Assembly: GCA_964400605.1 (NCBI GenBank)
Contig: CAYNUH010000002.1
Span: 58,866-122,865, forward strand
Source of the DNA: an uncultured Acidobacteriota bacterium
GTDB taxonomy: Bacteria > Acidobacteriota > Polarisedimenticolia > JACPZX01
Length of the DNA: 64,000 nt
Direction of reading: 5' to 3'
In this document: piece after piece, positions 1 through 64,000 of the stretch
Layout of the letters: each line of letters opens with the position of its first letter
Position numbering within the stretch: position 1 is the stretch's first letter
Translations under genes and position numbers: made by a program
The notes under the pieces: model-generated
Told to the model about the DNA's origin: nothing
The model's database searches: none
Seen by the model: the letters and a program-made list of their open reading frames with translations, nothing else

Positions 1-693
1 GGCGTCACGGCGGCGATGAAGAACCTCGTCGGGATCAACGGATCGAAGGACTGGCTGCCGCATCACTCGTCCGGATCGACGGCCGAAGGGGGCGACGAGT
101 ACCTGGCACCCTGCTTCCGGAAGCGCCTCTCCTCCGCGCTGCATGACCGGATCGAATCGGCCGGGAGCCGGATGTCCAAGCGATTGCTCAAGACGCTGGA
201 TCGGGCCGTCGGCTACACGCGGCGCCTCGTGCCGTTCCCCGATCCCTTCTCGGAGGGCTCCTGGTACGGCAACGACACCATCTGGCGGACCGTCCACGAC
301 CTGCACCGCGTCCTCTTCTTCGCCGACCGCGAGGGGATCCTGCGCGACCAACCGCAGAGGCGCTACCTGGCGGTGATCGACGGCGTCGTGGCGGGGGAAG
401 GCGAAGGTCCGATGCACCCCACGCCGAAGCGCGGCGGCGTCATCGTCGCCTCGGCGAGCCCGCTGGCGGCCGACGTCGTCTGCTGCCGGCTCATGGGATT
501 CGACGAGCGCAAGGTCCCGCTCCTGAACTACGCGGTCGGCAACGGGTTCTTCCCGCCCCTCGCGGACGTGGAGGAGCTGGATCTGCGATCCAACTCCGAG
601 AAGTGGACGCGCCTCCTCACCCTCGCCCGCGCGGAGACACTCGCGTTCGAGCCCCCCTCCGGTTGGAAGGGCCACATCGAGCTTCAGAGGTAG
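1..693 (+). CDS. DUF362-family protein; 3' part, with the 5' end beyond the window
   Basis: The frame is open from base 1 (GVTAAMKNLVGI...). The MKNL(V/F)G motif is typical of DUF362. The stop codon is at 691-693. Confidence 0.5.
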   Translation, partial: GVTAAMKNLVGINGSKDWLPHHSSGSTAEGGDEYLAPCFRKRLSSALHDRIESAGSRMSKRLLKTLDRAVGYTRRLVPFPDPFSEGSWYGNDTIWRTVHDLHRVLFFADREGILRDQPQRRYLAVIDGVVAGEGEGPMHPTPKRGGVIVASASPLAADVVCCRLMGFDERKVPLLNYAVGNGFFPPLADVEELDLRSNSEKWTRLLTLARAETLAFEPPSGWKGHIELQR

Positions 694-700
694 GCCCGCG

Positions 701-1390
701 TCAGACCCCCTCGCGAGCCTTCCGCACCATCTCGAGGATCTCGGCGCGGCCTCGCAGCCTCGCCAGCAGCAGCGCAGCCTCGTTCTCCAGGACGGGCTGG
801 AGGGTCAGATCGGGCGCCCTCTCGAAAAGCGCCTTCACGACGGCGGTGCGGCCGGCGGTCACGGCGTACGTCAGCGCGCTGGTGTGATCCAGCGTCTCGG
901 AGCGCGGGTCGGCGCCGTGATCGAGCAGGAACCGCACGAGGGCCTCGCCTTCGGGCTCGGCGTCGCCGTCGCAGTCGCATCCTCCGGCCGAAGCGTGCAT
1001 GAGGGCCGTCATCCCGTTCGGGGCCGCCTTGTTCACGTCGGCGCCATGCCCGATCAAGAGCCGCACCGCCTCGGTCCTGCCCTTGTGGATGGCGTGCATC
1101 ATCGGGGTCCAGCCGTTGATCCAGTGGTCCCGCGCATCCACATCGGCACCTCCGTCGATGAGGACCTTCATGGTCTCGAGGCTGCCGGTGCGCGCCGCCC
1201 ACATGAGAGCGGTCCAGCCATAGCGGTCGGTGGCGTCCACCGCGATGCCCCGCAGCAGCAGGGCCCGGACGTCGTCGGCGCGATCTTCAGCCGCCGCGAT
1301 CGTCAGAGGCGTGTCCGGCCTCGCCCGCTGGCAGCCTGCCAGCGTCAGCGACGCGACCAGAAGCGCGGTGATGGGGGATCGGGTTCGCAT
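701..1390 (-). CDS. ankyrin-repeat lipoprotein
   Basis: The internal Met of ORF 701..1846 gives MRTRSPITALLVASLTLAGC, which is a lipobox. Tandem ANK repeats follow (G-TALM-AA--G, DVNA). The ATG at 1388-1390 is preceded by a GGAGG ribosome-binding site. The upstream 150 aa of the tracked ORF are low-complexity read-through. Confidence 0.7.
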   Translation of the reverse strand: MRTRSPITALLVASLTLAGCQRARPDTPLTIAAAEDRADDVRALLLRGIAVDATDRYGWTALMWAARTGSLETMKVLIDGGADVDARDHWINGWTPMMHAIHKGRTEAVRLLIGHGADVNKAAPNGMTALMHASAGGCDCDGDAEPEGEALVRFLLDHGADPRSETLDHTSALTYAVTAGRTAVVKALFERAPDLTLQPVLENEAALLLARLRGRAEILEMVRKAREGV

Positions 1391-1602
1391 CTTCTCACCT
1401 CCTCGGGAGCCGTTCCTCGGCGTCGTTGCCGACCCGGCGAGGCGCTGCCGGCACGGGGATTCATGCCGACCGAGGTCTCGAAGGCCAGTTCCTGTGGGGG
1501 GAGGCAGGTCCGGCTCACGCGCGAAAGGATGCGGTGTTCCCTCGCGGAAGACATGAGCGGCGGGTGAGGAGAAGGTGAGATCTCCTTGAGCCCCAGGCTG
1601 CA

Positions 1603-3153
1603 TCATTCCTCCGGGGTCCGAGGCCGGCGCGTCAGGCCCAGGGCCAGCCCGAACCCGAAGAGGAGCCCTTCGCAGGCGCCGATAACGATGCGGGTGAGAG
1701 GTCCCAGGTCGCGCTCTCCGAGGAGACGCGCGAGCGGCGCCAGGCCCACCCGGGAGCCGGGAAAGGAGTGCGCCATGAAATCGAGGCTCGTTCCCCCGAG
1801 ATTCCGCCCCGCCCAGGCGAGCGCCACGCCCGCCGCCGCGCAGCACGCGCCGGTCACGGCGGCCGCCCGGATCCTCTCCACGCCGCGCGGAGCGGCCAAG
1901 CCGCCGCCTTCCGGCCTCGGCGTGGAAAGGGCGTATCCGATTCCCGCGGCGCCGCCGATGCCTAGGCCTTCGAGGCCGCCTCCGACGGGCGAGAGATCAT
2001 GACCGAAGATCCCCTCCAGGGCCAATCGGCCGAGAAGATGCGCGACGGCCCCGATGAGGCCGCCGCCCAGAGCGCCGCACACGACGAGAGCGGCGCCGCG
2101 GTACGATCGGACCACAGCTTCGGCCGCGGCGAGCCCCGCTCCGACTCCCGCGGCGCCCAGCCCTCCAATGACGAGGCCCACCAGAGCCATGGCCACGGGC
2201 ACGCTGAGGGGCGCGGTGCTGCCCGGCGCAATCTGGAGGAGCATCCCTCCCACCGCACCGGCGAGGAGACCGGCTGCCGCGCCGCCGCCGGAGGCGCTTC
2301 CCCACCGGCTCCCCGCGAGGCGCGCCGCGCGCCGCAGTCGCAGCGCGATCAGTGCGACGATCGCCGAGGGGGCGCCTGGGCCGCCGATCAGGGGCACCTC
2401 CCCCGCGCCGGGGACATCCCATCTCGAGTCCCTCAGGATCGCCCGCGCCATCTCGTGGCCGGGGCGACGCTCGAGACGGCGCAGGGCTTCGGCGGTCCCC
2501 AGCAGGTGGAGCGTCTCGGCCGCCTCGCGACGCGCGGCATCCCGATCCTCGAAGGACACGCCCTCCGGCGACAGGAGTTTCTCCAGGGCGGCTTCGAGGG
2601 GATCGGCCCCGGCTCGAGAACCTGAGACGACCGCGGCCGATCCTCCGGAGCGCTGGGAGGCGCGTCCCGCCTCCATCCCGGATCCGGCGCTCACCAGATC
2701 AGCGCCGCCAGCCGGCCCGGCCCCCGCCTTCCCCGGATCGGGGGCCTGCGGCGCGGAAACAGACTCGGAGTCCTCGGCCTCCTCGACGACCTCGGGATGG
2801 ACGAACCGGTACCCGTGTCGCGAGACGGTGCGGATGAACGCCGGCTCGCGCGGGTCGTCCCCCAGCGCTCGCCTCAGCGTTCGCACCGCCTGGCTGAGGG
2901 CGCCGTCCGAAACCACCACGTCGTTCCAGACCGCATCGAGGATGTCGCGGCGGTGCACGGCCTCGTGGCGTCGCTCGAGAAGGAGGACCAGGAGATCGAA
3001 GTAGCGCGGGATGAGGGGTATTTCTCTTCCTTCCCGCAGGAGCGTCCGGCGGGCGGGAGAGACGGCAAAGCCGGCGAAGAGGAAGCGGCGCCGGGGCTTC
3101 GGTGGGGCGGCCATCGGTTCAGTCGTCGTCCGCGGCGGCTCCGCCGGCCGCAC
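1603..3153 (-). CDS. membrane-associated winged-helix (OmpR/CadC-type trans_reg_C) transcriptional regulator with a Gly/Ala-rich multi-TM C-terminal region
   Basis: N-terminal REIPL-PRYFDLLVLLLE...HGYRF matches the OmpR/PhoB C-terminal DNA-binding fold. The C-terminal half consists of glycine-rich hydrophobic segments. The start may be the later Met near 3114. Confidence 0.5.
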   Translation of the reverse strand: MRPAEPPRTTTEPMAAPPKPRRRFLFAGFAVSPARRTLLREGREIPLIPRYFDLLVLLLERRHEAVHRRDILDAVWNDVVVSDGALSQAVRTLRRALGDDPREPAFIRTVSRHGYRFVHPEVVEEAEDSESVSAPQAPDPGKAGAGPAGGADLVSAGSGMEAGRASQRSGGSAAVVSGSRAGADPLEAALEKLLSPEGVSFEDRDAARREAAETLHLLGTAEALRRLERRPGHEMARAILRDSRWDVPGAGEVPLIGGPGAPSAIVALIALRLRRAARLAGSRWGSASGGGAAAGLLAGAVGGMLLQIAPGSTAPLSVPVAMALVGLVIGGLGAAGVGAGLAAAEAVVRSYRGAALVVCGALGGGLIGAVAHLLGRLALEGIFGHDLSPVGGGLEGLGIGGAAGIGYALSTPRPEGGGLAAPRGVERIRAAAVTGACCAAAGVALAWAGRNLGGTSLDFMAHSFPGSRVGLAPLARLLGERDLGPLTRIVIGACEGLLFGFGLALGLTRRPRTPEE

Positions 3154-3589
3154 CCGGAACCGCCGCCCTGCCGACGCCGTGCTGGTACACCAGCTCGCCT
3201 CCGTAGTAGGCCGTGCGCACGAGAAGGGCGGCCCCGACGGCCCAGATCACCACGAAGATCCAGCCCATCGCGGGGGTGAATTTTTTCAGCCCCGTGAGCG
3301 CGGCCCGCACGGCCGTGATCCCCGCGAAGAACCACATCGTGAAGTTCCCCGACTCCTCGTGCGTCTCGATCGCCGCCTCGATCGCGGGTGTTTTGACGAT
3401 GGATTCCTCCTCGGCCTTGCCCGTCTGCCTCGCGGCCACGGCGCCGAGGCTCCCCAGGATGAGCAGGAGGAGAGCCGCCCGGGCGAGCCAGTCACGCTTC
3501 AGGAGGAGGCCGGCGAGATCGACGGCGAAGCCCACGAGGAGCAGGGCGATGGGGAAGTGGACCACGATCGGATGGTAGGGAAGGTTCAT
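3119..3589 (-). CDS. small integral membrane protein (DUF2231-like)
   Basis: 156 aa with 4 predicted TM helices (HFPIALLLVGF...). It overlaps the start of the regulator. Confidence 0.45.
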   Translation of the reverse strand: MNLPYHPIVVHFPIALLLVGFAVDLAGLLLKRDWLARAALLLLILGSLGAVAARQTGKAEEESIVKTPAIEAAIETHEESGNFTMWFFAGITAVRAALTGLKKFTPAMGWIFVVIWAVGAALLVRTAYYGGELVYQHGVGRAAVPGAAGGAAADDD

Positions 3590-3632
3590 GAGGGTTCTCC
3601 TGCCGGCGGCGAAAGGGTATCATGCGGCCTCG

Positions 3633-4757
3633 ATGATTCAGGGACAGGCCACGCCGGAGGGGACGGCGCGATACCGGGAGCGGTTCGCGGCGAAGGTAGC
3701 CGCCGATCACTTCAGCCATGCGCGGGGGCTCTGGCTCTCCTCCGTGGGGCTCGGCACCTACCTCGGCGAGCCCGTCGCCGAGGACGACCGGGCCTACGAG
3801 GAGGCGGCGCGGGACGCCCTCCTGAGCGGCTGCAACGTCCTCGATACGGCGATCAACTACCGCTTCCAGCGGAGCGAGCGCTCCCTGGCGAGGGCCCTGT
3901 CGGCGCTGGTGAAGGAAGGCCGGCTCGCCCGCGACGAGTTCGTCGTGGCCACCAAGGGCGGCTTCATCCCCTTCGACGGCGAATACCCTCGGGATCCGCG
4001 CGCCTGGCTGGAGGCGACGTTTTTCAAGCCGGGCCTGGCCTCTCCCGGCGACATCGTCGCCGACTGCCACTGCATGGCGCCGGGCTACATCGATCACCAG
4101 TTCGAGAGCAGCCGGGCGAACCTCGGTCTGAGCACTCTCGACATCTACTACGTGCACAATCCGGAGACGCAGCTCCAGGCCGTGGAGAGGGACGAGTTCC
4201 TCTCGCGCCTGAGGGCGACCTTCGAGGTTCTCGAGAGGAAAGTGTCCGAGGGGAAGCTCCTCATGTACGGCACGGCGACGTGGGACGGATACCGCAAGGG
4301 CCCCGGCGAGCCGGGTCACCTGTCGCTGGCCGAGGTGCTTCAGGCCGCGGAGGATGCGGCACTCGCCACGGGTTCGAAGGAACACCACTTCGGGGCGGTG
4401 CAGCTTCCTCTCAACCTCGCGATGCCGGAGGCGCTGATCCGCCTCACCCAGATGGCGGCCGGCGAGCCGGCGCCGGCGCTGGCGGCGGCGGCGCGGGCGG
4501 GGCTCATCGTGATGGCCTCTGCCTCGATCCTCCAGGGGCATCTCATGATGAGGATGCCGGCCCAGCTCGCGGAGCGGATCCCGGGGGGCCGGAGCAACGC
4601 CCAGAAGGCGATCCAGTGGGTTCGATCCGCCCCGGGAATGACGACGGCGCTCGTCGGGATGAGGAGCCGCCGCCACGTGGAGGAGAACCTGGGGCTCGCC
4701 GCCACGCCGAGGATGACTCCGGCCGACTTCCGCGCCTTCCTGGCCCCGCGGCCCTGA
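3633..4757 (+). CDS. aldo/keto reductase family oxidoreductase
   Basis: LDTAxxY, GxxxxxVxATK and other AKR-like blocks are present. Start taken at MIQGQ, because the 3588 ATG would overlap the divergent gene start. Confidence 0.65.
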   Translation: MIQGQATPEGTARYRERFAAKVAADHFSHARGLWLSSVGLGTYLGEPVAEDDRAYEEAARDALLSGCNVLDTAINYRFQRSERSLARALSALVKEGRLARDEFVVATKGGFIPFDGEYPRDPRAWLEATFFKPGLASPGDIVADCHCMAPGYIDHQFESSRANLGLSTLDIYYVHNPETQLQAVERDEFLSRLRATFEVLERKVSEGKLLMYGTATWDGYRKGPGEPGHLSLAEVLQAAEDAALATGSKEHHFGAVQLPLNLAMPEALIRLTQMAAGEPAPALAAAARAGLIVMASASILQGHLMMRMPAQLAERIPGGRSNAQKAIQWVRSAPGMTTALVGMRSRRHVEENLGLAATPRMTPADFRAFLAPRP

Positions 4758-4874
4758 CGGAGGCCGTTCCAGCGGGGGCATTGAAACCGGCCGGCGCGGC
4801 GGTCATAATGACTGTTTGTCCGCGGGCCTTCGTGCACGTCCCGTGGCCTGTCCACCGGGAAGACGATCCATCCG

Positions 4875-5756
4875 ATGATCAGGAGCATGACCGGTTTCGG
4901 CCGCGGGGAGCGCAGGGTCGGCTCCCTGACGGTCGGCGTGGAGATCCGCAGCGTCAACCACAGGCACGCGGAGCTTCGCGTGAAGCTGCCGGCGGCCCTG
5001 GCCGCCATGGAAGATCCTCTCCGCAGGCGGCTCGCCTCCGCCGTCACGCGCGGCCGGGTGGACGCCACGGTCAGCATCTCCGGCCTCGAGGAGCCGGTCC
5101 CGGTCGAGATCAACCACGCGCTCGTGGCGGCCTATCTCAGGGCCGCCGGCGAGGTGGCCTCGAGGCATTCCCTGGGAGGGACGGTCTCGCTGGAGTCGGT
5201 GCTGTCGCTCCCGGGCGTGGTGAGCCTGCGCGCGGCCGACGGTTCGATAGCGCCCGATCAGGAGCAGGCGGTGGCGGCGGCGTTCGGCGCTGCGGTCGAG
5301 GATCTCCAGCGGGCGCGGACGTCGGAGGGGAAGCATCTGGCCGCGGAGGTCGAGAGGCGCCTCAGGGGCATCGAGAAGCACCGCCTCCTCATCGAAAGGC
5401 GTGCGAAGGGGGCGGCCGGCAGGTACGCGAAGCGGCTGGCGGCCCGCGTGGCCGAGCTGATGGCGGATCGGAGCGTGGATCCGGCGCGGCTCGCGCAGGA
5501 GGTGGCCCTGCTCGCCAGCCGGAGCGACATCACGGAGGAGATCGTGCGGCTGCAGGGGCACGTGAAGCAGGCCCTGGGCGCGATGAAGTCGTCGAAGGAG
5601 CCCGTGGGCAGGAAGCTCGACTTCCTGCTCCAGGAGATGCACCGGGAGGCCAACACCGTCAACGCGAAGTCCGAGGATATCGAGATCAGCCGTGACGCCC
5701 TGGCCATCAAGGCCGAAGTCGAGAAGGTGCGCGAGCAGGTCCAGAACATCGAATAG
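4875..5756 (+). CDS. yicC: YicC/YloC family stress-induced protein (endoribonuclease)
   Basis: N-terminal MTGFGRGE and C-terminal DIxEEIxRLxxH motifs are present. The synteny yicC-gmk-rpoZ is conserved. Confidence 0.8.
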   Translation: MIRSMTGFGRGERRVGSLTVGVEIRSVNHRHAELRVKLPAALAAMEDPLRRRLASAVTRGRVDATVSISGLEEPVPVEINHALVAAYLRAAGEVASRHSLGGTVSLESVLSLPGVVSLRAADGSIAPDQEQAVAAAFGAAVEDLQRARTSEGKHLAAEVERRLRGIEKHRLLIERRAKGAAGRYAKRLAARVAELMADRSVDPARLAQEVALLASRSDITEEIVRLQGHVKQALGAMKSSKEPVGRKLDFLLQEMHREANTVNAKSEDIEISRDALAIKAEVEKVREQVQNIE

Positions 5757-5765
5757 GAAGCATGC

Positions 5766-6401
5766 GTGTCCAGAGGCGATATCTTCGTCGTGTCGGCGCC
5801 GTCGGGATCGGGGAAGACCACGCTCATCCGGCGGCTGCTGTCCGAGATCCAGGGCATGCGCTTCTCGGTGTCGCACACCACGAGGCGGCCGAGGCCCGGC
5901 GAGGCGGAGGGCGTGGACTACCATTTCGTGGATCGGGCGCGGTTCGACGCCATGGTGACCCGCGGGGAGTTCCTCGAGTGGGCCGAGGTCCACGCGCGAC
6001 GCTACGGCACGTCCATCCGGGAGGTGGAGGAGCCCCTGGGGCGAGGCGAGGACGTGCTGCTGGACGTGGATACGCAGGGAGCGGCGAGCATCCGCAGGCT
6101 GCGGTCGGAGGCGGTTCTGATCTTGGTCCTGCCTCCCGGCGTGCAGGCGCTTCGGGAGCGCCTGGCCGGCCGCGCCGTCGACGACCCCGACGAGATGAAG
6201 AAGAGGCTGGAGGCGGCGGTCCGCGAGGTGGCCGCCTGGCAGATGTACGACTACTGTGTTGTCAACGACTCGCTGGAGAAGGCGCTCCGCGACCTGCAGG
6301 CGATCATCAGGGCCCGCAGGCTGAGGCGCGATCGCGCGACCGATCAGGTCCGTCAGATCGTCGCGGCCTTCGGCACCCCGAGACCGGCGCCGTCTCCGTG
6401 A
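5766..6401 (+). CDS. gmk: guanylate kinase
   Basis: P-loop SAPSGSGKTT, and RxxRxGExxGxDYxF. Confidence 0.9.
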   Translation: MSRGDIFVVSAPSGSGKTTLIRRLLSEIQGMRFSVSHTTRRPRPGEAEGVDYHFVDRARFDAMVTRGEFLEWAEVHARRYGTSIREVEEPLGRGEDVLLDVDTQGAASIRRLRSEAVLILVLPPGVQALRERLAGRAVDDPDEMKKRLEAAVREVAAWQMYDYCVVNDSLEKALRDLQAIIRARRLRRDRATDQVRQIVAAFGTPRPAPSP

Positions 6402-6425
6402 GAAAATCCCGCACGAGGAGGCAGG

Positions 6426-6680
6426 ATGAGAATGATCCAGTACCCTGACGACCTTGAGAGCAAGTTCAGGTTCGCCACCGTCGCGTCGCTTCGGTGCCAG
6501 CAGCTCCAGAAGGGGGCGCGGCAGCGGGTGACCTCACGCTCCCGCAAGTACACGACCGTGGCGCAGGAAGAGGTCCTGGCCGGCCACGTCAGGGCGATGA
6601 CGTCCGAGGAGATCGCCGCCGAGGCCGAATCCGCGAGGGAGCCCGAACCCGTGCCCGAGCCGGCGGGGGCTACCGAGTGA
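6426..6680 (+). CDS. rpoZ: DNA-directed RNA polymerase subunit omega
   Basis: 84 aa with RFxxVxxAxxRxRQL. It lies immediately downstream of gmk. Confidence 0.85.
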   Translation: MRMIQYPDDLESKFRFATVASLRCQQLQKGARQRVTSRSRKYTTVAQEEVLAGHVRAMTSEEIAAEAESAREPEPVPEPAGATE

Positions 6681-7855
6681 CGGTTGTCCTCGGCGTGACC
6701 GGCGGCATCGCCGCCTACAAGGCCTGCGAGATCGTGCGCGGCCTGAGGCGGCGGGGCTGCTCCGTGAGCGTCGTCCTGACGCGCGCGGGCGCCGAGTTCA
6801 TCACCCCCGTGACGCTTCAGGCGCTCTCGGGGCGGAAGGTGATCACGTCGCTCTTCGATCTCGGCGAGACGGACGTCGCCCACATCGCGCTGGCCCGGGA
6901 GTGCCGTCTTCTGCTGGTGGCCCCAGCAACGGCGAACCTCCTGGCCAGGCTCGCGGCGGGGATCGCCGACGACTTCCTGACCACCTTCGCGCTCGCCGTC
7001 CGCTGCCCCGTCCTCATCGCCCCGGCCATGAACCCGAGGATGTGGGACCACGTGACGGTGCGGGAGAACGTCCGGAGGCTGCAGGAGCGCGGGTGCGAGT
7101 TCATCGGTCCCGACGAAGGGGAGATGGCCGAATCCGACTACGGCGTGGGGCGCCTGGCGGCGCCCGAGGCCGTCGTGGACCGGGCGCTGCAGCTCTTGGG
7201 CGCGCGGCGCACCCTCACGGGCCACAGGGTGCTCGTGACCGCGGGCCCGACGTGGGAGGCCATCGACGCGGTGCGGTTCGTGACCAGCCCCTCCTCGGGG
7301 AAGATGGGCTTCGCCGTGGCGGAGGCGGCGGTGCGGCGCGGCGCCGACGTCGTCCTGGTGTCCGGCCCCACGTCCCTTCCCGATCCGGAAGGCGTGATGG
7401 TGGTCCGCGTGACCACGGCCGAGGAAATGCGCGCCGCGGTCCTCCAGGCCCTGCCCGACTCGACGATCGTGGTGAAGGCGGCCGCGGTGTCCGACTTCGC
7501 GCCGGCGGCGCCCGCGGCGGTGAAGGTCAAGAAGGCCGATGCGTCACGCACGGTCGAGTTCGTCCCGACCCCGGACATACTCAAGGAGATCGCCGCCCGC
7601 AAGGGAGGCAGGCTCCTGGTGGGCTTCGCCGCGGAGACCGACGATCTCGTGGACAACGCCCGCAGGAAGCTGATGGAGAAGGGCCTGGACCTCATCGTCG
7701 CCAACGACGTCAGCGGCGGCGCGGTCTTCGGCGCCGACGAGAGCGACGTGGTGATCCTTGACCGCGCCGGGCGCGAGGAGCGCCTCTCGCGGATGCCCAA
7801 GTCCGCGATCGCCGATCGCCTGCTCGATCTCATCGAGGAGCGCCTCGCCGCGTGA
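6677..7855 (+). CDS. coaBC: bifunctional phosphopantothenoylcysteine decarboxylase / phosphopantothenate-cysteine ligase
   Basis: The GTG start overlaps the rpoZ TGA in a GTGA arrangement. The N-terminal flavoprotein domain carries [10 protein letters not shown] and the CoaB ligase domain follows. Confidence 0.85.
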
Positions 7856-8676
7856 GCCTCCCGGGCGGCGGCGATGGCGCCCGCGACCCCCGCGCCGATC
7901 TGATCGAGCACCTCCGGTTCCTGCGCGAGCTGGGTGTGCGCGAGATCCGCGTCCGCCCCGGCGGCGCGCCGCCGCCCGCCGCTCAGGCGCCGGATAGCCC
8001 CGGCGCCGCCGCGAGTGCTCCCGGGCCTGGGACGCCGCCGGCGCTCTCGGGCGCCGTTCGCAGCCCCGCGCCTTCGGCCGCCCGAGCCCGGGGCGCGAGC
8101 GCTCGGGCCCTCGCGGTTCTGCGGGAGGAGGAGATTGGAGACTGCCGCCGGTGCCGCCTCTGCGAGAAGCGCACCCACATCGTCTTCGGCGCCGGCGATC
8201 CGGAATCAAGGCTGATGTTCGTGGGCGAGGGCCCGGGGCACGACGAAGATGTGCAGGGCCTGCCCTTCGTCGGCCGCGCGGGGCAGCTCCTCACCGACAT
8301 CATCCGGGCCATGAAGCTGACGCGCGAACAGGTCTACATCGCCAACGTCGTGAAGTGCCGCCCGCCCGAGAACCGCGCCCCCGAGCCGGACGAGATCGCC
8401 GCGTGCCGTGGGTTCCTCGACAGGCAGATCGAGATCATCGCGCCGGACGTGATCGTCACGCTCGGGGCGGTGGCGGCGCAGGCCCTGCTGGGCGCCGCGG
8501 GCGGCATTTCGAAGATCCGGGGCCAGATCCGCGAGTACCGCGGCATCCCCGTGATGCCCACGTTCCACCCCGCCTACCTCCTACGCAGCCCTGACAAGAA
8601 GAAGGATGTCTGGCAGGACATGCAGAAGGTCATCTCGCTTCTGGCCCGCCGGGGCGAGGCGATCGGATCCGGTTGA
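7852..8676 (+). CDS. uracil-DNA glycosylase, family 4 (Fe-S type)
   Basis: CRRCRLC, GEGPG, HPAYLLR and GRAGQLL motifs are present. An extended Pro/Ala-rich N-terminal linker is present. Confidence 0.8.
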
Positions 8677-9415
8677 CCCGGTGCAAGATCCCTTCGAGGA
8701 TCCGGAATTCCCTGCGGGTGAGGAGCGCCCGGTTGAAAATCCTCCTCAGTTCCCGCACCATGTGTGCCCGCCCGGTTCCCTCGAAGAAGTCGATGCCGTC
8801 GAGGGTGGCGGTCAGGCGCGCGTAGAAGCCCTCCACGTCCTCCTGCGTGGGAGGCGCCTCGTCGGCCCGAGCCGCCCCCGCGCTCGCTCCGGCACCGGCC
8901 GGTGAGAGGGCCGCGAGCCGGATCTCGTAGAGGAAGATGAGCGCCGCCTGGGCGAGGTTGAGGGAGGCGTAGGCGCTCGAGGAGGCGACGGCGCCGAGAA
9001 CCTGGCAACGCGCCATCGCCTCGCGCGTGAGACCGATGTCCTCCTGGCCGAACAGGAGCGCCACGGAGCCGAGCCGGGCCGCCTGCAGCAGCCGCGGCGC
9101 CAGGTCGCGCGGCGTGAGGACCGCGTGGCCGTCGGGCGGATCGGAAGCGGTGCCCGCCACCAGCACCGTATCGGCCAGGGCCGACTCGATGTTGGGGTGC
9201 TCCTCCCGCGCGGCGAGGACATCCGCCGCGCCCCAGGCCATCCGCTCCGATTCGATCCCGAAGTGGAGCGGGTCCTCGTAACGCATCGGATCGGCGATTC
9301 GCAGCCGGCCGAAGCCCATGTTCTTCATCGCGCGCGCGACGGAGCCTACGTTCCCGGGGCTCTTGGGGCGCCAGAGGACGACCGTGAAGCGCGAGAGTAT
9401 CCCGGGATCGGCCAC
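8630..9415 (-). CDS. SpoU/TrmH-family RNA 2'-O-methyltransferase (TrmJ-like)
   Basis: N-terminal VVLxxPxxPGNVGSVARAMKNMG and SPOUT-class motifs. Confidence 0.7.
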   Translation of the reverse strand: MADPGILSRFTVVLWRPKSPGNVGSVARAMKNMGFGRLRIADPMRYEDPLHFGIESERMAWGAADVLAAREEHPNIESALADTVLVAGTASDPPDGHAVLTPRDLAPRLLQAARLGSVALLFGQEDIGLTREAMARCQVLGAVASSSAYASLNLAQAALIFLYEIRLAALSPAGAGASAGAARADEAPPTQEDVEGFYARLTATLDGIDFFEGTGRAHMVRELRRIFNRALLTRREFRILEGILHRVNRIRSPRPGGPEAR

Positions 9416-11651
9416 GGGGCGATCCTATCAGAGCCGCTATGCCGCTATCGCGCTGCCCGTACCCGTACGGCGAGTGTTCACGTACAGGATCCCCGAAGGC
9501 CTTCCGGGTGCCTCCGAGCCCGGCTGCCGGGCCGTGGTGCCCTTCGGGCGCCGATCCCTCACGGGCGTCATCACCGCCCTCTCCCCGACCTGCAATCTGG
9601 ATGCGTCCCGGGTGAAGGACGTCGTCGCGCTCCCCGATGTGGAGCCCGCCGTCGGCGCGCCGCTCCTCGCCACGCTCCTCTGGGCGGCGCGCTACTATGT
9701 GGCGGCGCCGGGGCCGATGCTCTGTTCGGCCCTGCCTCCGGGCCGGGGGCGCCGGGGCTCCTCCGGTGAGGCGACGGAATCCTACTTCGCCCTCGCTCTG
9801 GATCCAGCGGGCGCGCTCGCGGCGTGCGCGCGTGCGCCGCGGCAGCGGCAGGCCGTCGAGCTTCTCGCGGCTGCGGGCGCCCCGGTTCCGTCCACCACGC
9901 TGCGTGACAGGCTCGGCGACATCGGTGCGGTCCTCGCCGCGCTGCGCCGGAAGAAGATCGTCCGCGTCGAAAGGCGCGCCGTGGCGCGCCGGCCGGAGGT
10001 GCTGCCTCCTCCCGCCCCGGCGGAGCGACCCTCCCTCACCGCCGAGCAGGCGTCGGCCGCCTCCGCCGTGGCGGCGGCGCTGGGGGAGGGGGCGTACCGC
10101 GGATTCCTCCTTCAGGGTCCGACGGGGAGCGGCAAGACGGAGGTGTACCTCGCCGCCATCGAGGAAACGCTCCGCCGCGGGCGCTGTGCCGTGTACCTCG
10201 TGCCCGAGATCTCCCTCACGCCTCTCCTCGCGCGCACGATCAAGGCACGGTTCGGCGAGACCTTCGCGCTGCTTCATTCGTCGCTGACGCCCGCGCAGCG
10301 GCGCGGCGAGTGGGGCCGCGTCCGCTCGGGGGAGGCCCGCGTGGTCCTGGGGCCGCGCTCGGCCCTGCTGGCGCCGCTTCCCGCGACCGGCCTCATCGTG
10401 GTGGACGAGGAGCAGGACGCCTCCTTCAAGCAGGACGTAGATCCCCGCTACAACGCGCGCGATCTGGCCCTCGTCAGGGCGAAGCGTGAGGGAGCGGTGG
10501 CGCTTCTGGGATCGGCCACGCCTTCCCTGGAGTCGTACCGCCTGGCCGAGTCGCGGAGGATCTCCCTGCTGACGCTGACGCAGCGGATCGAATCCAGGCC
10601 GCTGTCGCCGGTGGAGCTCGTGGACATGCGGGCGGAGCAGGCGCAGACGGGCGGCGAGGAACCGATCTCGCGGCGGCTGCGCGAGGCGCTGCGGGAGCGG
10701 CTGGCGCGGCGTGAGCAGGCCATCGTCTTCCTCAACAGGCGGGGGTGGGCCCCGGCTCTCCTGTGCCGGAGGTGCGGCGAGAACGTGAAGTGCCTTCGCT
10801 GCTCCATCGCGCTCACGTACCACAAAATCGACCGGCGGCTCCTGTGCCATTACTGCGGCTACCAGCGCGGATTGCCGCCCGTCTGCCCGGAGTGCGGATC
10901 GGAGAGGATCCATCTCACCGGCACGGGCACCGAGAGGCTCGCCGAGGAAATCGCGTCGATCTTCCCGGAGGCCCGGCTGGCCCGGCTCGATCGTGACGTC
11001 GCGCGCGGGCGCGCCGAGCCGGGGAGGATCCTGGCGGCCTTCGAACAAGGCGGATACGACATCCTCGTGGGGACGCAGCTCGTCGCCAAGGGGCACGACT
11101 TCCCCAACGTGACGCTGGTGGGGGTGATCAGCGCCGATTTCACGCTCGGATTCCCCGACTTCCGCGCCGCGGAACGAACGTTCCAGATCCTGACGCAGGT
11201 CGCGGGGCGGGCGGGAAGGGGGGATCGGCCCGGCGAGGTGATCGTGCAGGCCTACCGGCCGGACCACTACGCGATCCAGGCCGCGGCGGCTCAGGACTAC
11301 GCCGCCTTCTACCGCAAGGAGAGCCGCTACCGGCGGCTGATGGGGTATCCGCCCTTCACCGCCATGGCCAACGTCATCGCCACGGGGTCCACTCTCGAGA
11401 CGGCCCTGCGCCGCGCCCGCGCGGCGGCGGCCGCCATCCGTGAGGCGGGAGGCGACGCCGTGCGGGTCGTCGGCCCGGCCATCGCGCCTCTGGCGCGCCT
11501 GAAGGGACGCTTCCGCTTCCAGATCATGGTCCGATCGGCGGAGCGCAGGCGCCTCTCCGACACGTTGAATGCGGCGGTGGAGCGCCTCGAGCGAGCGCGG
11601 GCGCCGTCGCAGGGGCTGGTCATCGACGTCGATCCGACGTCTCTTCTGTGA
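9384..11651 (+). CDS. priA: primosomal protein N' (replication restart helicase PriA)
   Basis: N-terminal -ALPVPVRRVFTYRIPEG; Walker A GPTGSGKTE; DEEQD box; Cys4 zinc-binding region CRRCGENVKCLRCSIALTYHKIDRRLLCHYCG...CPECG. The start codon is uncertain: candidates are a GTG at 9384, or a non-canonical start or frameshift near 9440-9475. Confidence 0.8.
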   Translation: MKRESIPGSATGRSYQSRYAAIALPVPVRRVFTYRIPEGLPGASEPGCRAVVPFGRRSLTGVITALSPTCNLDASRVKDVVALPDVEPAVGAPLLATLLWAARYYVAAPGPMLCSALPPGRGRRGSSGEATESYFALALDPAGALAACARAPRQRQAVELLAAAGAPVPSTTLRDRLGDIGAVLAALRRKKIVRVERRAVARRPEVLPPPAPAERPSLTAEQASAASAVAAALGEGAYRGFLLQGPTGSGKTEVYLAAIEETLRRGRCAVYLVPEISLTPLLARTIKARFGETFALLHSSLTPAQRRGEWGRVRSGEARVVLGPRSALLAPLPATGLIVVDEEQDASFKQDVDPRYNARDLALVRAKREGAVALLGSATPSLESYRLAESRRISLLTLTQRIESRPLSPVELVDMRAEQAQTGGEEPISRRLREALRERLARREQAIVFLNRRGWAPALLCRRCGENVKCLRCSIALTYHKIDRRLLCHYCGYQRGLPPVCPECGSERIHLTGTGTERLAEEIASIFPEARLARLDRDVARGRAEPGRILAAFEQGGYDILVGTQLVAKGHDFPNVTLVGVISADFTLGFPDFRAAERTFQILTQVAGRAGRGDRPGEVIVQAYRPDHYAIQAAAAQDYAAFYRKESRYRRLMGYPPFTAMANVIATGSTLETALRRARAAAAAIREAGGDAVRVVGPAIAPLARLKGRFRFQIMVRSAERRRLSDTLNAAVERLERARAPSQGLVIDVDPTSLL

Positions 11652-11789
11652 ACCCGCGCCGCCGGAAACGATCGGGCCGCTGCGTGATTTCGCGCGCAAC
11701 AGATCACCCACAACCACCCTCCCGCCCGTCCGTCGCCCTTCGAACCACGTAGGCGGTTGATCCGGAAGGACTTGCCCTGCAGGGGGGCG

Positions 11790-11804
11790 TGGCATCGTGC
11801 TTGC
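11790..11804 (+). promoter_or_regulatory. candidate sigma-54 (-24/-12) promoter TGGCAT-N5-TTGC
   Basis: The sequence gTGGCATcgtgcTTGCcc lies about 105 nt upstream of the CoA-transferase ATG. Spacing between the GG and GC elements is exactly consensus. Confidence 0.5.
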
Positions 11805-11909
11805 CCTTGCTCGACTCGGATGCCGGGATCGGAAGCCCGCCCGGCGCCCGGCCGGTCCGCGCGGCGCGATGCTCTCCAACACGGGCCCCGGCGGGGCGAA
11901 GGAGATCTC

Positions 11910-13229
11910 ATGTCCTGGAAAGACGCCTACCGGAACAAGGTCTTGAGCCCGGACGAGGCCCTACGCTGCGTCCAATCCGGCATGCGCGTGTACATCCACC
12001 CGGGCTGCGCGGAGCCGGAGACGCTGGTGGAGGCCCTGATCCAGCGCGCGCCCGAGGTGCGCAACGTCGAGATCGTCCACCTGCTCACGATGGGACGGGC
12101 GGACTACATCGCCCCCGAGATGGCCGGCCACTTCCGCCACAACGCCATGTTCATCGGCGGCAACGTGCGGGAGGCCGTCAACGACGGCCGCGCCGACTAC
12201 ACGCCGATCTTCCTGAGCGAGATCGAAGGTCTGTTCGAGAGCGGCGAGATGCCCCTCGACGTGGCCCTGATCCAGGTCTCGCCGCCCGACCCGAACGGCT
12301 TCTGCAGCTTCGGCGTCGGCGTGGACACCACGCTGACGGCCGCCAGGACGGCGCGCTACGTGGTCGCCCAGGTGAACGAGCGGATGCCGCGGACGTACGG
12401 CGACAGCTTCATCCACGTGAGCGACATCGACGCGGTGGTGGAGGTCTCGAGGCCCCTGTGCGAGCTTCCGAAGGCCGACATCACGGAGCTGCACCTGGCC
12501 ATCGCCCGCAACGTGGCGAGCCTCATCGAGGACGGCGCGACGCTGCAGCTCGGCATAGGCGGCATTCCCGATGCGGTCCTCCTCTACCTGAAGGACCGCA
12601 AGGACCTCGGCATCCACACCGAGATGCTCTCCGACAACGTGATCCCGCTCATCGAGTCCGGCGTGGTGAACGGCCGCCTCAAAACGCTGCACGCCCGCAA
12701 GGTGATCCTCGGGTTCGTCCTGGGCACCCGGAAGTTGTTCGATTTCGTGAACGACAACCCGATCTTCGAGTTCCGCCCGAGCAGTTACACCAACAACCCC
12801 ATGGTGATCGCGCAGAACGAGCGAATGGTTGCGGTGAACTCGGCGCTCCAGATCGACCTGACCGGTCAGATCTGCTCGGACTCGCTGGGACCGTACTTCT
12901 ACAGCGGCATCGGCGGGCAGGTGGACTTCATCCGCGGCTCGGCGCGCGCCCCCGGGGGCAGGCCCATCATCGCCATCCCCTCCACGGCGCGCGACGACAC
13001 CGTGTCGCGGATCGTGCCGGCGCTCAGCCCCGGGGCCGGGGTGGTCACATCCCGGGGGGCCGTGCGCTACGTGGTGACCGAGCACGGCATCGCCTACCTG
13101 CATGGGCGCACCATCCGCCAGCGCGCCGAAGCGCTGATCCAGGCGGCCCATCCGAAGTTCCGCGAAGAACTCTACGACTACTGCGAGCGCACACGCTGGC
13201 TACAGCGGCCCGTGCTCGCGCCGAGGTGA
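11910..13229 (+). CDS. acetyl-CoA hydrolase/transferase family CoA-transferase (4-hydroxybutyrate- or succinyl-CoA:acetate CoA-transferase-like)
   Basis: An AAGGAG ribosome-binding site precedes ATG 11910. Blocks conserved in the Cat1/Cat2/ScpC family are present. The upstream ORF sequence is leader read-through. Confidence 0.7.
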   Translation: MSWKDAYRNKVLSPDEALRCVQSGMRVYIHPGCAEPETLVEALIQRAPEVRNVEIVHLLTMGRADYIAPEMAGHFRHNAMFIGGNVREAVNDGRADYTPIFLSEIEGLFESGEMPLDVALIQVSPPDPNGFCSFGVGVDTTLTAARTARYVVAQVNERMPRTYGDSFIHVSDIDAVVEVSRPLCELPKADITELHLAIARNVASLIEDGATLQLGIGGIPDAVLLYLKDRKDLGIHTEMLSDNVIPLIESGVVNGRLKTLHARKVILGFVLGTRKLFDFVNDNPIFEFRPSSYTNNPMVIAQNERMVAVNSALQIDLTGQICSDSLGPYFYSGIGGQVDFIRGSARAPGGRPIIAIPSTARDDTVSRIVPALSPGAGVVTSRGAVRYVVTEHGIAYLHGRTIRQRAEALIQAAHPKFREELYDYCERTRWLQRPVLAPR

Positions 13230-13232
13230 CGC

Positions 13233-13523
13233 ATGCCGCCCAAACCGCGCGGTCACGTGACCATCGATTCAGAGGAGTGCAAGGGGTGCGCGCTCTGCGT
13301 GGAGACCTGCCCGCCGGAGTGCCTGGAGCTGGATCCGCATCTCAACCCCTACGGCGTCCATCCCGCGCGGTACACGGGTGCGGGGTGCACCGGGTGCGGC
13401 ATCTGCTTCTACTGCTGCCCGGAGCCCGGCGCCATCACGGTCCACCGGGCGGCGCCGGAGAAGAAGGCCGCGGGCGAGCCTGAGATCGAGAAGGAGGAAG
13501 CGCCCCATGCGGCAGCTCTGTAA
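13233..13523 (+). CDS. korD: 2-oxoacid:ferredoxin oxidoreductase delta subunit (2x[4Fe-4S] ferredoxin)
   Basis: Two motifs, [12 protein letters not shown] and [12 protein letters not shown], in 96 aa. Confidence 0.8.
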
Positions 13524-14562
13524 GGGCAACGTCGCGGTAGTGAAGGGCGCCGTGCTCGCTGGCTGCCGCGCCTTCTACGGGTACCCCATCACGCCGGCCA
13601 GCGAGATCGCCGAGGCCGCCGCGCTGTACATGCCCCAGGTCGGCGGCGTCTTCCTCCAGGCGGAGAGCGAGGTGGCGGCCATCAACATGGTGTACGGTGC
13701 GGCCTCGGCCGGCCTGCGAGCCATGACGGGCTCCTCGGGACCGGGCGTGAGCCTGATGCAGGAGGGGATCTCCTACATGGCCGGAGCCGAGCTGCCCTGC
13801 GTCATCGTGGACGTGGTGCGCGGCGGGCCCGGGCTGGGCAACATCGCGCCCGAGCAGAGCGACTACTTCGCCATGGTGAAGGGAGGGGGCCACGGCAACT
13901 ACCGGAACCTCGTCCTGGCCCCGGCTTCGGTGCAGGAGATGTCGGACCTGACGCGCCTGGCCTTCGATCTGGCGGATCGGTACCGCAACCCCGCTGTCAT
14001 TCTTACCGACGGCTTCATCGGTCAGATGATGGAGCCGCTCGAGCTCGAGGAGGTCGAGCCGTCCGCGCCCGAAAAGCCCTGGAGCGTGAGGGCCACGGCC
14101 GGGACCCGGAAGAACCTGATCACGTCCATCTACCTGGAACCCGACGAGCTCGAAGCGCACGTGCGCCGGCTGGAGGCCAAGTACAAGGTGGCCGCCGAGG
14201 CCGAGCAGCGCCACGAGACCTACAGGACCGACGACGCCGACGTGCTGCTGGTGGGATACGGGATCGTCTCGAGGGTGCTGCGCTCGGCGGTGGAGGAAGC
14301 CCGCGCGCAAGGGCTGCGGGCCGGGCTGTTCCGCCCCATCACGCTGTGGCCGTTCCCTTCGAAGGCCCTGGCACAGGCGGCCGGACGGTGCCGCTCGGTC
14401 CTGGTGGTGGAGATGAGCACGGGCCAGATGGTGGAGGACGTCAGGCTGGCTCTTGAGGGCCGGGTTCCGGTGGATCTGTACGGCCGGGTCGGAGGCAACG
14501 TGCCGCAGATCGAGGAGATCCTGGATCGGCTGGCGGCGGGCGTCGCGGCGCCGGTCCGCTGA
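13507..14562 (+). CDS. korA: 2-oxoglutarate/2-oxoacid:ferredoxin oxidoreductase alpha subunit
   Basis: [29 protein letters not shown] is the KorA/PorA N-terminus. It overlaps korD by 17 nt. Confidence 0.8.
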
Positions 14563-14587
14563 GGATCGCGCCCGCGGAGGGGTCATC

Positions 14588-16027
14588 GTGTCGGACTACG
14601 AGGTCATCCAGTCGAAATCGCCGGTCTTCTACGATCGCTACGAACGCAAGGCGGACCTCCGGCACCAGACGCACTACTGCCCCGGCTGCGGCCACGGTGT
14701 GGCCCACAAGCTGGTGGCGGAGGCCATCGCCGAGATGGGGCTTCAGGACTCAACGATCTTCGTCAGCCCCGTGGGCTGCTCGGTATTCGCCTACTACTAC
14801 TTCGACGTGGGCAACGTGCAGGCCGCCCACGGCCGCGCGCCCGCGGTGGCGACGGGGCTGAGGCGGGCGCTGCCGGGCAGCATCATCATCGCGTACCAGG
14901 GGGACGGCGATCTGGCCGCCATCGGGACTGCGGAGATCCTGCACGCCGCCAACCGCGGCGAGAACATCACCGTCTTCTTCGTCAACAACGCCATCTACGG
15001 CATGACCGGCGGGCAGATGGCTCCCACCACGCTCATCGGGCAGATCAGCACGACGAGCCCCTGGGGCCGCCGGGCGAGCAACGAAGGATACCCGTTGCGC
15101 GTGGCGGAGCTGCTGGCGTCGTTGCAGGCTCCGGTCTACATCGAGCGGGTGGCGCTGAGCGACGGCAAGAACATCATGAAGGCGCGCAAGGCCGTCCACA
15201 AAGCCATCGATCTCCAGCGCCAGGGAGCGGGTTTCTCCTTCGTCGAGATCCTCTCCCCGTGCCCGACCATCTGGAAGATGGACCCGGTCGAGGCCCGCAA
15301 GTGGGTGGCGGAGAAGATGCTGCCGGCCTTCCCCCTGGGCGTGTTCCGCGACCGCAAGGCCGCCATCCCCGGCGACGGCGCGCCTCCCGTGCGCCCCGTG
15401 GCCGAGGTCCTGGGCCTCCGCGATGCGGCGCCGGCCCCTGGCGCCGGAGCACGGGCGCGCGCGGCGGGCCGGGGGAGTCTGAACGTCAAGGTGGCAGGGT
15501 TCGGGGGCCAGGGGATCCTGCTGCTCGGGCAGATCCTGGCCGAGATCGGGATGCGGGAGGGCATGGAGGTGAGCTGGCTGCCTTCCTACGGGCCCGAGAT
15601 GCGCAGCGGCAGCGCCCACTGCCACGTGTGCCTCTCCCGCGGCAGGATAGGATCCCCTCTCATCTCCCGGCCCGACGTCCTGATCGCCATGAACGAGCCG
15701 TCGCTGCGGAAGTTCGGCCCCGAGGTCGCGCCGGGCGGGACCATCCTCTACAACCGGGACGCCCTGCCGGGGGATTTCGACGCGGCGCGGGCCCGCGTGA
15801 TCTGCTTGCCCGCATCCGACATCGCCGACCGGCTCGGCTCGGCGAAGGCGGCGAACGTGGTGATGCTGGGAGCGCTGCTGGATCAGGTGGAATTGCTCGG
15901 GCCGGAGACGGCCAGCGCGGTGCTGGAGTCCACGATCCGCAACGCCGAGATGCTGGAGGTGGACCGGCGCGCCCTGGAGGCCGGAAGGACCTTCGCCGCG
16001 GGATCCGCGTCCGCGGCCGTCGGATAG
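14588..16027 (+). CDS. korB: 2-oxoacid:ferredoxin oxidoreductase fused beta (TPP-binding) plus gamma subunit
   Basis: GTG start 8 nt after GGAGGGG. The N-terminal part has YCPGCGHG and the TPP motif GDGD...NN-YGMTGGQ. The C-terminal approximately 180 aa ([15 protein letters not shown]...) is a gamma-subunit domain. Confidence 0.75.
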
Positions 16028-16064
16028 AGCGGCGCTCCGGCGGGACCGGGAGAAGGAGGGACCC

Positions 16065-18404
16065 ATGCCCATCCGCAAACAGGACGTGCTCGATTACCAC
16101 GCGGGCGCGCGCCCGGGCAAGATCGAGGGCTCGCCCACGAAGCCCTGCCGGACGCAGCGCGATCTGAGCCTCGCCTACACGCCGGGTGTGGCCGAACCCT
16201 GCCTGGAGATCCAGAAGAACCCCCACGATGCTTTCAAGTACACCGCCCGGGGCAACCTGGTGGCGGTGGTGAGCAACGGCACCGCCGTCCTGGGATTGGG
16301 TCACATCGGGGCTCTCGCCGGCAAGCCCGTCATGGAGGGGAAGGCGGTCCTCTTCAAGCGGTTCGCCGACATCGACGTCTTCGACCTGGAGGTGGATTCG
16401 ACCGATCCCGAGGAAGTCATCCTCGTCTGCCGGCTGCTGGAACCCACGTTCGGCGGCATCAACCTGGAGGACATCCGGGCCCCGGAGTGCTTCCTCATCG
16501 AGGAGACGCTCCGGAAGACGATGAAGATCCCCGTCTTCCACGACGATCAGCACGGCACGGCCATCATCTCCGGCGCGGCCCTGATCAACGCGCTGGTTGT
16601 GGCGGGCAAGGAGGTCGGAGCCGTGCGGGTGGTGTTCAACGGAGCCGGCGCCGCGGGCATCGCCTGCGCGGAGCATTACGTGCGTCTCGGCGTCAAGCGC
16701 GAGAACATCGTCCTGTGCGACACCAAGGGGGTCATCTTCAAGGGCCGTGAAGAAGGGATGAACCCGTACAAGGCGCGCTTCGCCCAGGACACCAGCGCCA
16801 GGACGCTGGCGGACGCCCTGCGCGGCGCCGACGTGTTCGTGGGCCTGTCGACGGCCGGCGTCGTGACCCGCGACATGCTGGGCGCCATGGCGGCGCGGCC
16901 CATCGTGTTCGCCATGGCCAACCCCGACCCGGAGATCTCCTACGATGAGGCCCGCGACGCGCGGAACGACGTCATCATGGCGACGGGGCGGTCGGACTAC
17001 CCGAACCAGGTGAACAACGTCCTGGGCTTCCCCTTCATCTTCCGGGGGGCGCTCGACGTGCGCGCCACGGCCATCAACGAGGAGATGAAGCTCGCCGCAA
17101 CGCGCGCGCTCGCGGCGCTGGCCCGGGAGGACGTTCCCGACGCCGTGTGCCGGGCCTACGGCGTCGAGAGGCTGCAGTTCGGCAGGGACTACATTATCCC
17201 TAAGCCGTTCGACCGCCGGGTCCTGGTGTGGGAGGCCGCGGCCGTGGCCCGGGCGGCGATGGAGACGGGGGTGGCGCAGGAACCCGTGGACCTCGAGGAG
17301 TACCGCGAGCAACTCGAGCGGCGGCTGGGCCGGGCCCACGAGGTGATGCGGATGATGATCCACAAGGCCCGGGCGAAGCCGAAGCGGGTTGTCTTCCCGG
17401 AGGGCGAGCACGAGAAGATCCTCCGCGCCTGCCACATCCTCGTGGAGGAGAAGATCGCCAGGCCGGTACTGCTGGGCGACGCGTACGCGATCCACACGAA
17501 GGCATCCCATCTCGGCGTGCCGTTGAGCGGGATGGAGATCGTGGATCCGGCCGAGTGGCCCCACCGGGAGGCGTACATCGAGGAGCTGTACCGGATGCGG
17601 CAGCGCCGCGGGATGACCGCCTCCGAGGCGCGCGAGGTGATCGCGAGCCGCAACGTCTTCGGCTCGATGATGGTGCACATGGGGCACGCCGACGCGCTCG
17701 TTTCGGGCGTGACGCAGCATTACCCGGACACGATCCGCCCGGCGCTCCAGGTGATCAAGGTCCGGGAGGACGTGCACAAGGTGTCGGGCCTCTTCATGCT
17801 GGTGACGCAGCGCGGCGACATCTACTTTCTGGCCGACACCACCGTGAACGTCGATCCGACCGCCGAGGACCTGGCGGAGATCGCCCTGTGCGCGGCCCGC
17901 GCCGCCCGGCGGTTCGACGTCACGCCGCGCGTGGCCCTCCTGTCGTTCTCCAACTTCGGGAGCGCGAAGCATCCCCTCACCGCGAAGGTCCGCCGGGCCG
18001 TGGCGCTGGTGAGGAAGGCCGATCCGGATCTCATGGTGGACGGCGAGATGCAGGCCGACACGGCCGTGGTGCCCGAGATCGTGGAGACGACGTACCCGTT
18101 CTCCGCGCTGCGAGGGGGCGCCAACGTGCTGATCTTCCCCGATCTGCATTCCGGCAACATCGCCTACAAGCTGCTCATGCGCCTGGGCGGCGCGGAGGCC
18201 ATCGGACCGATCCTGATGGGCCTGAGCAAGCCGGTGCACGTCCTCCAGCTGGGAGCGGAGGTCGAGGACATCGTGAACGTCGCCGCCATCGCCGTCGTGG
18301 ACGCGCAGGAGGCGGCGGAGCGCGTCGCGGCCTCCGAGCCGGTGAGTTCCTCATCGAGGACCGTGGAGAATGTCAGCGGCGTCTCCTGCGTCGCAACCGA
18401 TTGA
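16065..18404 (+). CDS. maeB: NADP-dependent malic enzyme (malic domain plus C-terminal phosphotransacetylase-like domain)
   Basis: 779 aa with LAYTPGVA and GxGAAG in the malic domain and a PTA-like C-terminus. Confidence 0.85.
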
Positions 18405-18580
18405 TCCTTCGGCACCTCCACCCCCACCGCCTCGAACCGTCCCACCCGCCGTTGAGGTTCTCATCGCGGGGCGTTGAACCCCTCCGCCGCCTCCTCAAAT
18501 GAGGGAACCCCGCACAATGCATCTCTATGACTATGCTCGAATTGCGAACGCCTCCGTAAAATAGCACACTCCCCCTTCAG

Positions 18581-18596
18581 CGGCACGGCGGTTGCC
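18581..18596 (+). promoter_or_regulatory. candidate sigma-54 promoter GGCACG-N4-TTGC
   Basis: The sequence cGGCACGgcggTTGCc lies in the 300-nt intergenic gap, about 110 nt upstream of the GcvH-like gene. An NtrC-family activator is encoded at the end of the same operon. Confidence 0.55.
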
Positions 18597-18707
18597 TTAC
18601 GTCAGGGTGGAGCGCGGGTCTCCGGAAGGGCGCCGCAAGAGCGCGGACCGCCCGCCGGACGCGCGGGCGACGCGGGCCGCCGGGGATGTCCCGCGAGGAG
18701 GTGTCCC

Positions 18708-19376
18708 ATGACAGTCCTGCTGGTCCTCGCGACCTTCATCGTGTTGCTCACCATCGACTTCGTCCTTAGCCGGAAGAACATGGTGCGGAGCGCCGGGGAG
18801 GCTGCCCGGGCCGCCGCGGTCCTCCGGCCGGGCCGGCCTCTGGTGGGCGGGTTCGCCGTGCCGGAGGGTCTCCGCTACCACCCGGGCCACACCTGGGCGT
18901 TGAGCGAGAGCCCCACTCTCGTGCGCGTCGGGCTGGACGACTTCGCGGCCCGTCTGATCGGGAAACTGGAGAAGGTCACGCTGCCGCGGCGCGGGCAGTG
19001 GATCCGTCAGGGGCAGAAGCTCTGGACGGTTCAGCGCGACGGCCGGCAGGTGGAGATGCTGTCGCCGATCGAGGGGACGGTCGCGAGCGTCAACGAGGCG
19101 CTCGAGCGGGATCCCGACCTGGCGCGCCGCGATCCGTACGGCGAGGGGTGGCTGGTGACCGTGGAGGCTCCCGACCTCCGGACGAACCTGAAGAATCTGC
19201 TGGTCGGCTCGCTGGCGCGATCCTGGATGGAGGATGCCGCGGCGCGGCTGCGGGGGCGGCTGCCGGCGCCGGCGGGGCCCGTGGCCCAGGACGGCGGCGT
19301 GGGCGTCGAGGATCTGGGATCGCAGATCCCCGAGGAGGCGTGGAGCGACCTGGCCCGTGAGTTCTTCCTCGCCTGA
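18708..19376 (+). CDS. membrane-anchored glycine-cleavage H-protein-like (GcvH-like) protein; the lipoyl-lysine may be absent
   Basis: An N-terminal TM helix is followed by a GcvH fold: HTWA (for HEW), LPxxG, PxxGxVxxVNExL and DPYGEGWL. By eye, the position of the lipoyl-Lys (ESVK) aligns to VQRDGR. Confidence 0.6.
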   Translation: MTVLLVLATFIVLLTIDFVLSRKNMVRSAGEAARAAAVLRPGRPLVGGFAVPEGLRYHPGHTWALSESPTLVRVGLDDFAARLIGKLEKVTLPRRGQWIRQGQKLWTVQRDGRQVEMLSPIEGTVASVNEALERDPDLARRDPYGEGWLVTVEAPDLRTNLKNLLVGSLARSWMEDAAARLRGRLPAPAGPVAQDGGVGVEDLGSQIPEEAWSDLAREFFLA

Positions 19377-19667
19377 CGGAGATCACAGGCTGCGAGGCGG
19401 TGGGGGGCGGCGCGTGAGCGTCCGCGGCGGCGCCGCTCCCTCGCGGGATCGTGAAGTCCCGCAACAGTCCGGGAGTGGACCCAGCGCGTGCGTCCATTTC
19501 CTCAACGATCCGTCCCTTTCCCTCTCCAGACCGCTCCTCCCTTCCCGGCCCGGAAGCTAAGCCGTTGCCGCTGAGGCGCTTGTGAACCGGGGCACAAACC
19601 AGGCTCGACGCCGCCGCTGGCAGGGGAATTGCCCTTCAGACGATCGATAGCCCGCGCGGAGGGATCC

Positions 19668-20441
19668 ATGGGCAAGGCCATCCTCTACGACGCGACCCTC
19701 TGCATCGGCTGCAAGGCCTGCGAGCAGGCGTGCGCCGAACGCAACAACCTTCCGTACGACGCCGCCGTGGCCGCCGAGGCCCGTCAGTCGGACCACAAGC
19801 TGACGGTGGTGCTCACCGGCTCCGGCGATCGTTTCATGCGCCGGTTGTGCATGCACTGCGAAGATCCCACGTGTGCCTCCGTGTGCCCGGTGGGGGCGTT
19901 CCGCAAGACCGCGGAGGGCCCCGTGGTGTACGACGAGAGCCGGTGCATGGGCTGCCGCTACTGCATGGTGGCCTGTCCCTTCGGCGTCCCGCGGTACGAG
20001 TGGAGCCAGGTGCTGCCGCGGGTGCGCAAGTGCGATCTCTGCGCCGACAGACTGGCGTCGGGCGGGCAGACGGCGTGCGCGGAGATCTGCCCCACCGGAG
20101 CCACCAAGGTCGGGGAGCGCGACGCTCTCGTCGCCGAGGCGCGCGAGAGGATCCGCAGCGACCCCGGCCGTTACGTGGACCACATCTACGGGCTGACCGA
20201 GGTCGGCGGGACCAGCGTGCTCCTGCTCTCCGGTGTGCCGTTCGAGTCATTCGGCTACCGCGCGGACCTCATCCAGCAGCCGCTCCCGCTTCTGACCTAC
20301 CGGGTGCTTTCGCGCATCCCCGACCTGGTCGTCTTGGGCGGCGTGATGCTGGGTGGGATCTGGTGGATCACGAGCCGCCGCGAGGAGGTCGCCGCCGCCG
20401 AAGGGGACGCGAAGGTTCCCGCGTCAGGCGGGGGGAGGTGA
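19668..20441 (+). CDS. 4x[4Fe-4S] ferredoxin-type subunit (HybA/PsrB/NrfC/DmsB family) with a C-terminal TM anchor; no Tat signal
   Basis: Four Cys clusters (CIGCKACEQAC, CMHCEDPTCASVCP, CMGCRYCMVACP, CDLC...CAEICP) and a C-terminal hydrophobic helix. A GGAGGG ribosome-binding site is present. The protein begins MGKAILYD with no RR leader. Confidence 0.75.
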   Translation: MGKAILYDATLCIGCKACEQACAERNNLPYDAAVAAEARQSDHKLTVVLTGSGDRFMRRLCMHCEDPTCASVCPVGAFRKTAEGPVVYDESRCMGCRYCMVACPFGVPRYEWSQVLPRVRKCDLCADRLASGGQTACAEICPTGATKVGERDALVAEARERIRSDPGRYVDHIYGLTEVGGTSVLLLSGVPFESFGYRADLIQQPLPLLTYRVLSRIPDLVVLGGVMLGGIWWITSRREEVAAAEGDAKVPASGGGR

Positions 20442-20448
20442 CATCGCC

Positions 20449-21618
20449 ATGACCGTTCCTGTGCCGAGGTGGACCTTCTGGAAGGGGGCCTTTGTTCTCA
20501 TCATGCTGGCGGGCCTCTACGCGGCCATCCTGAGGTTTACGAAGGGGCTCGGGGCGTCCACGAACCTGAGCGACGCCTTTCCGTGGGGGCTCTGGGTCGG
20601 GTTCGACGTCCTGTGCGGCGTGATGCTGGCGGCCGGCGGATTCACCCTCACCGCGGCCGTCCACATCTTCAACATCGAGCGACTCAAGCCCATCATCCGC
20701 CCCACCGTGCTGACGGCGTTCCTCGGCTACCTCCTGGTGGTCGTGGCGCTCCTGTTCGACCTCGGCCGCTCCTACCGCATCTGGCACCCGCTGATCATGT
20801 GGAACCCGCGCTCGGTGATGTTCGAGGTGGGCTGGTGCGTGATGCTCTACAGCACGGTCCTGGCCCTCGAGTTCGCGCCGGTGGTGTTCGAACGGCTCCG
20901 GCTGGAGCGCGCATCGCGCATTCTGAGAATGATCTCCATCCCGCTCGTGATCGCGGGGGTGATCCTCTCGACGCTGCATCAGTCCTCGCTGGGAAGCCTC
21001 TATCTCATCGTCCCGCACAAGCTCCATCCGTACTGGTACACGCCGCTGCTGCCGGTGTTCTTCTTTCTCTCGGCCATCGGGATCGGGCTGGCCATGACGA
21101 TCTTCGAGTCGTGCATGAGTAGCAGGTACTTCGGCAAGAGGCTCGAGCTGCCGCTGCTGCGGGAGCTGGGCCGCATCCTCGTGGTCGTGCTGATGGTCTA
21201 CGGCGTGCTCCGGGTGCAGGACCTCCACCACCGGGGGGCGCTGGGGCTGGTGCTCCAGGACGGCTACGAGACCCGGCTCTTCATTCTGGAGGTGGTCCTG
21301 GGTCTGATGCTCCCCATCGCGCTCCTGCTCAATCCGCGCCTGCGCGAGAGCCCCGCCGGGCTCTACATCGCCTCGGTGTTGACCGTACTGGGCTTCATCG
21401 CCAACCGGCTGAACGTGAGCATCACGGGGATGGAGGCCTCGGCCGGCGTGCGGTACATCCCCAAGTGGACGGAGATGGCCGTGACCGCGAGCATCATCGC
21501 GACCGGGTTCGCCGTCTTCGGCATGGCCGTCAAATACCTCCCCATCTTCGTGGCCGAGGGGTGGCGTCCCGCGCCTGCGGCGCCGCTCCCCGCCGGTGCG
21601 CGCCATGCCGCCCCTTGA
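20449..21618 (+). CDS. NrfD/PsrC/HybB-family polytopic membrane quinone-interacting subunit
   Basis: About 10 TM helices with the NrfD-like organisation. A GGGAGGTG ribosome-binding site precedes ATG 20449. Confidence 0.7.
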   Translation: MTVPVPRWTFWKGAFVLIMLAGLYAAILRFTKGLGASTNLSDAFPWGLWVGFDVLCGVMLAAGGFTLTAAVHIFNIERLKPIIRPTVLTAFLGYLLVVVALLFDLGRSYRIWHPLIMWNPRSVMFEVGWCVMLYSTVLALEFAPVVFERLRLERASRILRMISIPLVIAGVILSTLHQSSLGSLYLIVPHKLHPYWYTPLLPVFFFLSAIGIGLAMTIFESCMSSRYFGKRLELPLLRELGRILVVVLMVYGVLRVQDLHHRGALGLVLQDGYETRLFILEVVLGLMLPIALLLNPRLRESPAGLYIASVLTVLGFIANRLNVSITGMEASAGVRYIPKWTEMAVTASIIATGFAVFGMAVKYLPIFVAEGWRPAPAAPLPAGARHAAP

Positions 21619-21652
21619 CGCGGGAGGGAAGGCGCGCGGCCGCGCCTCGGGA

Positions 21653-23281
21653 ATGGGCCGGATGAGCCGCAGCCTGAGCGTGCGGCTGACGGCGTTGCTG
21701 GTGGCCGCCACCGCGGCGATCTTCGCCCTGCTGGGGTACTTCAACATCCATCTGCACCGCCGGCACCTGGAGGCGGCCACGCTGCTCAGCGCCGAGCGGG
21801 TCAGCGACGTCATCAAGCGCAGCACCTCCTATTACATGCTGCGCAACGACCGCGAGGGGCTCTACCACATCATCGACACCGTGGCCGACGAGCCGGGCAT
21901 GGCGCGCATCCGCATCTTCAACCAGGAAGGGCGCATCAGCTTCTCCACCGACCCGGGGGAGGTGGACACCTACGTGGACAAGCGGGGGGAGGCCTGCTAC
22001 GCCTGCCACGCGCGGGCGCAGCCTCTGGCCCACCTGGACCGTCCCGACCGCTTCCGCATCTACCGCCTGCCGGGCGGGGAGAGGGCGCTCGGCATCATCA
22101 ACCCCATCGAGAACCTGCCCTCGTGTTCCTCCGCCGCGTGCCACGCCCACCCGGCCTCCCAGAAGATCCTGGGCGTGCTGGATACCAACCTCTCCCTTTC
22201 CGTGGCCGAGGCCAGCCTCGCCGAGAGCAGCCGCCAGATGCTCGCCCACACCCTCCTCGCCATCGCCGCCATCTCGCTCCTGTCGGGCCTGCTGGTCTGG
22301 AGACTGGTGCACGGCCCCGTGAAGGCGCTCAAGGTGGGCACGGAGCGGCTGACCCGCGGCGATCTGGGCCATCAGATCGAGGTGGGTTCGAGAAGCGACG
22401 AGATCGGAGAGCTGGCTTCCTCCTTCAACACCATGAGCCGGCAGCTCGGCGAGGCGCGGGAGGAATCGACGGCGTGGGCCCGCACCCTGGAGGAACGCGT
22501 CGCGCAGAAGACGAAGGAGCTGAAGCGCGCCCACGAGCACATGGTGCAGGTGGAGAAGATGGCCTCCATCGGCCGCCTGGCTGCCACCGTCGCCCACGAG
22601 ATCAACAACCCGCTCTCCGGGATCCTCACGTACGCCCGCCTGCTGAGGAAGTGGGCCGAGAGCGCACAGTGGGGGGACGGCCGCCGCGAGGAGGCGCTCA
22701 GCTCGCTGCGGCTCATCGAGAGCGAGAGCCGCCGGTGCGGGGAGATCGTCCGGAATCTGCTGATGTTCGCGCGGGCGGCCCCTCTCAATCTGGAGTCCGT
22801 CCCGATCGGGGCGGTCGTGGATCGCTGCGTGAGGCTGGTACGGCACCGGCTGGATCTGGCAGGCATCCAGCTCCATCTCGACATGGCCGGGGAGCTCCCT
22901 CCCGTGCGCTGCGATCCCTCGCAGCTGGAACAGGTGCTGCTGGCGCTGGTCATGAACGCGATCGAGGCGATGCCGCGGGGTGGGAACCTTTCCATCCGCT
23001 GCCGGCCCGTCGAGGAGATGGGAGAGGCGCGGATTGAGGTGCAGGACGACGGTGAGGGGATCCCGCCTGACGTCCTCCCGCAGCTCTTCGAGCCGTTCTT
23101 CACGACGAAGGAGAAGGGGCATGGCGTCGGGCTCGGATTGGCCATCAGCCGCGGCATCGTGGAGCGTCACGGCGGCCGCGTCGAGGTCCGTTCGGACCTC
23201 CAGAAGGGCACGACGGTGACGGTGACCATGCCCGTGGAAGGGGATGCGGCGGCCGCGCCGGACGCGGGCGCCGCCGCGTAG
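21653..23281 (+). CDS. sensor histidine kinase (periplasmic Cys-rich sensor, HAMP, HisKA, HATPase)
   Basis: TM, then a periplasmic domain containing CYACH, then a second TM, HAMP, H-box HEINNPL, and the N, G1 and G2 boxes. Confidence 0.8.
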   Translation: MGRMSRSLSVRLTALLVAATAAIFALLGYFNIHLHRRHLEAATLLSAERVSDVIKRSTSYYMLRNDREGLYHIIDTVADEPGMARIRIFNQEGRISFSTDPGEVDTYVDKRGEACYACHARAQPLAHLDRPDRFRIYRLPGGERALGIINPIENLPSCSSAACHAHPASQKILGVLDTNLSLSVAEASLAESSRQMLAHTLLAIAAISLLSGLLVWRLVHGPVKALKVGTERLTRGDLGHQIEVGSRSDEIGELASSFNTMSRQLGEAREESTAWARTLEERVAQKTKELKRAHEHMVQVEKMASIGRLAATVAHEINNPLSGILTYARLLRKWAESAQWGDGRREEALSSLRLIESESRRCGEIVRNLLMFARAAPLNLESVPIGAVVDRCVRLVRHRLDLAGIQLHLDMAGELPPVRCDPSQLEQVLLALVMNAIEAMPRGGNLSIRCRPVEEMGEARIEVQDDGEGIPPDVLPQLFEPFFTTKEKGHGVGLGLAISRGIVERHGGRVEVRSDLQKGTTVTVTMPVEGDAAAAPDAGAAA

Positions 23282-23296
23282 CGAGGGCGAAGGACC

Positions 23297-24646
23297 GTGA
23301 GCGACAAGGGAAGGATTCTGGTGGTGGACGACGAGCCCATCGTGAGGGACTCGCTCGCGAAGTGGTTTGCCGAGGAAGGGTACGAGACGGGCGCGGCGGA
23401 GAGCGCCCGCGAAGCCCTCAACCGGCTGGCGGAAGGACGCTGGGACCTGGCCCTCGTGGACATCAAAATGCCCGGAACGGACGGCATCGAGCTGCAGCGC
23501 CGGCTGAAGGAGATCGACCCGGATCTCGTCGTGATCATCATGACCGGCTACGCCTCGGTGGAGACGGCCGTGCAGGCGCTCAAGAACGGGGCCTACGACT
23601 ACGTCACGAAGCCCTTCGATCCCGACGACATCTCCCACGCGATCCGCAACGCTCTCTCGCACCGGCGGGCCCGCGCGGAGAATGTGCGGCTGCGGGAGGT
23701 CCTGGCGGAGACGGCGGGAGCGCCGGAGCTCATCGGCCGGAGCGCCGCCTTCCAGCGCGTCGCGGGCGCCATCGAGACCGTCGGCCCCACGGACGCCACC
23801 GTTCTCATCACGGGCGAGAGCGGGACGGGCAAGGAGCTGGTGGCCCGCGCCGTCCACGCCGCGAGCGCGCGCCGCTACAACCCCCTGGTGGTCATCCACT
23901 GCGGCGCTCTCACGGAGACACTCCTCGAGAGCGAGCTGTTCGGCCACGAGAAAGGCGCCTTCACCGGGGCCCAGTACCGCAAGAAGGGGAAGTTCGAGGT
24001 GGCCGAGGGGGGCACGGTGTTCCTGGACGAGATCGGCGACATCAGCCTGAAGACCCAGACGGACCTGCTGCGCGTCCTCCAGGAGAAGGAGATCACGCGC
24101 GTGGGGAGCAACCGGCCCATGCGCGTGGACTTCCGCTGCGTGGCCGCGACCCACAGGAACCTGGAGGCGCTCATCGAGGAGGGCAGGTTCCGGCCGGATC
24201 TCTTCTACAGGCTGAACGTCTTCCGGATGGAGATCCCCCCGTTGCGGGAACGGCGGGACGACATCCCTCTCCTGGCCGATGCCTTCGTCCGTCGCTTCTC
24301 CCTCGCCATGGGAAAGCACATCGCGAGGGTGACGCCGGCGGCCATGAACCTCCTGGTGCAGCATAACTGGCCGGGCAACGTCCGCGAGCTGGAGAACGCC
24401 GTGGAACGAGCGATGGTGGTGGCCTCGGAACCCGAGCTGCGCGAGGGGGACTTCACGCTGACGCTCCGCCCGGCGGAGCCCGCCGGCCGCACGCTCGAGG
24501 AGGTCGAGCGGGTGCACATCCTCAGAGTGCTGGAGGAGTGCGGGGGGAACAAGACGCGGGCCGCGGCGGCGCTGGACATCGATCGGGTCACGCTCCACAA
24601 CAAGCTGAAGAAGTACGGCTGGGTGAAGAAGGCCGTCGCGAGCTGA
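23297..24646 (+). CDS. sigma-54-dependent response regulator (NtrC family: REC plus AAA+ plus Fis HTH)
   Basis: GTG start. The receiver has DD...D...K; GESGTGKE Walker A; GAFTGA sigma-54 interaction motif; C-terminal HTH. Confidence 0.85.
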   Translation: MSDKGRILVVDDEPIVRDSLAKWFAEEGYETGAAESAREALNRLAEGRWDLALVDIKMPGTDGIELQRRLKEIDPDLVVIIMTGYASVETAVQALKNGAYDYVTKPFDPDDISHAIRNALSHRRARAENVRLREVLAETAGAPELIGRSAAFQRVAGAIETVGPTDATVLITGESGTGKELVARAVHAASARRYNPLVVIHCGALTETLLESELFGHEKGAFTGAQYRKKGKFEVAEGGTVFLDEIGDISLKTQTDLLRVLQEKEITRVGSNRPMRVDFRCVAATHRNLEALIEEGRFRPDLFYRLNVFRMEIPPLRERRDDIPLLADAFVRRFSLAMGKHIARVTPAAMNLLVQHNWPGNVRELENAVERAMVVASEPELREGDFTLTLRPAEPAGRTLEEVERVHILRVLEECGGNKTRAAAALDIDRVTLHNKLKKYGWVKKAVAS

Positions 24647-24663
24647 CCGAAGTGATCCACCTC

Positions 24664-25233
24664 ATGGCCATCGGTGGCGTGCCCGGCCGCGCGCTCGAGG
24701 ACCTCCGCCCGGCCCTCGGATCCGTGTTCGGCCGCCCTTGCGAGATCCTGTCCGTCGGACTGGACCCGGCGTTCGCATTCCACCCGGAGCGGCAGCAGTA
24801 CCACGCCACCGAGATCCTGGCCCGGCTCAGCTCGGCCCGGCCGCCCCGGCAGGGACGGCTCCTGGGCGTCGCGCACGTGGACTTGTTCATCCCCATCCTG
24901 ACCTTCGTCTTCGGGGAGGCGCAGCTTGGAGGAGAGTGCGCCGTGATCTCGACGCACCGCCTGCGCCAGGAGTTCTACGGGCTGCCCGCGGACCAGGACC
25001 TGCTCGCGGAGCGCACGTTGAAGGAGGCCGTGCACGAGCTGGGGCACTGCCTGGGACTGGTGCACTGCGAGGACCATCGCTGCGCGATGGCCGCGTCGCA
25101 CGCCGTGGAGTCGATCGACTTGAAGGAGACCGCGCTGTGCGCCGTGTGCCTGGGCCGCTCCGGCGTTGGTGAGGCGGTCAACCGGCCCGGCCGTGAGCGA
25201 TCACTTCGGCGATCACGGTCGGCGGGTGGGTGA
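24664..25233 (+). CDS. archaemetzincin-like zinc metallopeptidase (M54 family)
   Basis: HELGHCLGLVHCEDHRCAM (HExxHxxGxxH plus a Cys-rich zinc site) and C-terminal CAVC. Confidence 0.6.
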   Translation: MAIGGVPGRALEDLRPALGSVFGRPCEILSVGLDPAFAFHPERQQYHATEILARLSSARPPRQGRLLGVAHVDLFIPILTFVFGEAQLGGECAVISTHRLRQEFYGLPADQDLLAERTLKEAVHELGHCLGLVHCEDHRCAMAASHAVESIDLKETALCAVCLGRSGVGEAVNRPGRERSLRRSRSAGG

Positions 25234-25564
25234 GCGAGTTCTTGAGCGTGCACAAGTCCACCGACCGCTGCAACGGCGTCATGTGGCGATCCTCGATGGC
25301 GTGCGGGAGCACCACGCGGATGCGGATGTCCGCTAGCCTCCGGGGATCCTCCGCGTGGTCGGCGTCCCCGGTCACCAGCAGCCCGGCGTAGTCGAGCTGC
25401 CGCGTCCTCAGGTAGTTGACCGCGAAGACGCCCGCGCACGCCGCGAGGCTCCCGATGAACAGGATCGGCGGCGCCGGCAAAGGGCCGGGCCCGGGCGCCA
25501 CGGCCTGGCCGCCGTACGTGATCCGGTAGCGTCCTTCTCCGTCGAACGTCACCTCAACGCGCAT
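25178..25564 (-). CDS. OsmC/Ohr-family peroxiredoxin-like protein
   Basis: 128-aa OsmC fold with two conserved Cys (SLAACAG, DLCTLK). A GGGAGGG ribosome-binding site is present. The long upstream extension in the ORF track is read-through. Confidence 0.65.
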   Translation of the reverse strand: MRVEVTFDGEGRYRITYGGQAVAPGPGPLPAPPILFIGSLAACAGVFAVNYLRTRQLDYAGLLVTGDADHAEDPRRLADIRIRVVLPHAIEDRHMTPLQRSVDLCTLKNSLTHPPTVIAEVIAHGRAG

Positions 25565-25575
25565 GGTCCCTCCCG

Positions 25576-26367
25576 TCACTCCCCGGGGATCTTCTCCAGG
25601 GCCTCCAGCGCCTCGCGCCGCACGATGTAGGCGCGGTCCCAGTCGGACTCCTCGCCCCGGGTCACCAACCGATCGAGGAGGTTCCGGAGGTGCCGCCGGT
25701 TGTCGTCGTCCAGATATCCGTGCGCGGCCAGCTTCCCGAGGCTCCGCACGGACTTCGCACGCACGGCCGGCTGCGGATCGCCGGTGGCCCGGCACAATGC
25801 GTCGTAGATCTCCCGCCGCCGGCGCTCGGTCAGGGTGGAGGCGGGCACCACCTCGACGATCTTGCCGAGCGTCCGCGCGGCGCTGTCGCGCACCTCCTTG
25901 TCCGGGTGCATGAGGGATCCCACGACCTCGGGCAGGGACTCGTGCGCGGTCGGCGACTTGATCTTGCCGATGGCGAACAGCGCGAAGGAGCGGCTGTAGG
26001 AGTCCTGTGCGGTGGCCAGGAGCGTTCTCAAATGGGGAAGGGAAGCGACGCCGATCCGGCCGAGCGCGCTCGCGAGGTGGAGGTGGCTCTTGATGTCGGA
26101 GCCCTCCATCAGGCGGATCAGGATGGGGATGACGCCCTCCCCGGCGCGGACCAGGGTCTCCTCGGCCGCCTCGAGCGCCGGCTCGAGGTCGGGACGGTCG
26201 GACAGATCGATGTAGAAGAGGGCGCACAGGGCCTCGACCGCCCGTCTCAGATCCGCGCCCGCGAGCGTAGGGAGGATCTCCCGCACCTGCATCACGCTGC
26301 GGATGATCTCGACGGACTCCGAGGCTTGGAGCCCCGAAAGGATTGGGTCGAGCCGGCTCTCGTTCAT
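25576..26367 (-). CDS. HEAT / PBS-lyase-like repeat protein
   Basis: Repeated AxxALGxIG-type HEAT-like motifs across 263 aa. Confidence 0.55.
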   Translation of the reverse strand: MNESRLDPILSGLQASESVEIIRSVMQVREILPTLAGADLRRAVEALCALFYIDLSDRPDLEPALEAAEETLVRAGEGVIPILIRLMEGSDIKSHLHLASALGRIGVASLPHLRTLLATAQDSYSRSFALFAIGKIKSPTAHESLPEVVGSLMHPDKEVRDSAARTLGKIVEVVPASTLTERRRREIYDALCRATGDPQPAVRAKSVRSLGKLAAHGYLDDDNRRHLRNLLDRLVTRGEESDWDRAYIVRREALEALEKIPGE

Positions 26368-26398
26368 CGAATGCCTCCCCGCGCCTCCCTCGGCGCCC

Positions 26399-27031
26399 TC
26401 ACGCCGCGAACTGCTGCAGCTCGGTCTCGAGGAGAGCCACGTGCTCCTCCTCTTCCGCCGCGAGCTCGCGGCAGATCTCGCGCTCGATGCCCGGCGGCAG
26501 CTCGCGGGCGCGCCGCGCGAAGTGGTCGCGCGTGCGCCGCTCCATCATGAGCGCGCGCTCGTAGAGCGACTGGATCTGATCGACGCCCGGCTCGGGGTCG
26601 ATTCCCTTGAACATGCGGAGGGCCAGGAGCCGCTCGGCGTCGGGCGGCATCGCCAGTACTTCCGGATCGAGATGGACGTGGTACTTCTTCTCGATCTCCA
26701 GGAGGTGGTCCTGCTCCTTGAAGTAGAGCTGCTCGAGGACGGCCCGGGCTGTGGGGTCGACGGTTTGCCGGCGGGCCAGGCGGTAGAACTGGTACATGTC
26801 CACCTCGAGCTGGACGGCCTCCTCGATCACGCGGGCGCTTCGCGCCTGGGCCGCGGTGTAGGGCTCCACGACCTCGTTCTGGCCGCCGCACAGGAAGCAC
26901 CGGCCGTACGGGACGACGAAGCCCGTGGAACGCTTGCCGCACTCGCGGCACCTCCAGGTGTGTCGCAGCTCCGCGCAGCAGATGATGTCCTCGTCGACTT
27001 CCTGGTGGCACTTCGGGCAGGTCGAGGCCAT
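26399..27031 (-). CDS. rubrerythrin/ferritin-like diiron protein with an N-terminal Cys4 zinc-ribbon
   Basis: CPKC...CRECG ribbon, followed by ExxH-type ferritin-like helices. Confidence 0.5.
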   Translation of the reverse strand: MASTCPKCHQEVDEDIICCAELRHTWRCRECGKRSTGFVVPYGRCFLCGGQNEVVEPYTAAQARSARVIEEAVQLEVDMYQFYRLARRQTVDPTARAVLEQLYFKEQDHLLEIEKKYHVHLDPEVLAMPPDAERLLALRMFKGIDPEPGVDQIQSLYERALMMERRTRDHFARRARELPPGIEREICRELAAEEEEHVALLETELQQFAA

Positions 27032-27048
27032 GCCGCCTCCCTCCTCTC

Positions 27049-29592
27049 TTAGATCCTTCCGCCCACTCCCGGCGCCTCGACGGCGGGCGCCGGGGCCACG
27101 CCTCCGATCTCCTCCGGACGGCCGCGACCGTCCGGCCGGCGCACGCCGAGGTGCTCCATGATGCCGCGGGCCGCGCGGCGGCCCGCCCCCATGGCAAGAA
27201 TCACGGTGGCCGAGCCGGTGACGATGTCGCCGCCGGCGTACACGCCGGGGACATTGGTCTCACCGGTCGCTTCGTCCACCACGATGTAGCCCCATCGATT
27301 GGTCTCCAGACCCGGCGTGGTCTGCGAGACGATTGGATTCGCCCGCGTCCCGAGGGCGCAGATGACCGTGTCCACGTCTATGTCGAACTCCGATCCCGGA
27401 ACCGGCACGGGCCGCCGGCGCCCCGACTCGTCGGGGTCGCCCAGCTCCATCCTCACGCAAGTCATCCCGCGCGCCCAGCCGTTCTCGGTGCCCAGGATCC
27501 GGACCGGATTTGTGAGCCACTGGAAGACGATCCCCTCCTCGATGGCATGATGCAGCTCCTCCGCCCGGGCGGGGCACTCGGTGCGGCTGCGCCGGTACAC
27601 CACGCTCACCGATTCGGCGCCCATGCGCAGCGAGACACGGGCCGCGTCCATGGCCGTGTTGCCCGCGCCCACGACGGCGACCCGCCGGCCCATGCCCACG
27701 GGGGTGTCGTAGAGAGGCTGGCGGAACCCCTGCATGAGGTTCACGCGCGTGAGGAATTCGTTGGCCGAAAAGACGCCATTGAGGGATTCGCCCGGGATGT
27801 TCATGAAGCGCGGCGATCCGGCGCCCGTGGCGATGAAGACCGCGCTGAAGTCCATCGCACCCAGCAGGTGTGGGATCGTGAAGATCTTCCCGACGACCCT
27901 ATCCAGCTCGATCGTCACCCCGAGGCGGACGAGGTTCTCCAACTCGATGTCGATGGTGTCGTTGGGAAGGCGGAACTCGGGGATGCCGTACTTGAGGACC
28001 CCGCCGGCCACGTGGAGCGCTTCGTAGATCGTGACCTGCACGCCGGCCTTGGCGAGGTCGCCGGCGCAGGCGAGCCCCGCCGGGCCCGATCCGATGATGG
28101 CGACCTTCTTTGCCGCGGGCGAGGGCGAAGGCGCGACGTCCCAGCCGCGCCCGACGGCGACGTCCGCCACGAACCTCTCGAGCCGGCCGATGGCCACCGG
28201 CTCCAGCTTGGCCCCCACGATGCAGTTCGCCTCGCACTGCGTTTCCTGCGGGCAGACGCGGCCGCAGACGGCGGGCAGGGTGTTCGCGTCCTTGAGGATC
28301 CGGTAGGAGCCCTCGAGATCCCGGCGCGACAGCGCGGCGATGAAGCCGGGGATGTCGATCTCGACGGGGCACCCCGGGACGCACTTCGGCTTCCTGCACT
28401 GGAGACAGCGGTCCGCCTCGGCGACGGCCTGCTCGAGGGTGTATCCCAGGGCCACCTCTTCGAAGTTGTGCGCCCTCGAGAGCGCCGGCTGCTCGGGCAT
28501 GGGGGTCTTCTTCGGTGCCACCGTGCGCAGCGTCTTGACCGGCGCGCGAGCGCCCGCCGTGGGAGGGGGCTCCGGCTCCGGGAGCGGAGGAAGCGAAGAG
28601 GGCAGCACCCGGCAGCGCGAGGGGGCCTGGGCGGGGTTCGACCCGCCGGGACCGAGCGAGGCGAGGCGGGACGCTTCGCGCTCGTAGCGTTCCATCGCCT
28701 CCCGCTCCTCCCGCTCGAAGCGCTTCTGCCGGAGCATGAGCTCGTCGAAGTCCACGCCGTGGCCGTCGAAGTCGGGCCCGTCCACGCACGCGAACTTCAT
28801 GCCGCCTCCGATGGTGACACGGCAGGACCCGCACATCCCCGTCCCGTCCACCATGATGGAGTTGAGCGAAACCAGAGTGCGAATGCCGCGGGGGCGCGTC
28901 AGGTGCGCGCAGGCCTTCATCATGACGAGGGGGCCGATGGCCACCACGAGCCCAACGTCGGGATGCCGATCCAGAACCACGCGCAGGGCGTCGGTGACGA
29001 GTCCCTTCATGCCGAAGGATCCGTCGTCGGTGGTCACCAGGAATTCGTCGCTGAAGGCCTCGAACCGATCCTGCCAGAACATGAGATCGCGGGTGCGGAA
29101 GCCGATGATGGAGAGGGTGGTGTTGCCCGCCTCGCGGAACGCGCGAAGCTGCGGGAAGACGGGCGCCACGCCGAGGCCGCCTCCCACCAGCACGACCTTG
29201 CCACCCTTTGAGATCTCGCTGGCCACGCCGAGCGGGCCGATGAAGTCGAGGATCTCGGCTCCCTCGGGAAGCGCCATCATCTGGTGGGTCGTCTTGCCGA
29301 CCGCCTGGACGACCACGGTGACGGTCCCGCGCTCGCGATCGAAGTCCGCCACCGTGAGTGGTATCCGCTCCCCGGTTTCGTCCACGCGGACCATCAGGAA
29401 GTGGCCCGGCTCGGCCACCCGGGCGACATCGGGCGCCTGCACCTCCCAGAGGAACGTCGCGGGGCCGAACTGCTCACGCCTCACGATCCGGTACACGGCA
29501 TCTCCCGTTTCCGCCGCCGGTGCGTCGTTTGGCGCAGCCGCGGCCGCACCTGCGCCTTCTCTCTCACGAGAGGGCCGCGGAAGTGGCTGCAA
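27049..29592 (-). CDS. fused NfnA-like (PyrK/SudB ferredoxin-NADP reductase-like) plus NfnB-like (GltD/SudA, FAD/NAD(P), 2x[4Fe-4S]) oxidoreductase
   Basis: The N-terminal half has FAD/NAD-binding and a C-terminal [2Fe-2S] motif (CGxGMCGSCRV). The C-terminal half has CLQCRKPKCVPGCP...CGRVCPQETQCEANC, the dinucleotide fold VAIIGSGPAGLACA, and GltD blocks. Confidence 0.75.
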   Translation of the reverse strand: MQPLPRPSREREGAGAAAAAPNDAPAAETGDAVYRIVRREQFGPATFLWEVQAPDVARVAEPGHFLMVRVDETGERIPLTVADFDRERGTVTVVVQAVGKTTHQMMALPEGAEILDFIGPLGVASEISKGGKVVLVGGGLGVAPVFPQLRAFREAGNTTLSIIGFRTRDLMFWQDRFEAFSDEFLVTTDDGSFGMKGLVTDALRVVLDRHPDVGLVVAIGPLVMMKACAHLTRPRGIRTLVSLNSIMVDGTGMCGSCRVTIGGGMKFACVDGPDFDGHGVDFDELMLRQKRFEREEREAMERYEREASRLASLGPGGSNPAQAPSRCRVLPSSLPPLPEPEPPPTAGARAPVKTLRTVAPKKTPMPEQPALSRAHNFEEVALGYTLEQAVAEADRCLQCRKPKCVPGCPVEIDIPGFIAALSRRDLEGSYRILKDANTLPAVCGRVCPQETQCEANCIVGAKLEPVAIGRLERFVADVAVGRGWDVAPSPSPAAKKVAIIGSGPAGLACAGDLAKAGVQVTIYEALHVAGGVLKYGIPEFRLPNDTIDIELENLVRLGVTIELDRVVGKIFTIPHLLGAMDFSAVFIATGAGSPRFMNIPGESLNGVFSANEFLTRVNLMQGFRQPLYDTPVGMGRRVAVVGAGNTAMDAARVSLRMGAESVSVVYRRSRTECPARAEELHHAIEEGIVFQWLTNPVRILGTENGWARGMTCVRMELGDPDESGRRRPVPVPGSEFDIDVDTVICALGTRANPIVSQTTPGLETNRWGYIVVDEATGETNVPGVYAGGDIVTGSATVILAMGAGRRAARGIMEHLGVRRPDGRGRPEEIGGVAPAPAVEAPGVGGRI

Positions 29593-29624
29593 CCTCGAAC
29601 CTTCCGCCGCCGACGCACGTGGTT

Positions 29625-29641
29625 TGGCAAAGGCCGTGCCG
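29625..29641 (-). promoter_or_regulatory. candidate sigma-54 promoter (minus strand) GGCACG-N4-TTGC
   Basis: The reverse complement reads cGGCACGgcctTTGCc, about 30 nt upstream of the NfnAB-like start. Confidence 0.45.
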
Positions 29642-29702
29642 CTGGCTTGACCCGAGCGTTCTGGACTAGACTGTCGCCCGCCTGCACACGAGGGTCACCG
29701 CC

Positions 29703-30721
29703 ATGGCCATCAGGATCGGTCTGATGGGTTTCGGCAGGATCGGAAGGAACATCTTCCGGATCCTCTACCAGAGGGACGACGTGGAAGTGGCGGCGATCAG
29801 CGACATCGCCGACCATCGGGCTCTCGAATACCTGCTCAAGTTCGACACGGTGATGGGCCGCTTCCCGGACGAGGTGACCGTCCGGGACGGTTCCCTGATC
29901 GTGGGCGGGCGATCCATCCCTATGCTCTCGGGACGGGAGCCGGGGGACGTGGACTGGAAAGCCCACGGCGTGGACATCGTGGTCGAGGCCACGGCCCGCT
30001 ACCGCTCGCGCGCGGAGGTGCAGAAGCACCTCGACTCCGGCGCTCGCCGCGTCATCCTCTGCGTCCCTCCGGTGGACGAGCCTGACATCACCGTCGTCAT
30101 CGGCGTGAACGACCATCTCCTCACAGCGCGCCACCGGATCATCTCCAACGCCTCCTGCACGTCGAACTGCCTGGGTCCCATCGCGAAGGTTCTCCACCGC
30201 GCCTTCGGCATCCGGCAGGGGTTCGTGACGACCATCCACGCCTACACGAACGACCAGCGTCTCGCCGACGTGCCCGCGGACGACATGCGCCGCTCCCGGG
30301 CGGCGGCCGAGAATATCATCCCTACCGACACCCGGGCCCACGAGCTGGTGATGAAGCTGATGCCGGAGCTGGCGGGAAGGCTCGGGGGCGTGGCGATGAA
30401 CGTGCCTGTGCCGGACGGATCGGTGGTCGATCTGGTGGTTCAGCTCGAGAAGCACGCCACCGTCGAGGCGGTCAACGAAGCGGTCCGCACGGCGGCCGCC
30501 TCCGACCTCGCCGGCATCGTGGAGTACGAGACCGACCCCATCGTCAGCAGCGACGTGGTGGGAAACCCGCACTCCGCGGTCTTCGATTCGCTGGGCACGC
30601 AGATGATCGGCGGCGACCTCGTGAAGGTCCTCGCCTGGTTCGACAACGGCTGGGGGTATTCGAGCCGCGTGGTGGATCTCGTCAGGAAGCTCTCGTCGCT
30701 GCCGGCGGGGGAGGTAAGGCA

Positions 30722-30725
<4 letters not shown>
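29703..30725 (+). CDS. gap: type I glyceraldehyde-3-phosphate dehydrogenase (paralog 1)
   Basis: NGFGRIGR, ASCTTNCL (active-site Cys), and WYDNEWGYS (here WFDNGWGYS). Confidence 0.85.
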
Positions 30726-31723
<998 letters not shown>

Positions 31724-31750
31724 CGCCGGCGCCGGGCCGGACGGAGGCGC

Positions 31751-32191
31751 ATGGCTGAGAGACCCGATGACACCCGAAGACGGGTCGTGAACTGGATCCT
31801 GGGCGCGGGGACCGGTTCCGTCCTCGCGGCGATGATCTACCCCGTGATCCGGTTCATCAGCCCGCCCGATATCCCGGAGGCCCAGACGACGCGGGTTCTC
31901 GCCGGAAAGGTTTCCGAGATCAACGCCTCGGGCTTCAAGATCTTCAAGTTCGGTAACGACCCCGGGATCCTGGTCAAGTCGGGGGAGGGGGAGTACCGGG
32001 CCTTCTCCGCCACCTGCACCCACCTGGACTGCACGGTCCAGTACCGCAAGGACCTGCGCCAGATATGGTGCGCCTGCCACAACGGCCTGTACGACCTCAA
32101 CGGGGCCAACGTGTCGGGCCCCCCACCGAAGCCCCTCACGACCTACACGGTCAACGTGAGCGGCGACGACATCTACGTCTCGAAAGCCTGA
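31751..32191 (+). CDS. Rieske [2Fe-2S] protein of a cytochrome bc-type complex
   Basis: N-terminal TM anchor; Rieske boxes CTHLDC and CACHNG. Confidence 0.8.
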
Positions 32192-32192
32192 C

Positions 32193-33365
32193 GTGAAACG
32201 CGAGGCGCTCGTCGCCTGGCTCGAGGATCGGCTCGGCTGGAGCGCCCTCGTCGCGTTCGCACGCCACAAGACAGTCCCCGTGCACCGCCACAGCCTCTGG
32301 TACTACCTGGGAGGGATGACCCTCTTCTTCTTCCTGGTCCAGGTGGGGACCGGGATCCTGCTGATGCTCTACTACAGGCCGAGCGCGGACGAGGCGTACG
32401 AGTCGGTCCAATTCATCGTGACGCGGGTCTCCTTCGGCTGGCTGATTCGGTCGATCCATTCGTGGAGCGCGAACCTGATGATCGGGGCCGCGTTCATCCA
32501 TCTCTTCTCGGTCTTCTTCCTGAAGGCCTACAGGCGACCCAGGGAGCTCACGTGGGTGAGCGGCGTCATTGTGCTCTTCCTGGCGATGGGGTTCGGCTTC
32601 TCGGGGTACCTGCTTCCGTGGAACACGCTCGCGTACTTCGCGACCAAGGTCGGAACGGACATCGCCGGCTCGGTTCCCCTCGCGGGGGAGTGGGTGCTGC
32701 GGTTCCTGCGGGGCGGGGAGAGGGTGACCGGAGGGACGCTGTCGCGGTTCTACGGCTGGCACGTCGCGATCCTGCCCGCCGTGACCACGACGGCGCTGGG
32801 GCTGCATCTCCTGCTGGTCCAGAAGCACGGCATGAGCGTGCCGCCCTCCGAGGAGGGGAAAGCCGGATCGCCGCCGATGCCTTTCTTGCCCAACTTCCTC
32901 CTCAGGGACCTCTTCGGCTGGGCGGTGGCGCTCGCGATCCTGGCGGCGCTGGCCGCTTACGCGCCGTGGGAGCTGGGGGCGAAGGCCGACCCGTTCGCGC
33001 CCGCCCCCGCCGACATCAGGCCCGAGTGGTACTTCCTGTTCATGTTCCAGACGCTGAAGCTCGTGCCCGGAGGCGAGATCGCCGGCGTCGAGTACGAGGC
33101 CATCGCCATCCTGGTCTTCAGCCTCGGAGGGGCGCTGCTCCTGCTGGTTCCGTTCCTCGACCGCGGAGAGGCGTCAGGGACGGCGAGCCGCGTCATCACC
33201 GCCGCCGGATGGGCCGCCGTGATCTACATCACCGGCATGACGGCTGTCGGCTACGAGTCGCCGTGGCCCGTCGTCGCGCCGGGGGTGGCTCTGGCGCTGG
33301 TGTGGTTGATCGCAGCCCGCCGCGCCGCCGCGGACACTCCAACAGGTGGAGGCCCGCGAGCATGA
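32193..33365 (+). CDS. cytochrome b (fused b6-like plus subunit-IV-like) of the Rieske/cyt b complex
   Basis: About 8 TM helices; heme-ligating His pairs in helices B and D; PEWYFL motif. Confidence 0.8.
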
Positions 33366-34672
33366 TGTTCGCCGGCCGCAGACTCCCGTCCGCCCTTCCG
33401 GCGATCCTGAGCGCGTGGGCCGCGGCCGTGGCGGCCCCGGCGGGCGCGGGCGGCCAAGGCGCAGCCCGGGAGGAACCCTGCGTCTCGTGCCACCTGGAGC
33501 TGGCGGAGATATCCGGGGTTCTCGCCGCCCCCGCGCAGAAGTGGGCCGACGATGTCCACCGCTCGAAGGGCCTCACCTGCGTCTCCTGTCACGGAGGAGA
33601 CCCTTCTCCCGGCGCCGCGCGGGACGCCGATGCGGCCATGGACCCGACGAAGGGGTTCGTGGCGCGGCCGCCCCGCGCGCGTCTGGCCGAGTTCTGCGGC
33701 CGCTGCCATTCCGACGCGAAGTACATGAAGACGTTCAACCCCGCCGCGCGGGTGGACCAGGTGACCGAGTACCGCACGAGCGTGCACGGCGTCCGCAACG
33801 CCGCAGGCGACGAGAAGGTCGCCACCTGCATCAACTGTCACGACGTGCATGGGATCCAGCCCGTGTCGAGCCCGCGATCGCCCGCGTACCCGAAGAACGT
33901 GCCCGCCACCTGCGGCAAGTGCCACGCGGACGCCGCGCTGATGGGCTCGTATGGACTCAGGGGAAACCCGCTCGCCGATTGGATGAAAAGCACGCATGCC
34001 GAGGCGCTCCTGGAAAGAGAGGACCTTTCCGCCCCTGCCTGCAACGACTGCCACGGCAACCACGGAGCAGCGCCGCCCGGGGTGGCCTCGCTCGCCTTCG
34101 TGTGCGGTCAGTGCCATGCCCGAGAGGCGCTGCTCTTCAGAGACTCGTTCAAGAAGAACCTCTTCGACGAGACGGGGGCCTCGGAGTGCGTGACCTGTCA
34201 CGGCAACCACGAGATCCACCATCCGACCGACAGGCTGATCGGGACGGGCGCCGGGACCGTCTGCTCCCAGTGCCACGCGCCCGGAGACGAGTGCGACAAG
34301 CAGAGCGTGCAGATCCGGAAAACCATCGACGGCTATGCGCGCGCGCTCGGGGAGGCCCAGGACGTGCTCGGGCGCGCCGAGCGGGCCGGGATGGAGGTGA
34401 GCGGGGCCATCTTCACCCTCAAGAAGGAGGGGATCAGCGGTCTCGTGGAGACCCGGGCGCTCATCCACTCCTTCGACGCTGAGCGCCTGACCCGCAGGGC
34501 GGAAGAGGGATTGAAAGTGGCCTCCGACGCGCGCCGCCAGGGGGATGATGCCCTCGCGGAGGTTCAGTACCGGCGCAAGGGGCTGGCCGTGAGCCTCGTA
34601 TTCATCGGCGTCCTGCTGGCGGGGCTCTTCCTGAAGATCCGGGACGTGGACCGCCGTCGAAGCGCCCCCTAG
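33362..34672 (+). CDS. multiheme c-type cytochrome (9 CXXCH) with a C-terminal TM anchor
   Basis: ATGA overlap with cyt b. Signal peptide; nine CXXCH motifs (2x CVSCH, then CGRCH, CINCH, CGKCH, CNDCH, CGQCH, CVTCH, CSQCH); C-terminal hydrophobic helix. Confidence 0.8.
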
Positions 34673-35007
34673 GGGAGATCCTCCCAGCCGGCCATCTTCC
34701 GCCGCCTTTCCTGGGCGCGCCGCGCGGCGTCGGCTTCGAGGCCCTCCCTGACGGATCGCACCGACTCCAGGGCCCGGGTGCAGTGATCGCAGGCTCTGGA
34801 CGGCGACACGCAGGGGACCCCGTCGGCCTGGGCTTCCGCGCAGACGGGGCAGGCGGCCATCTCGAGGGCGCGATCCAACCGGCGCTTCAGGTCGGGATCG
34901 ATCTCGATCGGCAGGTGCTCTTGAAGCTCCCTGAGGGAATCGATCTCCGCCCGGAGCATCGTGCGGACGGAACGCGACGTGTGCGAGGCGGATGCGGGTA
35001 GAGGCAT
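34669..35007 (-). CDS. small Cys-rich hypothetical protein (two CxxC pairs)
   Basis: 112 aa after a GGGAGGG ribosome-binding site; contains CPVC...CDHC. The larger tracked ORF upstream lacks a ribosome-binding site. Confidence 0.35.
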   Translation of the reverse strand: MPLPASASHTSRSVRTMLRAEIDSLRELQEHLPIEIDPDLKRRLDRALEMAACPVCAEAQADGVPCVSPSRACDHCTRALESVRSVREGLEADAARRAQERRRKMAGWEDLP

Positions 35008-35329
35008 GATCGACCCTCCCGGGGGTCCTGGAGGGCCCCCTTCACGACAGGATCCTCGCAAGGAAGGTGCCAGACCCTTGAGGCGCTGAAACACGCAGCA
35101 CCCCGGAGCACCGGACGCTGCTCGAGTCGCGCCGCCACGAAGTATCCCGCATCCCTGCGGCGTCACACGCACCTCGAAATCGTCCGCAGCGCGGCGGGCC
35201 GTTCCCTGCCAGGGCCAGGGCATGCGACGCATCTTGCATTCCAGGTCCGGTAGCACAAAGATCAACCGAACGAAAGGACGTCAACCATCCATCCCCGCCG
35301 CTCTCGCGGGAGAAAATCAGAGGCGATCC

Positions 35330-35773
35330 ATGGCAGGCCTGAAGGATCACGTCCTGATCGTCGACGACGACCAGGCCCTCGCCACGCTCTACCGGGTGGA
35401 GCTGCAAGAAACGGGATACAGAGTCAGCGTTGCCCGCAGCAGCCAGGAAGCCATCGCCCAGGTCCAGAAGGACCGGCCGGACGTCGTCGTGATGGACATC
35501 CGGATGCCCGGCATGGACGGGCTCGAGCTCATGGGGAGGATCCTCTCCATCGATCGCCGCATCCGGGTCGTTTTGAACACGGCCTACGCCTCGTACCAGG
35601 ACTCGTTCTCGTCGTGGGCCGCCGACGCCTACGTCCTCAAGTCCTCGAACCTGCGTCTCCTGCTGGAGACGATCGACCGACTCCTCGCCGAGCCCGAGGG
35701 GCGTCCGACGGCGCAGGGGGCCCCCGCGAGGCCGGCATCGAGGTCGCCGCGCCCGCTCGCCAAGGCCGTCTAG
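35330..35773 (+). CDS. single-domain response regulator (CheY-like receiver)
   Basis: DDD...D(54)...K receiver signature and no output domain. Confidence 0.7.
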   Translation: MAGLKDHVLIVDDDQALATLYRVELQETGYRVSVARSSQEAIAQVQKDRPDVVVMDIRMPGMDGLELMGRILSIDRRIRVVLNTAYASYQDSFSSWAADAYVLKSSNLRLLLETIDRLLAEPEGRPTAQGAPARPASRSPRPLAKAV

Positions 35774-35779
35774 GGGCTT

Positions 35780-38032
35780 CTACCTCGGCGCCGCCGCCCG
35801 GGAAACACCGCGGAAGTGCGCCTTCGCAGGCCATCGCGCGGCAGCCGCATCCGTCGTGCGCTTCTCCTCACGGACCCTGTGCGCGGTCGCGACGGCGGAT
35901 CCGGCGCTCACGAGGAGGATGCCGAGCCAGAGCGCGTTCACCAGCGGCTTGGTGCTCACGTCCAGCGCCAGCGACTCCGGCGTGGCCGCGGCCTTGGGAT
36001 CGTTCAGGATAACGCGGATCGCCCCGCTCTCCACCTGCATCCCGGCGAGCCTTGCGGTGGGGCCGTCGCTCATGGGGATGGGGATCTGGGCGCTCTCGGC
36101 GCCCCCGGGAGACATCCTCAGAAGAAGCGTCATCGCCTCGGTGCGACCGTTCTGCGTCACGTCCACCACGGCGCCCACGCTCAGGCCCCCTCCATCCTCG
36201 GAGTGGGACTCGAACCTCCGGAAGGCGAAGGTGGAGGGCCCCCAGGGCTGGGCGATGTTCTTCACGAGCGTCAGGGAGGATTCGGGCCCCGCCGGGGGGT
36301 GGTGGCTGACGGGCGCGATGTACAGATCGCCCAGGAGCCCTCGTTCGATATGGGGCCGCGCGATAATCGTATCCCTCCGGGAGTCGCGGAACATGATCGG
36401 CGCCGCCACGTAGGGACTTCCACTCGCCGGCACGACGTCGATCTCGAAGTGGGCCTCATCGCCCGGTCCCGGCACGTACCTTCTCAGGGTGAGCTCGCGG
36501 TCGAAGACCTTGTGCGCGCGGCCCGCTTGGAGCGTCACCGGCTCGGTGCGGTCGAAGGCGGACGTGGCTACGATGCCGATGAACATCAGCGCGAGGCCGG
36601 CGTGGGCGATCCCGGCGCCCGTGGCCAAGGGACTCGATCCGATCTGCCTCGCCACACGGGTCAGACTGGCCACCAGAGCGCCCACGGCTGCGGCCAGCAG
36701 GAGCAGCACCGGGAAGCCGCCCCGGGGCGTCACGCCGAGCGCCCACGGCAGGGCGGCGGCCAGGATCCCGGCCGCCAGTCCCGGAGCGATCCTCCGCAGC
36801 AGATCCCGCCAGGTGGAGCCCGCCCAGGTCATCAGCGGCGCCGCGACCAGGAGTGCCGCCATGCCGATGCCCACGGGGAGGCTGGTCCGGTTGTAGAAGC
36901 CCGGGCCGGGGCTCGCGGGTCTCCCCGAGAGGCCGCTGAGGATCGGCCAGGAGGTGCCCACCACCAGCAGCGCCGTCGCCGCGAGGAGCAGGGCCATCCC
37001 CAACGCCAGCGCGGCGGGCAGGGAGATGCGCCACGAGAGATCGGGCGCCTTGAGCCACCGCCAGCGCATCAGCAGCAGCGCCGCCGTGAGGCCCGCGGCG
37101 ACCGCGATGGCGACCAACAGGGGCGTGTGCAGCCCGCGGTCGGCGAAGGAGTGGACGGAGAAGGAGGCGAGAACGCCGCTGCGCGTCATGAAAGTGGCGT
37201 ACAGCACGAGGACGTAGGCCATCCCCGCCAGCGCGAAGTTCGTCCGCTTCAGCGCACCGGTGGCCCTCTGGATCAGCAGCCCGTGGACAAGCGCCGCGGC
37301 GACCAGCCAGGGGGCCAGAGAGGAGTTCTCCACGGGATCCCACCCCCAGTAGCCGCCCCAGCCCAGGACCTTGTAGGCCCAGAAGCCTCCGATGAAGAGC
37401 CCCAGACCCAGGGAAAGGATCGAGAGTGAGACCCACGGGAGGACGCGCGGAATCCACGCGTCGGGCTCCCTGCGGGCCAGGGCCGCGAGCGCGAAGGCGA
37501 ACGGGATCGCGAAGCCGGCGTAGCCGATGAAGACGATGGGCGGGTGGATGGCCATCCACGGATCGATCAGCAGAGGGTTCAGTCCCGCGCCGTCAGGCGG
37601 CGGGGGCGCCGTCTGGAAGGGCTTGAGCGCCAGCAGGGGGACGAGGAGAAGGATCTGGGTGATGAGGAGGAAGGACATGACGGGGGACTCCCAGTCGTCC
37701 TTTCGCCTGAGGACCAAAACCCCCGCGGCGGCCTGGAAGAGCGTCCACAGGAGGAGCGTGCCCTCCTGCCCGCCCCAGAAGGCGCTGACCTTGTAGAGCA
37801 GCGGCGTGGCGCGGGAGGAGTAGTCCGCAACGTATGGGAAGCTGAAATCGTCGGAGAGGATCGCCGCCATGAGCAGGATCGACGCGGCCGCCAGCGACAG
37901 CGTCATGCCGATGTAGAGAGTCCGTGCCAGCCGGCGGGCCCCGCCAGCGCCGGACCAGGCGAGAAGGTACGCGGCGAGGGAGGCCCCTGCCGCTCCGAAC
38001 GCCGCGAAGAGCAAGGTGGTTCCCGGGTTCAT
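35780..38032 (-). CDS. ccmF: cytochrome c-type biogenesis protein CcmF/NrfE (heme lyase)
   Basis: WGGYWGWDPVEN (WWD domain) and a polytopic membrane topology across 750 aa. Confidence 0.8.
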   Translation of the reverse strand: MNPGTTLLFAAFGAAGASLAAYLLAWSGAGGARRLARTLYIGMTLSLAAASILLMAAILSDDFSFPYVADYSSRATPLLYKVSAFWGGQEGTLLLWTLFQAAAGVLVLRRKDDWESPVMSFLLITQILLLVPLLALKPFQTAPPPPDGAGLNPLLIDPWMAIHPPIVFIGYAGFAIPFAFALAALARREPDAWIPRVLPWVSLSILSLGLGLFIGGFWAYKVLGWGGYWGWDPVENSSLAPWLVAAALVHGLLIQRATGALKRTNFALAGMAYVLVLYATFMTRSGVLASFSVHSFADRGLHTPLLVAIAVAAGLTAALLLMRWRWLKAPDLSWRISLPAALALGMALLLAATALLVVGTSWPILSGLSGRPASPGPGFYNRTSLPVGIGMAALLVAAPLMTWAGSTWRDLLRRIAPGLAAGILAAALPWALGVTPRGGFPVLLLLAAAVGALVASLTRVARQIGSSPLATGAGIAHAGLALMFIGIVATSAFDRTEPVTLQAGRAHKVFDRELTLRRYVPGPGDEAHFEIDVVPASGSPYVAAPIMFRDSRRDTIIARPHIERGLLGDLYIAPVSHHPPAGPESSLTLVKNIAQPWGPSTFAFRRFESHSEDGGGLSVGAVVDVTQNGRTEAMTLLLRMSPGGAESAQIPIPMSDGPTARLAGMQVESGAIRVILNDPKAAATPESLALDVSTKPLVNALWLGILLVSAGSAVATAHRVREEKRTTDAAAARWPAKAHFRGVSRAAAPR

Positions 38033-38039
38033 GCGGATC

Positions 38040-39413
38040 TCAGAGATAGCCGAACTTCTTCATCTTGTAGCGGAGCGCGTCCCTGGAGATGCTCAGCATC
38101 TTGGCCGCGTGCGTCTGGTTCCCGTGGGTCTTCTCGAGGGCCTGTCGCACCATCTCGTTTTCCATCTTCTCCAGGGGGAAGCCTCTGTCCGGAAGTCTGA
38201 ACCCATTGGCGTCCGAGGCCTCCGCGCCGTGGACCGGCTCGCGGATCTCCTTGGGCAGGTCCGTGACGGTGAGATCGGGCTTGTTCTCGAGGATCATCGC
38301 CCTCTCGATGACGTTCTTGAGCTCACGGACGTTGCCCGGCCAGGAGTAGGCCATGAGCCGCTGAATCGCCTCCTCGGAGACGCCCTTCGTTGACTTCTTG
38401 AACTCCTGGTTGAAGCCGTCGATGAAATGGTTGACGAGAAGGTGGATGTCCGACACGCGCTCCCGCAGCGGCGGAAGGGAGATGGGGATGACCTTGAGCC
38501 GGTAGTAGAGGTCCTCGCGGAACGCCCTCTCCTTGACGGCCCTTTCCAGATCTCGGTTCGTGGCGGCGATGATCCGCACGTTCACCGTGATGTCCTTGAC
38601 GCCGCCCACGCGCTTGAAGGTCTTCTCCTGCAGGAAGCGCAGCACCTTGGCCTGCAGCAGGACGCCCATGTCGCCGATCTCGTCGAGGAAGACCGTGCCC
38701 CCGTCCGCCAGCTCGAAGAGCCCCTTCTTGAGAAACCTGGCGTCGGTGAAGGAACCCCGCTCGTGCCCCATCAGCTCGCTCTCGAGCAGCGTCTCGGGCA
38801 GCGCCGAGCAGGTGATGTTCATGAACGGCTGGTGGGCCCTCTCCGACGCGTAATGGATCGCCTTGGCCACCAGGTCCTTGCCCGTCCCCGACTCGCCGCT
38901 GATGAGCACGGTCGTCGCCTGGCTCTTGGCGATCTTTTCGATCAGCTCGAGCACCTCCAGGATCGCAGGGCTCTGGCCGACGATGTTGGTGAGCCCGTAC
39001 CGCTTCTCCTGCTCGGAGCGCAGATGCCGTACCTCGCGGCGCAGCCGGCTGGATTCCAGCGCCCGCGCCACCGCGACGGCCATCTCGTCGTGGTTGAACG
39101 GCTTGTTGATATAGTCGTAGGCCCCGAGCTTGATGGCCTCCACCGCGGTGTCCACGCTGCTGTAGGCGGTCATGAGGATGACGGGGATCTCGGGGCGCTC
39201 GGAGGTGACCCTGCGGAGGATCTCGATCCCGTTGGTGTCCGGGAGGCGGTAGTCCAGGAGGATGAGATCGATCACCTCCCGCGAGAGCATCTCGAATCCG
39301 CCGGCCCCGTTCTCCGCCTCGAAGACATCGTAGTGATCCTTCTTGAGCCGTTCCTTGAGGGACCAGCGGACGAGCTTTTCGTCCTCGATGATCAGAATCG
39401 CCTCGTTCGCCAT
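38040..39413 (-). CDS. sigma-54-dependent response regulator (NtrC family)
   Basis: REC domain, GESGTGKD, GSFTDA (a GAFTGA variant), C-terminal HTH; a GGAGGAAAGG ribosome-binding site. Confidence 0.85.
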   Translation of the reverse strand: MANEAILIIEDEKLVRWSLKERLKKDHYDVFEAENGAGGFEMLSREVIDLILLDYRLPDTNGIEILRRVTSERPEIPVILMTAYSSVDTAVEAIKLGAYDYINKPFNHDEMAVAVARALESSRLRREVRHLRSEQEKRYGLTNIVGQSPAILEVLELIEKIAKSQATTVLISGESGTGKDLVAKAIHYASERAHQPFMNITCSALPETLLESELMGHERGSFTDARFLKKGLFELADGGTVFLDEIGDMGVLLQAKVLRFLQEKTFKRVGGVKDITVNVRIIAATNRDLERAVKERAFREDLYYRLKVIPISLPPLRERVSDIHLLVNHFIDGFNQEFKKSTKGVSEEAIQRLMAYSWPGNVRELKNVIERAMILENKPDLTVTDLPKEIREPVHGAEASDANGFRLPDRGFPLEKMENEMVRQALEKTHGNQTHAAKMLSISRDALRYKMKKFGYL

Positions 39414-39645
39414 CTTGAGCCTTTCCTCCGGAGGCCGGATTCCACGTCCGCCGCGGCCGCTCGGGGGCGATTTAGCGCCACGCCGTTGTGCTGCGGGCAA
39501 CGCCCTGCCGATGGGCAACGGGCATGCCACACCGGCCGCCGCAGGATGCAGTGCAAGTGCTTGTGAGCAGGCGGGATCGCCGGCCCATCAGGCCACGGCA
39601 GGAGGTCCCGCGGGTGCGTATTTTAGCGCACCAGCGGGAAACCTC

Positions 39646-40146
39646 TCACTTCCAGTGCTTGATTTTCTCTTTGGCGGAGGCGAAGTCGAAGCCCTTGAAG
39701 TTCGGGCTCTTGGAGTTGTGGCAGGTGGTGCAGGCTTTCTCGTCCGGGATGATCAGGCCGAGTCCCACCGACTTCGCGTGGGCGGCCGCGCGGTCGGCCT
39801 GGTACTTTGCCTTGTTCATGACGTCCACGGCCTTGTAGAGGCTTCCGGGGCCGTGGCAGGACTCGCACTGGACGCCGTTGAGGTCGGCGCCCGCGGCCGC
39901 GGGCCTGCCGTACCCGGTGATGTGGCAGCCGGCGCACTCCGCTTTCGTGCGCTCCTCGGGCTTGAGGACCTCGATGGCCTTCGCGTGGGCGGTCGCCATC
40001 CAGACCTTGTGCTCGTTCAGGTGGCACGCCTTGCACTTGGCCGCGCCGACGTACTGCGCCTCCGCGGCGGCCGAGAGGCCCGCCGCCGCGGCGATCATCA
40101 CCACAGCCGCGATCCCGATCAGGAAGCCCTTGCCGCTTCTCTGCAT
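39646..40146 (-). CDS. tetraheme c-type cytochrome (periplasmic)
   Basis: Signal peptide; four CXXCH motifs (CKACH, CAGCH, CESCH, CTTCH) in 166 aa; an AAGGAGG ribosome-binding site. The long tracked ORF upstream is read-through. Confidence 0.75.
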   Translation of the reverse strand: MQRSGKGFLIGIAAVVMIAAAAGLSAAAEAQYVGAAKCKACHLNEHKVWMATAHAKAIEVLKPEERTKAECAGCHITGYGRPAAAGADLNGVQCESCHGPGSLYKAVDVMNKAKYQADRAAAHAKSVGLGLIIPDEKACTTCHNSKSPNFKGFDFASAKEKIKHWK

Positions 40147-41472
40147 GGAGCCGCCTCCTTGAATGGAACGTCCGCCGTCGCCGGGAAGGTGAGGGTCACC
40201 GTGGTCCCGGCTCCGGGGGAAGTCGACAGATGGATCCGTCCGTTGTGGGCCTCCACGATCGTGCGGACGATCGGAAGGCCGAGGCCCGTGCCTCTGGCCT
40301 TGGTCGTGAAGAAGGGCTCGAAGGCCCGCGCCTCGGTCGCTCCCGCCATGCCGCAGCCGGTGTCGCTGAACCGGATCCGCACGAAGGCCCCGTTTCGCTC
40401 CGTGGTCACCGTCAGTGTACCTCCCGGCGCCATCGCCTGGTAGGCGTTGGTGACCAGGTTCTGGAACGCCTGCTCGGCCCGGGCCGGGTCCACCTCGGCG
40501 TGGAGCGGCCCAGGCGCGAACTCGCGGGCGACGCGCTTCCCGGCCGCCTCGTTCGTGGAGGCGGCGGACGCGAGCACCCGGTCCAGGACGCGGTGGATGT
40601 CTGTGGGCTGGGGGAGGAGCCGCCCGGGGCGCGCGTAGGCGAGAAGGTCGTTCACGATGTGGGCGATGCGCGCCACCTGAAGCTCCACCTCCTCGCCGAC
40701 GCCCTCGGGAAGCTCCTTCCAAAGATCACTACCCTTCAGCACCTCGACGGTGCCCGCGATCCCCGCGAGGGCGTTGCGAACCTCATGGGCGATGCTGGCG
40801 GCCGTCTCGCCGATGGCGGCAAGCTTCTCGGCCTGGATGAGCCTCGCCTCCATCTCCTTCTCCGCCGTGATGTCGCTGACGATGGCGGAGGAACCGATCA
40901 TGCTGCCTTCCGCGTCGCGCAGGATCGATCGGGTGATCCGAACGTTGATGGTGGTCCCGTCCTTGCAGACCCGCCTTGTCTCGAAGTTCCGCACGAAGCC
41001 GTCCGTCCTAACCGCCTCGAGGATGCGCTCCGGCTCGCCGGCCTCGATGAGGTCGCGCGGGAAGAGGACGCGCACGTTCCGGCCCACGATCTCCGGGGCC
41101 GTGTAGCCGTAGATCTCCTCTGCGGAGCGGTTCCACGACCGGATGATGTCGTCGCTGTCGATGCTGACGATCGCCTCGCCGGCGTCCTGCACGATGTTCT
41201 CGAAGAAGAGCCGCATCCGGCGGGCCTCGTGCGACTGGCGGCGCAGCTCCTCCTCGTAGCGTCGCCGGTAGCGCATCAGGAGGTAGGCGGTCAGGGCCGA
41301 CATGATGATCGCTGTCGAGACGCCGCGCGTCAGGTAGAAGAAGGGCATGCTGGCCGGGTCCACGAAGGTGGCGAGATACGCCTCCAGCATCTCCCAGGTG
41401 GCGAAGATCACGAGCATCACCCCAGCGAGGATCCCGATCATTCTCCTGATGCTGAGGGCCACGACGCCTCCG
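40119..41472 (-). CDS. PAS-domain sensor histidine kinase
   Basis: Two N-terminal TM helices, PAS (IVSIDSDDIIRSWNRSAEEIYGY), H-box HEVRNAL and HATPase. Start is either the GTG at 41472 or the ATG at 41451; the upstream 350 aa of the tracked ORF is noise. Confidence 0.75.
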
Positions 41473-41855
41473 TTTCCCGCCGTACTCGGTTCCCGCCAAG
41501 TCCGGCGGGATTCCCGTCCACGACGCCGCCAATCATCGCAACCGACATGCCAGCGGATCCGTGGGGCGCTGAACCGTCTAAGACCTTTGGATTCAGGGCG
41601 TCGGGCCCGCCGGCCGGCCCCGGCCGGAGGGACATGTGGGTCAGCCGACGCACCGGTGCGCGGGAGGACTGCCGGGCGGCTCGCACAGGGGGCCCCCACT
41701 ATCCTCCTGCGTCCCCAGCGGCGTCCGCGGCTGCGGGCCGCAGGGAGTCGCCGCTTGGTCGCGTGGGGGCCGCCGCGTCGTGGAGCCCGGGGCTCCGGTT
41801 CGGGAGGTGGGCGGCCGGAGTTCCCGGCAGAGCCGGGATGGGTTACCATGGGTCC

Positions 41856-42347
41856 ATGCCATTGTTCGCCGACGCTCTCCGTGTGATCAACGGGATGAAG
41901 GGCGACGGCGTCGTTGAAGACTATGCCATCGCCGGGGCGATGGCGCTGGTGTTCTGGACCGAGCCGATCCCGACCTTCGACCTCGACTTTCTCGTGTTCC
42001 TGCCCGGTGACGAGGCGACCATCGTCAGCCTCGAACCGATCTACCGCTGGACGGCGGAGCGCGGCTACAGGACGCAGGCCGAGCACGTGATGATCGAGGG
42101 AGTGCCGCTGCGGTTCCTGCCGGCCCACAACGCCCTCGCTGATGAGGCGATTGAGCGGGCCGCGACGCTCGAGTACGAGGGAGTGCCCGTACGTGTCGTC
42201 AGGCCTGAGTACCTCGCGGCGCTCTATCTGGAGCCAGGCGCACGCACACTGAAGCGGCGGGAGCGGGCCGCCGCGCTCAGGGAATCGCCCACGATCGATC
42301 TGGCCGTGCTCGAGGGCCTCCTCAAGCGGTTCGATCTGGAGCCCTGA
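41856..42347 (+). CDS. hypothetical protein, possibly a minimal nucleotidyltransferase-fold protein
   Basis: 163 aa with a GDG...DLDFL pattern reminiscent of the Pol-beta NTase fold. Orphan gene between two operons. Confidence 0.35.
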   Translation: MPLFADALRVINGMKGDGVVEDYAIAGAMALVFWTEPIPTFDLDFLVFLPGDEATIVSLEPIYRWTAERGYRTQAEHVMIEGVPLRFLPAHNALADEAIERAATLEYEGVPVRVVRPEYLAALYLEPGARTLKRRERAAALRESPTIDLAVLEGLLKRFDLEP

Positions 42348-42350
42348 GAC

Positions 42351-42563
42351 ATGGCCGGGGCGCCTCGCCGGAGACCGCGGCCGACCCCGGAGTTGACGGC
42401 CGCACTGCGGGCCGGCAAGGCCGAACTCCACCGACAGCGTGCCCACATGCGGCTCCGCGAGAAGGTTCGGATCGTTCTCGAGCTGCAGCGCATCTGCCTG
42501 CCGCTCGTCGAGCACCAGCGTCGGCTCGCGCCCTGGGAACGGCCCTGGCCGGTCGTGCCGTAA
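42351..42563 (+). CDS. small hypothetical protein (70 aa), possible partner of the preceding gene
   Basis: Starts 4 nt after the stop of the previous gene. Arg-rich helical sequence. Weak call. Confidence 0.2.
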   Translation: MAGAPRRRPRPTPELTAALRAGKAELHRQRAHMRLREKVRIVLELQRICLPLVEHQRRLAPWERPWPVVP

Positions 42564-42846
42564 CGATCTCGAGCGACGCGGGTACGCGGCAGCGATAACG
42601 ATTTCGCGCCTCGCCGCCGCCGTGGAGTCCAGCTTCGAGGGTTCCTCCGCATCGATTCCGGTCCCACCACCGTAAGCCGAAGCGCGAACTGCTCGGTCTT
42701 CCTCGTCAGTCGGTGCAGCGAGGCCTTCCGCTGGGGACGTTCTGGTTGAGGCCGACGCCGGAAGCCCCTCCTCTAGGGTGGGCCCTTCGCCGCCGGGAGG
42801 CGCACGCGGTCACAGCTTGAAGCTCACGGCCGGCTCGGCAGAGCCA

Positions 42847-44928
42847 TCAGGGACCTTGGCTGTAGCCGGGGATGGCGGCCATCTCGGCGTCGATCTGGGC
42901 CAGTTGAGCGAGCGCGGAGGCCCGCGCGTCCCTCTCGTTCAGCGAGAGCGGCCAGGGGAGGCCGGTGAGCTGGGCCTCGATCTCCTCCAGGTCCCTTCTG
43001 GCCGTCTCGTACTGATAGCGGGCGGTCTTCGGGTCCTGGGCGGCCGCGCTTCGCGCCAGCGTCCGGTACGTGCGGGCCCTCGTGCGCAGGAGGACGAGTC
43101 GGTAGGAGAGAGGCAGGTCGCTCAGGCGATCGCGCGCCGCGTCGAGGAAGTGGATCGCCGCCACGTGATCCGCCTCCCGCCGCACGAGAACGCCCTGATC
43201 GCGGTCGAATCGGCGGAACGGGTAGCTGAGGTTCACGCCCAGCGCGAGGTTGGCGTACGGGGCGTACATGCTGCCCGGGTGCTGCCGGGCGATCTCCTCG
43301 AGGTTTCTCTTCCCCCGCTCGAGGTGGTCACCCCCCAGGAAGCGCAGAAACCTCCGCGACTCGGGCTCGGTGATGAGGGCGTAGGCGTCGGGGGCGTAAG
43401 CGTCGGGGGTGAAAGCGGGCGCGAACGGCATCGGGGCGATCGAAACCTCGACCGGGGCGGATCTCGCCGCCACGGAGTAGGGTGCCGGCGGGACAGCCGC
43501 CAGGCCAGGGGGCGCGCTCCGCGCCGTCATGCCGGTCAGGCTCGCCATCACGTGGATGCCGGGGGCGGCGGCTGCACCTCCGTCGTGCAAGGCCACGCCC
43601 TGGGGAGCGGCGGGTACGTCGAGATCGATGCCGGTGACGCTCACGCTTGCCGTGAGCGGCGTGCTCTTGAGGCCCGCCTCGTCGGCGAGGAAGGGGATGG
43701 AGTCGGACTGGAGGTCGTTGGGATCCGGCGAGGAGCCGGTCCAGAGCTTCAGGTAACCGAGCGCCGGATCGAGGCTGCGCTCGGAGAGGTACTCGACGAT
43801 CCCCTCCCCATTCGGGTCCACGTTGACGACGACGCGCACGCGGACCGGCTCGCCGGGGATGTAAGAATCTTTCTCGGGGACGACGACGAGGTTCAGCCAC
43901 GACGGCGCCGATCCAGCCTCCGCCAGCGCCCGAGTGGAGCAGAGGTCGCCGCAGGCGCTCGCCGTCGTGCCATGCATCTTTCTCTCGTGCGCGTTCGGAT
44001 CCACGTCGCACCAGTCGGAGCCGTGCCAGCCTGGACGCACCTCGACGCGGGAGTGGCTGCCGACATGCTCGAGGGCCCAGGCTCCGAAGGCCCACGTCGT
44101 CCCGGGGCAGTCGTCCGCCCTGCAGACGCTGTCGCAGGCGATCTCGGCGTGGTGAAGGTTGAGCACGTGTCCCAGTTCGTGGATGGCCGTCGCGAGCCGG
44201 TCCCCGTCCGATGTGTGGGCGCAGTAGTGCACGACAAAGTCCTCGCGGCAGCGGTTCCCGCACTCGATTGCCGCCAGGCCGCCCAGATGGCCGAGGGGGC
44301 TCGACTCCAGCCAGATCTCGCCCTTGTAGTTGCAGCTCCCGCCGGACTTGTCCCAGCAGCAGGGAAGCGCCAGTCCGTGCGCGTACCAGAAGCCGTACAG
44401 GGACCAGAAAGACGTCCCGCCCTTCATGTCCTGTGTCGAGTCGACGAGCCCAGCGATCTCGCCACGTTCGAAGCAGATCTCCTCGTAAGCGTTGGGAAGG
44501 TTGGTGTCTCTGAGGACGTCGCAGGCCGGCCCCCCCAGCCTCAGCGAGTCCAGCGCCAGCGTGTTCGGATCCGGGACTGAGGGCCGACCCCGCGGAACGG
44601 TCAACCGTGTGTAGGAGAACGGCTGCTCGTCGATCATCACGAGGATCCCCGCCTTGCTGAACGCCCCGCCGAGGGTGGCGCCGCCGGCGGAAAGGACGGG
44701 CTCGTAGTCTCTCAGCTCGTCAAACTCCACCAGGAGCAGGGGGAGCTGGATGGACGGAGACCAACTCAGCGTGTCGCACTCCACGTGGAGCCAGCCGCCC
44801 AGCAGCAGCGGCAGGAGAGCCGCCGCCAACCGGCCGAGCACGCCTCCGCGCGGCCGCACCCTCCCGGCGGATCCCGCCTCCGCGCCGAGGCCGCTACGGC
44901 TTCTGGGGAGGGTTGTGAATCGGGCCAT
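42847..44928 (-). CDS. secreted zinc-dependent metalloprotease (HExxH zincin) with a Cys-rich domain
   Basis: Signal-peptide-like N-terminus; AIHELGHVLNLHH; many Cys; last gene of the ECF-STK-CHAT operon. Confidence 0.6.
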   Translation of the reverse strand: MARFTTLPRSRSGLGAEAGSAGRVRPRGGVLGRLAAALLPLLLGGWLHVECDTLSWSPSIQLPLLLVEFDELRDYEPVLSAGGATLGGAFSKAGILVMIDEQPFSYTRLTVPRGRPSVPDPNTLALDSLRLGGPACDVLRDTNLPNAYEEICFERGEIAGLVDSTQDMKGGTSFWSLYGFWYAHGLALPCCWDKSGGSCNYKGEIWLESSPLGHLGGLAAIECGNRCREDFVVHYCAHTSDGDRLATAIHELGHVLNLHHAEIACDSVCRADDCPGTTWAFGAWALEHVGSHSRVEVRPGWHGSDWCDVDPNAHERKMHGTTASACGDLCSTRALAEAGSAPSWLNLVVVPEKDSYIPGEPVRVRVVVNVDPNGEGIVEYLSERSLDPALGYLKLWTGSSPDPNDLQSDSIPFLADEAGLKSTPLTASVSVTGIDLDVPAAPQGVALHDGGAAAAPGIHVMASLTGMTARSAPPGLAAVPPAPYSVAARSAPVEVSIAPMPFAPAFTPDAYAPDAYALITEPESRRFLRFLGGDHLERGKRNLEEIARQHPGSMYAPYANLALGVNLSYPFRRFDRDQGVLVRREADHVAAIHFLDAARDRLSDLPLSYRLVLLRTRARTYRTLARSAAAQDPKTARYQYETARRDLEEIEAQLTGLPWPLSLNERDARASALAQLAQIDAEMAAIPGYSQGP
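43381..43410 (+). repeat. 15-bp perfect in-frame tandem duplication
   Basis: gcgtaggcgtcgggg / gcgtaagcgtcgggg encodes PDAYA-PDAYA inside the metalloprotease. Confidence 0.5.
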
Positions 44929-45664
44929 GGTTCGGGCCTCCCTTCACGTGGACCTCAATGCTGGTGACGTCAGTCCAGGATCCGTCGGGAGTCCTACCCT
45001 TGAAGACCTCGACGACGTGGTTGGCCTCCTTGGCGAGGGTGAAGGTGTATTTGCGGTGCAGCCCCTGCGGTCCGGACTTCACGGAGAGGCCGTTATCCCG
45101 GTTCTCCCACAGGGTGATCCCGCCGCGGAAAGGCTCGAAGTACTTGTGGAGCGACTTGGGCTTGCCGGTGTTGGTGTCGATCGGGAACTGCCGAGGAAGG
45201 TCCGCGAGGCTCATCGGAGGAAAGGATGGGAACGCCTGGCTACCCCTGGCCACGATGTTGATCCAGATCGCGTAATTGGGATCGCTGACGCTGAACTCCG
45301 CCTCCGAGATCGTCTTGACGAGGGAGCCGTCGTTCTTGTGCAGCGTGACGGAGTCGAGCTCGCTCGCCGGCTGCCCCCCCGTGTACGGGATGGCCTTGCC
45401 GAGCTGGAAGACGACCCCGTGCCAGAGCCTCTCTCTTTCCACCCAATTCCCGCCCTGGTACGTGAAGGTGTTGTTCTCGGCCATCCAGACAGCCGTGTCG
45501 TCGTCGTGGATGACAAGGGTCACTTCAGGCCCCCCCGCGACGATCGGAATGCCGACGAGTTGCAACTGGGGGGGCCTGGAGTAGAAGAAGTAGGAAAGAG
45601 CGAGCAGGGCCAGGATGGCCACGGCGAGAGATAGCGCCATCACTTGCGTCACATTCCGTTCCAT
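44894..45664 (-). CDS. membrane-anchored (signal-anchor) periplasmic hypothetical protein
   Basis: A GGAGGA ribosome-binding site; MERNVTQVMALSLAVAILALLAL TM; beta-rich soluble domain with no recognised family. Confidence 0.5.
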   Translation of the reverse strand: MERNVTQVMALSLAVAILALLALSYFFYSRPPQLQLVGIPIVAGGPEVTLVIHDDDTAVWMAENNTFTYQGGNWVERERLWHGVVFQLGKAIPYTGGQPASELDSVTLHKNDGSLVKTISEAEFSVSDPNYAIWINIVARGSQAFPSFPPMSLADLPRQFPIDTNTGKPKSLHKYFEPFRGGITLWENRDNGLSVKSGPQGLHRKYTFTLAKEANHVVEVFKGRTPDGSWTDVTSIEVHVKGGPNHGPIHNPPQKP

Positions 45665-45715
45665 TTTGGTCCTCCAAGCGGCGGCCCGAGGCCGCCGCAT
45701 CCGTCCGTCACGCGC

Positions 45716-48700
45716 TCAACGCCACTCTCCGGCCGCGACGAAGCCGCCCCAGGTGAAGGGGTCGGTTTCCCTCCCGGCCTCTCTCCGCCGCCGCAGGATC
45801 TCACGGCTCGCTTCGCGCACCGCCTCGGCCGTGCCGAGCCGGTCGCGGAGGCGCTTCTCGTACAGGATCCTCATCCACTCCCTCGCGGCGCGGTCCTCCA
45901 CCGGCCAGAGGCTCATGATCACCGTCCGGGCTCCCGCGATCTGAAAGGCGCGCCGCAATCCGAGCACCCCCTCGCCCGGACGGATCTCGCCGCCCCCAGT
46001 GTCGCAGCCCGACAGGACCGCCCACTCGACGCCCGCGAGGTTCAGCGTGGCGATCTCCGCCGCCGTCAGGATCCCGTCTTCCTCCTCAGGCGCCGCGGCG
46101 TCGCGCCGGTTGGCGCCCGCGAACGCGAGGCCAGCGAGGAGCAGGGGGTTTTCGTCCGTGGGAAGCGTCTGCGGCTCCGCGCTCACCGCGGTCGCGAGGC
46201 TTCCAATGCCGCGGCGGCCGGTCTCCTCCGTGGCGGCAGGACAGCCGCCGTCGAGGAAGAAGCCGTGTGTCGCGAGATGGAGGATCCGCCGTCCGGGCGC
46301 CGCCTCCTTGAATGCTGCTTCGGTCGCGCGGGGGCCGGCGAGGTACAGGGCGTTGCCAGCTTGTCCTTGTGGGGCCGCGCTCCTCCAGAGCGCCATGACT
46401 TCCTCCGCCTCCGCCCCGGAGGCTGGAAGGTCCCCGAACCGAAGCGTCCGGAGATCGCCGCAGGCGCGGCGCTCGCCCCTGAAGGAGCCCCCCGACCGAT
46501 CGGAACCAGGAGGGCTCCCCGGCGGCCGGACGGCCGCGAGTGCCGCCGCGGGCTCCTCGGGCCGCTCGTCGAAGGCCGGCCCGCCGAGCGCGAGGAGCCC
46601 CGCGCCGAGCGGCGCCGGGTCGCCGGAGGCGGCCACGTCCCGCTCGGCCGACAGGTAGTGGAAGAGGGGCCCCGACTCGATCAGGTAGGCTCCGTGGCCA
46701 TCGGGGAGCGCCGCGAAGCTCACCCTGTGGAGCGCGCCGTCCGGCACGATGAAGACGGCGGCGGTCCCGCTGACCGAACGGGCGACGGGGTCCCAGATCG
46801 CGCGGCGCAGGGCGTCGCCCGCGGTCCCGCCAGCGTCGAGGATGGGACCCGCGGGGGCCTCGCGAGATCCGCGGTGCTCCAGGATCTCGGCGCGCCAGCG
46901 CGCGACGGCGTGGTGGACCGCGCCAGCGGGGCCGAGATCGACGAAGCGGGGTTCGCCTCCTTCAGAAGAATGCACGAAGGCGGCGTACCTGCTCGCTGCC
47001 TTCCCCGGGTCCCGGAGGTCGTCGTAGAGCGTGTAGGCCACGAGCGCCGTCCCGGCTGGGAGCTTTCGCGTGATCTCCTCCAGACCGATCCCCTTCCGGC
47101 CGCCGGAGGGGGCGGGTGAGGCGCCGGACTCGGCCAGGAGACGCTCCAGCCGCTCCTTTTCCGCCCGCAGCGCCTCGAGGCGGGAGCGGTACGCGGCCAG
47201 GTTCTCGGCTTCCGATCCGCGCAGCGACTCCTGCGCCAGCCGTCGGGTGACCTGGATCAGATCCGAAGACAGCAGAGCGGCCTCCCCGATCGCCGTTTCC
47301 CCGGCGGAGCGCATGCGGGCGGCCATCTCGTCCAGGACGAGCGCGCGTGATCGGACGACGGCGTCCCACACTCTCCCACCCGCTCCCGGGATCCCTCCCG
47401 TCGCCGCTACCGTGAGGGCGAGATCGAGGGCCGAGGACCTGACCTCCGCATAGCGAAGCGCCTGCCTCTCGGGGAGCGTCCGCACCGTCAGGATCAGGTG
47501 TTCCCGACCGATCGCCTCGGCCAGGAGAGCCTGATCGAGCGCCGCCGAGGATTGCCCGCCCGCGAAGAGGACGAGGGCGAGATCTCTTCGGATCTCGGCC
47601 ACCTTCGGGTGCTGCGGCCCGAGGCTCCTCTCGGCGTTCCGCAGCGCTCGTTCGCCGGCCGCGCGCGCGCCCGCGAGGTCGCCCTCCTGGAGGTCCAGCC
47701 GCGCCGTCCCGCGGAGGGCCTCGGCCACGAGAGGATGCTCGCCGCCGACGGAGCCTCCAAGGATCCCGAGGGCGCGGCTGTAAAGCGCGCGGGCTTCTTC
47801 GCGATCGCCCGCCGTCGCGCGGAGGCCCGCGAGCCCCACGAGGCTTCGGGCGATCTCCGGGTGGGTGGCGCCCAGGTGCTTCTCCCGGATCGCGAGCGCC
47901 GCCTCGCAGAGGTAGCGCGCCCGGAGAGGATCCCCCATCTCGGCGAGGAGCAGTCCCAGACGCTCCTGGCTCCACGCGAGGTCGATGTGGCCGGGCCCCA
48001 GGGTGTGGCGCCGGATCTCGAGGGCGCTCTCGTACATCTCTCGCGCGCCCGACAGATCCCCAGTCCAATGGAGCAGCTCCGCGAGATCGTCCATGGTCTT
48101 CGCAACGCCGCGATCCTCGGGGCCGAGGGCCTTCCTCTGGATCTCTAGCGCGCGCTCGTAGAGGGAGCGCGCCGCGGCGTAGTCCCCTTCGCTGACGTGG
48201 TTATAGGCGAGATTGCTGAGGCTCCACGCGACGTGGAGGTGGTCGCCGCCAAGGCGCTTCTCGCGGATCGCCAGTGCACGCTCGTACAGATTCCGCGCGC
48301 GGGAGTACGCGCCCTCGGCCTCATGAAGCTCCGAGAGCCCGGTGAGCGTCCAGGCCACGTCGAGGCTTTCGGGGCCGAGGATCTCCTCCTGAATCGAGAG
48401 GGCTTCCTCGTACCGGGCCATCGCCCCTTTGTAATCGCCGCTTCCGTGGAGGGCAATTGCGAGGTTGTTCAGAGTCATCGCGACGTCGGCGTGCCGGCGG
48501 CCGTACGCCGCAGTGAGGATCCGCAGGGCCGCCTCGTAATCGCGGATCGCGGTGCGGTAGTCGCCGGAGCCGAACGACAGCCCGGCGAGATCGATGAGCG
48601 TCCGGGCGACGTCCGGGTCGTCCGGGCCGAGGAGCTTCCTCCTTAGCGCGAGGACACGGCGGTAGAGGCGGCCGGCCTCCGGGGTGTCGCCGGCCGCCTC

Positions 48701-49207
48701 GAGGACGCAGGCCAGGTTCCGCATGGAGGTCGCGACCTCGAGGTGCTCGGGGCCGAAGATCTCTTCCTTGATCCTCAGCGCGCGCTCGGCCGTCTCGCGG
48801 GCCTCGGGGCTTGACGCCCGGCCGCTCCTCCAGAAGACCTCGGCGAGGAGATCCATCGCCGCGGCGCTCTCGAGCGACCGTGGCCCGAAATCCGCGGTCA
48901 AGCGTGACAGCGCCTGCCGCGCGAGCGAATGCGCCTCGTCGAACCGGGCTCCCTTGAGGAGCGCCCGGGCCTCGTCCAGCGCCTGCCGCGCCGCGGAGTC
49001 GAGGGCGGGCGCTCCGCGCCCAGCCTCCTCCGCGGGGAGAGGATCCGCACGGGCTTCCCCTCCAGGGACCAGAAAGGAGAGGACGAGGCCCACGGCCAGT
49101 CGTCCGCACAGTCTGAGCGCCGCGGCTCCGAGCGCGGCGGATCCCCGGGCGGCGCGATCGTCCCCCCGTGCCTTCATTGCCTCGGATTCTCCAAGTCGAT
49201 CTGCCAC
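45716..49207 (-). CDS. secreted TPR-repeat protein with a C-terminal CHAT (caspase-like) protease domain
   Basis: Signal peptide; at least 10 TPR units (the AxxLxNLAxxxxxxGDY pattern); C-terminal CHAT with HLATHG (His) and LSGCDTG (Cys) dyad. The ATG at 49177 forms an ATGA overlap with the kinase stop; an alternative start is the GTG at 49207. Confidence 0.75.
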   Translation of the reverse strand: MADRLGESEAMKARGDDRAARGSAALGAAALRLCGRLAVGLVLSFLVPGGEARADPLPAEEAGRGAPALDSAARQALDEARALLKGARFDEAHSLARQALSRLTADFGPRSLESAAAMDLLAEVFWRSGRASSPEARETAERALRIKEEIFGPEHLEVATSMRNLACVLEAAGDTPEAGRLYRRVLALRRKLLGPDDPDVARTLIDLAGLSFGSGDYRTAIRDYEAALRILTAAYGRRHADVAMTLNNLAIALHGSGDYKGAMARYEEALSIQEEILGPESLDVAWTLTGLSELHEAEGAYSRARNLYERALAIREKRLGGDHLHVAWSLSNLAYNHVSEGDYAAARSLYERALEIQRKALGPEDRGVAKTMDDLAELLHWTGDLSGAREMYESALEIRRHTLGPGHIDLAWSQERLGLLLAEMGDPLRARYLCEAALAIREKHLGATHPEIARSLVGLAGLRATAGDREEARALYSRALGILGGSVGGEHPLVAEALRGTARLDLQEGDLAGARAAGERALRNAERSLGPQHPKVAEIRRDLALVLFAGGQSSAALDQALLAEAIGREHLILTVRTLPERQALRYAEVRSSALDLALTVAATGGIPGAGGRVWDAVVRSRALVLDEMAARMRSAGETAIGEAALLSSDLIQVTRRLAQESLRGSEAENLAAYRSRLEALRAEKERLERLLAESGASPAPSGGRKGIGLEEITRKLPAGTALVAYTLYDDLRDPGKAASRYAAFVHSSEGGEPRFVDLGPAGAVHHAVARWRAEILEHRGSREAPAGPILDAGGTAGDALRRAIWDPVARSVSGTAAVFIVPDGALHRVSFAALPDGHGAYLIESGPLFHYLSAERDVAASGDPAPLGAGLLALGGPAFDERPEEPAAALAAVRPPGSPPGSDRSGGSFRGERRACGDLRTLRFGDLPASGAEAEEVMALWRSAAPQGQAGNALYLAGPRATEAAFKEAAPGRRILHLATHGFFLDGGCPAATEETGRRGIGSLATAVSAEPQTLPTDENPLLLAGLAFAGANRRDAAAPEEEDGILTAAEIATLNLAGVEWAVLSGCDTGGGEIRPGEGVLGLRRAFQIAGARTVIMSLWPVEDRAAREWMRILYEKRLRDRLGTAEAVREASREILRRRREAGRETDPFTWGGFVAAGEWR

Positions 49208-50934
49208 ACCCAGATCCCGACGCCGGGGCTCCGGCCGCTGGAAATCCCGGCTATGACCGAAGAGAGGGTCCGGCGCCCGCCGGGTTCCGTCGGGGCGCCG
49301 GCGTCCGCCACGTGTCCGATCCCCCTCAGCGTCTCCTCCACCCGGCGGCCATCCATCTCGAAAGGCTCGCCGATCTCAGCTTTGGGAGTGCGTTCGATCT
49401 CCTGCGCCAGCGCCGGCAGAGGCTCCCGCGACGCGATCACGAGAACCGACTCCCGGCCTCCGGCGCTGCTGACGAGCCAGTGCTTGGGCCGCTCGTGAAG
49501 CGAGCCGGGGAGGCGGTGCCGCTGCCCGCCTGGCAGCGGGTTCCCCAGATCCAACTCCGGGAGCGGGAACAGCACGAAGGCGGAGCCCGCCTCGTCCTCG
49601 TCGAAGACGTAGACGTGCACGTCGTGCGAGGCCAGGATCTCGAGGAAGAGGTGATCGCCGGGCTCGACCGCGGCGCCGGGCCCGAGCCGCTCCTCGAGGG
49701 CCTCTCCGGCCCGGTAGAGGGAGGCCTCCACTTTGAGGTCTGAGGGAAGGACGAGCGGTCCGAGCAGGGCCCAGAGCCCGGCTGCGAAGAGGAGGGCGGA
49801 GCCCGCCAGCGCTGCGAGCGCTCCGGGGCGTCTCCACCAGGAAGGGGCCGGGAGCGGCGCCTCCGCGGGGGGGTGGGCGCCGACCGCGGCGCACAGATCG
49901 CGCTCCACTTCTCCGGCGGTCGCGTAGCGCCGGGAGGGATCGGGGTCGAGCGCCCGATCCACGATCGTGACGAAGGCCGCGGGGAGATCGGGACGGTGGC
50001 TCCGCAGCGGGGCCGACTCGCGGCCCCGGTGCCTTTCCTCCAGCTCGGCGAAGGATTTGGCCTCGACGGGAAAGCGGGCGGAGACGAGCCGGTAGAGGAC
50101 GACGCCCAGGGAGTAGATGTCGGACGCCGTGCCGGCGTCCTCGTTCCTGAACAGCTCCGGCGCCATGAAGAGAGGCGTGCCCGAGACCGTGTCGCCGCTC
50201 CGGGCCGCATCGAGAGGATCCCTCTCGGCGGAGGCGCTGAAGTCCATCAGAACGATGCGGCCGCCCGCCTCCCGCATGATGTTGGAGGTCTTGACGTCCC
50301 TGTGGATCAGTCCGGCGGCGTGGACCGCCGCGAGGGCGCGGCACAGATCGATGCCGATCATCGTGGCCTCGTCGGCGCCGAGGATCCCCTGCACTTTGAG
50401 GATCTCCTCGAGGGTCCTCCCCTCGATCAGCTCCGTCCAGAGGCCCACGCGTCCCGCGTGGCGGTCCGCGCCGAACACCCTGAGCACGCCCGGATGCCGG
50501 ACCCGGGCGAGCCGGCGGGCCTCGCTGAGGAACCGCTCCAGGCCCTTCTCGTCCTGCCGCCGATCCTCCCTCAGCAGCTTCAGCGCCACGTCGATCTGCA
50601 GCGACGGATCGTGAGCCCTGTACACGTCTCCCCAGGCCCCGCCTCCGAGCCGCGCCACGATCCGGAGCGGCCCCCAGGATACGGGCGGAGGCTGCGCCTC
50701 CAGGGCCGGCGACGGGGACCGATCCACCGTCGTCATCTCGCTGAGTCTTGCCATTGGCCCGATGGGAGCGGGGGGAAGCGATCCGTGCGCGGCCTGGATC
50801 GAGGCGATGAGCCGGAGCTGCTCGATCCGCCCGCGCACCTCGCTGCCCGCAGCCGCCTCGACCTCCCAGTCCACATCCCCTCCGTCGGCGACGGCCGCAG
50901 CGATCCTGATCAGCTTTCCGTCCTCAACGCTCAT
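49174..50934 (-). CDS. membrane Ser/Thr protein kinase (N-terminal cytoplasmic region, Hanks kinase, TM, C-terminal periplasmic domain)
   Basis: GxGxxGxV-like GGGAWGDVY, VALK, HRDVKTSN, DFS (DFG), APE. One TM helix; 11-nt overlap with the ECF sigma gene. Confidence 0.8.
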   Translation of the reverse strand: MSVEDGKLIRIAAAVADGGDVDWEVEAAAGSEVRGRIEQLRLIASIQAAHGSLPPAPIGPMARLSEMTTVDRSPSPALEAQPPPVSWGPLRIVARLGGGAWGDVYRAHDPSLQIDVALKLLREDRRQDEKGLERFLSEARRLARVRHPGVLRVFGADRHAGRVGLWTELIEGRTLEEILKVQGILGADEATMIGIDLCRALAAVHAAGLIHRDVKTSNIMREAGGRIVLMDFSASAERDPLDAARSGDTVSGTPLFMAPELFRNEDAGTASDIYSLGVVLYRLVSARFPVEAKSFAELEERHRGRESAPLRSHRPDLPAAFVTIVDRALDPDPSRRYATAGEVERDLCAAVGAHPPAEAPLPAPSWWRRPGALAALAGSALLFAAGLWALLGPLVLPSDLKVEASLYRAGEALEERLGPGAAVEPGDHLFLEILASHDVHVYVFDEDEAGSAFVLFPLPELDLGNPLPGGQRHRLPGSLHERPKHWLVSSAGGRESVLVIASREPLPALAQEIERTPKAEIGEPFEMDGRRVEETLRGIGHVADAGAPTEPGGRRTLSSVIAGISSGRSPGVGIWVWQIDLENPRQ

Positions 50935-51526
50935 CCATCACCTCGGCCAGCCGCACCAGCGCGCGGGCGACGATCATCCTTGCCGCGTTGGCGGAGGGGC
51001 ATCCGAGCGCCTCGGCGACCTCGCGGTGTGTGAATCCCATCTCGACCCTCATGATGACGGCCTCCTGGTGTTCCTCCGGGAGGGTGGAGAGGGCCCTTTC
51101 GTATCGGTCCAGGGCCTCTTTCCCGATCGCCTGCTCCAGAGGTGAGGGGCCGCCTTCCGGCATCTCCTCATCGAGCGATTTCCGCTCGGGCCTCCGATCC
51201 GACCGCCGGATCTCGTCCCGGATCTGGTTCAGCACGATCTGCCGCAGGTAGGCCAGGAAAGCGCCTTCGTGCCGCGGATCGAACCCCTTCATGCTGTTCA
51301 ACGCTCGGAGGAGGCCGACCTGCACGAGGTCGTCGGTGTCCAGGAGATCGCGCGCCCGGAGCGGCAACCGGCCGCGCGCCCAGCGCTGCAGAGGAGGAAG
51401 GAAGCGTCGGATCAGGCGCTCGCGTGCGGCGGCGTCACCGCCGCGGATGCGGGAGAGAAGGGAGGCGGTCGATTCGAGGCCGGCGGCCTGCTCGGCTGCG
51501 CCGGGATCCGGCCTGGAGTTCGCCAC
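50924..51526 (-). CDS. ECF-type RNA polymerase sigma factor (sigma-70 family regions 2 and 4)
   Basis: Region 2 (DLVQVGLLRA) and region 4 HTH (HREVAEALGCPSANAARMIVARAL); 200 aa. Confidence 0.8.
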   Translation of the reverse strand: MANSRPDPGAAEQAAGLESTASLLSRIRGGDAAARERLIRRFLPPLQRWARGRLPLRARDLLDTDDLVQVGLLRALNSMKGFDPRHEGAFLAYLRQIVLNQIRDEIRRSDRRPERKSLDEEMPEGGPSPLEQAIGKEALDRYERALSTLPEEHQEAVIMRVEMGFTHREVAEALGCPSANAARMIVARALVRLAEVMDER

Positions 51527-51879
51527 GGCACCCCCCGTGCCGGGGGCGGTCCCGAGGCCGCATCCGGGGCCGCCGGACGCGCGCCGGAACCCGCCGCCTT
51601 CCGCTCCCGCCGCGGGCCCACGGGAGGAGCGACTCGGGCGTTGCGGCGGCCGTCACCGCTCCAGGGCTCGACGGGGCGGCCGCTCGCGAGATGGGTCCGA
51701 TTCCAGGATGAATCCTGCGAGATTAACGAGCAGCCATCCTATCGTGGACGCCCGCCGGGTGTCAACGAACAGGCCATCCCGTCGCGAGGATCGGCCAGGA
51801 CGTCCCCTTGGGGCCCGCGAGGCGGGAGCCCGAGCCACTCCCCGAGTTCACGCTGCTCCGCCGCGCGCTGAAAGGTTGT

Positions 51880-52261
51880 GTAGGCGGCTCCGCGATCCGC
51901 GGCGGCCCGGACCGGGCTCGGTACCGCGCTGGCGGAGGAGGGCCTGCTCGACGAGGCGACCCGCTCGTTCCGCGAAGCGGTCGATCTCGATCCGGTCGAC
52001 GCCGACGCCCTGAGCCAGCTCGGGCAGGCGCTGCTCCTGCGCGGCCGGGGACGGGAGGCCGTGGATGTCCTGCGCCGGAGCCTGGCGGCCCAGCACGATC
52101 ACCGGCGAGCGCGCATCGGCCTGGCCGCGGCCCTGGTGAGCTTGGGTGAGCATCAGGAAGCGGGGCGTCTGTACCGCGCGGTGCTCGCCGAGGATCCAGA
52201 GGATCCGTGGGCCAACCGGGGCCTGGCCGAGCTCGAGAGGCGCGCAGGCCGCGGGCCGTGA
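51880..52261 (+). pseudogene. TPR-repeat gene fragment with no usable start (remnant)
   Basis: The frame is open from the TAG at about 51877 and encodes 2-3 TPR units (LGTALAEEGLLDEA...). The only in-frame start is the GTG at 52061, and there is no ribosome-binding site. Confidence 0.35.
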
Positions 52262-52320
52262 GTTCGAAGAGGATCGCCCGAGGGTTACCGGATCGCCTAT
52301 GGGCCCGACCGAGGGCGATG

Positions 52321-53580
52321 TCAGGCGGGCACGGGGAGGGTGATCACGAGGCGGGCCCCGCCGCCGGGGGCGCGCCCGAGGTGGAGCGCGCCCCCGTGCG
52401 ACTCGACGATCTTGCGCGAGATCGCGAGCCCGAGGCCGGTGCCTCCCGCGCGCGTGGTGAAGAAGGGCCGGAAGATCTCCTCCGCGATCTCCTGGGGGAC
52501 GCCCGGGCCGGTGTCCTCCACGGACATCTCCAGCCCGCCGCCTTCGAGCCGCCGGGCGGCGATGCGGATCTCCCCCGACCTGTTCATGGCCTGCGTGGCG
52601 TTGAGCACCAAGTTCACGATCACCTGCTGGATCTGGCCGGGGTCCATCGGAAAGGCGGGCAGATCTCTGGGCCCCCTGACTACAATCCTGATGTTTTTGA
52701 AGCGCGGCTCGTCGGAGATCAGCCTCACCGTCGTCCGGATCAGCTTGAGCGGATCCACCAGCTCCCGCGCCGGGAGCGAGGGGCGCGCGTAGATCAGCAG
52801 GTCGTTGACCTTCCCATCGAGGCGGCGGACCTCGTTGAGGATCTCGCCGAGGATTTCCTTGCGTGGCTCGTCGGGACGCATCTCCTGGCCGATCACCTGG
52901 ATCGCGCTGCTGATGGCGGTGAGGGGGTTGCGGATCTCATGAGCGATGACGGCGGCCACCTCGCCGATGGCCGCGAGACGGCGGAAGGTCGAGTTCTGCT
53001 CCGACTGGAGCATCTTCCTCGCCCAGTCCTCGCGGTACGTCTCCAGCATGAGGGCCAGCGAGAGGTCGAGGATCCTTACGAAGGCGCGCTGCACGGCCAC
53101 ACTGTGCGGCGTCCTCCGCGGGTAGGCGCGAAAGAGGACCCGGTTCAGGTGCTCGCGGAAGACCTGCATCCCGGCCACCATGTACGACTGATCGAGCCCC
53201 ACCTGGACGTGCCGGGTCCCGATCGCCGACTGCAGCCCGGCGTACTCGGCGTCGTGCGGTCCCTTCAGCGTGCGATCGAGCCATACCCTCAAGGTCGACT
53301 TCAACCGGGCGACCTGCTGGTCCCCGCCCGTGATGACCCCGCGGGCGAGGGGGTCCGCTTCGATCCTCGCGTAGAAGTCGTCGAGGATCCCGTCGAGGTG
53401 CGGCTGCACCTTGGGATGGAAGGAGGCCAGGAGGGAGGAATCCCTCTTCGTGAAGCCGACATAGTCCGCGAGCCGGGAGAAGAGAGAGGCGGGGTCGGAC
53501 CCGCCTGCGGCCGCGGCCGGCGCCGCGGCGCGGCGGGCGCGGGCGGGTGGGGCTGCGGAGTGGGAACGCGCGGGCGTCAT
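52321..53580 (-). CDS. globin-coupled sensor histidine kinase (protoglobin domain plus HisKA plus HATPase)
   Basis: The N-terminal approximately 150 aa match protoglobin/GCS blocks: ILDDFYARI, LKSTLRVWLDRT, YAGLQSAIGTRHV (proximal His). These are followed by H-box HEIRNPL and the G1/G2 boxes. Confidence 0.65.
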   Translation of the reverse strand: MTPARSHSAAPPARARRAAAPAAAAGGSDPASLFSRLADYVGFTKRDSSLLASFHPKVQPHLDGILDDFYARIEADPLARGVITGGDQQVARLKSTLRVWLDRTLKGPHDAEYAGLQSAIGTRHVQVGLDQSYMVAGMQVFREHLNRVLFRAYPRRTPHSVAVQRAFVRILDLSLALMLETYREDWARKMLQSEQNSTFRRLAAIGEVAAVIAHEIRNPLTAISSAIQVIGQEMRPDEPRKEILGEILNEVRRLDGKVNDLLIYARPSLPARELVDPLKLIRTTVRLISDEPRFKNIRIVVRGPRDLPAFPMDPGQIQQVIVNLVLNATQAMNRSGEIRIAARRLEGGGLEMSVEDTGPGVPQEIAEEIFRPFFTTRAGGTGLGLAISRKIVESHGGALHLGRAPGGGARLVITLPVPA

Positions 53581-53632
53581 CGTGCGGCCGCTGGCCGGCC
53601 GCAACGGAGTATATCCGACGCCCGTCCGGGCG

Positions 53633-54477
53633 TCAGCGCGGGGCGCGCCAGCAGCCGGTGACCGTGGCGGTGCCCGGCGCGGCCGCCTCGACCGTCACGC
53701 CGAGATCCTCGCGTCCGGCGGGCGCCTCCACGTCGCCCCCGCCCCGCGCCAGGAGAGCCTCGTACTCCAGGGGGTGCTCCTCCTTCATCTCGTCGAGCGA
53801 GATCTTGCCGTCGAGCCAGATCCGGCTCATCGGGAAGGCTCCGGGTCTGAAGTGCACCTGGTACATGTGCCAGATGATGATGGCCAGGAACGCGAGGATC
53901 GCTTCGTAGGAGTGCACGACGCGCACCAGGTCGAAGACGTAGCGCGGGAAGAGGGCCATGGTGGCCTCCTCGAACCAGAGCATCAGGCCGGTGCCAGCCA
54001 TCAGCAGACTTCCCCAGACCACAGCCAGATACTCGAACTTCTCGATGAAGGTGTAGCGCCCGTAGCGGGGGTGCGTCTCGGGAAGCCACTGGCTCCAGCG
54101 CCGGCGCAGGAGCCGCCCGCGCGCGGTGCGCCTCAGCCATCGCACGGCGCCGCTCTGATGGGCCAGCGTGCCGACGGCGTCTCGCGCGTCCTGCATCCTC
54201 GGAAGCAGACCCTTGAAGTCTCGGTTGCCGCGCCCGGAGAGCAAGATGTAAAGGAGGTGGGCGAAGCACAGGATGATCAGCCCGACGCCCGCGATCCGGT
54301 GCATGAGCCCGCGGATCCAGAAGAGGTCGCCGCGCGACAGGACGCTCTTCAGCATCGGCGAGGGATCGAAGATCATGGGAAGGCCCGTCAGCACGAGGAG
54401 CGTGAAGGTGGCGATCAGGACGCCGTGCTGCACCCTCTGCGAGAGAGGCATCCGCATGATCTCGCGCCGATCGCTCA
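53633..54477 (-). CDS. b-type cytochrome membrane subunit (FdnI/HydC/PhsC-like, 4-5 TM)
   Basis: 281 aa. TM helices contain conserved His (HGVL, HRIAG, HLLY, HSYE, HMYQ). The N-terminal half of the tracked ORF is the cyt c gene read out of frame. The start may be off by 1 nt. Confidence 0.6.
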
Positions 54478-55482
54478 TCCGCTTCTCCCGCCGGGCCCGG
54501 AGCGCTCCCCGGCGCGGCGCCGCAGCCGGTGGGTCAGGTCCGCCACCATGAAGACGGCGAAGACAGCCATCATCGACGCGATCATCCCCTGGTAGAACCT
54601 CCGAGCCACGTACGTGAAGGGGTTGTCCTCCCACCGGTCCTCCAGGTGGACCTTCCCGATGGCGAAGTTTCTGCCGGCCTGCAGGTGGCAGTGGCCGCAC
54701 GTGGCCGGGAGATTGGCGGAGTTGATGGTGGACCTTTCGTCGCGCGAAGGGAGAATCCTGTGCACGCCGTGGCACGAGGCGCAATTGGCCACAGTCCGGT
54801 CTCCGTACTCCCCGGCGAGGCCGTGGAAGCTCCCCAGGAATGTCTGCAGGCGCGCCGGCGGCAGGCTGTACTTGCGCACGATCTCCTCGTCGTCGTGGCA
54901 TCGGGTGCAGGTGGGAGCCAGGGCCGAGGCGTTCACGGGTGAGTTGGGGTCGCCCTTGGGAACGATCCTGTGCCCCCCGTGGCAGGTCAGGCAGGTCGGC
55001 ACATCGGGGTTCCCCTTCTTGAGTTCGGTCCCGTGGATCCCCTCCATGTATTCGTGGACGATCTCCTCGTGGCAGCTCCCGCACATGGCGGACAGGTGCG
55101 CCCCCACCTTCGCCGGCCTCGATCCACCTCCCGCCTCGTCGATCGCGTGCGTTCCGTGGCAGTCGGCGCAGGCGGGGGGGTGGCCGGGGGCGACGGAAGC
55201 GTCGTGGCAGGCGGTGCAGTCCACGGCCGCGGGTTGCGGGTGGGGGAATTCCTGCACGTCTGCGAGATCGGTGTGGCAGGACGCACACTCCAGCCCCGCA
55301 TTCCCGTGGACCGAGGATCGGAGCAGCGCGCCCAGGTCGTGGCAGTCGGCGCAGTTCGGGGTTTCCTCCGCGGTCACCGGGGCCGCCGCCGCTCCGGGCA
55401 GGATGAACCCTCCGGCCGCCAGCAAGGCGAGCGGGAGCAACCGGCGACACTCCCGGCGGGCGGACGGCCGCTTGCAGGACAT
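54475..55482 (-). CDS. multiheme c-type cytochrome (9 CXXCH) with a C-terminal TM helix
   Basis: Signal peptide; nine motifs (2x CADCH, 2x CASCH, then CTACH, CGSCH, CLTCH, CTRCH, CGHCH); a GGAGG ribosome-binding site 7 nt before ATG 55482. Confidence 0.75.
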   Translation of the reverse strand: MSCKRPSARRECRRLLPLALLAAGGFILPGAAAAPVTAEETPNCADCHDLGALLRSSVHGNAGLECASCHTDLADVQEFPHPQPAAVDCTACHDASVAPGHPPACADCHGTHAIDEAGGGSRPAKVGAHLSAMCGSCHEEIVHEYMEGIHGTELKKGNPDVPTCLTCHGGHRIVPKGDPNSPVNASALAPTCTRCHDDEEIVRKYSLPPARLQTFLGSFHGLAGEYGDRTVANCASCHGVHRILPSRDERSTINSANLPATCGHCHLQAGRNFAIGKVHLEDRWEDNPFTYVARRFYQGMIASMMAVFAVFMVADLTHRLRRRAGERSGPGGRSG

Positions 55483-55603
55483 CTCCACGCCTCCGTAGAG
55501 ACTTTCAGCAACCCGCGTACCAACCGATGGCGTCGCGTGACCGCCGCTTGGCCGCCGTTCGGCGGCCGAGCGCCCGCGGTGGCACAGGTGCTGCTACAGA
55601 AAG

Positions 55604-55869
55604 GGGTGAAAGAGATGGAGGAGCCGCAAACGAAGCCCCCAGAGGACTCGATCATGTCCGACCAGAAGAAGATCCGGGAGAAGATCAAGGAGATGCGCGA
55701 GCTTGTGAGGGTCGGCAAGGAGCGCATAGCCACGCACTCGCCGGTCTGGGCCGTCTACCTGACGGGCGAGACGCTGCGCTCGTTGAGCCAGGTGCTCGAC
55801 GCTCTCGATCGGGAGCTGGACGCGCCGGTCGAGAAGGAATGGAACGCGCGCGCCCGGCGGACGGGCTGA
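55604..55869 (+). CDS. small hypothetical protein (about 88 aa)
   Basis: An AAAGGGGTGAAAGAG ribosome-binding-like region precedes the ATG. Lys/Glu-rich N-terminus. No recognised family. Confidence 0.3.
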
Positions 55870-55975
55870 ACCCGCAGCCCGCGAAGCCAGCCGCAGACGA
55901 AGGCCGTGGAGGCAGCACCATGCACACCATCCGACTGGCAAGCGCCGAGGACCCGCTCGCGCTGACGCTGACTCT

Positions 55976-56920
55976 ATGAGCGAACAGGTCGTCTACTTCA
56001 ACGGGAAGTTCATGCCCGAGCCGGAAGCGAGGATCCCTCTGCTCACGCACGGGCTCCAGTACGGGACCGGGGTGTTCGAGGGGATCCGGGCCTACCACGA
56101 CGGGGAGACCGGGCAGGTGATGATCTTCCGCGGGGAAGACCACTTCGAGCGGATGTCCCGCAACGTGAAGTTCCTCTACATCAAGCTCCCGCTGCTCCCC
56201 CCGAGGCTCACCGAGGTGGCCGCCGAGCTCATCCGGAGGAACCACTTCGAGAGCGACGTCTACATCCGGCCCGTGGCGTTCAAGTCGGCCACGAAGGTCG
56301 GCGTGGTGCTGCCGCCGGACGATGCCTTCGCCATGATCGCCGTGCCCATGGGACAGTACCTGGACACGCAGAAGGGGCTCCACTGCGGCGTGTCGTCCTG
56401 GCGCCGGCTCCAGGACAACGCCATTCCCTGCCGGGCCAAGATCTGCGGCGCCTACGTCAACTCGGCCCTGGCCGCGCAGGAGGCCCGAGATCGCGGGTTC
56501 GACGAGGCGATCTTCCTGAACGAAGCCGGGCACGTGGCCGAGGGAAGCGCCATGAACATCTTCCTCCTCCGCGGCGGGAGGCTCGTGACGCCGGACGTGA
56601 CCCAAGGGATCGTCGAGGGGATCACGCGCGACACGGTGATCACGCTGGCGGGCGAGAAGGGGATCCGGACCGAGGCACGTGCCGTGGACCGCACGGAGCT
56701 GTACGTGGCCGATGAGGCCTTCCTGTGCGGGACGGCGGCCCAGATCGCGCCCGTGACCCGCATCGACGGCCGGCTGGTGGGCGACGGGAGGCTCGGGACC
56801 CTCACGCTGGAGCTTCAAGCCCTCTACGAGAGGGTGGTCCGCGGCCGCTCAAGGAAGCACCTGCACTGGCTGTCCCCCGTGCACGCGCTCGCCGCAGCCG
56901 GGCGCGCCGGCGCCGCCTGA
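55976..56920 (+). CDS. ilvE: branched-chain amino acid aminotransferase
   Basis: Fold-type IV PLP blocks: GxGVFEGxRAY, the KICG...Y catalytic Lys region, and LCGTAA. Confidence 0.85.
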   Translation: MSEQVVYFNGKFMPEPEARIPLLTHGLQYGTGVFEGIRAYHDGETGQVMIFRGEDHFERMSRNVKFLYIKLPLLPPRLTEVAAELIRRNHFESDVYIRPVAFKSATKVGVVLPPDDAFAMIAVPMGQYLDTQKGLHCGVSSWRRLQDNAIPCRAKICGAYVNSALAAQEARDRGFDEAIFLNEAGHVAEGSAMNIFLLRGGRLVTPDVTQGIVEGITRDTVITLAGEKGIRTEARAVDRTELYVADEAFLCGTAAQIAPVTRIDGRLVGDGRLGTLTLELQALYERVVRGRSRKHLHWLSPVHALAAAGRAGAA

Positions 56921-56935
56921 GTCAAGGAGCCCCCC

Positions 56936-57328
56936 TCACTTCCGCGGGAGCAGCTCCCGGATCGTCGCCAGCAGGTGCTGCGGATCGAAGGGCTTCGTGA
57001 TGTAGCGGTTCGCGCCCCAATCCATCCCTTCCTGGATGTCCTGGGGGGCGTCCTTCGCCGAGACGATCACGATGGGCAGATCCGGCCGCAGCTCCCGGAG
57101 TGCGTGGGTGGAAGTCGTGCCGTCGAACCGCGGCATCATGATGTCCATCAGCACGAGGTCGGGCTGGAAGTCGAAGTTCTTGTGCACGGCCATCGGGCTG
57201 TCCGTGGCGACCTCCACCTCGTAGCCCTCGGCGCGAAGCAGGTCGCTCACGATGCGGTTGTGGTGCGGGTCGTCGTCCACGATCAAGATCCGGGCCCCCC
57301 TGGGGGCTGTCTCGGCGCTCATGCTCAC
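56936..57328 (-). CDS. single-domain response regulator (receiver)
   Basis: DDD...D...K receiver; 130 aa. Confidence 0.7.
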   Translation of the reverse strand: MSMSAETAPRGARILIVDDDPHHNRIVSDLLRAEGYEVEVATDSPMAVHKNFDFQPDLVLMDIMMPRFDGTTSTHALRELRPDLPIVIVSAKDAPQDIQEGMDWGANRYITKPFDPQHLLATIRELLPRK

Positions 57329-57367
57329 CTCCGCGGAGGGGCCGGGGCTCCCGCCCCGGTCCCTCGA

Positions 57368-58930
57368 TCACCCTCCGGACCGGCCGGTAGGGTCTCGTTC
57401 CTGGTTGGCGCCTCGGGCCTCGCCCCTCGCCGGCGGCGGCGCGGCGGGAAGCCGGAGGGTGAATGTCGAACCTCCACCGGGACGGCTCTCCACGGTGACG
57501 TCGCCTCCCATGAGGCGGGCCAGCTTCCGCGATATGGCCAGCCCGAGGCCCGTGCCCCCGTACGCCCGGGTGTCGGACCCGTCGAGCTGGCGGAAGCTGT
57601 CGAAGATCGCTTCCTGGTCCTCGGGCGCGATGCCGATCCCCGTGTCCCGCACGGTGAAGGCGGCGCCGCCTCCGGCGGCCGGGCGCGTGCCGAGGACGAT
57701 CTCGCCCCTGGGACTGAACTTGACGGCGTTGCCCAGGAGATTCAACAAGATCTGCCGGACGCGCGAGCGATCCGAGGTCACGACGAGACGCCCGTCCTCC
57801 GACTCCACCCTCACGTCGAGTCCCTTCTCCTCCGCCAGCGGGCGCACCGTCTCGAGGGTCTCCGCCGCAAGATCTCCCGCGCTGAAGGTTGTCAGGGTCG
57901 TGCTCAGCCGGCCCGCCTCGACCTTGGATATGTCGAGGACGTCGTTGATCAGGTTCAGCAGCGCGGAGGAGGTCTCCGCGATCCCCGCCAGCGCCTCGCG
58001 CTGGGCCGCGGTGAGGTCCCCGTACAGCCCCCGCCGCAGCAGAGACGTGTACCCCATGATCGCGTTCAGCGGGGTTCGCAGTTCGTGCGACATGGTGGCC
58101 AGGAAGGAGCTCTTCATCCGCGAGGCCCGTTCCAGCTCGAAGTTCTTGGCCTCGATCTCCTCCTGCTTGCGGGCGATGGTGGCCCGCGCGCGATCGAGAT
58201 CCTGTACCATCTGGTTGAAGGCGTCCGCCACGCGCGAGAACTCGCTGTCGAGGTGCATCCGGACACCGGCGCTCAGATCCCCCCGTGCGACCGACTCGAG
58301 CGCGCTGGCCATCACGGGCAGGGGCGCGAGAACGTGGCGGCGGATCCCGGCGACGCTCGCGAGGCCGACGGCGACGATCAGGACGAGCGCCGCGATCTGC
58401 GCGCCGTGGAAGCGGGCCAGCGTATCGTTCACCTCCGCCGTCAGCGCGGCGACCACCTCGCCCATGCACGCCTGCACCTGAAGCGACCGCTCGAGGATCA
58501 TCCCCCGGTAGGGGGCGGAGACTTCGTACGCGTCCAGCCGCGCCCAGGTCTCCAGGTCGCCGGCGACCGATTGATGGTACCGGGCGAAGGCGGTGCGCAC
58601 GCGCCCGAGGGCCCCGAGGGTGGCCCGGTCCCGCGTGCCCGCGAGGCCGCGGGCGGTGTCGCCGCGCTCCAGCGCCTCCACGGTCCTCTCGAAGGCCGCG
58701 AGGTTCTCGAAGATGCCTTCGAGCCTCTCGCGCCCGCCGTCGCGGATGTACTGGAGCGACTCGGCCGTGGTGGCCACGATGCGGGCGCGCTCGGCCGAGG
58801 CGGCCTCCAGCATGCGGCTGTCGGAGGAGAGGAGCCGGGCGAAGTAGAGGTTGCTGGCCAGAATGCTGGCGGCCAGGGCCGTCGTGATGGACACGGCGGC
58901 GTACATCCGGCGGCGGATGGAGATCTTCAC
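57368..58930 (-). CDS. sensor histidine kinase (periplasmic 4-helix sensor, HAMP, HisKA, HATPase)
   Basis: The GTG start forms a GTGA overlap with the upstream RR stop. H-box HELRTPL; N, G1 and G2 boxes. Confidence 0.8.
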
Positions 58931-59346
58931 CCACCACTCTCCCGGGCCGAGAGGAGGCGGCCGACCTCGTCCACGAGGACCATCGGGTCGATGGGCTTGG
59001 CCAGGTAGCCGTCGCAGCCAGCGGCGAGAGCCGCCTCGGCGTCGTCGCGCATGGCGCGCGCGGTCAGGACGAGGACCAGAGGGGGACGCGGAGCGAGATC
59101 CAGCTTCATGCGGCACATGGCTTCGATGCCGGTCATCCCGGGCAGGGCCACGTCCATCACGACGAGATCGGGGCGGAGGGCGGCCGAGAGCCGCAGGGCC
59201 TCGGGCCCGTCGATCGCCTCGTGGATCTCGAAGCCGGCGGCGCGCAGGGCGAGGGCGTTGATCCGGCGTGTGTGCACGTCATCATCCACCAGGAGGATCC
59301 GCGCCGCGGGACGCCCGCCGTCCCCTGATAGATCGGTCATCGGCAA
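58927..59346 (-). CDS. single-domain response regulator (receiver)
   Basis: ILLVDDD...D(54)...K; 139 aa. Confidence 0.7.
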
Positions 59347-59620
59347 CCCATCCTCATCGTGCAGCCGGATGGATGGTCAAGGTGCGTGCCATCGCGCGAA
59401 CCGCGGAGGCGGCCCTTCCCGGCCCGCAAGTGGCTCACGGGGAGAGGATAACCGAAGAGGGACCCGGCGTGGTCCTGCCCTCCGGGGAGGCGCGCGGTGC
59501 GGGATATCCTCCGCGATGCGCGAAACGACGCAGGCCGGGCTCTTCTCACAGGCTCCCGCCGGAGCGTGGCACCTGGTCTGCTATCCTGCCGCGGCCCCGC
59601 GACGGCCGCCGGAGCACACC

Positions 59621-61057
59621 ATGAGAGTCTTCCGATGGATGCGCGATCTCCTGAGCGCCTCCCTCAGGGATCCGATCAGCCTCCTGGGCGCCGCGCTGGC
59701 CTCGGTGGCGACCGCCCTCATCCTCACGATTCTCCTGCTCGACATCCTCGGCTTCCACACGAACCCGTACGTGGGCGTGCTCACATTCCTCGTCCTTCCG
59801 GGCGTCTTTCTGTTCGGCCTCATCCTCGTCCCCATCGGCGTGCTCCGGGAGCGGAGGCGCTCCGGCGCCGGGGTCCATGGCGGCGTCTTCCCCGTCATCA
59901 ATCTGAACCTGGACCATCACCGCAGCCGCTTCCTGGGCTTCTCGGTGCTGACGTTCGTGAACCTGGTCATCCTAGCCACGGTCTCGTACCGGAGCGTGGA
60001 GCACATGGACTCGGTGCAGTTCTGCGGTCAGACGTGCCACAGCGTCATGGATCCCGAGTTCACCGCGTACAGGCGGTCTCCCCATTCGCGGGTCGCCTGC
60101 GTCGCGTGTCACATCGGCCCCGGCGCCGGCTGGTTCGTGAAGTCGAAGCTCTCGGGGACGTGGCAGGTCTTCGCCGTCACCTTCCAGACTTTCGAGCGGC
60201 CGATACCGGTCCCCGTGAGGAACCTCCGGCCCGCGCGCGAGACGTGCGAGCAGTGCCACTGGCCCGAGAAGTTCCATGGCGACCGGATCAAGGTGAAGAC
60301 GACGTACTCGCTGGACGAGAAGAACACCGAGCTGAAGACCGCGCTGATCCTCAAGGTCGGAGGCGGCAGCCTCGAGTCCGGGTTCGCTTCCGGGATCCAC
60401 TGGCACATGAACATCGCCAACGAGGTGACCTACGTCGCGGACGACGAGGCCCGGGAGAAGATCTCGTTCGTCCGCTTCAAGGACCGCGCCGGGAGGGTGA
60501 CCGATTACCTGAAATCCGGCGCCTCGAAGCCGGGCAATGAGACGATAGCGGCGTCCGGCCGCCGCATGGACTGCGTGGACTGCCACAACCGCCCCACCCA
60601 CGTCTTCAAGATGCCGGGCGCGGAGGTGGACGAGGCGATGCGCTCCGGCAAGATCGACAGGACGCTCCCGTTCATCAAGAAGGTGTCGGTGGAGACTCTC
60701 TCGCGGCCGTACGATTCGCGGGGCCAGGCCGCGCAGGCGATCCCTGTGCTGCTCGACGACTACTACCGCAAGAACTACCCCGCGCTCCTGTCGGAGAAAC
60801 CGGACGCCATCCGCATCGCGGGCACGGCGCTCGCGGAGATCCACGGGGCGAACGTCTTCCCGGAGATGAAGATCACGTGGGGCACCTACCCCAACCACAT
60901 CGGCCACAACGACTCGCCGGGCTGCTTCCGCTGCCACGACGGAGAGCACGCGAGCGAGGACGGCAGGCTCATCAGCAACGAGTGCGAGACCTGCCACACG
61001 CTCCTGGCCCTGGAAGAGGAGAACCCCGAGATCCTCACGCGGCTGTTCCCCCCGTAG
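59621..61057 (+). CDS. membrane-anchored multiheme c-type cytochrome (2 N-terminal TM helices, 6 CXXCH)
   Basis: CGQTCH, CVACH, CEQCH, CVDCH, CFRCH, CETCH. The upstream 190 aa of the tracked ORF are read-through. Confidence 0.7.
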   Translation: MRVFRWMRDLLSASLRDPISLLGAALASVATALILTILLLDILGFHTNPYVGVLTFLVLPGVFLFGLILVPIGVLRERRRSGAGVHGGVFPVINLNLDHHRSRFLGFSVLTFVNLVILATVSYRSVEHMDSVQFCGQTCHSVMDPEFTAYRRSPHSRVACVACHIGPGAGWFVKSKLSGTWQVFAVTFQTFERPIPVPVRNLRPARETCEQCHWPEKFHGDRIKVKTTYSLDEKNTELKTALILKVGGGSLESGFASGIHWHMNIANEVTYVADDEAREKISFVRFKDRAGRVTDYLKSGASKPGNETIAASGRRMDCVDCHNRPTHVFKMPGAEVDEAMRSGKIDRTLPFIKKVSVETLSRPYDSRGQAAQAIPVLLDDYYRKNYPALLSEKPDAIRIAGTALAEIHGANVFPEMKITWGTYPNHIGHNDSPGCFRCHDGEHASEDGRLISNECETCHTLLALEEENPEILTRLFPP

Positions 61058-61072
61058 CCGCCCGACTCGGGT

Positions 61073-62329
61073 TCAGGCCGCGGCGGAGGCCGCCTCGTGG
61101 GCGGCGAAGGCCCTTCTGACCTGGCGCTCGAACCTCCAGGCGAACATGCGGGACATCGCCCTCAGCTTGATCTCCTTCCTCCAGTAGCGCCGCGGGTTGT
61201 CCGTAAGCCACCGGCATTCCTCCGGCAGGAGTACGAGGCTGACGTGGATGTTGGGGGCGACGCCGATGGGGAGGCCGCGCTCCATGCAGGATTCGTAGAG
61301 CCGTCTGAAGACCGGCACTAGATCCTCCGTGCGGGGCGGCGGGACGTCCTCGTAGTCGGTCCCCTTCAGAGGCCGGAAGACGCACACGGTGGGGATGGCC
61401 CCCACGCTGGTGATCCAGTCGATGGCCGCGATGGAGGATTCGGGCTTCTCCAGCCCGGCGATGATCTCGCCGTTGGACACCCACGGGTCGAAGCCGCCCT
61501 TGCGGCCCAGCCTGGCGCAGTAATCCACGGCGGCGAGGTACCGCTTCAGGCCGTACTGGCGGTGTTTGCCGGGGCAGACCTCGATGAAGCGTTGCGGATC
61601 GAAGATCTCGAAGCAGAACGAGACCCGGTTGGCGCCCATCTCCTTGAGGGCGTCGTACCGGCGCAGGTCGTGGTGCGGGGGCGTCTGCACGCCCACCAGC
61701 AGCCCCGTCTCCTTCTTCACGCGACGGATGTAAGGCTCGAGGATGTCGAGGTAGGTGTCGCCCTCGTAGTGGCCCGTGTTGAAGTCCACGTAGGTGATAC
61801 CGGATTCGAGCCGGGCCGCGTGCACAACCTCCAGCACCTCGTCCACCGATTTCGTGTCCGCGTCGTCCACCCCGAGGTTCAGCCCCACGGAGCAGAACTT
61901 GCAGTTCTCCTTGTCGGGCTTCGCCAGCCAGTACTCGCACACCTTGGCCGGGTAGACTCCCAGGTACGTCCCCTGCAGCGAGCCGATGCGCGTCATCGGC
62001 TTGCCCGTGGAGGTCTGGCGGTCGTACCAGCCCGGCCGCGGCGAGAGGGTGACGGGGGCGATGGGTTCGGCACCCCTGAAGAGGGTGTACCGGCCGTCGG
62101 CCCTGTGCAGCACGTACGCCGAGCGGGAGGCAAAATCCTCGCAGACCGGCACGTTGGTCCACAGCCCGCCCGGCAGGACCAGCTCCAGCCCGCTGCCCAA
62201 CCCGGCGCGGGTGCGCATGATGCCGCGCCCGCCGTCCTCCTCGATAAAGCAGGAGTCGTCGAGCCGCATCCCCTTGCAGTAGAGGTCCAGCTTGAGGAGC
62301 GCGGGGTTGGTGCGGACGTCGGTGTCCAT
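61073..62329 (-). CDS. putative radical-SAM/TIM-barrel Fe-S enzyme with a non-canonical Cys triad (CX11CX2C)
   Basis: C-EYWLAKPDKEN-C-KF-C followed by Gly-rich and other SAM-radical-like blocks. The family assignment is tentative. Confidence 0.4.
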   Translation of the reverse strand: MDTDVRTNPALLKLDLYCKGMRLDDSCFIEEDGGRGIMRTRAGLGSGLELVLPGGLWTNVPVCEDFASRSAYVLHRADGRYTLFRGAEPIAPVTLSPRPGWYDRQTSTGKPMTRIGSLQGTYLGVYPAKVCEYWLAKPDKENCKFCSVGLNLGVDDADTKSVDEVLEVVHAARLESGITYVDFNTGHYEGDTYLDILEPYIRRVKKETGLLVGVQTPPHHDLRRYDALKEMGANRVSFCFEIFDPQRFIEVCPGKHRQYGLKRYLAAVDYCARLGRKGGFDPWVSNGEIIAGLEKPESSIAAIDWITSVGAIPTVCVFRPLKGTDYEDVPPPRTEDLVPVFRRLYESCMERGLPIGVAPNIHVSLVLLPEECRWLTDNPRRYWRKEIKLRAMSRMFAWRFERQVRRAFAAHEAASAAA

Positions 62330-62797
62330 TCAGTACCCCTGCATTCTCCTGACGAGGTCCCGCCGCTGCGCCGGCGGCATCATGCGGTCGGTCATGGGGT
62401 AGAGGATCCGCTCCTCCTTGACGTTGTGCTCGTGCAGCAGCGCCACCAGCGCCGAGCGCAGCGATTCGAACTCCGCCGGATCGGGCTCCGTGGAGGCGAA
62501 GAGGTCCTTCATGAGATCGAGGAGTCTCTGGATTTCGGCGTGCTCGTGGCGCATCACCTCGGTGGGCCCTCCCTGATCGAGTCCGGTGGCGCCCTCGAAC
62601 GCCGGGAAAAGCAGTTCCTCCTCAATCCTGATGTGGCGCAGCAGGCCTTCTCTGAACTCCGAGAACCGGAGGCCCGCGCCCGCCATGTCCGATCGCGCGG
62701 CCTGGCTCCGGCAGGCTTCCATGATGCCGTCGAGCCGCCGGTGGTCGCCGGACAGGTACTCCATGACGGTCGCCGTCTGCGTTGTCGTCTCTGTCAT
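62330..62797 (-). CDS. hemerythrin-like (HHE cation-binding) domain protein
   Basis: 155 aa after a GGGAGGG ribosome-binding site. H...HxxxE...H...HxxxE pattern (DHRRLD, HIRIEEELLFP, HEHAEI, HEHNVKEE). Confidence 0.6.
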   Translation of the reverse strand: MTETTTQTATVMEYLSGDHRRLDGIMEACRSQAARSDMAGAGLRFSEFREGLLRHIRIEEELLFPAFEGATGLDQGGPTEVMRHEHAEIQRLLDLMKDLFASTEPDPAEFESLRSALVALLHEHNVKEERILYPMTDRMMPPAQRRDLVRRMQGY

Positions 62798-63069
62798 CTC
62801 GTCCCTCCCCGGGATCTCCGTCCCGTGTTCCGCACAAGCTACGGCCGCCGGCGGCGGGGGAGGTATGACACCGGTCATAGGGAAGCCGCCGGTGGATCGT
62901 GGGGATGGCGCGGATGCGCCGCCGGTCGATCTTGGGTCATGCGGCGAGGCGGGCCGGCCCGGAGTGGGGCAAACGTCGCTGTCTGAGGGTTTTCGCGCGG
63001 GCTGGGCGGGCATTCCCCCTCCGAGGATTGATGTCAGATCCCTACGCTAGCAAGGGGCGCGCCAGGAGT

Positions 63070-63774
63070 TCAGCCTTCCGAGGCGATCTTCTCGAGGGCC
63101 GCACGGTCCGCGATGACGAACGAGGTCCGCTCCGTGAGAATGAGCCCCTCCTTCCCCCAGCGGCTCATGACGCGGATGGCGGTCTCGATGGTGGTGCCCA
63201 CCATGTCCGCGATGTCCTGCCGCGAGAGGGCCAGGGGGATGACCGTCCGGGATCCGTTCTGCACTCCCATCCGGTCGGCGAGCTTCAGGAAGAGCGACGC
63301 GATCCGGTACTCCACGCCGCCCGAGGTCATCTGCGCTAGTTTCTGCGTCAGCTCCACGAGGCGCCTCGTGAGGCCCAGCAGAAGACCCCGGGCGATCTCG
63401 GGATGTTTGGCGATGAGGGAGAAGAAGTCCCGACGTGCGATGCTGAGGATCTCGGTCCGCTCCAGCGCCAGCGCGCTTGCGGGAAAGGGGCGTCCCTCGT
63501 AGGCCGCCACCGCGCCGAAGGGGTCGCCGGGGCCGAAGATCTCGAGGATCAGTTCCTTCCCGTGCGGCGCGAACTTCACGATCTTCACGCGTCCCGCCAC
63601 GACCGTGTGGAACCGCTCGGAGGGGTCCCCCTCGCGGAAGACGGCGTCTCCCTTCTGGTACCGCCGCACGCGGACATAGGGGGCCAGCCGCCTTCGCTCC
63701 TCCGGCGGCAGCGCGTTGAAAGGCGGCGTCGTTCGCATCGCTTCCTCTTCGCTCCGCGGCTTCTCTTCGGGCAT
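63070..63774 (-). CDS. Crp/Fnr-family transcriptional regulator (cNMP-binding plus HTH)
   Basis: cNMP-binding beta-roll, and a C-terminal HTH (RQDIADMVGTTIETAIRVMSR). Start is at 63774 or 63738. Confidence 0.75.
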   Translation of the reverse strand: MPEEKPRSEEEAMRTTPPFNALPPEERRRLAPYVRVRRYQKGDAVFREGDPSERFHTVVAGRVKIVKFAPHGKELILEIFGPGDPFGAVAAYEGRPFPASALALERTEILSIARRDFFSLIAKHPEIARGLLLGLTRRLVELTQKLAQMTSGGVEYRIASLFLKLADRMGVQNGSRTVIPLALSRQDIADMVGTTIETAIRVMSRWGKEGLILTERTSFVIADRAALEKIASEG

Positions 63775-63900
63775 GACGCAGATCATACCGGGCGGCCCTC
63801 GAGCGCGCCATTCTCCGCACGCCGGACAAGGGTGCGTGCGACCGCCGTGCCGTATCACCCGGCGACTCGGCCGCGCGGACGGATTCCAGGAGGCCGTGGC

Positions 63901-64000
63901 ATGAAACCAGGAACCATCGTGGCCGCGCTCGTCGCGGCCGCGCTCGCGCTCACCGCGTGCGGCGGCTCGAGGCCGGCGAGCCTCACCAGCGGCGTGATCG
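63901..64000 (+). CDS. lipoprotein, N-terminal fragment (continues beyond the window)
   Basis: MKPGTIVAALVAAALALTACGG lipobox. Confidence 0.4.
   Translation, partial: MKPGTIVAALVAAALALTACGGSRPASLTSGVI

Follow-up and report, generated by a model that had tools for sequence, protein, structure and literature searches.

A GcvH-like protein family without the canonical lipoyl-lysine is associated with a conserved Fe-S/NrfD redox gene cluster

Judged by its sequence, the GcvH-like protein encoded in the window (the whole 64-kb stretch of DNA that was analysed) belongs to a large, uncharacterised family of GcvH-like proteins that lack the lipoyl-lysine and are associated with a gene cluster, and that we define here. 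This cluster context, which did not figure in the original prediction for the gene, is our main finding. We propose, giving the idea about an even chance, that the protein is a cytoplasm-facing, non-lipoylated and inducible subunit with a docking or regulatory role in a redox-controlled, quinone-linked module. The features concerned are:

18579–18599, plus strand: predicted sigma-54 (−24/−12) promoter AGCGGCACGGCGGTTGCCTTA, some 110 nt before the start codon (pattern search and PWM)
18695–18701, plus strand: ribosome-binding site GAGGAGG (from sequence)
18708–19376, plus strand: gene for the GcvH-like protein (open reading frame of 222 aa plus stop; Pfam GCV_H)
18711–18770, plus strand: N-terminal transmembrane helix, residues 2–21, predicted N-out/C-in (AlphaFold, K+R bias, fusion protein P0200)
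18870–19208, plus strand: GCV_H (H-protein fold) domain, residues 55–167 (Pfam, phmmer, Foldseek)
19035–19043, plus strand: hairpin tip R110-D111-G112, with Gly112 at the lipoyl-lysine position (alignments, DSSP turn at 111–112, motif-anchored count)
19209–19373, plus strand: family-specific C-terminal extension, residues 168–222, 55 aa (conserved columns)
19668–20441, plus strand: HmcB/HybA-like 4Fe-4S protein that lacks a Tat signal and has a C-terminal TM helix (Pfam Fer4_11, NCBIfam)
20449–21618, plus strand: HmcC/HybB-like NrfD-family membrane subunit with 10 TM helices (Pfam NrfD, NCBIfam)
21596–23281, plus strand: HAMP sensor histidine kinase, start codon uncertain (Pfam HAMP/HisKA/HATPase_c)
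23297–24646, plus strand: NtrC-family sigma-54-dependent response regulator (Pfam Response_reg, Sigma54_activat and HTH_8)
24652–25233, plus strand: archaemetzincin (M54) zinc metallopeptidase with an intact HELGHCLGLVH (Pfam Peptidase_M54)

The open reading frame of the GcvH-like protein, which starts with ATG, is a real gene. A protein 99% identical to its product is present in a public metagenome, homologues number more than 4000, and the gene is under purifying selection because the median dN/dS between pairs of orthologues is 0.20. Pfam scores the GCV_H domain at an E-value of 6.2e-20 (71.8 bits; cut-off 22.2), and phmmer aligns the protein with the solved GcvH chains 1onl, 3hgb, 3ift and 3a8i at E-values from 3e-17 to 4e-9. 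In Foldseek the top PDB matches are also GcvH chains, with a target-normalised TM-score (TMt) of 0.76 to 1onl. With GcvH of Thermus thermophilus (1onl) and E. coli (3a7a/3ab9) the protein shares the fold, the Pfam domain and 28–32% identity over ∼120 residues, and MAFFT aligns the common landmarks HxW, G-[IL]-[TD], P-x-G, N and P-Y-x-x-G-W. The AlphaFold2 model has a mean pLDDT of 71; a helix at residues 2–38 is modelled at about 88, and a linker predicted to be disordered falls below 50 at residues 32–62. No PADLOC defence model matched the protein.

From the letters alone, the original prediction had set the canonical E-S-V-K lipoylation motif over VQRDGR, where there is no lysine. All of the short segments on which it relied (PIEGTVASVNEAL, DPYGEGWL, VQRDGR and GQKLW) are found in the protein, and its placement is borne out by phmmer, by MAFFT and by the AlphaFold hairpin. 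The hairpin is ungapped in the phmmer alignments with 1onl, 3hgb, 3ift and 3a8i, and the ESVK lysine falls on Gly112 of V-Q-R-D-G-R; MAFFT likewise sets Gly112 in the lipoyl-lysine column of the E. coli, T. thermophilus and pea H-proteins. Because the modelled strands span residues 104–110 and 113–118, flanking the hairpin at a pLDDT of about 82, D111-G112 would form its turn. The protein contains only five lysines (23, 86, 89, 104 and 162), none of them in the hairpin, and no cysteine. We looked for an alignment that would bring a conserved lysine, such as the K of GQKLW, to the hairpin; this residue, K104, lies outside the turn, at the end of a strand far from it in the AlphaFold2 model, and its column is variable among 109 diverse relatives (K in 32, P in 24, R in 15 and V in 9). 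K104 was rejected as an alternative lipoylation site on both grounds. The lipoyl position is Gly in 115 of 115 close relatives by a motif-anchored count and in 120 of 121 by MAFFT, which indicates that loss of the lysine is not an accident of one sequence. In the wider family the position is held by G, S, D, A or E and the tip residues vary, and ∼300 clusters at 50% identity, from Acidobacteriota, Desulfobacterota, Calditrichia and Gemmatimonadota, have no conserved Lys. With no lipoyl-lysine, these GcvH-like proteins are unable to serve as lipoate swinging arms.

The family set comprises 302 clusters at 50% identity (E<=1e-30) and is spread over at least 524 GTDB species, plus other phyla; Desulfocicer vacuolatum is among the carriers of a relative. 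Database entries name the relatives "glycine cleavage system protein H", and no publication on a Lys-less GcvH-like family was found in the literature searched. The family signature, H-x-G-H-x-W, D-D-F, Q-G and a C-terminal Q-D-G-G...W...F-F-L following a variable N-terminal anchor, is found whole in the window protein and is conserved both in 28 close members and in 109 diverse ones. Its C-terminal part belongs to the extension that canonical GcvH lacks in the MAFFT alignment; in the window protein it reads Q194-D195-G196-G197, W212 and EFFL, in columns that are invariant or near-invariant in close and diverse relatives. An ADGG motif is also found in small TM proteins adjoining the genes of a second clade of the family (clade 2). 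Relatives fuse the GcvH-like domain to a receiver domain, a tetrahaem cytochrome, Cys-rich modules or an FAD/Fe-S/CCG oxidoreductase.

Over 329 family proteins the mean number of K+R residues is 0.36 before the helix and 2.86 after it, with more after it in 95% of the proteins. In the fusion P0200 a signal peptide, four CxxCH motifs and a TM helix precede the GcvH-like domain, and because the tetrahaem part and signal peptide lie ahead of the helix, this layout places the H-fold in the cytoplasm. Our best reading of sequence and model is that a single N-terminal helix tethers the protein to the membrane, with the H-fold and the QDGG...W...EFFL tail probably facing the cytoplasm. The original prediction of a non-lipoylated, membrane-tethered H-fold protein is upheld by sequence, model and family for the fold, the anchor and the missing lysine at the canonical site, from which non-lipoylation is predicted.

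Between 18708 and 25233 the genes for the GcvH-like, Fe-S and NrfD proteins, the kinase, the sigma-54 response regulator and the M54 peptidase are all co-directional, and a further neighbour encodes malic enzyme (MaeB). The true start of the Fe-S protein was inferred to be the ATG at 19668 from 14 orthologues that begin with MSKALLYDAT. In NCBIfam this protein scores 267 bits with HmcB (cut-off 420) and 205 bits with HybA, and the NrfD protein scores 328 bits with HmcC (cut-off 550) and 284 bits with HybB, all below cut-off. The pair resembles Desulfovibrio Hmc and E. coli hydrogenase-2 in its best matches, HmcB/HybA and HmcC/HybB. Unlike Hmc, it does not reach the equivalog cut-offs, its Fe-S subunit has no Tat signal, and HmcA/E/F, hydrogenase, cytochrome and HdrD-like genes are all absent from the window cluster. 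The Tat signal is also missing in Terriglobia, and the NrfD subunit is in the usual orientation; an inverted NrfD topology was considered as an explanation and rejected, as the protein is collinear with HybB of E. coli and its K+R bias is unchanged. The kinase, with TM segments at residues 31–49 and 216–234, carries the motifs CYACH (21995–22009) and CSSAACH (22124–22144) in its periplasmic loop, and homologous sensor domains retain CxxCH in 52 of 52 cases and Cx4CH in 49 of 52. The best NCBIfam matches of the response regulator are AtoC and ZraR, below cut-off. The M54 reading frame is open from 24538, its likely start being GTG at 24652 or ATG at 24664, and its product scores 160.6 bits with the NCBIfam archmetzin model against a cut-off of 145.

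The same gene set is found in Desulfobacterota and other contigs. Among 32 metagenome loci of at least 8 kb (clade 2), the Fe-S gene is present in 29, NrfD in 30, the kinase in 24, the response regulator in 23 and M54 in 20. At least two GcvH-like paralogues occur in 30 of these 32 loci, and the typical order is interleaved: GcvHL-FeS-NrfD-GcvHL-GcvHL-HK-RR-M54. In Terriglobia the GcvH-like gene adjoins the same cluster, in varying orientation, at about 15 of 81 loci. At about half of the 81, no Fe-S/NrfD cluster and no OFOR gene lies within 9 kb of it, so that at these unlinked loci the promoter is the only link. CoA-transferase, ferredoxin or OFOR genes lie near the GcvH-like gene in 27 of the 84 loci fetched. 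No immediate neighbour is strictly conserved in Terriglobia; the commonest is an upstream ORF of ∼223 aa (35/81 loci), and at loci L002–L004 its place is taken by a 221-aa DUF1326 protein.

At several loci the clade 2 cluster is bordered by a CbcBA-like cytochrome pair (CbcB in 6/32, CbcA in 5/32), which recalls BccR/CbcBA of Geobacter. In that system a quinone-oxidoreductase operon, whose first two genes are hypothetical, is activated by BccR when the redox potential is low (10.1101/2021.04.15.440034). A direct link to Geobacter (GSU0597/GSU3489 and the BccR-controlled cbcBA operon) was considered and is unproven: both genes are described as hypothetical in the papers, and no protein labelled Geobacter came up when the Cys-rich paralogue was used as the query.

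With a PWM score of 16.8, AGCGGCACGGCGGTTGCCTTA is one of only two matches of 14 or more in the 64-kb window. A bare TGG-N9-TGC lies 54–97 nt upstream of the orthologous gene in 71 of the 81 Terriglobia loci. Over 1.38 Mb on both strands, 80 of 101 PWM matches stand just upstream of a GcvH-like gene, an enrichment with some circularity, since these same upstream sites served to train the matrix; the bare TGG-N9-TGC count is independent of that training. In clade 2, 10 of 18 strict sigma-54 matches are upstream of a GcvH-like gene. At the Terriglobia loci no gene other than the GcvH-like one has a strong conserved sigma-54 promoter, and no conserved one precedes the Fe-S/NrfD/HK/RR operon in 14 Terriglobia orthologues. 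TGGCAGGGGAATTGCC at 19618–19633 was examined as a promoter of that operon and is a weak candidate only, with no conserved counterpart in the 14 orthologues. Scans of 18300–19750 for sigma-70 promoters and intrinsic terminators found nothing.

In the mechanism that we propose, the sensor kinase with its two periplasmic haem-c motifs would signal to the NtrC-type regulator, which would switch on the sigma-54 promoter directly upstream of the GcvH-like gene. The product would then associate physically with the adjacent HmcB/HybA-like Fe-S and HmcC/HybB-like NrfD quinone-interacting subunits, its helix packing in the membrane as the small Hmc subunit HmcD does and its H-fold offering a protein-docking or adaptor surface. 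The sigma-54 promoter, the conserved cluster, the receiver and tetrahaem fusions and the multiple paralogues per cluster favor such a regulated docking or signalling subunit, and the purely structural role suggested in the original prediction appears too narrow. As to the helix, HmcD has no H-fold domain, unlike the GcvH-like protein, and its models are matched by the clade 2 helix only: weakly by Pfam DVU_0533, which we take to be HmcD in agreement with the NCBIfam result, and at an E-value of 9e-5 and 22.3 bits, below the cut-off of 34, by NCBIfam HmcD. For the window protein itself, the N-terminal helix gives no HmcD match at E<=0.01 (NF045712, PF28260), which speaks against a docking subunit, as do the moderate confidence of the model, the Tat-less Fe-S protein beside an NrfD subunit in the usual orientation and the roughly half of Terriglobia loci that are unlinked from the cluster.

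A bolder form of this proposal, which we advance tentatively and consider doubtful as a whole, is that the H-protein fold, stripped of lipoate, has been re-used as a signal-coupled docking subunit of an undescribed, widespread membrane redox module. In Terriglobia that module would be a cytoplasm-facing link from ferredoxin to quinone, and the GcvH-like protein would serve it as an inducible adaptor. Underlying the ferredoxin-to-quinone idea are the loss of the Tat signal from the Fe-S subunit and the frequent ferredoxin and 2-oxoacid:ferredoxin oxidoreductase neighbours in Terriglobia.

The protein might instead be a feedback modulator, induced from the sigma-54 promoter and binding the kinase or the regulator in the membrane to tune signalling, and not a stoichiometric partner of the Fe-S and NrfD proteins. 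Feedback of this kind is exerted by ZraP on ZraS/ZraR and by PspA on PspF. The likeness to ZraSR-ZraP and PspF-PspA, as to Geobacter BccR/CbcBA, is one of regulatory logic only, an NtrC-type activator beside the sigma-54-dependent gene of a small accessory protein, and neither ZraP nor PspA is related in sequence to the GcvH-like protein. We regard this role as rather unlikely, though it accounts for a promoter confined in Terriglobia to the GcvH-like gene and lacking from the operon, for the frequent separation of gene and cluster, for the receiver-domain fusions and for the AtoC and ZraR matches of the regulator. Set against it, the co-directional clade 2 paralogues between Fe-S/NrfD and kinase genes suit subunits as well as modulators, and the idea overlaps with that of a docking subunit.

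We think it improbable that the GcvH-like protein is a substrate or partner of the M54 peptidase, which would cleave in the low-complexity linker (22–50) or the QDGG tail and so release or inactivate the H-fold. An intact HExxHxxGxxH in the window, the presence of the peptidase gene at 20/32 clade 2 loci, the disordered linker and the recurrence of ADGG in small neighbouring TM proteins all fit such a role. Co-occurrence is its sole basis, however, and a non-proteolytic archaemetzincin-like NCBIfam subfamily also matches the peptidase, below cut-off.

The original prediction also allowed for a different prosthetic group, and in the window protein a hairpin tip with neither Lys nor Cys disfavors one. 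More broadly, some other covalent group at or near the hairpin, or a non-covalent cofactor or metal bound for example by the family-specific H58-x-G60-H61 and D77-D78, would be in keeping with the near-invariance of R110-D111-G112 in close relatives (MAFFT) and with at least 90% conservation of H58, G60, H61, W63, D77 and F79 across 109 diverse members, H58 and D77 being departures from canonical GcvH. Clade 2 adds a Lys one residue past the lipoyl position in 100 of 124 domains. This Lys is missing from the clade of the window protein, the tip varies across the family, the whole window protein is free of Cys and its His-rich segment is poorly modelled. Wallis and Perham reportedly found in 1994 that a lysine moved by one position is not accepted by the lipoylating enzymes. 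We accordingly see little prospect of such a cofactor.

An ordinary GcvH lipoylated on another lysine and serving glycine cleavage or lipoyl relay, as public pipelines annotate it from the Pfam GCV_H match and the names of relatives, is most improbable given a turn without Lys, four other lysines outside the hairpin besides K104, which is the nearest and is not conserved, a TIGR00527 score of 74.7 bits (cut-off 115.85) and an NF002270 score of 77.6 bits (cut-off 117), a membrane anchor and 55-aa tail foreign to GcvH (222 aa against about 130 aa for the soluble protein), a sigma-54 promoter, and malic enzyme and the Fe-S/NrfD cluster, with no gcvT or gcvP, among the neighbours examined.

Thousands of "glycine cleavage system protein H" or "lipoate-binding protein" entries from Acidobacteriota, Desulfobacterota and others lack the canonical lipoate site, and metabolic reconstructions should leave them out of their tally of glycine-cleavage and lipoate genes. 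The family marks an unstudied conserved cluster in which a haem-based periplasmic sensor and sigma-54 control would be coupled to an NrfD-type quinone module, and this cluster is present in abundant soil Acidobacteriota, whose anaerobic and low-redox physiology is poorly understood. If our proposal is true, the protein would show clearly that the lipoyl/H-protein fold can act as a protein-interaction module and not as a cofactor carrier. Its gene offers one sharply defined predicted promoter and a defined set of candidate partners.

Two other GcvH-like proteins are also found outside glycine cleavage. LbpA of the sulfur-oxidising Hdr-like system is GcvH-like and works in a redox complex; each of the 95 LbpA proteins has the strictly conserved lipoyl-lysine together with two conserved cysteines, and they are encoded beside hdr-like and lplA-like genes (PMC6067878). 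Compared with this published family description, the window protein lacks the hairpin Lys, contains no Cys at all and stands beside an Fe-S/NrfD pair, and neither hdr-like nor LplA-like ligase genes were found among the ORFs examined from 7.8 to 29.6 kb of the window. GcvH-L of Staphylococcus and Streptococcus is a soluble lipoic acid carrier and the partner of a sirtuin/macrodomain pair (PMC5049849, PMC12440151). This GcvH paralogue (PDB 5a35) is matched by the window protein in Foldseek at an E-value of 4e-5; unlike GcvH-L, the window protein is membrane-bound and has lost the canonical lipoylation site.

The GcvH-like gene (GcvHL) of the window was located as follows.

18708–19376, + strand: GcvHL open reading frame, 222 aa, ATG start with GAGGAGG just 5'

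The original prediction held that the canonical E-S-V-K lipoylation motif falls over VQRDGR and that the protein therefore lacks the lipoyl-lysine, and both statements are borne out. All of the strings it quoted are present in the protein, and a Pfam GCV_H domain spans residues 55–167 (E 6.2e-20). In phmmer alignments with 1onl, 3hgb, 3ift and 3a8i the E-S-V-K lysine falls on Gly112 of V-Q-R-D-G-R, with the hairpin ungapped, and a MAFFT alignment with the E. coli, Thermus and pea H-proteins again places Gly112 in the lipoyl-lysine column. In an AlphaFold2 model based on 28 relatives, strands 104–110 and 113–118 flank D111-G112, which makes this the turn where the lipoyl-lysine is expected; the top PDB matches of the model are GcvH chains (target-normalised TM-score ∼0.76). 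Lysine occurs five times in the protein (23, 86, 89, 104 and 162) but never in the hairpin, and cysteine is absent. K104 of GQKLW, named in the original prediction as a lysine that could refute it, was rejected as it sits at the end of the strand away from the turn, in a column that is not conserved.

The nearest public protein is 99% identical, and hundreds of further relatives show 57–66% identity, the taxon-labelled ones being mostly Terriglobia. These sequences are already in databases under a misleading name; we found no description of the family or its cluster in the literature searched. Scanned in full with HMMER, a set of 1.84 billion representatives yielded 302 GcvHL clusters (50% identity, E≤1e-30). 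Glycine occupies the lipoyl position in 115/115 domains of close relatives, with R-D-G at the hairpin tip, and among 109 full-length representatives the residues there include G (52), S (18), A (10), D (9) and K (2). Median pairwise dN/dS of orthologues is 0.20. Judged from these alignments, the missing lipoyl-lysine is a family trait and no accident of one sequence. Conserved family-specific residues are H58-x-G60-H61-x-W63, D77-D78-F79 and Q101-G102, together with a C-terminal tail (Q-D-G-G...W...F-F-L) that canonical GcvH lacks.

Canonical GcvH carries a hairpin lysine, which this protein lacks; the window protein also scores under the NCBIfam GcvH cut-offs. Unlike GcvH it is membrane-anchored, and neither gcvT nor gcvP is among its neighbours. 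In LbpA one Lys is strictly conserved and two Cys are present (PMC6067878), a published definition that sets apart a protein with no hairpin Lys and no Cys at all. By the tests that define GcvH and LbpA it is neither, and it is predicted that it cannot serve as a lipoate swinging arm.

The main result is the genomic context of the gene, which in the window comprises the following features.

11788–11808, +: second strong sigma-54-like site CGTGGCATCGTGCTTGCCCTT (position weight matrix score 15.6), upstream of 11922–18404
18579–18599, +: predicted sigma-54 −24/−12 element AGCGGCACGGCGGTTGCCTTA, textbook form, upstream of GcvHL
19618–19633, +: weaker sigma-54-like match TGGCAGGGGAATTGCC, 35 nt before the real ATG (19668) of the Fe-S gene
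19668–20441, +: HmcB/HybA-like 4Fe-4S protein (true start), first of five genes downstream of GcvHL
downstream of GcvHL, +: HmcC/HybB-like NrfD membrane protein
21596–23281, +: HAMP histidine kinase, downstream of GcvHL
21995–22009, +: CYACH, c-type haem-binding motif, kinase periplasmic loop
22124–22144, +: CSSAACH, c-type haem-binding motif, kinase periplasmic loop
downstream of GcvHL, +: NtrC-family sigma-54 response regulator
downstream of GcvHL, +: M54 archaemetzincin, zinc motif intact, last of the five

Relatives in unrelated lineages are surrounded by the same set. Metagenome loci were collected with a profile of clade 2 (the second GcvHL group, from Desulfobacterota, Calditrichia, Gemmatimonadota and others). 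In the 32 that are 8 kb or longer, we found the Fe-S protein in 29, NrfD in 30, the kinase in 24, the sigma-54 regulator in 23, the M54 peptidase in 20 and at least two GcvH-like paralogues in 30, the commonest order being GcvHL-FeS-NrfD-GcvHL-GcvHL-HK-RR-M54. The paralogues vary in their N-terminal modules (a plain helix as in the window, a helix resembling HmcD with a weak Pfam DVU_0533 match and NCBIfam HmcD E 9e-5, or a Cys-rich module), but all of them are without a conserved lipoyl-position Lys. Other relatives have the domain fused to a receiver domain or to an FAD/Fe-S/CCG oxidoreductase. The Terriglobia gene mostly stands as a single transcription unit (monocistronic) and shifts its genomic place: the Fe-S/NrfD/kinase/regulator block adjoins it, in either orientation, in ∼15/81 loci, a CoA-transferase/ferredoxin/2-oxoacid:ferredoxin oxidoreductase (OFOR) operon does so in ∼27 of the complete set of 84 loci, and roughly half of the Terriglobia loci have neither nearby. 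The window has both.

In 71/81 Terriglobia loci a bare TGG-N9-TGC sits 54–97 nt 5' of the start codon of the orthologue (consensus TTTGGCATGCCGATTGCCTTA). When 1.38 Mb was scanned on both strands, 80/101 matrix matches preceded a GcvHL gene, an enrichment that is partly circular because the matrix was trained on those sites; in clade 2, 10/18 strict sigma-54 matches stand before a GcvHL gene. For the Terriglobia Fe-S/NrfD/kinase/regulator operon, no sigma-54 site is conserved. TGGCAGGGGAATTGCC overlaps the TTG chosen by the ORF finder as the Fe-S gene start, and no conserved counterpart was seen in orthologues. Behind CGTGGCATCGTGCTTGCCCTT lie genes for a CoA-transferase, a small ferredoxin, OFOR alpha/beta and an NADP-malic enzyme/PTA fusion; no such site was seen at the corresponding position in Terriglobia relatives. 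The palindrome GTTGC-N5-GCAAC, of which the window has no recognisable copy, is present in 23/81 Terriglobia loci (L006–L084) versus a background maximum of 3. It lies ∼229 nt 5' of the GcvHL start codon and is a candidate activator enhancer site because the sigma-54 promoter follows ∼150 nt further on.

Basic residues follow the N-terminal helix, with a mean K+R of 0.36 ahead of it versus 2.86 behind among 329 family members. In the relative P0200 a signal peptide precedes four CxxCH haem motifs, which are followed by the helix and then the GcvH-like domain, a layout that places the H-fold in the cytoplasm. A Tat signal is missing from the Fe-S protein of the window and from 14 orthologues in Terriglobia (start MSKALLYDAT; L008–L083); clade-2 orthologues have clear RRxFLK Tat signals (L088, L090, L091). 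NrfD is collinear with HybB and has the same orientation bias. The Terriglobia Fe-S protein would be either exported by another route or cytoplasm-facing, on the same side as the GcvHL domain. This second placement and the ferredoxin/OFOR surroundings allow the Terriglobia module to be read as a ferredoxin-to-quinone link, which we regard as doubtful. Homologous kinase sensor domains, drawn from two phylogenetically distant locus groups (Terriglobia genomes and clade-2 metagenome contigs), keep CxxCH in 52/52 and Cx4CH in 49/52, and this retention in the periplasmic loop suggests a dihaem-c redox sensor.

We argue that the H-fold is a protein-docking module, because a constant fold and tail are combined with swappable N-terminal anchors (helix, receiver, cytochrome or Cys-rich module), because clusters hold several paralogues and because GcvHL is predicted to be under sigma-54 control. 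The partners of the protein would be the Fe-S/NrfD quinone module and the two-component system that belongs to it, and we give about even chances to its being an inducible subunit of this module that faces the cytoplasm and acts as an accessory or adaptor. Two rivals come closest: a feedback modulator in the style of ZraP/PspA, which seems rather unlikely, and a protein that the M54 peptidase encoded in the same cluster binds or cleaves, which is improbable. Clade 2 has Ser at the lipoyl position and, in 100/124 domains, a Lys one residue past it that the window's clade lacks; for the latter clade a different prosthetic group on the hairpin, as the original prediction allowed, is very unlikely. 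An ordinary GcvH, despite the shared fold, is effectively excluded.

In the BccR-controlled cbcBA operon of Geobacter a sigma-54 promoter precedes two hypothetical genes (10.1101/2021.04.15.440034). A CbcBA-like cytochrome pair flanks the GcvHL cluster in several clade-2 loci (CbcB 6/32, CbcA 5/32), recalling that locus, and in one subgroup a CbcB-like dihaem cytochrome b and a CbcA-like multihaem cytochrome c divergently adjoin the cluster. The parallel is tempting, but the link could not be substantiated.

L088 1991–4685, −: CbcB/CbcA-like pair (likewise in L093, L096, L097, L099–L101 and L112)

Small single-helix proteins of 71–88 aa matching no known family sit between GcvHL genes (L088 6673–6939 and 7937–8152; counterparts, the 'sm' genes, in L092–L107), and their terminal MADGG echoes the QDGG of the GcvHL tail. 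The 1391-aa relative P0209 (L086 3234–7409) combines three GcvH-like domains with a GlcD-like FAD oxidase, 4Fe-4S and two CCG (HdrD/GlpC-like) domains, and its gene has those for a PAS/GAF kinase, an OmpR-type regulator and UbiA prenyltransferase next to it. In the window, an 847-aa ORF (27049–29592, −) with a DHODB-type Fe-S domain, Fer4_20 and Pyr_redox_2 looks like a fused NfnAB/glutamate-synthase-small-subunit-like NAD(P)H:ferredoxin oxidoreductase, adding one more putative ferredoxin-linked enzyme near the cluster.

Follow-up and report, generated by a model that had tools for sequence, protein, structure and literature searches.

How bacteria that respire through multiheme cytochromes sense redox conditions in the periplasm or outside the cell is, to our knowledge, poorly understood. 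In a 64 kb contig stretch (hereafter the window) of an uncultured Acidobacteriota bacterium (Polarisedimenticolia; JACPZX01; assembly GCA_964400605.1, contig CAYNUH010000002.1, positions 58,866–122,865 of the forward strand), four minus-strand genes stand in the order PAS histidine kinase, c554-type tetraheme cytochrome, NtrC-type sigma-54 regulator, CcmF-type heme lyase. This arrangement raises the question of whether the cytochrome informs the kinase or is one of the products under its control, and whether the heme lyase answers to the same switch. The genes concerned are as follows.

52321..53604, minus strand: protoglobin-coupled histidine kinase (Pfam and synteny)
40119..41462, minus strand: membrane histidine kinase with two transmembrane (TM) helices and PAS, HisKA and HATPase_c domains (Pfam)
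40154..40160, minus strand: AAGGAGG ribosome-binding site of the cytochrome gene, within the 3′-end of the kinase gene (read from the sequence)
39646..40146, minus strand: periplasmic c554-type tetraheme cytochrome of 166 aa (signal peptide and four CXXCH motifs)
38040..39413, minus strand: NtrC/AtoC-type sigma-54 response regulator with REC, AAA+ and HTH_8 domains (Pfam and NCBIfam)
35780..38032, minus strand: CcmF-type heme lyase subunit of 750 aa (Pfam PF01578 and PF16327)
35327..35773, plus strand: stand-alone receiver-domain protein, convergent with ccmF (Pfam)
34669..35007, minus strand: small cytoplasmic Cys-rich protein of ~100 aa (alignment and synteny)

The first-pass annotation had described the four central genes, and all of them are present where it placed them. 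The ribosome-binding site and the 28-nt overlap that it reported between cytochrome and kinase can both be read in the sequence (ATG at 40146, kinase stop at 40121–40119), as can the ccmF ATG 7 nt after the regulator TGA. Its upper limit for the kinase gene, 41472, does not coincide with a start codon; the candidate starts are a GTG at 41462, with GGAGG 5 nt upstream, or an ATG at 41441, and the gene ends at 40119. The same module order recurs in L099, L100, L101, L103, L105, L107 and L108 and partially in L104 (eight related Acidobacteriota loci), and is thus not a chance arrangement. In these relatives the protoglobin kinase gene usually lies immediately upstream of the PAS kinase gene, the two being separated in the window by an insertion of ~10.8 kb. 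An orthologue of the receiver-domain protein (62% identity) occupies the equivalent place in L100. The small Cys-rich protein, for which a Pfam search returned no match, has a conserved pattern (P.C.E.QADG.PC.S....C..C.RALE) and shares 40% identity with its L101 and L105 versions.

The four genes had been taken for a single minus-strand operon. They are indeed co-directional and tightly spaced, and simple scans found neither a sigma-70-type promoter nor a canonical U-tract terminator. The spacing, though, is uneven, since a 232-nt gap between cytochrome and regulator stands against junctions of −28 nt (kinase/cytochrome) and +7 nt (regulator/ccmF) in the coupled pairs. When the window was scanned for the sigma-54 pattern TGGCAY-N5-TTGC, four matches were found against 0.08 expected, three of them upstream of module genes and conserved in up to seven related loci. 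These promoters and the elements around them are listed below.

41637..41652, minus strand: candidate activator site, a TGCG-N8-CGCA dyad with one mismatch, 100 nt upstream of the kinase promoter
41538..41552, minus strand: sigma-54 −24/−12 promoter TGGCATGTCGGTTGC, upstream of the kinase-cytochrome unit
39606..39639, minus strand: GC-rich hairpin directly after the cytochrome stop (−29.8 kcal/mol, z −3.8)
39515..39529, minus strand: sigma-54 −24/−12 promoter TGGCATGCCCGTTGC, upstream of the regulator-ccmF unit
35156..35171, minus strand: perfect TGCG-N8-CGCA dyad, 99 nt upstream of the third promoter
35058..35072, minus strand: sigma-54 −24/−12 promoter TGGCACCTTCCTTGC, upstream of the small Cys-rich gene

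The search for a further sigma-54 promoter ahead of the kinase, which the first-pass annotation had suggested, thus yielded the match at 41552–41538. It has counterparts at the equivalent place in L100, L101, L103, L105, L107 and L108, and a TTGA variant in L099. The regulator promoter was also found in L085, L103, L105, L107 and L108; its TGGCA and GTTGC elements do not vary, although the intergenic alignment around them is poorly conserved. The third promoter has equivalents in L105, L107 and L108, each before the orthologous Cys-rich gene. Hairpins matching that in the window follow the cytochrome stop in five of six loci (z about −4), with a canonical U-tract in L105, and the hairpin is probably a terminator.

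With a predicted conserved sigma-54 promoter (39529–39515) and a hairpin inside the 232-nt spacer, the four genes are probably transcribed as two or more units and not as a single operon. Transcription from one upstream promoter, with the internal promoter-like elements and the hairpin as coincidences, is improbable: TGGCAY-N4-GTTGC is invariant within a diverged 230-nt spacer and occurs in nine loci, and the L105 hairpin is a textbook terminator. The best overall explanation, to which we assign a probability of roughly 45%, is a sigma-54-dependent two-component module made up of three adjacent sigma-54 transcription units. The first would encode a membrane kinase that lacks a periplasmic sensor domain, together with a secreted c554-type tetraheme cytochrome whose translation is coupled to that of the kinase, the second the NtrC-type regulator followed by the CcmF-type heme lyase subunit, and the third the small Cys-rich cytoplasmic protein.

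The regulator carries the domains PF00072, PF00158 (225 bits), PF25601 and PF02954. Its sigma-54 contact loop reads GSFTDA rather than GAFTGA, so that the F and T are kept and D replaces the second G, and this G(S/A)FTDA form is conserved in all ten orthologues. AtoS and AtoC give the best NCBIfam scores for kinase and regulator, yet these scores are far under the equivalog cut-offs. With NtrC, AtoC and ZraR systems the module shares a REC, AAA+ and HTH_8 regulator, a HisKA kinase, −24/−12 promoters with a dyad ~100 nt upstream and, as we infer, positive autoregulation. It differs from them in the contact loop, in being flanked by two kinases (PAS and protoglobin) and in having cytochrome-related genes as its targets. 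The dyad lies at −96 to −101 in 11 of 20 module promoters and in all three promoter classes, against an expectation of 0.0057 per promoter, which makes it a candidate binding site; the spacer hairpin itself includes one (TGCGCTAAAATACGCA, 39630–39615), 101 nt upstream of the regulator promoter. In the clade in which kinase and cytochrome are fused, the dyad is degenerate or missing.

The first-pass annotation had proposed that the cytochrome could be the redox sensor presented to the PAS kinase. This route does not fit the predicted topology, as the PAS domain is cytoplasmic and the TM pair is joined by a periplasmic loop of only ~10 residues; any signal has to pass via the membrane helices. 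On either side of the loop, where the helices reach the membrane interface, W..E and Y..R..T show conservation of at least 85%. A more distant orthologous kinase-regulator pair (L109) is accompanied by neither cytochrome nor ccmF and has a System II ResB-CcsA gene nearby; the kinase is therefore able to work without the cytochrome.

The heme motifs of the cytochrome are CKACH (residue 38), CAGCH (71), CESCH (94) and CTTCH (139), and all four are invariant across 29 homologues. Comparison established both sequence and fold similarity to Nitrosomonas europaea c554 (PF13435 family), with a score of 65.9 bits against the cut-off of 400 for the CycA equivalog of ammonia oxidisers (NF043010). Cytochrome c554 is a periplasmic electron carrier in Nitrosomonas, and one of its hemes is five-coordinate. 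The window protein differs from N. europaea c554 (CycA; 1BVB/1FT5) in its mature length (~136 versus 211), in an invariant Met near the position of the c554 distal His and in having no link to hydroxylamine oxidoreductase genes, none of which were found in the 64-kb window. Besides the CXXCH motifs, the only invariant ligand candidates for the four hemes are two His and one Met, and under a putative assignment of these ligands one heme may be five-coordinate, as in c554. Unfused versions of the cytochrome have a variable, cleavable-looking signal peptide ending AEA|Q and are probably soluble. That a soluble cytochrome would have to signal to a 10-residue kinase loop counts against the input role.

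The closeness of the two genes is a feature of the whole clade, in which the cytochromes share 65–79% identity. The genes overlap or abut in the window, L099, L100, L101 and L103, and are joined in one open reading frame in L105, L107 and L108 and in P0245–P0251. The fused proteins, drawn from JGI, ENA, Logan and NCBI assemblies, amount to seven distinct sequences of 58–72% identity in one subclade; all of them fall into one 50%-identity cluster, and P0249 comes from just one contig of 3 kb. In rough NJ trees the fusion seems to have arisen at least twice. The linker helix of the fused proteins (LG.xGGLL.A) is better conserved than the signal peptides of unfused cytochromes. In P0250 the PAS domain has been lost, but the TM pair, the DHp/CA domains, the third TM helix and the cytochrome are kept. 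The fusion in this subclade and the PAS-less P0250 support the cytochrome as an input partner of the kinase, and it is probably the periplasmic redox input. The sensor role proposed by the first-pass annotation therefore gains from the clade-wide pairing, the one-frame relatives and P0250, but not in the form of contact with a PAS domain, which lies in the cytoplasm.

The cytochrome could instead be cargo, an ordinary periplasmic carrier co-regulated with a kinase whose PAS domain senses some other signal. The fusions would then be tolerated by-products, with free cytochrome still made from the retained internal ribosome-binding site and ATG or by signal peptidase release. All the fused proteins do retain K/QEE...M (the codons that encode the ribosome-binding site, and the Met) and a plausible signal-peptidase site. 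The cytochrome is a close homologue of the electron carrier c554 and matches its fold; this, the L109 pair that lacks a cytochrome and the co-regulation with a heme lyase, which suits a programme of increased cytochrome output, point the same way. So does the wider family: in ~75 of 80 other genomes the c554-like genes have no adjacent two-component system, a histidine kinase or sigma-54 response regulator being found within 3 kb in only ~5–6 of the 80. A sister clade has the cytochrome in third place within an MtrA/MtrB-like operon, a setting that suggests an electron carrier under regulation; there the gene stands beside an orthologous regulator (66–69% identity, same GxFTDA loop), and the PAS kinase is absent. 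At family level, this is the pattern of a generic carrier conserved without the two-component system, which the first-pass annotation had itself set against a sensor role. We nevertheless regard a cargo-only cytochrome as a serious rival but, on balance, somewhat unlikely. The fused frame has stayed open through ~30–40% sequence divergence and in three independent assemblies, the linker helix is conserved beyond what a disposable signal peptide would call for, no candidate input domain apart from the cytochrome remains in the PAS-less fused kinase, and the kinase by itself lacks a periplasmic domain.

The assignment of the CcmF-type protein rests on a WWD motif (WGGYWGWDPVEN) and on four conserved His, two of them periplasmic and two heme b ligands in TM helices, in AIHPP, LVHGL, SVHSF and IAHAG that align with Thermus thermophilus CcmF (6ZMQ; E 2.6e-65). 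It clears the Pfam domain cut-offs, although its NCBIfam scores are under the curated ones (TIGR00353, 261.9 versus 569; TIGR03145, 262.5 versus 927). Its gene follows the regulator in seven of nine module loci, with a gap of 7–25 nt in the window, L105, L107 and L108, and is almost certainly transcribed from the conserved sigma-54 promoter of the regulator. L099 and L100 contain kinase, cytochrome and regulator genes but no ccmF beside them. We found no ccmABCDE, ccmGH or NrfF/G partner genes in the 64-kb window, nor ccmABCDE or CcmH/NrfF/G partners in the related loci. The proposal that cytochrome maturation is under the same sigma-54 control is supported for ccmF but not, on the 64 kb covered, for maturation as a whole. 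Dedicated CcmF paralogues beside their client genes are known, namely NrfE and SirE (PMC6976685). The window protein has in common with CcmF, NrfE and SirE the WWD domain and four functional His, and like NrfE and SirE it is encoded beside client or regulatory genes and away from ccmABCDE; it differs from them in having no ccmH/nrfF/nrfG-like partner nearby. A 42%-identical homologue in L106 stands in a ccmABCDE-F operon, and the window protein may be a relocated general CcmF.

No other co-transcribed target accompanies the regulator as consistently as ccmF, and the cytochrome might be a sentinel substrate whose heme loading or folding is read by the kinase, which would match ccmF transcription to demand. 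The examples of NrfE and SirE and the joint absence of cytochrome and ccmF at L109, where System II is nearby, are compatible with such feedback. We regard it as very doubtful, because L099 and L100 keep the other three genes without ccmF, the four canonical CXXCH sites of the cytochrome do not need a special lyase, and the scheme appears to be without precedent. The cytochromes encoded nearby also have canonical CXXCH motifs, plus one CX3CH in a NapC/NirT-like protein.

Returning to the cytochrome as input, the nearest known designs differ in where the heme is placed. Periplasmic heme c sensors are proposed to inform a cytoplasmic transmitter of redox potential or diatomic ligands by means of the bound heme c (PMC8396549). 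A covalent periplasmic heme c as reporter is thus proposed both for Geobacter GSU0582 and GSU0935, Desulfovibrio DcrA and Cache_heme proteins and for the module described here. Those proteins carry one, rarely two, hemes, housed in a PAS/Cache-like domain at the N-terminus that is flanked by two TM helices of one polypeptide, and for Cache_heme receptors the periplasmic heme c is said to act as the reporter to the transmitter. Here, a four-heme c554 fold is encoded separately or placed C-terminally, past the catalytic domain, by a third TM helix, and the window kinase itself has no CXXCH in a periplasmic portion of ~10 residues or elsewhere. By analogy, the kinase resembles the accessory-dependent, intramembrane-sensing kinases of BceS-BceAB and LiaS-LiaF, which also have two TM helices, a minimal extracytoplasmic loop and a genetically coupled partner presumed to be the detector. 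In those systems cell-envelope stress is sensed by transporters or other proteins of the membrane, whereas the partner here would be a multiheme redox protein, soluble or TM-tethered, and the kinase usually has a cytoplasmic PAS domain as well.

We tentatively propose that a dedicated tetraheme c554-fold cytochrome, wired or fused to the C-terminus of the kinase, monitors the periplasmic electron-transfer chain or cytochrome c maturation, and that its reading sets sigma-54 transcription of the heme lyase gene. The cytochrome would equilibrate with the periplasmic electron-transfer chain, or a small ligand would bind its possibly five-coordinate heme. Its state could be relayed to the kinase by the conserved periplasm-facing ends of the TM pair and, in the fused relatives, by the third TM helix. 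Phosphorylation of the regulator would be set by the PAS kinase together with the neighbouring protoglobin kinase, and the regulator would bind the dyad ~100 nt upstream of each promoter, activating itself, kinase and cytochrome, ccmF and the small protein. We infer the input role, the signal, the dyad as binding site and the sign of regulation from comparative sequence analysis.

This architecture, with the transmitter first and the sensor last, has to our reading not previously been described, and among the published cases that we found this would be the first in which a two-component sigma-54 switch governs a heme lyase gene for cytochrome c. If the cytochrome is only cargo, the finding becomes an ordinary, well-conserved sigma-54 regulon. 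If our reading is true, a four-heme electron-carrier fold welded to a kinase would be a new and directly testable design for redox sensing, for which the naturally PAS-less fused kinase P0250 offers a ready minimal construct. The module bears on how Acidobacteriota of sediment and groundwater may tune their cytochrome inventory.

Four co-directional genes at 41462-35780 on the minus strand of the window (G+C ~70%) encode a PAS histidine kinase, a c554-type tetraheme cytochrome, a sigma-54 response regulator and a CcmF-type haem lyase.

Genes (Pfam domains) and predicted sigma-54 promoters (TGGCAY-N5-TTGC matches just upstream of the gene named)
41552-41538, minus strand: promoter of the kinase
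41462-40119, minus strand: histidine kinase with PAS (61 bits), HisKA and HATPase_c; by start-codon inspection, the start is most likely GTG 41462 (GGAGG upstream) or ATG 41441
from 40146, minus strand: cytochrome, 166 aa, Cytochrome_C554 family (52 bits against a cut-off of 20.8)
39529-39515, minus strand: promoter of the regulator
38040-39413, minus strand: response regulator with REC, Sigma54_activat (225 bits), AAA lid and HTH_8
38032-35780, minus strand: ccmF product, 750 aa, Cytochrom_C_asm and CcmF_C
35072-35058, minus strand: promoter of a 112-aa ORF (35007-34669)

The sequence places AAGGAGG at 40160-40154, the cytochrome ATG at 40146 and the kinase stop at 40121-40119, which gives a 28-nt overlap, and the ccmF ATG at 38032 lies 7 nt 3′ of the regulator TGA. 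The domains, ribosome-binding site, overlap and regulator-ccmF gap described in the first-pass annotation are thus all confirmed. The module proteins are also found on JGI and Logan contigs. Their closest named relatives are Acidobacteria MAGs, and farther kinase homologues are labelled Candidatus Polarisedimenticolia; clusters of multihaem cytochromes and beta-barrels have been reported as common in such MAGs (PMC8528874).

Synteny was assessed in the neighbourhoods of close homologues of the cytochrome (65-79% identity) and of homologues of ccmF (56-69%). In seven loci (L099, L100, L101, L103, L105, L107 and L108), a protoglobin kinase gene comes first, followed by those for the PAS kinase, the cytochrome and the sigma-54 regulator. 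The ccmF gene lies 3′ of the regulator in the window and in L101, L103, L104, L105, L107 and L108, and does not follow it in L099 and L100. The small Cys-rich protein encoded by the 112-aa ORF, with the pattern P.C.E.QADG.PC.S....C..C.RALE, is kept at ~40% identity in L101 and L105, and L100 has a 36%-identical copy. In the window, the protoglobin kinase (53604-52321) is split from the PAS kinase by a ~10.8-kb block (41600-52300) that is missing from all syntenic relatives. This block carries a small plus-strand pair (41856-42347 and 42351-42563) and 693-aa and 268-aa proteins, all without a Pfam match. It also encodes a 1163-aa CHAT and TPR protein, a DUF4384-containing Ser/Thr kinase, an ECF sigma factor and a TPR protein of 125 aa, and it resembles an inserted cassette of a signalling or defence-like kind.

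The first-pass annotation had proposed a single operon, and conserved elements inside the module speak against it. TGGCAY-N5-TTGC has four matches in the window against 0.08 expected; the fourth (11790-11804, plus strand) falls within or at the beginning of an acetyl-CoA hydrolase/transferase gene and probably arose by chance. The promoter that had been sought upstream of 41472 is present as the conserved element at 41552-41538. Kinase and regulator promoters are both kept in L100, L101, L103, L105, L107 and L108; the regulator promoter is also found in L085, and in L099 the kinase promoter is a TTGA variant. An alignment of the cytochrome-regulator spacers (200-250 nt) from four loci shows TGGCA and GTTGC to be invariant and the remainder poorly conserved. 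GC-rich hairpins of 10-13 bp (z -3.7 to -4.5) directly follow the cytochrome stop in five of six loci; they vary in sequence between loci, and in L105 a U-tract follows. Scans of 34-43 kb for sigma-70 and terminator consensus sequences gave no match, nor did an Rfam search of the same region. From the conserved internal promoters and the hairpins we therefore predict three sigma-54 units, comprising kinase-cytochrome, regulator-ccmF and the small protein. Transcription would start ~12 nt 3′ of 41538, 39515 and 35058, and 3′ ends are predicted at ~39600.

In all orthologues of the module regulator (L086 and L099-L108), the sigma-54 contact loop reads G(S/A)FTDA and not the canonical GAFTGA. GAFTGA is present in a second sigma-54 regulator of the window (23282-24643). 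This regulator belongs to another two-component set (19575-24643, plus strand), in which a membrane pair, Fe-S (Fer4_11) and NrfD-like, precedes a HAMP kinase and the regulator itself.

Of 20 module promoters, 11, spanning all three promoter classes, have a dyad, TGCG-N8-CGCA (at most one mismatch), at -96 to -101 relative to the -24 element, against an expectation of 0.0057 per promoter. The copies in the window lie at 41652-41637, 39630-39615 and 35171-35156. An unbiased search for dyads 5′ of 23 promoters gave raw counts that did not exceed those of shuffles, and only the clustering of this dyad at about -100 stood out. It was not seen at multihaem or divergent promoters and is weak or absent in most promoters of the clade with fused kinase-cytochrome genes. 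It is a candidate activator site. Other sigma-54-like sequences occur elsewhere in the window. In the region 52321-55594, TGGTAC-N5-TTGC (55522-55508) lies ahead of genes for a nine-haem cytochrome (55488-54475), a dihaem-b-like membrane protein and the protoglobin kinase, and a divergent TGGCAC-N5-CTGC at 55580-55594 precedes a conserved ORF of ~71-85 aa. Both are found in L100 and L103, the divergent one also in L101, and both lack the dyad. TGGCGC-N5-TTGC at 63064-63050 lies by adjacent genes for a hemerythrin-domain protein and a CRP/FNR-type regulator (62330-63999, minus strand).

The ccmF product could serve general or dedicated haem attachment. It aligns with Thermus thermophilus CcmF (E 2.6e-65), with the WWD motif and the four His all matched, it scores below the NCBIfam CcmF/NrfE cut-offs, and a 42%-identical homologue lies within a ccmABCDE-F operon (L106). 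No other ccm gene was found in the 64-kb window. Dedicated CcmF paralogues such as NrfE and SirE are known (PMC6976685). Among unusual haem motifs that might call for such a lyase, we found only one CX3CH, and the nearby cytochromes are otherwise canonical CXXCH. This motif (CGQTCH) stands among the CXXCH sites of a NapC/NirT-like multihaem protein (59009-61057, plus strand). We found no description of sigma-54 control of ccmF in the literature. A further plus-strand set (31751-34672) combines genes for a Rieske protein and cytochrome b with one for a nine-haem cytochrome c. The last is in a different frame from cytochrome b, and in relatives the two form one ~800-aa gene; a genuine split, a frameshift or faulty assembly could each account for the break. 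This set is adjoined by a tandem pair of glyceraldehyde-3-phosphate dehydrogenase genes (29703-31723, plus strand), which is kept in L100, L101 and L104.

The family profile of the module cytochrome matches Nitrosomonas europaea cytochrome c554 (E 1.5e-19). Across 29 homologues the four CXXCH motifs do not vary, and the only other invariant potential haem ligands are H54, M110 and H164. The four haems thus have three candidate distal ligands between them, and one of them may be five-coordinate, as is a haem of c554.

The cytochrome had been proposed as the redox sensor presented to the PAS kinase. Contact with the PAS domain is ruled out, since this domain follows TM2 and is cytoplasmic, away from the periplasmic cytochrome. 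The kinase has two TM helices with ~10 variable residues between them and no CXXCH; the periplasmic helix ends, W..E and Y..R..T, are at least 85% conserved. A competing explanation is that the cytochrome is an ordinary electron carrier co-regulated with the kinase. In a genome-collection scan with the cytochrome alignment, the relatives among the matches listed shared at most 49% identity and the family was mostly unlinked to kinases. Among 80 other genomes that encode a family member, only ~5-6 have a kinase or a sigma-54 regulator less than 3 kb away. A metagenome scan with a single cytochrome protein returned 14 loci, of which only L085 and L086 were informative. In the sister clade (L102, 4612-8492; L086, 3878-7798), an MtrA-like decahaem cytochrome and an MtrB/PioB porin take the first two places of an operon whose third gene encodes the c554-like cytochrome. 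Transcribed divergently from it are a protoglobin kinase and the regulator orthologue (66-69% identity, likewise with G(S/A)FTDA), which there pairs with the protoglobin kinase alone. The arrangement suggests a globin-controlled porin-cytochrome conduit, in which the cytochrome looks like a regulated electron carrier. The more distant L109 combines a sigma-54 regulator with a kinase of 53% identity; it lacks cytochrome and ccmF and has a System II ResB-CcsA gene nearby.

The sensor proposal gains real comparative support from gene fusions, with action predicted through the membrane helices. In L105, kinase and cytochrome form a single 617-codon ORF, and a search with this fused protein retrieved six further HATPase_c and Cytochrome_C554 sequences (P0246-P0251; 58-72% identical, four data sources). 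The fusion was confirmed inside the full module in L107 (NCBI MAG) and L108 (ENA). In P0250 the PAS domain has been precisely lost, leaving TM1-TM2-DHp-CA-TM3-cytochrome. The linker helix of the fused proteins is well conserved (LG.xGGLL.A), and the signal peptides of the unfused forms are variable. A putative cleavage site in the fused protein is LLxA(E/A)(G/D)|. An AlphaFold model of fused P0245 confirmed the domain order and placed a helix at 446-474, where confidence is low (48-61). A rough NJ tree separated P0249 from the other six fused sequences, suggesting at least two fusion events. Among the best 150 matches in a library of 1.84 billion representatives, a single 50%-identity cluster (P0250) extends across the junction of kinase and cytochrome, which marks the architecture as rare.

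We found no description of a c554-kinase pair or fusion in the literature. Known haem-c sensors have single-haem N-terminal domains (PMC8396549), whereas the cytochrome here is tetraheme and either separate from or fused to the kinase. As a sensor, the kinase-linked cytochrome would be a new variation on this established design.

Follow-up and report, generated by a model that had tools for sequence, protein, structure and literature searches.

The five-gene locus on the minus strand of the window (the whole stretch of 64,000 nucleotides of Acidobacteriota DNA analysed here) splits in two: a fixed cassette, in which the gene of a TPR-CHAT protease predicted to be exported is followed by the genes of two further proteins, P4 and P5, and an attached pair encoding an ECF sigma factor and a transmembrane Hanks kinase. 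With a probability of about 0.5, we propose that the two units cooperate at the cell envelope as a split-protein version of the logic of DdvA/DdvS.

Organization of the locus

When checked in the window sequence, all five minus-strand ORFs had the coordinates that the sequence-only reading had given them (Table 1), and the tight packing that it had described could be read directly: the end of the ECF gene runs 11 nt into the kinase gene (50924-50934), the kinase stop and the CHAT start share an ATGA (49174-49177), and P4 and P5 have 35 nt in common (44894-44928). Start/stop overlaps connect four of the five genes. The ATGA start gives a CHAT protein of 1153 aa, not the 1160 aa first reported. 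The P5 ATG is preceded by the Shine-Dalgarno sequence AAGGGAGG, and the database start of P4 (ATG 45664) by a GGAGG, leaving a 51-nt spacer between CHAT and P4. Genes for all five proteins are called in a public record and four of the proteins have homologues elsewhere, so the ORFs are genuine and did not arise by chance from the 70% GC content.

The sigma-70-like site upstream of the ECF gene was the sole promoter-like site within 42300-52400. In L006, an independent metagenome contig, the CHAT gene is preceded by identical hexamers at identical spacing, and in L002, an Acidobacteriota MAG, by TTGACA-N18-GAGCAT, both as consensus matches only. On such matches, the promoters ahead of the operon look housekeeping-like rather than ECF-type. 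The genes flanking the locus encode a histidine kinase, an NtrC-type regulator, CcmF, a globin-coupled kinase and a cytochrome b561.

Table 1. Features of the locus, with positions in the window
Feature	Position	Strand	Remarks
Promoter, sigma-70-like	51736..51765	-	TTGACA-N18-TAGGAT; ~210 nt 5' of ECF start; consensus match only
ECF sigma factor	50924..51526	-	200 aa; sigma2.2 motif DTDDLVQ
Hanks Ser/Thr kinase	49174..50934	-	586 aa; N-terminal extension, kinase domain, one TM helix, outside DUF4384
Kinase N-terminal extension	50665..50934	-	residues 1-90; motif A..V.DG..VDW
Kinase single TM helix	49735..49827	-	residues ~370-400; Kyte-Doolittle maximum 2.08
Kinase DUF4384 domain	49420..49665	-	residues 424-505; predicted periplasmic, C-terminal to sole TM helix
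TPR-CHAT caspase-like protease, exported (predicted)	45716..49177	-	1153 aa; TPR_12 x11, CHAT 1.5e-62
CHAT protein signal peptide (predicted)	49046..49177	-	residues 1-44, ...GGEARA-DP; hydrophobic segment
CHAT domain	45725..46819	-	catalytic His 46265-46267, Cys 46004-46006
P4	44894..45664	-	256 aa; N-terminal hydrophobic helix; conserved C-terminal tail NPPQKP-COOH; outside known families
P5	42847..44928	-	693 aa; signal/anchor, metzincin-like catalytic domain, beta-sandwich, helical C-terminal domain
P5 zinc-binding motif	44149..44181	-	HELGHVLNLHH, residues 250-260; H250, E251, H254, N257 invariant

The TPR-CHAT protease

The expected array of at least ten TPR units ending in a CHAT domain was recovered with Pfam as 11 TPR_12 stretches and a CHAT match (PF12770) of 212 bits against a cutoff of 24. 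The His/Cys dyad (HLATHG/SGCDTG, H971/C1058), described as intact from the sequence, was 100% conserved at both positions in an alignment of 121 sequences; score and dyad together place the protein, at the sequence level, in the caspase-like CHAT family. A signal peptide was predicted, as the sequence-only reading had it, and likewise in 41 of 59 full-length homologues; in the L006 orthologue this region reads ...LAQGAAVA-DD. The same alignment revealed a second conserved Cys pair in the CHAT domain (C906/C979), which fits an oxidising compartment. More than 1,600 TPR-CHAT homologues were found, labelled Acidobacteriota where the source names them, and the cassette-linked ones form no separate clade.

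P4 and P5

Profiles of P4 and P5 matched nothing besides cassette members (14 loci plus the window). The two proteins define two protein families without current annotation. P4 had no match in Pfam, NCBIfam, PADLOC or PDB. Its AlphaFold model was poor (pLDDT 52.5), and the protein is probably beta-rich. The description of P4 as a signal-anchored protein of about 250 aa and unknown fold held in part: it belongs to no known family and the window protein has the hydrophobic helix, but its length is 256 aa and four of eight family members lack a signal or anchor, so that a periplasmic location is not secure for P4 and it may not share the compartment of CHAT and P5.

P5 had been described as a Cys-rich, exported HExxH metalloprotease, in agreement with its 15 Cys, its predicted export signal and a modelled fold of the metzincin type. 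The model comprises a catalytic domain (~60-340), a beta-sandwich (~345-495) and a helical C-terminal domain (~510-690), with HExxHxx(G/N)xxH/D on the active-site helix. H259 and H260 are nearly invariant, and the motif aligns with the ADAMTS sequence HELGHVFNMPHD (E 0.019). No family was assigned by Pfam, NCBIfam or PADLOC, P5 falling below every curated M12B/M54/M43 threshold (best Reprolysin_3 E 0.065, M43 E 0.081); one distant homologue reached 1e-4 with Reprolysin_5, also below cutoff. No clearly conserved Met-turn methionine was evident among the P5 homologues: M318 is common to only some of them, and region 310-333 was modelled with pLDDT <50. P5 is distinguished from adamalysin/ADAM (M12B) and archaemetzincin (M54) by additional invariant residues (H184, H288, H314, H319, C199 and C326) and by beta-sandwich and helical C-terminal domains of its own. 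The suggested zymogen was not borne out, P5 having no N-terminal prodomain; the modelled catalytic domain begins right behind the signal/lipobox region. The protein is rare: ~20 P5 clusters are present in a set of 1.84 billion representatives.

The ECF sigma factor and the kinase

The sigma factor has the sigma2 and sigma4 domains only in ~200 aa, as ECF (group IV) sigma-70 factors do, with all Pfam matches above cutoffs (Sigma70_r2 4e-14, r4_2 2e-9, Sigma70_ECF 6e-9) and 91 bits against the NCBIfam sigma70-ECF superfamily (cutoff 42.9); none of the NCBIfam subfamilies reached its cutoff. Pfam and NCBIfam detected no anti-sigma family among the five proteins, in keeping with the claim that a classical anti-sigma partner is missing.

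The kinase showed the layout first proposed for it, a Hanks kinase with one TM helix and a C-terminal domain outside. The Hanks-type Ser/Thr kinase domain (Pkinase, residues 93-338, 9e-39) carries LGGGAWG, VALK, HRDVK and APE, with DFS in place of DFG; the L006 kinase has DFG. Beyond the single hydrophobic span lies a DUF4384 domain (PF14326, 2e-11, 44.3 bits against a gathering cutoff of 27). The motif of the N-terminal extension is conserved in the ECF-linked L006 kinase and absent from the kinase of L004, which has no ECF partner, and the extension may serve for sigma docking. L004 is an unrelated locus, in which a homologous CHAT gene is followed after 134 nt by the gene of a kinase with a TM helix and DUF4384. 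DUF4384 is also fused to orthocaspases (PMC8283722, PMC7475262), and in some Csx30 proteins, which bind the ECF RpoE and serve as craspase substrates, it is the C-terminal domain (bioRxiv 10.1101/2022.08.17.504292). This recurrence of DUF4384 alongside caspase-like proteases supports a connection between the kinase and the CHAT protein.

Conservation across loci

Seven independent loci have a P5 homologue (L001, L002, L006/L007, L008, L009, L010 and L011), and every one of them keeps the order CHAT, P4, P5, with tight P4/P5 spacing everywhere, from overlap to a gap of ~115 nt at most. All P4 homologues found lay between CHAT and P5, in that gene order. CHAT genes often occurred without P4/P5, in many unrelated contexts (L003, L005, L012 and L013), whereas P4 and P5 were never seen without a CHAT gene.

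The ECF-kinase pair proved to be optional, since the L002 cassette has neither ECF nor kinase. In L006 the pair adjoins the cassette in inverted orientation; identities to the window proteins were ~48-49% for the ECF, which retains LDTDDLVQ, 44% for the kinase, 41% for CHAT, 35% for P4 and 32% for P5. This is the only independent locus that confirms the five-gene association, L014 coming from the same organism (99.78% identity). The linkage of all five genes was thus upheld for the cassette and by L006 for the pair, and weakened by L002.

Proposed cooperation of the two units

In the anti-sigma factor DdvA of Myxococcus, three helices of which are missing, a periplasmic TPR-CHAT domain controls the ECF DdvS (PMC11506125), so the view of TPR-CHAT proteins as cytoplasmic partners only has to be given up. 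As in that system, a TPR-CHAT protein, periplasmic by its predicted signal peptide, is genetically tied to an adjacent ECF gene, a single-pass membrane protein is available as the relay to the sigma factor, and the proposed logic leads from proteolysis outside to sigma activity inside. The two systems differ in that DdvA joins a zinc anti-sigma domain, a TM segment and the periplasmic TPR-CHAT in one polypeptide, an arrangement not found here, where the TPR-CHAT protein is separate, with the TPRs directly following a 44-residue signal peptide, and where a DUF4384-bearing Hanks kinase would act as the relay. Here the His/Cys dyad is fully conserved, P4 and P5 are extra, and no CBASS or CRISPR regulon lies nearby. 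No sequence similarity to PDB chains was detectable in this comparison.

The data establish gene order and overlaps, domains, catalytic residues, predicted export signals of CHAT and P5, the modelled P5 fold and a conserved linkage. Under the cooperative reading, for which we infer the cleavage partners, the way in which signalling runs and the regulon, the first unit would be the CHAT-P4-P5 cassette, with P5 as an exported, disulfide-rich zinc protease and the TPR array as docking platform. P4 and P5 would be dedicated clients of the protease, as substrates or bound partners, because they never occur without a CHAT gene while CHAT often occurs without them. P4, translationally coupled with P5, could be its partner, inhibitor or chaperone. 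In the second unit, the kinase would take the place of the zinc anti-sigma domain, passing periplasmic events to transcription by phosphorylating the sigma factor and/or using the conserved N-terminal extension to hold it. A more specific relay, in which on a signal the exported TPR-CHAT protein processes P4/P5 and/or clips the DUF4384 ectodomain, altering phosphorylation or holding of the ECF by the kinase, seems to us quite improbable. If true, it would be a previously undescribed ECF control that converts proteolysis outside to phosphorylation inside, and would give a first function to DUF4384 and to the >1,600-member exported TPR-CHAT family. A functional link of any kind would make this a second, differently wired, periplasmic caspase-like control of an ECF after DdvA/DdvS, with P4, P5 and the DUF4384 ectodomain as candidate natural substrates or partners of exported TPR-CHAT proteases. 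Since the cassette is rare and we infer every functional step, the value of the locus is that of a testable lead, not a finding; as separate proteins, its parts can be tested singly, more easily than a fused anti-sigma factor.

Alternative explanations

The two units could also be unrelated neighbours, the ECF-kinase pair serving another regulon and CHAT-P4-P5 lying downstream by chance as an independent unit. The L002 cassette, the unrelated contexts of the CHAT homologues (L003, L005, L012, L013) and the housekeeping appearance of the promoters are consistent with this; however, the kinase and CHAT genes are coupled by the ATGA start/stop, their adjacency in L006 survives inversion at 32-49% protein identity, and an independent DUF4384-kinase adjoins a CHAT gene in L004, so we consider mere proximity unlikely. 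Similarly doubtful is an exported degradative or antagonistic set, with CHAT and P5 being secreted as hydrolases that serve feeding or competition, P4 as a dedicated metzincin chaperone or inhibitor, comparable to CpaB for the Acinetobacter metzincin CpaA, and the ECF and kinase only switching on expression when substrate or prey is sensed. Such a set would not account for the presence of a CHAT gene wherever P5 is found, and half of the P4 family lacks an export signal.

An anti-phage or cell-suicide module like DdvA/DdvS, the craspase Csx29-Csx30-RpoE or CHAT-gasdermin, with P4 as the cleaved effector, is very unlikely in our judgement. P4 (~210-256 aa) is superficially gasdermin-like, in that it adjoins CHAT, has a conserved C-terminal tail and is probably beta-rich, as far as a poor model tells, and there are defence loci in which ECF sigmas occur together with TPR-CHAT proteins (PMC11506125; bioRxiv 10.1101/2022.08.17.504292). 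The type III-E craspase set (Csx29 TPR-CHAT, Csx30, Csx31, RpoE) likewise combines TPR-CHAT, ECF and, in some loci, DUF4384 (bioRxiv 10.1101/2022.08.17.504292); unlike it, the present locus has no Cas7-11, Csx30/Csx31 or CRISPR array, and DUF4384 is part of the kinase rather than of a sigma-binding substrate. The absence of cas and gasdermin genes, first noted from the sequence alone, was corroborated: the flanks contain no cas or other defence genes, no PADLOC model, including gasdermin, matched the eight P4 proteins, CHAT, P5 or the ECF, with PADLOC matches limited to generic kinase models, and no Pfam model matched any of the eight P4 proteins. The protease is, moreover, predicted to be exported, unlike the cytoplasmic CHAT proteases of defence.

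Relation to other ECF groups

ECF-kinase pairs had been regarded as functionally uncharacterised, which no longer applies, since direct sigma phosphorylation is described for EcfP/PknT of Vibrio parahaemolyticus and EcfK/PknS of Xanthomonas citri (PMC13147305, PMC8999054). As in the ECF43 pairs, the ECF gene in the window adjoins that of a transmembrane Hanks kinase with a ~80-90-residue N-terminal extension and an outside sensor domain, and an anti-sigma gene is missing. By the sigma2.2 definition of ECF43 (PMC13147305, PMC8999054), the acidic DAED/DxxD is lost and the uncharged QTTA holds the Thr phospho-position; in contrast, the window and L006 proteins have DTDD, with Asp at that position, and the outside domain is DUF4384 instead of TPR. 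As DTDD retains the acidic residues, the ECF43 mechanism, in which a phospho-Thr supplies the missing charge, is not needed here. The locus is more like the kinase-linked groups outside ECF43, namely ECF59-62, 217 and 283 (PMC7826278, PMC8999054). For kinase-linked groups that keep the acidic sigma2.2 motif the mechanism is an open question (PMC8999054), and the locus would provide a test case for them if the link is functional.

Neighbourhoods of ECF54 in Actinobacteria contain CHAT, subtilase and carboxypeptidase genes, and proteolytic regulation has been proposed for them (PMC8999054). There too, an ECF without anti-sigma adjoins a CHAT-domain gene, although phylum and ECF group are different, and a kinase or P4/P5 are not reported for ECF54 (PMC8999054).

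Layout of the operon and its promoter region

The five genes that the sequence-only reading had proposed as one envelope operon were confirmed as packed open reading frames on the minus strand (window GC ~70%), coding for an ECF sigma factor, a Hanks kinase, a TPR-CHAT protein (1153 aa) and two proteins, named here P4 (256 aa) and P5 (693 aa). All five products are annotated as proteins on a single 128.8-kb NCBI contig. The claimed junctions were read directly from the sequence: an 11-nt overlap between the ECF stop and the kinase start, an ATGA common to the kinase stop and the CHAT start, and a 35-nt overlap of P4 with P5, whose start is preceded by the Shine-Dalgarno sequence AAGGGAGG. The sole intergenic gap, between CHAT and P4, measures 51 nt if P4 starts at the ATG at 45664; the public record uses this start, and GGAGG precedes it.

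A sigma-70-like site, TTGACA-N18-TAGGAT, precedes the ECF gene by ~210 nt and is the only such site within 10 kb around the operon. The same site was observed in front of the CHAT gene of comparison locus L006, and TTGACA-N18-GAGCAT in front of that of L002, from an Acidobacteriota MAG. The -35 hexamer and the 18-nt spacing precede whichever gene opens the unit (ECF in the window, CHAT in L006 and L002), and these promoter-like features are kept although the proteins of the three loci are only 32-49% identical. No ECF-type promoter common to the window, L006 and L002 was found, only sigma-70-like sites.

Coordinates of the features described in the window and in the comparison loci
Feature	Locus	Position	Strand
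Archaemetzincin-type peptidase gene	window	24664-25233	+
PAS histidine kinase and NtrC-type sigma-54 activator	window	38040-42515	-
Five operon ORFs	window	42847-51526	-
P5 helical C-terminal domain (residues ~480-640)	window	43009-43491	
Conserved P4 tail	window	44894-44926	
CHAT C906/C979	window	46240-46462	
Stretch matched by L014	window	49633-61526	
Sigma-70-like site TTGACA-N18-TAGGAT	window	51736-51765	-
Three-TPR frame	window	51884-52261	+
Globin-coupled histidine kinase and cytochrome b561-like protein	window	52321-55450	-
Sigma-70-like site TTGACA-N18-TAGGAT	L006	~1583-1612	+
Sigma-70-like site TTGACA-N18-GAGCAT	L002	~5369-5398	+
Tandem TPR-CHAT array	L003	1-13806	
Tandem TPR-CHAT array	L004	128-11159	

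Conservation of the gene neighbourhood

Every P5 homologue with a readable context is preceded by a TPR-CHAT gene and then by P4 (cassette loci L001, L002, L006/L007, L008, L009, L010 and L011), and the P4 and P5 profiles detected nothing beyond these cassettes in the fetched loci or the remaining window. CHAT homologues, in turn, occur in many other settings, either alone, in tandem arrays or beside unrelated genes, so that the dependence runs one way: P4 and P5 require a CHAT gene beside them, whereas CHAT does not need P4 or P5. The cassette-linked CHAT proteins do not constitute a clade of their own, the NJ tree being star-like and their common ancestor spanning all 129 tips. The unknown genes that follow other CHAT homologues (L003, L004, L005, L009 and L013) proved to be unrelated to P4 and P5.

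The region upstream of the cassette CHAT gene was visible in three loci only. In the window the ECF and kinase genes are co-directional, overlapping and upstream of CHAT; in L006 they adjoin the cassette but are transcribed divergently; and in L002 neither was present upstream of CHAT. Of the five genes, the three of the cassette were co-conserved throughout, and the ECF-kinase pair was co-conserved with them in L006 but not in L002. By conservation of its neighbourhood, the locus is divided into two units, the CHAT-P4-P5 cassette and the ECF-kinase pair. A further metagenome contig, L014, was discarded as a second independent instance of the pair, since it belongs to the same organism as the window (99.78% identity over 11.9 kb). 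The JGI sample from which it came (3300010391) also yielded two divergent CHAT-P4-P5 cassettes (L001 and L010), which indicates several cassette carriers in one habitat.

The TPR-CHAT protease

Pfam profiles matched the ECF, kinase and CHAT proteins in agreement with the initial domain calls, and that of P5 as a metalloprotease agreed with its motif and modelled fold. TPR_12 matched the CHAT protein eleven times, and its CHAT domain scored 1.5e-62; the catalytic His (HLATHG) and Cys (SGCDTG), claimed to be intact, were 100% conserved across 121 aligned C-terminal halves. The signal peptide attributed to it was likewise supported by a signal-peptide-like N-terminus of 44 residues, ending ARA|DP; as 41 of the 59 full-length homologues also have an N-terminal hydrophobic signal, export is probably a trait of the family. 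An extra Cys pair beside the catalytic Cys (C906/C979) was conserved in 99-100% of the 121 homologues, and may form a disulfide, consistent with export to an oxidising compartment.

This is a large family (at least 1,697 proteins at E<=1e-10 among 8,000 candidates scored), with homologue identities of 43-52% and mostly an Acidobacteriota label where the source gives one. The CHAT domain had no match at E<=1 among PDB sequences, whether the query was the single sequence or a profile of 14 sequences. In two metagenome contigs (L003 and L004) three or four paralogous exported TPR-CHAT genes stand in tandem, followed in L003 by MopE-like copper-binding repeat proteins.

P4 and P5, two unannotated protein families

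Neither the P4 nor the P5 of the window had a Pfam, NCBIfam or PADLOC family. Word-index searches, which returned only P4 itself and one match, and only P5 itself, had made them look like a near-orphan and an orphan; exhaustive HMMER and contig scans found a family for each, exposing a sensitivity artefact.

The eight P4 members have several motifs in common, and conservation is striking at their extreme C-terminus, NPPQ(K/R/F/Y)P-COOH, which beside a TPR protein suggests a candidate TPR-docking peptide. The longer tail HG..xNPPQ(K/R/F/Y)P-COOH is nearly fixed in the window and in L001, L006, L008, L009 and L011; its codons overlap the P5 start in the window, and most P5 proteins likewise end in Pro. 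The description of P4 as signal-anchored held for the window, where a hydrophobic helix was found, as in L008, while L002 has a lipobox-like signal and L010 a weak hydrophobic stretch; it failed in L001, L006, L009 and L011, which have no signal and an in-frame stop just upstream. The AlphaFold model of P4 was poor (pLDDT 52.5, two input sequences), and no match was obtained in a PDB profile search or in Pfam and PADLOC scans of the eight members. A relationship to DUF4384 was rejected (hhalign probability 0.12).

The P5 family comprises only ~20 clusters at E<1e-10 (exhaustive HMMER, 1.84 billion representatives). Its conserved residues are HE(L)GHVLNxHH, H184, H288, H314, H319, C199 and C326, and several members carry lipoprotein-type signal sequences. 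ADAMTS-5, ADAMTS-1, ADAMTS-13, ulilysin and CpaA were among the fold matches at lower Z, and the zinc motif aligns with ADAMTS HELGHVFNMPHD; curated peptidase families gave sub-threshold matches only. P5 is thus predicted to be a metzincin-type zinc protease. In the model the catalytic domain starts directly after the signal region, which points to the lack of an N-terminal prodomain and speaks against the zymogen with a pro-region that had been envisaged. Downstream, a beta-sandwich is predicted and, after it, a helical TPR/MIT-like domain with the motifs FLGGDHL and YANLALG. A looser set of ~300-aa proteins (P0139-P0208) from the same search carries this C-terminal domain alone, with no other recognisable domain; if these also adjoin CHAT genes, the domain would be CHAT-associated. 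The sole weak extra match of the P5 profile was a separate archaemetzincin-type gene (Peptidase_M54 at 2.7e-21, motif HELGHCLGLVHCEDHRC...CAVC), with its zinc motif spaced as in the P5 HELGHVLNLHH.

The ECF sigma factor and the kinase

The ECF protein matched Sigma70_r2, r4_2 and Sigma70_ECF (Pfam), and none of the NCBIfam subfamilies at threshold. The kinase consists of a ~90-residue N-terminal extension, a Hanks domain (9e-39) whose catalytic motifs are normal apart from DFS replacing DFG, a hydrophobic span (~370-400) and DUF4384 (424-505). DUF4384 is the C-terminal domain of some Csx30 proteins (bioRxiv 10.1101/2022.08.17.504292), and it recurs as an accessory domain in orthocaspases (PMC8283722, PMC7475262) and in one bacterial kinase family (bioRxiv 10.1101/2025.01.12.632604). 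The L006 orthologues are 49% (ECF, LDTDDLVQ kept) and 44% identical (kinase, N-terminal motif A..V.DG..VDW kept). A kinase in L004, which follows a homologous CHAT gene at a distance of 134 nt, has the TM and DUF4384 without the extension or an ECF partner; together with the adjacency in the window and L006, it shows that the kinase-CHAT link recurs. We infer that the extra segment of the ECF-linked kinases is a candidate sigma-contact region.

ECF-Ser/Thr kinase pairs had been regarded as functionally uncharacterised, a view now outdated: adjacent Hanks kinases have been shown to phosphorylate ECF43 sigmas directly (EcfP/PknT and EcfK/PknS), with phospho-Thr standing in for missing acidic DAED residues of sigma2.2 (PMC13147305, PMC8999054). 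Because it retains DTDD, the window ECF is not ECF43-like in this defining respect, and it resembles other kinase-linked groups (ECF59-62, 217 and 283), for which the mechanism is open (PMC7826278, PMC8999054).

Proposed function and alternatives

The anatomy of the locus, its catalytic residues, the CHAT and P5 export signals, the P5 fold and the conserved linkage, established here, can be accommodated in a model, to which we give about even odds (roughly 0.5), where P4 and P5 are dedicated clients of an exported TPR-CHAT protease and the ECF-kinase pair couples periplasmic proteolysis to transcription. The TPR array would dock the conserved C-terminal tails, CHAT might cleave P4, P5 or the kinase ectodomain, P4 could modulate P5, and the kinase would act on the sigma factor. 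The sequence-only reading, a periplasmic protease cascade reporting to an ECF sigma, thus keeps its linkage and domain calls and loses some premises, among them its view of TPR-CHAT proteins as known cytoplasmic partners: a periplasmic TPR-CHAT governing an ECF sigma is already known in Myxococcus DdvA/DdvS (PMC11506125), and the surroundings of ECF54 sigmas are known to include CHAT genes (PMC8999054). The whole would represent a DdvA/DdvS-like function split into separate proteins, with the kinase as a putative relay at the membrane. No description of the P4 family, the P5 family or the five-gene arrangement was found in the literature searched, coverage of which is incomplete.

The main difficulties for this model are that the ECF-kinase pair is optional, as in L002, that half of the P4 proteins lack a predicted export signal and that P5 has no prodomain in its model. 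The first is what would be expected if the pair and the cassette were unrelated neighbours, which we consider unlikely given the recurrent kinase-CHAT link. Equally unlikely is a set of exported proteases serving degradation or antagonism, in which P4 would be a chaperone or inhibitor. A defence or suicide module would have an analogue in type III-E systems, where Csx30, a binder of the ECF RpoE, is cleaved by the TPR-CHAT Csx29 (bioRxiv 10.1101/2022.08.17.504292); with PADLOC returning nothing for P4 or P5, it is very improbable here.

Flanking genes

A PAS histidine kinase and an NtrC-type sigma-54 activator are the downstream neighbours of the operon; its upstream neighbours are a globin-coupled histidine kinase and a cytochrome b561-like protein. 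The cassette of L008 likewise has a sigma-54 activator and a histidine kinase <=8 kb away. Between the promoter region and the gene for the globin-coupled kinase, an open frame of ~125 codons encodes three TPRs (TPR_16 at 6e-19) without ATG, GTG or TTG before codon 60, and could be a gene remnant or have an unusual start codon. Its opposite strand contains a 101-aa ORF, which is among the called genes of the identical contig L014.

Follow-up and report, generated by a model that had tools for sequence, protein, structure and literature searches.

A globin-coupled kinase, an NtrC-type regulator and a cytochrome bc module may form one sigma-54-controlled respiratory circuit in an insertion-split locus of an uncultured bacterium

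We analysed a 64-kb stretch of DNA (hereafter the window) that encodes a multihaem cytochrome c/cytochrome b pair, a haem-sensor histidine kinase and, farther downstream, an NtrC-type regulator. We judge it rather likely that these components make up a single sigma-54-controlled respiratory circuit, whose locus has been split by an insertion. Most likely it is a haem-sensor/NtrC circuit controlling quinol:cytochrome modules, a variant of the kinds represented by NmpRSTU and BccR-CbcBA. The gene identities, ligand residues, gene order, promoter motif conservation and regulator orthology presented below were observed directly, in the window and in related metagenomic loci compared with it (labelled L003, L005, L006 and L087-L093). 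The upstream part of the locus consists of three genes:

54475..55482, minus strand: nonahaem cytochrome c with a Sec signal peptide, nine CXXCH motifs and a TM anchor at the C-terminus (Pfam Cytochrome_C7/c3 matches)
53633..54478, minus strand: dihaem cytochrome b of the FdnI/HydC type (four TM helices; PF01292, FdnI fold, AF2 model)
52321..53580, minus strand: soluble globin-coupled histidine kinase (Pfam domains Protoglobin-HisKA-HATPase_c)

The initial annotation had placed the three genes correctly, with nine CXXCH motifs in the first product, an overlap between the cytochrome genes and a gap of about 50 nt before the kinase; the distance between the cytochrome b stop codon and the kinase ATG is 52 nt. 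The cytochrome c stop codon and the cytochrome b start codon overlap by 4 nt in the sequence ATGA (54478..54475). The CXXCH motifs of cytochrome c are located at residues 44, 66, 89, 105, 134, 164, 192, 234 and 262, between the N-terminal signal peptide and a single C-terminal TM helix (residues ~296-317). In four orthologues, all nine motifs are invariant, as are nine other histidines.

The cytochrome b sequence matched the Pfam family Ni_hydr_CYTB (PF01292, E=6.4e-14), one of the profiles proposed for it initially. The top Foldseek PDB match of its AF2 model (pLDDT 80) was 1kqf_C (TM 0.78, E=3.4e-6, probability 1.00), which is FdnI, the gamma subunit of E. coli formate dehydrogenase-N, and the next was HyaC (4gd3_A). 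Residues H18, H60, H189 and H204, invariant in 20 homologues, align with the FdnI haem ligands H18, H57, H155 and H169, which bears out the suggestion that the protein carries haem-ligating histidines. It had also been described as a five-helix protein, but four TM helices are seen both by hydropathy and in the AF2 model; the complex owes its fifth helix to the membrane anchor of cytochrome c. The window protein thus shares with FdnI the four-helix fold, all four haem ligands and a partner subunit anchored via a C-terminal helix. The two are only 19% identical, however, and unlike FdnI the window cytochrome b has an Arg-rich insertion of ~40 residues between helices 2 and 3. Moreover, the partner of FdnI is an FeS subunit, whereas that of the window protein is a multihaem cytochrome c, and no catalytic subunit gene lies nearby.

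Cytochromes c and b would together form a two-subunit inner-membrane 'bc' module, with a periplasmic nonahaem c subunit of bis-His type docked on the four-helix dihaem b subunit. Such a module would be a split form of the fused multihaem/cytochrome-b proteins, the studied example of which is Geobacter CbcL. Residues 42-329 of cytochrome c and 8-242 of cytochrome b are collinear with a 713-aa fused protein of L088 (35.5% identity, over its c-domain and first TM helix, and 36.4% identity, respectively), and the pair is likewise collinear with a 950-aa fused protein of L003. The likeness to CbcL (GSU0274 of Geobacter sulfurreducens; Cbc1) was judged by architecture and published description. It lies in the combination of nine c haems with an FdnI/HydC-like dihaem b at the inner membrane, in the published distribution of histidines over the helices, which agrees with the window cytochrome b, and in the fused equivalents found in L003 and L088. 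On the other hand, CbcL is one polypeptide with six TM helices, whereas the window pair is encoded by two translationally coupled genes and has five helices in all (1+4). The cbcL gene is reported to be constitutive, whereas a sigma-54 promoter motif precedes the window pair, and the host of CbcL is G. sulfurreducens, whereas the window comes from an uncultured bacterium, and its closest relatives are filed under Acidobacteria. The CbcBA complex of G. sulfurreducens also consists of a separate b subunit and a multihaem c subunit that has a C-terminal helix as its anchor. Like the window system, the cbcBA operon has a sigma-54 promoter, and it requires BccR, a REC-AAA+-HTH regulator encoded beside the operon. 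CbcA, however, has seven haems rather than nine, CbcB reportedly has three histidines, with the fourth provided by CbcA, where the window cytochrome b has all four, as FdnI does, and no globin kinase has been described for BccR. The description of the pair as Cbc-like is supported as regards its make-up, as described for CbcL, and its collinearity with fused relatives, but not as regards a five-helix b subunit. The membrane cytochrome pair probably links the quinone pool to the periplasm by electron transfer, most likely between menaquinol and periplasmic cytochromes, in a direction that we infer; the more specific part in extracytoplasmic electron transfer that was suggested initially is not supported.

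The N-terminal part of the kinase (residues 33-185) matched Protoglobin PF11563 (E=1.3e-29), as the initial annotation had predicted, and the globin domain matched the AfGcHK structure 5OHE with E=8.6e-30 over 157 residues. The proximal H124 (in IGTRHV), the distal Y70 and L93 align with His99, Tyr45 and Leu68 of AfGcHK and are invariant in 17 homologues, which identifies the N-terminus as a sensor globin of the AfGcHK type. The HisKA (2.5e-14) and HATPase_c (9.2e-27) domains retain the H-box His214, N327, D356/G358/G360 and G380-G384 (H, N, G1 and G2 boxes), again invariant in 17 homologues, and no TM segment was found in the kinase. The nearest matches of the kinase core are AtoS/ZraS. These two kinases are partners of NtrC-type regulators.

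On these sequence features the kinase belongs to the AfGcHK/NmpU family and is predicted to bind haem, which would report O2 or, alternatively, NO, CO or the redox state of its Fe. It shares with AfGcHK (Anaeromyxobacter sp. Fw109-5) and NmpU the domain order sensor globin-HisKA-HATPase_c and retains the proximal His, distal Tyr and Leu of the AfGcHK globin, but its identity to the homologues from Anaeromyxobacteraceae is merely ~39%. The globin kinase NmpU of Myxococcus xanthus signals to the NtrC-like NmpR and a regulon for oxygen utilisation (PMC11841059). At the end of the NmpRSTU pathway stands an NtrC-like sigma-54 activator, which regulates its own expression and controls respiration-related genes (PMC11841059), and the window regulator is likewise of the NtrC type. 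In contrast to NmpRSTU, the window cassette is embedded among multihaem cytochrome operons and lacks an NmpT-type double receiver and an NmpS-type receiver-HisKA hybrid; neither the window cassette nor those of nine related loci contain a double-receiver gene. The second kinase of the window is, unlike NmpS, a TM-PAS-HisKA-HATPase protein without a receiver and has a tetrahaem cytochrome as its partner. The globin kinase and NtrC genes of L088 and L089 form a plain adjacent pair, so direct transfer without an inverter would be expected. Near the locus, the window also encodes a hemerythrin-radical SAM pair that has a sigma-54 motif and recalls the NmpR target hemN-hemerythrin.

The remainder of the locus was delineated by comparison with the related loci:

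41600..52320, minus strand: lineage-specific inserted block of ~10.8 kb (lower boundary approximate; contents from Pfam matches)
50924..51526, minus strand: ECF sigma factor, within the block
49174..50934, minus strand: Ser/Thr kinase with DUF4384, within the block
45716..49207, minus strand: TPR-CHAT protein, within the block
44894..45700 and 42847..44928, minus strand: two proteins without a family, within the block
40125..41465, minus strand: membrane-anchored PAS histidine kinase, the second sensor of the cassette (Pfam PAS, HisKA, HATPase_c; N-terminal TM segments)
39649..40146, minus strand: tetrahaem Cytochrome_C554-like periplasmic cytochrome (PF13435 at 1.4e-13; four CXXCH, signal anchor)
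38040..39413, minus strand: NtrC-type sigma-54 activator response regulator (REC-AAA+-HTH_8 by Pfam)
35780..38032, minus strand: CcmF-type cytochrome c maturation protein (Pfam Cytochrom_C_asm and CcmF_C), directly 3' of the regulator

In six related loci (including L003, L005, L006, L092 and L093) the order is cytochrome c, cytochrome b, globin kinase, PAS kinase, tetrahaem cytochrome and NtrC-type regulator. The linkage between cytochromes and sensor is thus kept in six other loci, with the cytochromes b only 62-76% identical, and judging by this conservation it is not accidental. The PAS kinase, tetrahaem cytochrome and regulator of the window (38040..41465) are 65%, 69% and 84% identical to the downstream genes of the relatives; for the PAS kinase, the 65% refers to its L005 counterpart, which is the next gene after the globin kinase there. 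The tetrahaem cytochrome gene overlaps the PAS kinase gene by 22 nt, and in L087 the two are fused in frame. The CcmF-type gene occupies the same position in L003 and L087. The inserted block is missing at the corresponding position in L003, L005, L006, L092 and L093, and no repeats flanking it were found. The ancestral locus would have comprised three units (cytochrome c-cytochrome b-globin kinase, PAS kinase-tetrahaem cytochrome and NtrC-type regulator-CcmF), and the block of ~10.8 kb would have entered the window locus between the first and the second.

Because of this insertion, which is found only in the window locus, the regulator lies 13 kb downstream of the kinase. Its identity amounts to 79-84% with the regulators of L003, L005, L006 and L087 and to 68-70% with those of L088 and L089, which directly follow the globin kinase with a 4-nt overlap. 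Its Walker A motif is GESGTGK, and the sigma-54 contact loop reads GSFTDA instead of GAFTGA, as throughout its family. From this orthology, the regulator at 38040..39413 is likely the partner of the globin kinase. The initial annotation had stated that no cognate response regulator was adjacent and that the kinase might be an orphan. No regulator gene indeed lies directly 3' of the kinase, but the conserved NtrC-type partner is present farther downstream, and the orphan status falls, since an NtrC-type activator is encoded in the cassette of every relative examined. A stand-alone receiver is also encoded at 56936..57328, 1.45 kb upstream of the cytochrome c gene.

The following promoter features were found around these genes:

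55654..55866, plus strand: small conserved ORF of ~70 aa without a Pfam family, divergently transcribed from P0
55580..55595, plus strand: divergent sigma-54-type promoter P0 (TGGCACAGGTGCTGCT), facing the small ORF and an aminotransferase gene
55507..55522, minus strand: sigma-54-type promoter P1 (TGGTACGCGGGTTGCT), ~25 nt upstream of the cytochrome c start
53608..53613, minus strand: -10-like hexamer TATACT between the cytochrome b and kinase genes; CTGACG lies 17 nt upstream (promoter scan)
41537..41552, minus strand: sigma-54-type promoter P2 (TGGCATGTCGGTTGCG), upstream of the PAS kinase
39514..39529, minus strand: sigma-54-type promoter P3 (TGGCATGCCCGTTGCC), upstream of the regulator gene

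Five matches to the sigma-54 consensus with at most one mismatch were observed in the 64-kb window, against 0.87 expected, and P1 is the sole exact match to TGGYAC-N5-TTGCW (0.03 expected). P1 is kept in position and sequence in L003, L005, L006 and L092, and P0 is kept in the same four loci and in L087. The P2 motif TGGCAC-N5-GTTGCC is found at the same place in L003, L005, L006, L087, L092 and L093, and P3 is kept in these six loci and in L090 and L091. The small ORF is 56% identical to a 70-aa ORF of L005 (tblastn) and is present in all loci of the clade. P1 (TGGTAC..TTGCTGAA) differs in detail from P2 and P3 (TGGCAC..GTTGCC), so another sigma-54 activator could serve it, for example that of the NrfD-linked HAMP kinase/NtrC pair at 21596..24646. 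No activator-binding dyad common to the regions upstream of P1 and of P2/P3 was found. The initial annotation had also regarded the kinase as transcriptionally linked to the cytochromes. The 52-nt gap indeed contains no terminator, but TATACT, TATAAT or TATAGT precedes the globin kinase in L003, L005, L006, L087 and L090-L093, in DNA of ~70% G+C, and given this conserved -10 box in the gap of every relative, the kinase probably has its own sigma-70-type promoter.

In the proposed circuit, the globin kinase would be expressed from this sigma-70-type promoter and would phosphorylate the NtrC-type regulator, while the membrane PAS kinase and the periplasmic tetrahaem cytochrome would provide a second input, the periplasmic redox state. 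The phosphorylated regulator would then activate P1 (cytochromes c and b, with read-through to the kinase), P0, P2 and, by autoregulation, P3. Phosphotransfer, the activator of P1, the sensed ligand and the sign of the response are here what we infer; precedents that would support the scheme by analogy are the action of NmpU on NmpR and that of the sigma-54 regulator BccR on cbcBA. The GSFTDA form of the regulator's contact loop counts against the scheme, as does the finding that none of 80 loci with more distant cytochrome b relatives (40-49% identity) had a protoglobin gene within 10 kb.

Several other explanations were weighed against this circuit. The cassette and the cytochrome pair may be neighbours without a regulatory link, the targets of the cassette being its own genes along with the tetrahaem cytochrome, CcmF and the divergent operon of the small ORF and the aminotransferase, and the pair having merely been acquired alongside, with P1 under a different sigma-54 activator. 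The sensor cassette does occur without the pair in L087, L090 and L091, from which we conclude that the pair is an accessory neighbour and not an obligate target. The dissimilarity of P1 to P2/P3, the lack of a shared dyad upstream of them and the presence of a second NtrC-type regulator and other kinases in the window point the same way. We nevertheless consider the absence of a link unlikely, since seven loci have the pair placed between the kinase and the divergent P0 although their cytochromes b are only 62-76% identical, and no terminator separates cytochrome b from the kinase. Elsewhere (L088, L090, L091), the globin-kinase/NtrC cassette adjoins different quinol-oxidising modules with sigma-54 motifs, namely Rieske/cytochrome b/multihaem and NapC-like operons, a pattern expected of their regulator. 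More doubtful is a sensor of haem sufficiency, in which the globin would report haem availability (holo versus apo) rather than a gas and would gate, along with genes that supply and attach haem, the cytochromes that need so much of it (9 c + 2 b + 4 c haems). It would fit with CcmF among the regulon candidates, with the porphobilinogen-deaminase-like gene that follows the P0 small ORF in the relatives and with the loss of autokinase activity in haem-free NmpU (H96A) (PMC11841059). However, the distal Tyr and the Leu, which tune O2 binding in AfGcHK, are invariant, a HemC-like gene is missing from the window, and studied members of the family respond to haem ligand or redox state (PMC8697598).

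That the kinase is an orphan gas sensor which has no response regulator of its own and acts on the cytochrome complex next to it, as initially proposed, agrees with the position of the window kinase, which no regulator gene directly follows. It is highly improbable in view of the NtrC-type regulator in the same cassette of every relative, the 79-84% identity of the window orthologue to those of the closest relatives and a kinase-regulator separation caused by an insertion unique to the window. Finally, JGI labels homologues of the cytochrome b 'cytochrome b subunit of formate dehydrogenase', and both fold and ligands agree with FdnI. That it serves a formate dehydrogenase or hydrogenase as gamma subunit is nevertheless hardly credible: neither the window nor any of 87 loci has a molybdopterin, [NiFe] or FeS subunit gene next to cytochrome b, whose upstream partner is always a multihaem cytochrome c. 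Its TIGR01583 score (48.5 bits) is far short of the cut-off of 115.85, and its neighbours in the window are only cytochromes and kinases.

The sigma-54-controlled circuit may also have a wider role, although we put this forward tentatively. The cassette could be a two-input respiratory switch, in which the globin kinase (O2, NO or haem redox) and the PAS kinase with its tetrahaem cytochrome (periplasmic redox potential) converge on one NtrC-type activator that chooses a CbcL-like, a Rieske/cytochrome b-multihaem or a NapC-like module. If so, it would assign globin-coupled kinases a defined physiological output and would represent, in uncultured Acidobacteria-like bacteria, a sensor-driven counterpart of the way in which Geobacter chooses between ImcH, CbcL and CbcBA according to potential.

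Three co-directional genes, all on the minus strand, occupy 52321..55482 of the window, the coordinates given in the initial annotation, whose G+C content is ~70%. These genes and the downstream genes that belong to the same conserved arrangement are as follows.

54475..55482, minus strand: cytc, 335 aa, containing nine CXXCH motifs between a Sec-type signal peptide and a single hydrophobic helix at the C terminus
53633..54478, minus strand: cytb, a 281-aa membrane protein (Ni_hydr_CYTB, PF01292, E=6.4e-14)
52321..53580, minus strand: globin kinase, 419 aa, ATG start, with Protoglobin (E=1.3e-29), HisKA and HATPase_c domains and no transmembrane segment
41600..52320, minus strand: inserted block of ~10.8 kb between the globin kinase and PAS kinase genes, present only in the window genome
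40125..41465, minus strand: membrane PAS histidine kinase, 65% identity to the L005 gene (tblastn; L numbers denote related loci)
39649..40146, minus strand: tetrahaem Cytochrome_C554-like protein, 69% identity to the L005 gene (tblastn)
38040..39413, minus strand: NtrC-type sigma-54 activator response regulator, 84% identity to the L005 gene (tblastn)
35780..38032, minus strand: CcmF, directly after the NtrC-type regulator gene

The N-terminal domain of the kinase had been taken for a protoglobin, and the comparisons bear this out. In addition to the PF11563-type match (E=1.3e-29), the domain matched the crystal structure of AfGcHK, the globin-coupled histidine kinase of Anaeromyxobacter (PDB 5OHE, E=8.6e-30), and the alignment with this structure revealed the proximal His (IGTRHV), the distal Tyr and the pocket Leu. 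Across 17 homologues, neither the haem-pocket residues nor any of the kinase boxes vary. The kinase core scored best against AtoS and ZraS, both of which are partners of NtrC-type regulators.

The cytc product has Pfam matches of the cytochrome c7/c3 type, and a PDB sequence search with it returned marginal matches only (E>0.04). Four orthologues retain all nine CXXCH motifs together with nine further invariant His residues, the number demanded by bis-His ligation of nine haems. The stop codon of cytc overlaps the start codon of cytb (ATGA, 54478..54475). For cytb, five helices had initially been proposed, but hydropathy and an AlphaFold model (pLDDT 80) both gave four. Within the PDB the model came closest to FdnI (TM 0.78), which is the cytochrome b of formate dehydrogenase-N from E. 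coli, and next to the cytochrome b of hydrogenase-1. The anticipated haem-ligating His residues are found in the helices: H18, H60, H189 and H204 are invariant across 20 homologues and align with the FdnI haem ligands H18, H57, H155 and H169. The source annotation reads 'formate dehydrogenase cytochrome b subunit'; however, cytb scored far below the equivalog cut-off for a formate dehydrogenase gamma subunit and no catalytic subunit is encoded nearby, and this name is corrected by the present analysis.

According to the CbcBA preprint, CbcL joins a dihaem b-type cytochrome and a c-type cytochrome of nine haems in one fused protein. The cytc and cytb products are collinear with a fused 713-aa protein of L088 (35.5% identity in the c part and 36.4% in the b part) and also with a fused 950-aa protein of L003. 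On the strength of this architecture and of the fused relatives, with CbcL itself compared by description, the pair looks like a Cbc-type module in its mode of working and, by architecture, like a split CbcL, so that the proposed Cbc-like nature is retained without its five-helix count. The distribution of His residues is that reported for CbcL if the cytc anchor is counted as helix 1. The anchor His of cytc (DLTHR) was considered as a fifth haem ligand, as in CbcA and CbcL, and was rejected, being present in the window but unconserved in the clade. No relevant paper emerged when the literature was searched for CbcL in Acidobacteria or Aminicenantes.

The window proteins are also found on a JGI metagenome contig and on a contig of 128.8 kb in NCBI/JGI sources. 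Their closest named relatives are MAGs filed under Acidobacteria, and all close relatives of the locus are metagenome contigs. In six other loci (L003, L005, L006, L092, L093 and the short L004) cytb is 62–76% identical and is followed in every case by the globin kinase gene; the order cytc, cytb, globin kinase is the same in all five that extend far enough (all but L004). Kept across these loci, the linkage between the cytochrome pair and the globin kinase is conserved and non-accidental. In the same five loci the globin kinase gene precedes genes for the PAS kinase, a ~165-aa tetrahaem Cytochrome_C554-like protein and the NtrC-type regulator, often with a CcmF gene next. This four-gene cassette, from globin kinase to regulator, occurs without the cytochrome c/b pair in L087, L090 and L091. 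In L088 and L089 the globin kinases (48% and 45% identity to that of the window) are directly followed, with a 4-nt overlap, by NtrC-type regulators that are 70% and 68% identical to the product of 38040..39413. Given the conserved cassette, the L088 and L089 pairs and the AtoS/ZraS-like kinase core, this regulator is the expected partner of the globin kinase. The initial interpretation is thus upheld for the globin kinase and the Cbc-like module and gives way on the absence of a cognate regulator: the predicted NtrC-type partner is encoded at 38040..39413, set apart by the ~10.8 kb block, and a local insertion can make a kinase look like an orphan.

The block encodes an ECF sigma factor, a Ser/Thr kinase with DUF4384 and a 1163-aa TPR-CHAT protein, as well as two proteins (268 and 693 aa) with no Pfam family. 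No flanking or terminal repeats and no mobility genes were seen around it, the repeats found being TPR-coding only. A TPR-like frame at 51884..52261 (plus strand) is convergent with the globin kinase gene, ends ~60 nt beyond the kinase stop. It lacks a start codon ahead of 52061 and is possibly what is left of a gene at the insertion edge.

Several features of the cassette proteins were also observed. The sigma-54 contact loop of the globin-kinase-linked regulators (residue ~216) reads G(S/A)FTDA instead of the canonical GAFTGA in 8/8 members examined. The PAS kinase and tetrahaem genes (39649..41465, minus strand) overlap by 22 nt, and in L087 (10401..11855) a kinase without a PAS domain and the tetrahaem cytochrome form one in-frame protein with a TM helix between them, a fusion which suggests that the kinase reads a periplasmic cytochrome or redox input.

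A scan of species-representative genomes with a cytb profile, among which the close clade is absent, recovered a wider family of 80 loci (39–49% identity) from Aminicenantes, Terriglobia, Abyssubacteria, Poribacteria and others. The direct upstream partner in these is usually an 11-haem cytochrome c, often accompanied by further 9-haem and 4-haem cytochromes, and none of the 80 loci has a protoglobin gene within 10 kb. These loci (L007–L086) present a widespread cluster of 9-haem, 4-haem, 9-haem and 11-haem cytochromes c followed by the FdnI-like cytochrome b; fused 19-haem/cytochrome b proteins of ~930–1000 aa are sometimes found near it.

Four sigma-54-type elements were located in the locus.

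55522..55507, minus strand: P1, TGGTACGCGGGTTGCT, ~25 nt upstream of the cytc start
55580..55595, plus strand: P0, divergent, facing a small conserved ORF (55654..55866) and a class IV aminotransferase gene
41552..41537, minus strand: P2, upstream of the PAS kinase gene
39529..39514, minus strand: P3, upstream of the NtrC-type regulator gene

Across the 64 kb window, P1 alone fits TGGYAC-N5-TTGCW exactly (against 0.03 expected), and together with the following TGAA and a GGAG ribosome site it is kept in L003, L005, L006 and L092. The positions of P0, P2 and P3 are conserved across loci. With at most one mismatch to the sigma-54 consensus, the window contains five matches versus 0.87 expected; the other three near-consensus matches are at 59567, 63064 and 35072. 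The motif at 59567..59582 (plus strand) lies 39 nt upstream of a NapC/NirT-like multihaem cytochrome gene (59621..61057), and that at 63049..63064 (minus strand) lies ~170 nt upstream of a hemerythrin (62330..62878) and radical SAM (61073..62329) pair, which is adjoined by a Crp/Fnr-type regulator gene (63070..63786). Beyond P0, a porphobilinogen-deaminase-like gene that relatives carry between the small ORF and the aminotransferase gene is missing from the window (55867..55975).

The gap between cytb and the globin kinase gene is 52 nt and contains no credible terminator. A terminator-like hairpin at 53506..53487 was discarded, as it is internal to the coding region of the kinase and terminators are no more numerous than chance predicts. 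The gap contains the hexamer TATACT (53613..53608), and TATACT, TATAAT or TATAGT precedes the globin kinase gene in all relatives, also where the cytochrome pair is absent. Since a box of this type is kept throughout, transcription of the globin kinase gene most likely starts from a sigma-70-type promoter of its own, possibly supplemented by read-through from P1. A search for a shared activator-binding dyad before P1, P0, P2 and P3, including the GCGCA-N5-TGCGC type of NmpR, found none common to P1 and P2/P3. The only conserved element of this search (three loci; kept in L005 and L006) was a 32-nt palindrome, CCCGCTGGTGCGCTAAAATACGCACCCGCGGG (39610..39641, minus strand), just past the tetrahaem stop, with P3 lying ~85 nt further downstream. 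L005 and L006 have comparable elements after the stop of their globin kinase genes, and the palindrome may act either as a terminator hairpin or as a site for an activator.

In M. xanthus, signalling from the globin kinase NmpU reaches the NtrC-like NmpR by way of the hybrid kinase NmpS, and NmpR regulates its own gene together with those for cbb3 oxidase, hemN and hemerythrin (PMC11841059). The window cassette has the sensor type and output type in common with Nmp, whereas NmpT and the receiver-kinase hybrid belong to Nmp and are absent from the cassette, whose second kinase is the membrane PAS kinase with a gene overlapping that of the tetrahaem cytochrome. The hemerythrin/radical SAM pairing in the window recalls the hemN-hemerythrin target of NmpR (PMC11841059). 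The separate CbcBA pair has a sigma-54 promoter induced by the regulator BccR (CbcBA preprint). The system described here unites features of Nmp and BccR-CbcBA, and none of the literature searched describes a globin kinase set amid operons for multihaem cytochromes.

The arrangement of genes and promoters most likely reflects a circuit leading from the globin kinase through the NtrC-type regulator to the sigma-54 promoters. The globin kinase would be made constitutively, would sense O2 or a related haem ligand or redox state, and would phosphorylate the regulator, with the PAS kinase/tetrahaem pair adding a second input. The regulator would then activate the sigma-54 promoters of the locus, including P1 before cytc-cytb, and the cytochrome pair would link the menaquinone pool to periplasmic cytochromes. 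AfGcHK is reported to be active with O2 bound (PMC8697598; PMC11841059); by extrapolation, if the globin kinase behaved like AfGcHK and no inverter intervened, induction would follow oxygen or oxidising conditions.

In L088, L090 and L091 the cassette stands beside other sigma-54-driven quinol-oxidising modules. In the window, an operon at 31751..34482 (plus strand) encodes a Rieske protein, a bc1/b6f-type cytochrome b and a multihaem cytochrome c, and a module of this kind also adjoins the globin-kinase cassette in L088, L090 and L091. The varied modules beside the cassette and the Rieske operon of the window fit a regulator of alternative respiratory modules. Two further signalling loci were observed in the window: a receiver, HAMP histidine kinase and receiver triad (56936..59346, minus strand), located between the aminotransferase and NapC-like cytochrome genes and kept in L006 and L087, and a stretch (20353..24646, plus strand) encoding an NrfD-like membrane protein, a HAMP histidine kinase and a second NtrC-type regulator with canonical GAFTGA, which is another pairing of a quinone module with sigma-54 within the window.

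Globin-coupled histidine kinases are well characterised biochemically. To our knowledge, what they control physiologically has been established only for Nmp of Myxococcus, and we know of the regulation of alternative inner-membrane quinol:cytochrome c modules mainly from Geobacter BccR-CbcBA. A haem-sensor cassette found repeatedly amid sigma-54-driven multihaem cytochrome operons of uncultured sediment bacteria joins both fields. The proposed circuit, if true, would supply promoters that can be tested, a kinase with its regulator and candidate complexes as their targets, and would open a way to study how the electron-transport chain is adjusted to oxygen or redox state in a phylum that has received little attention.
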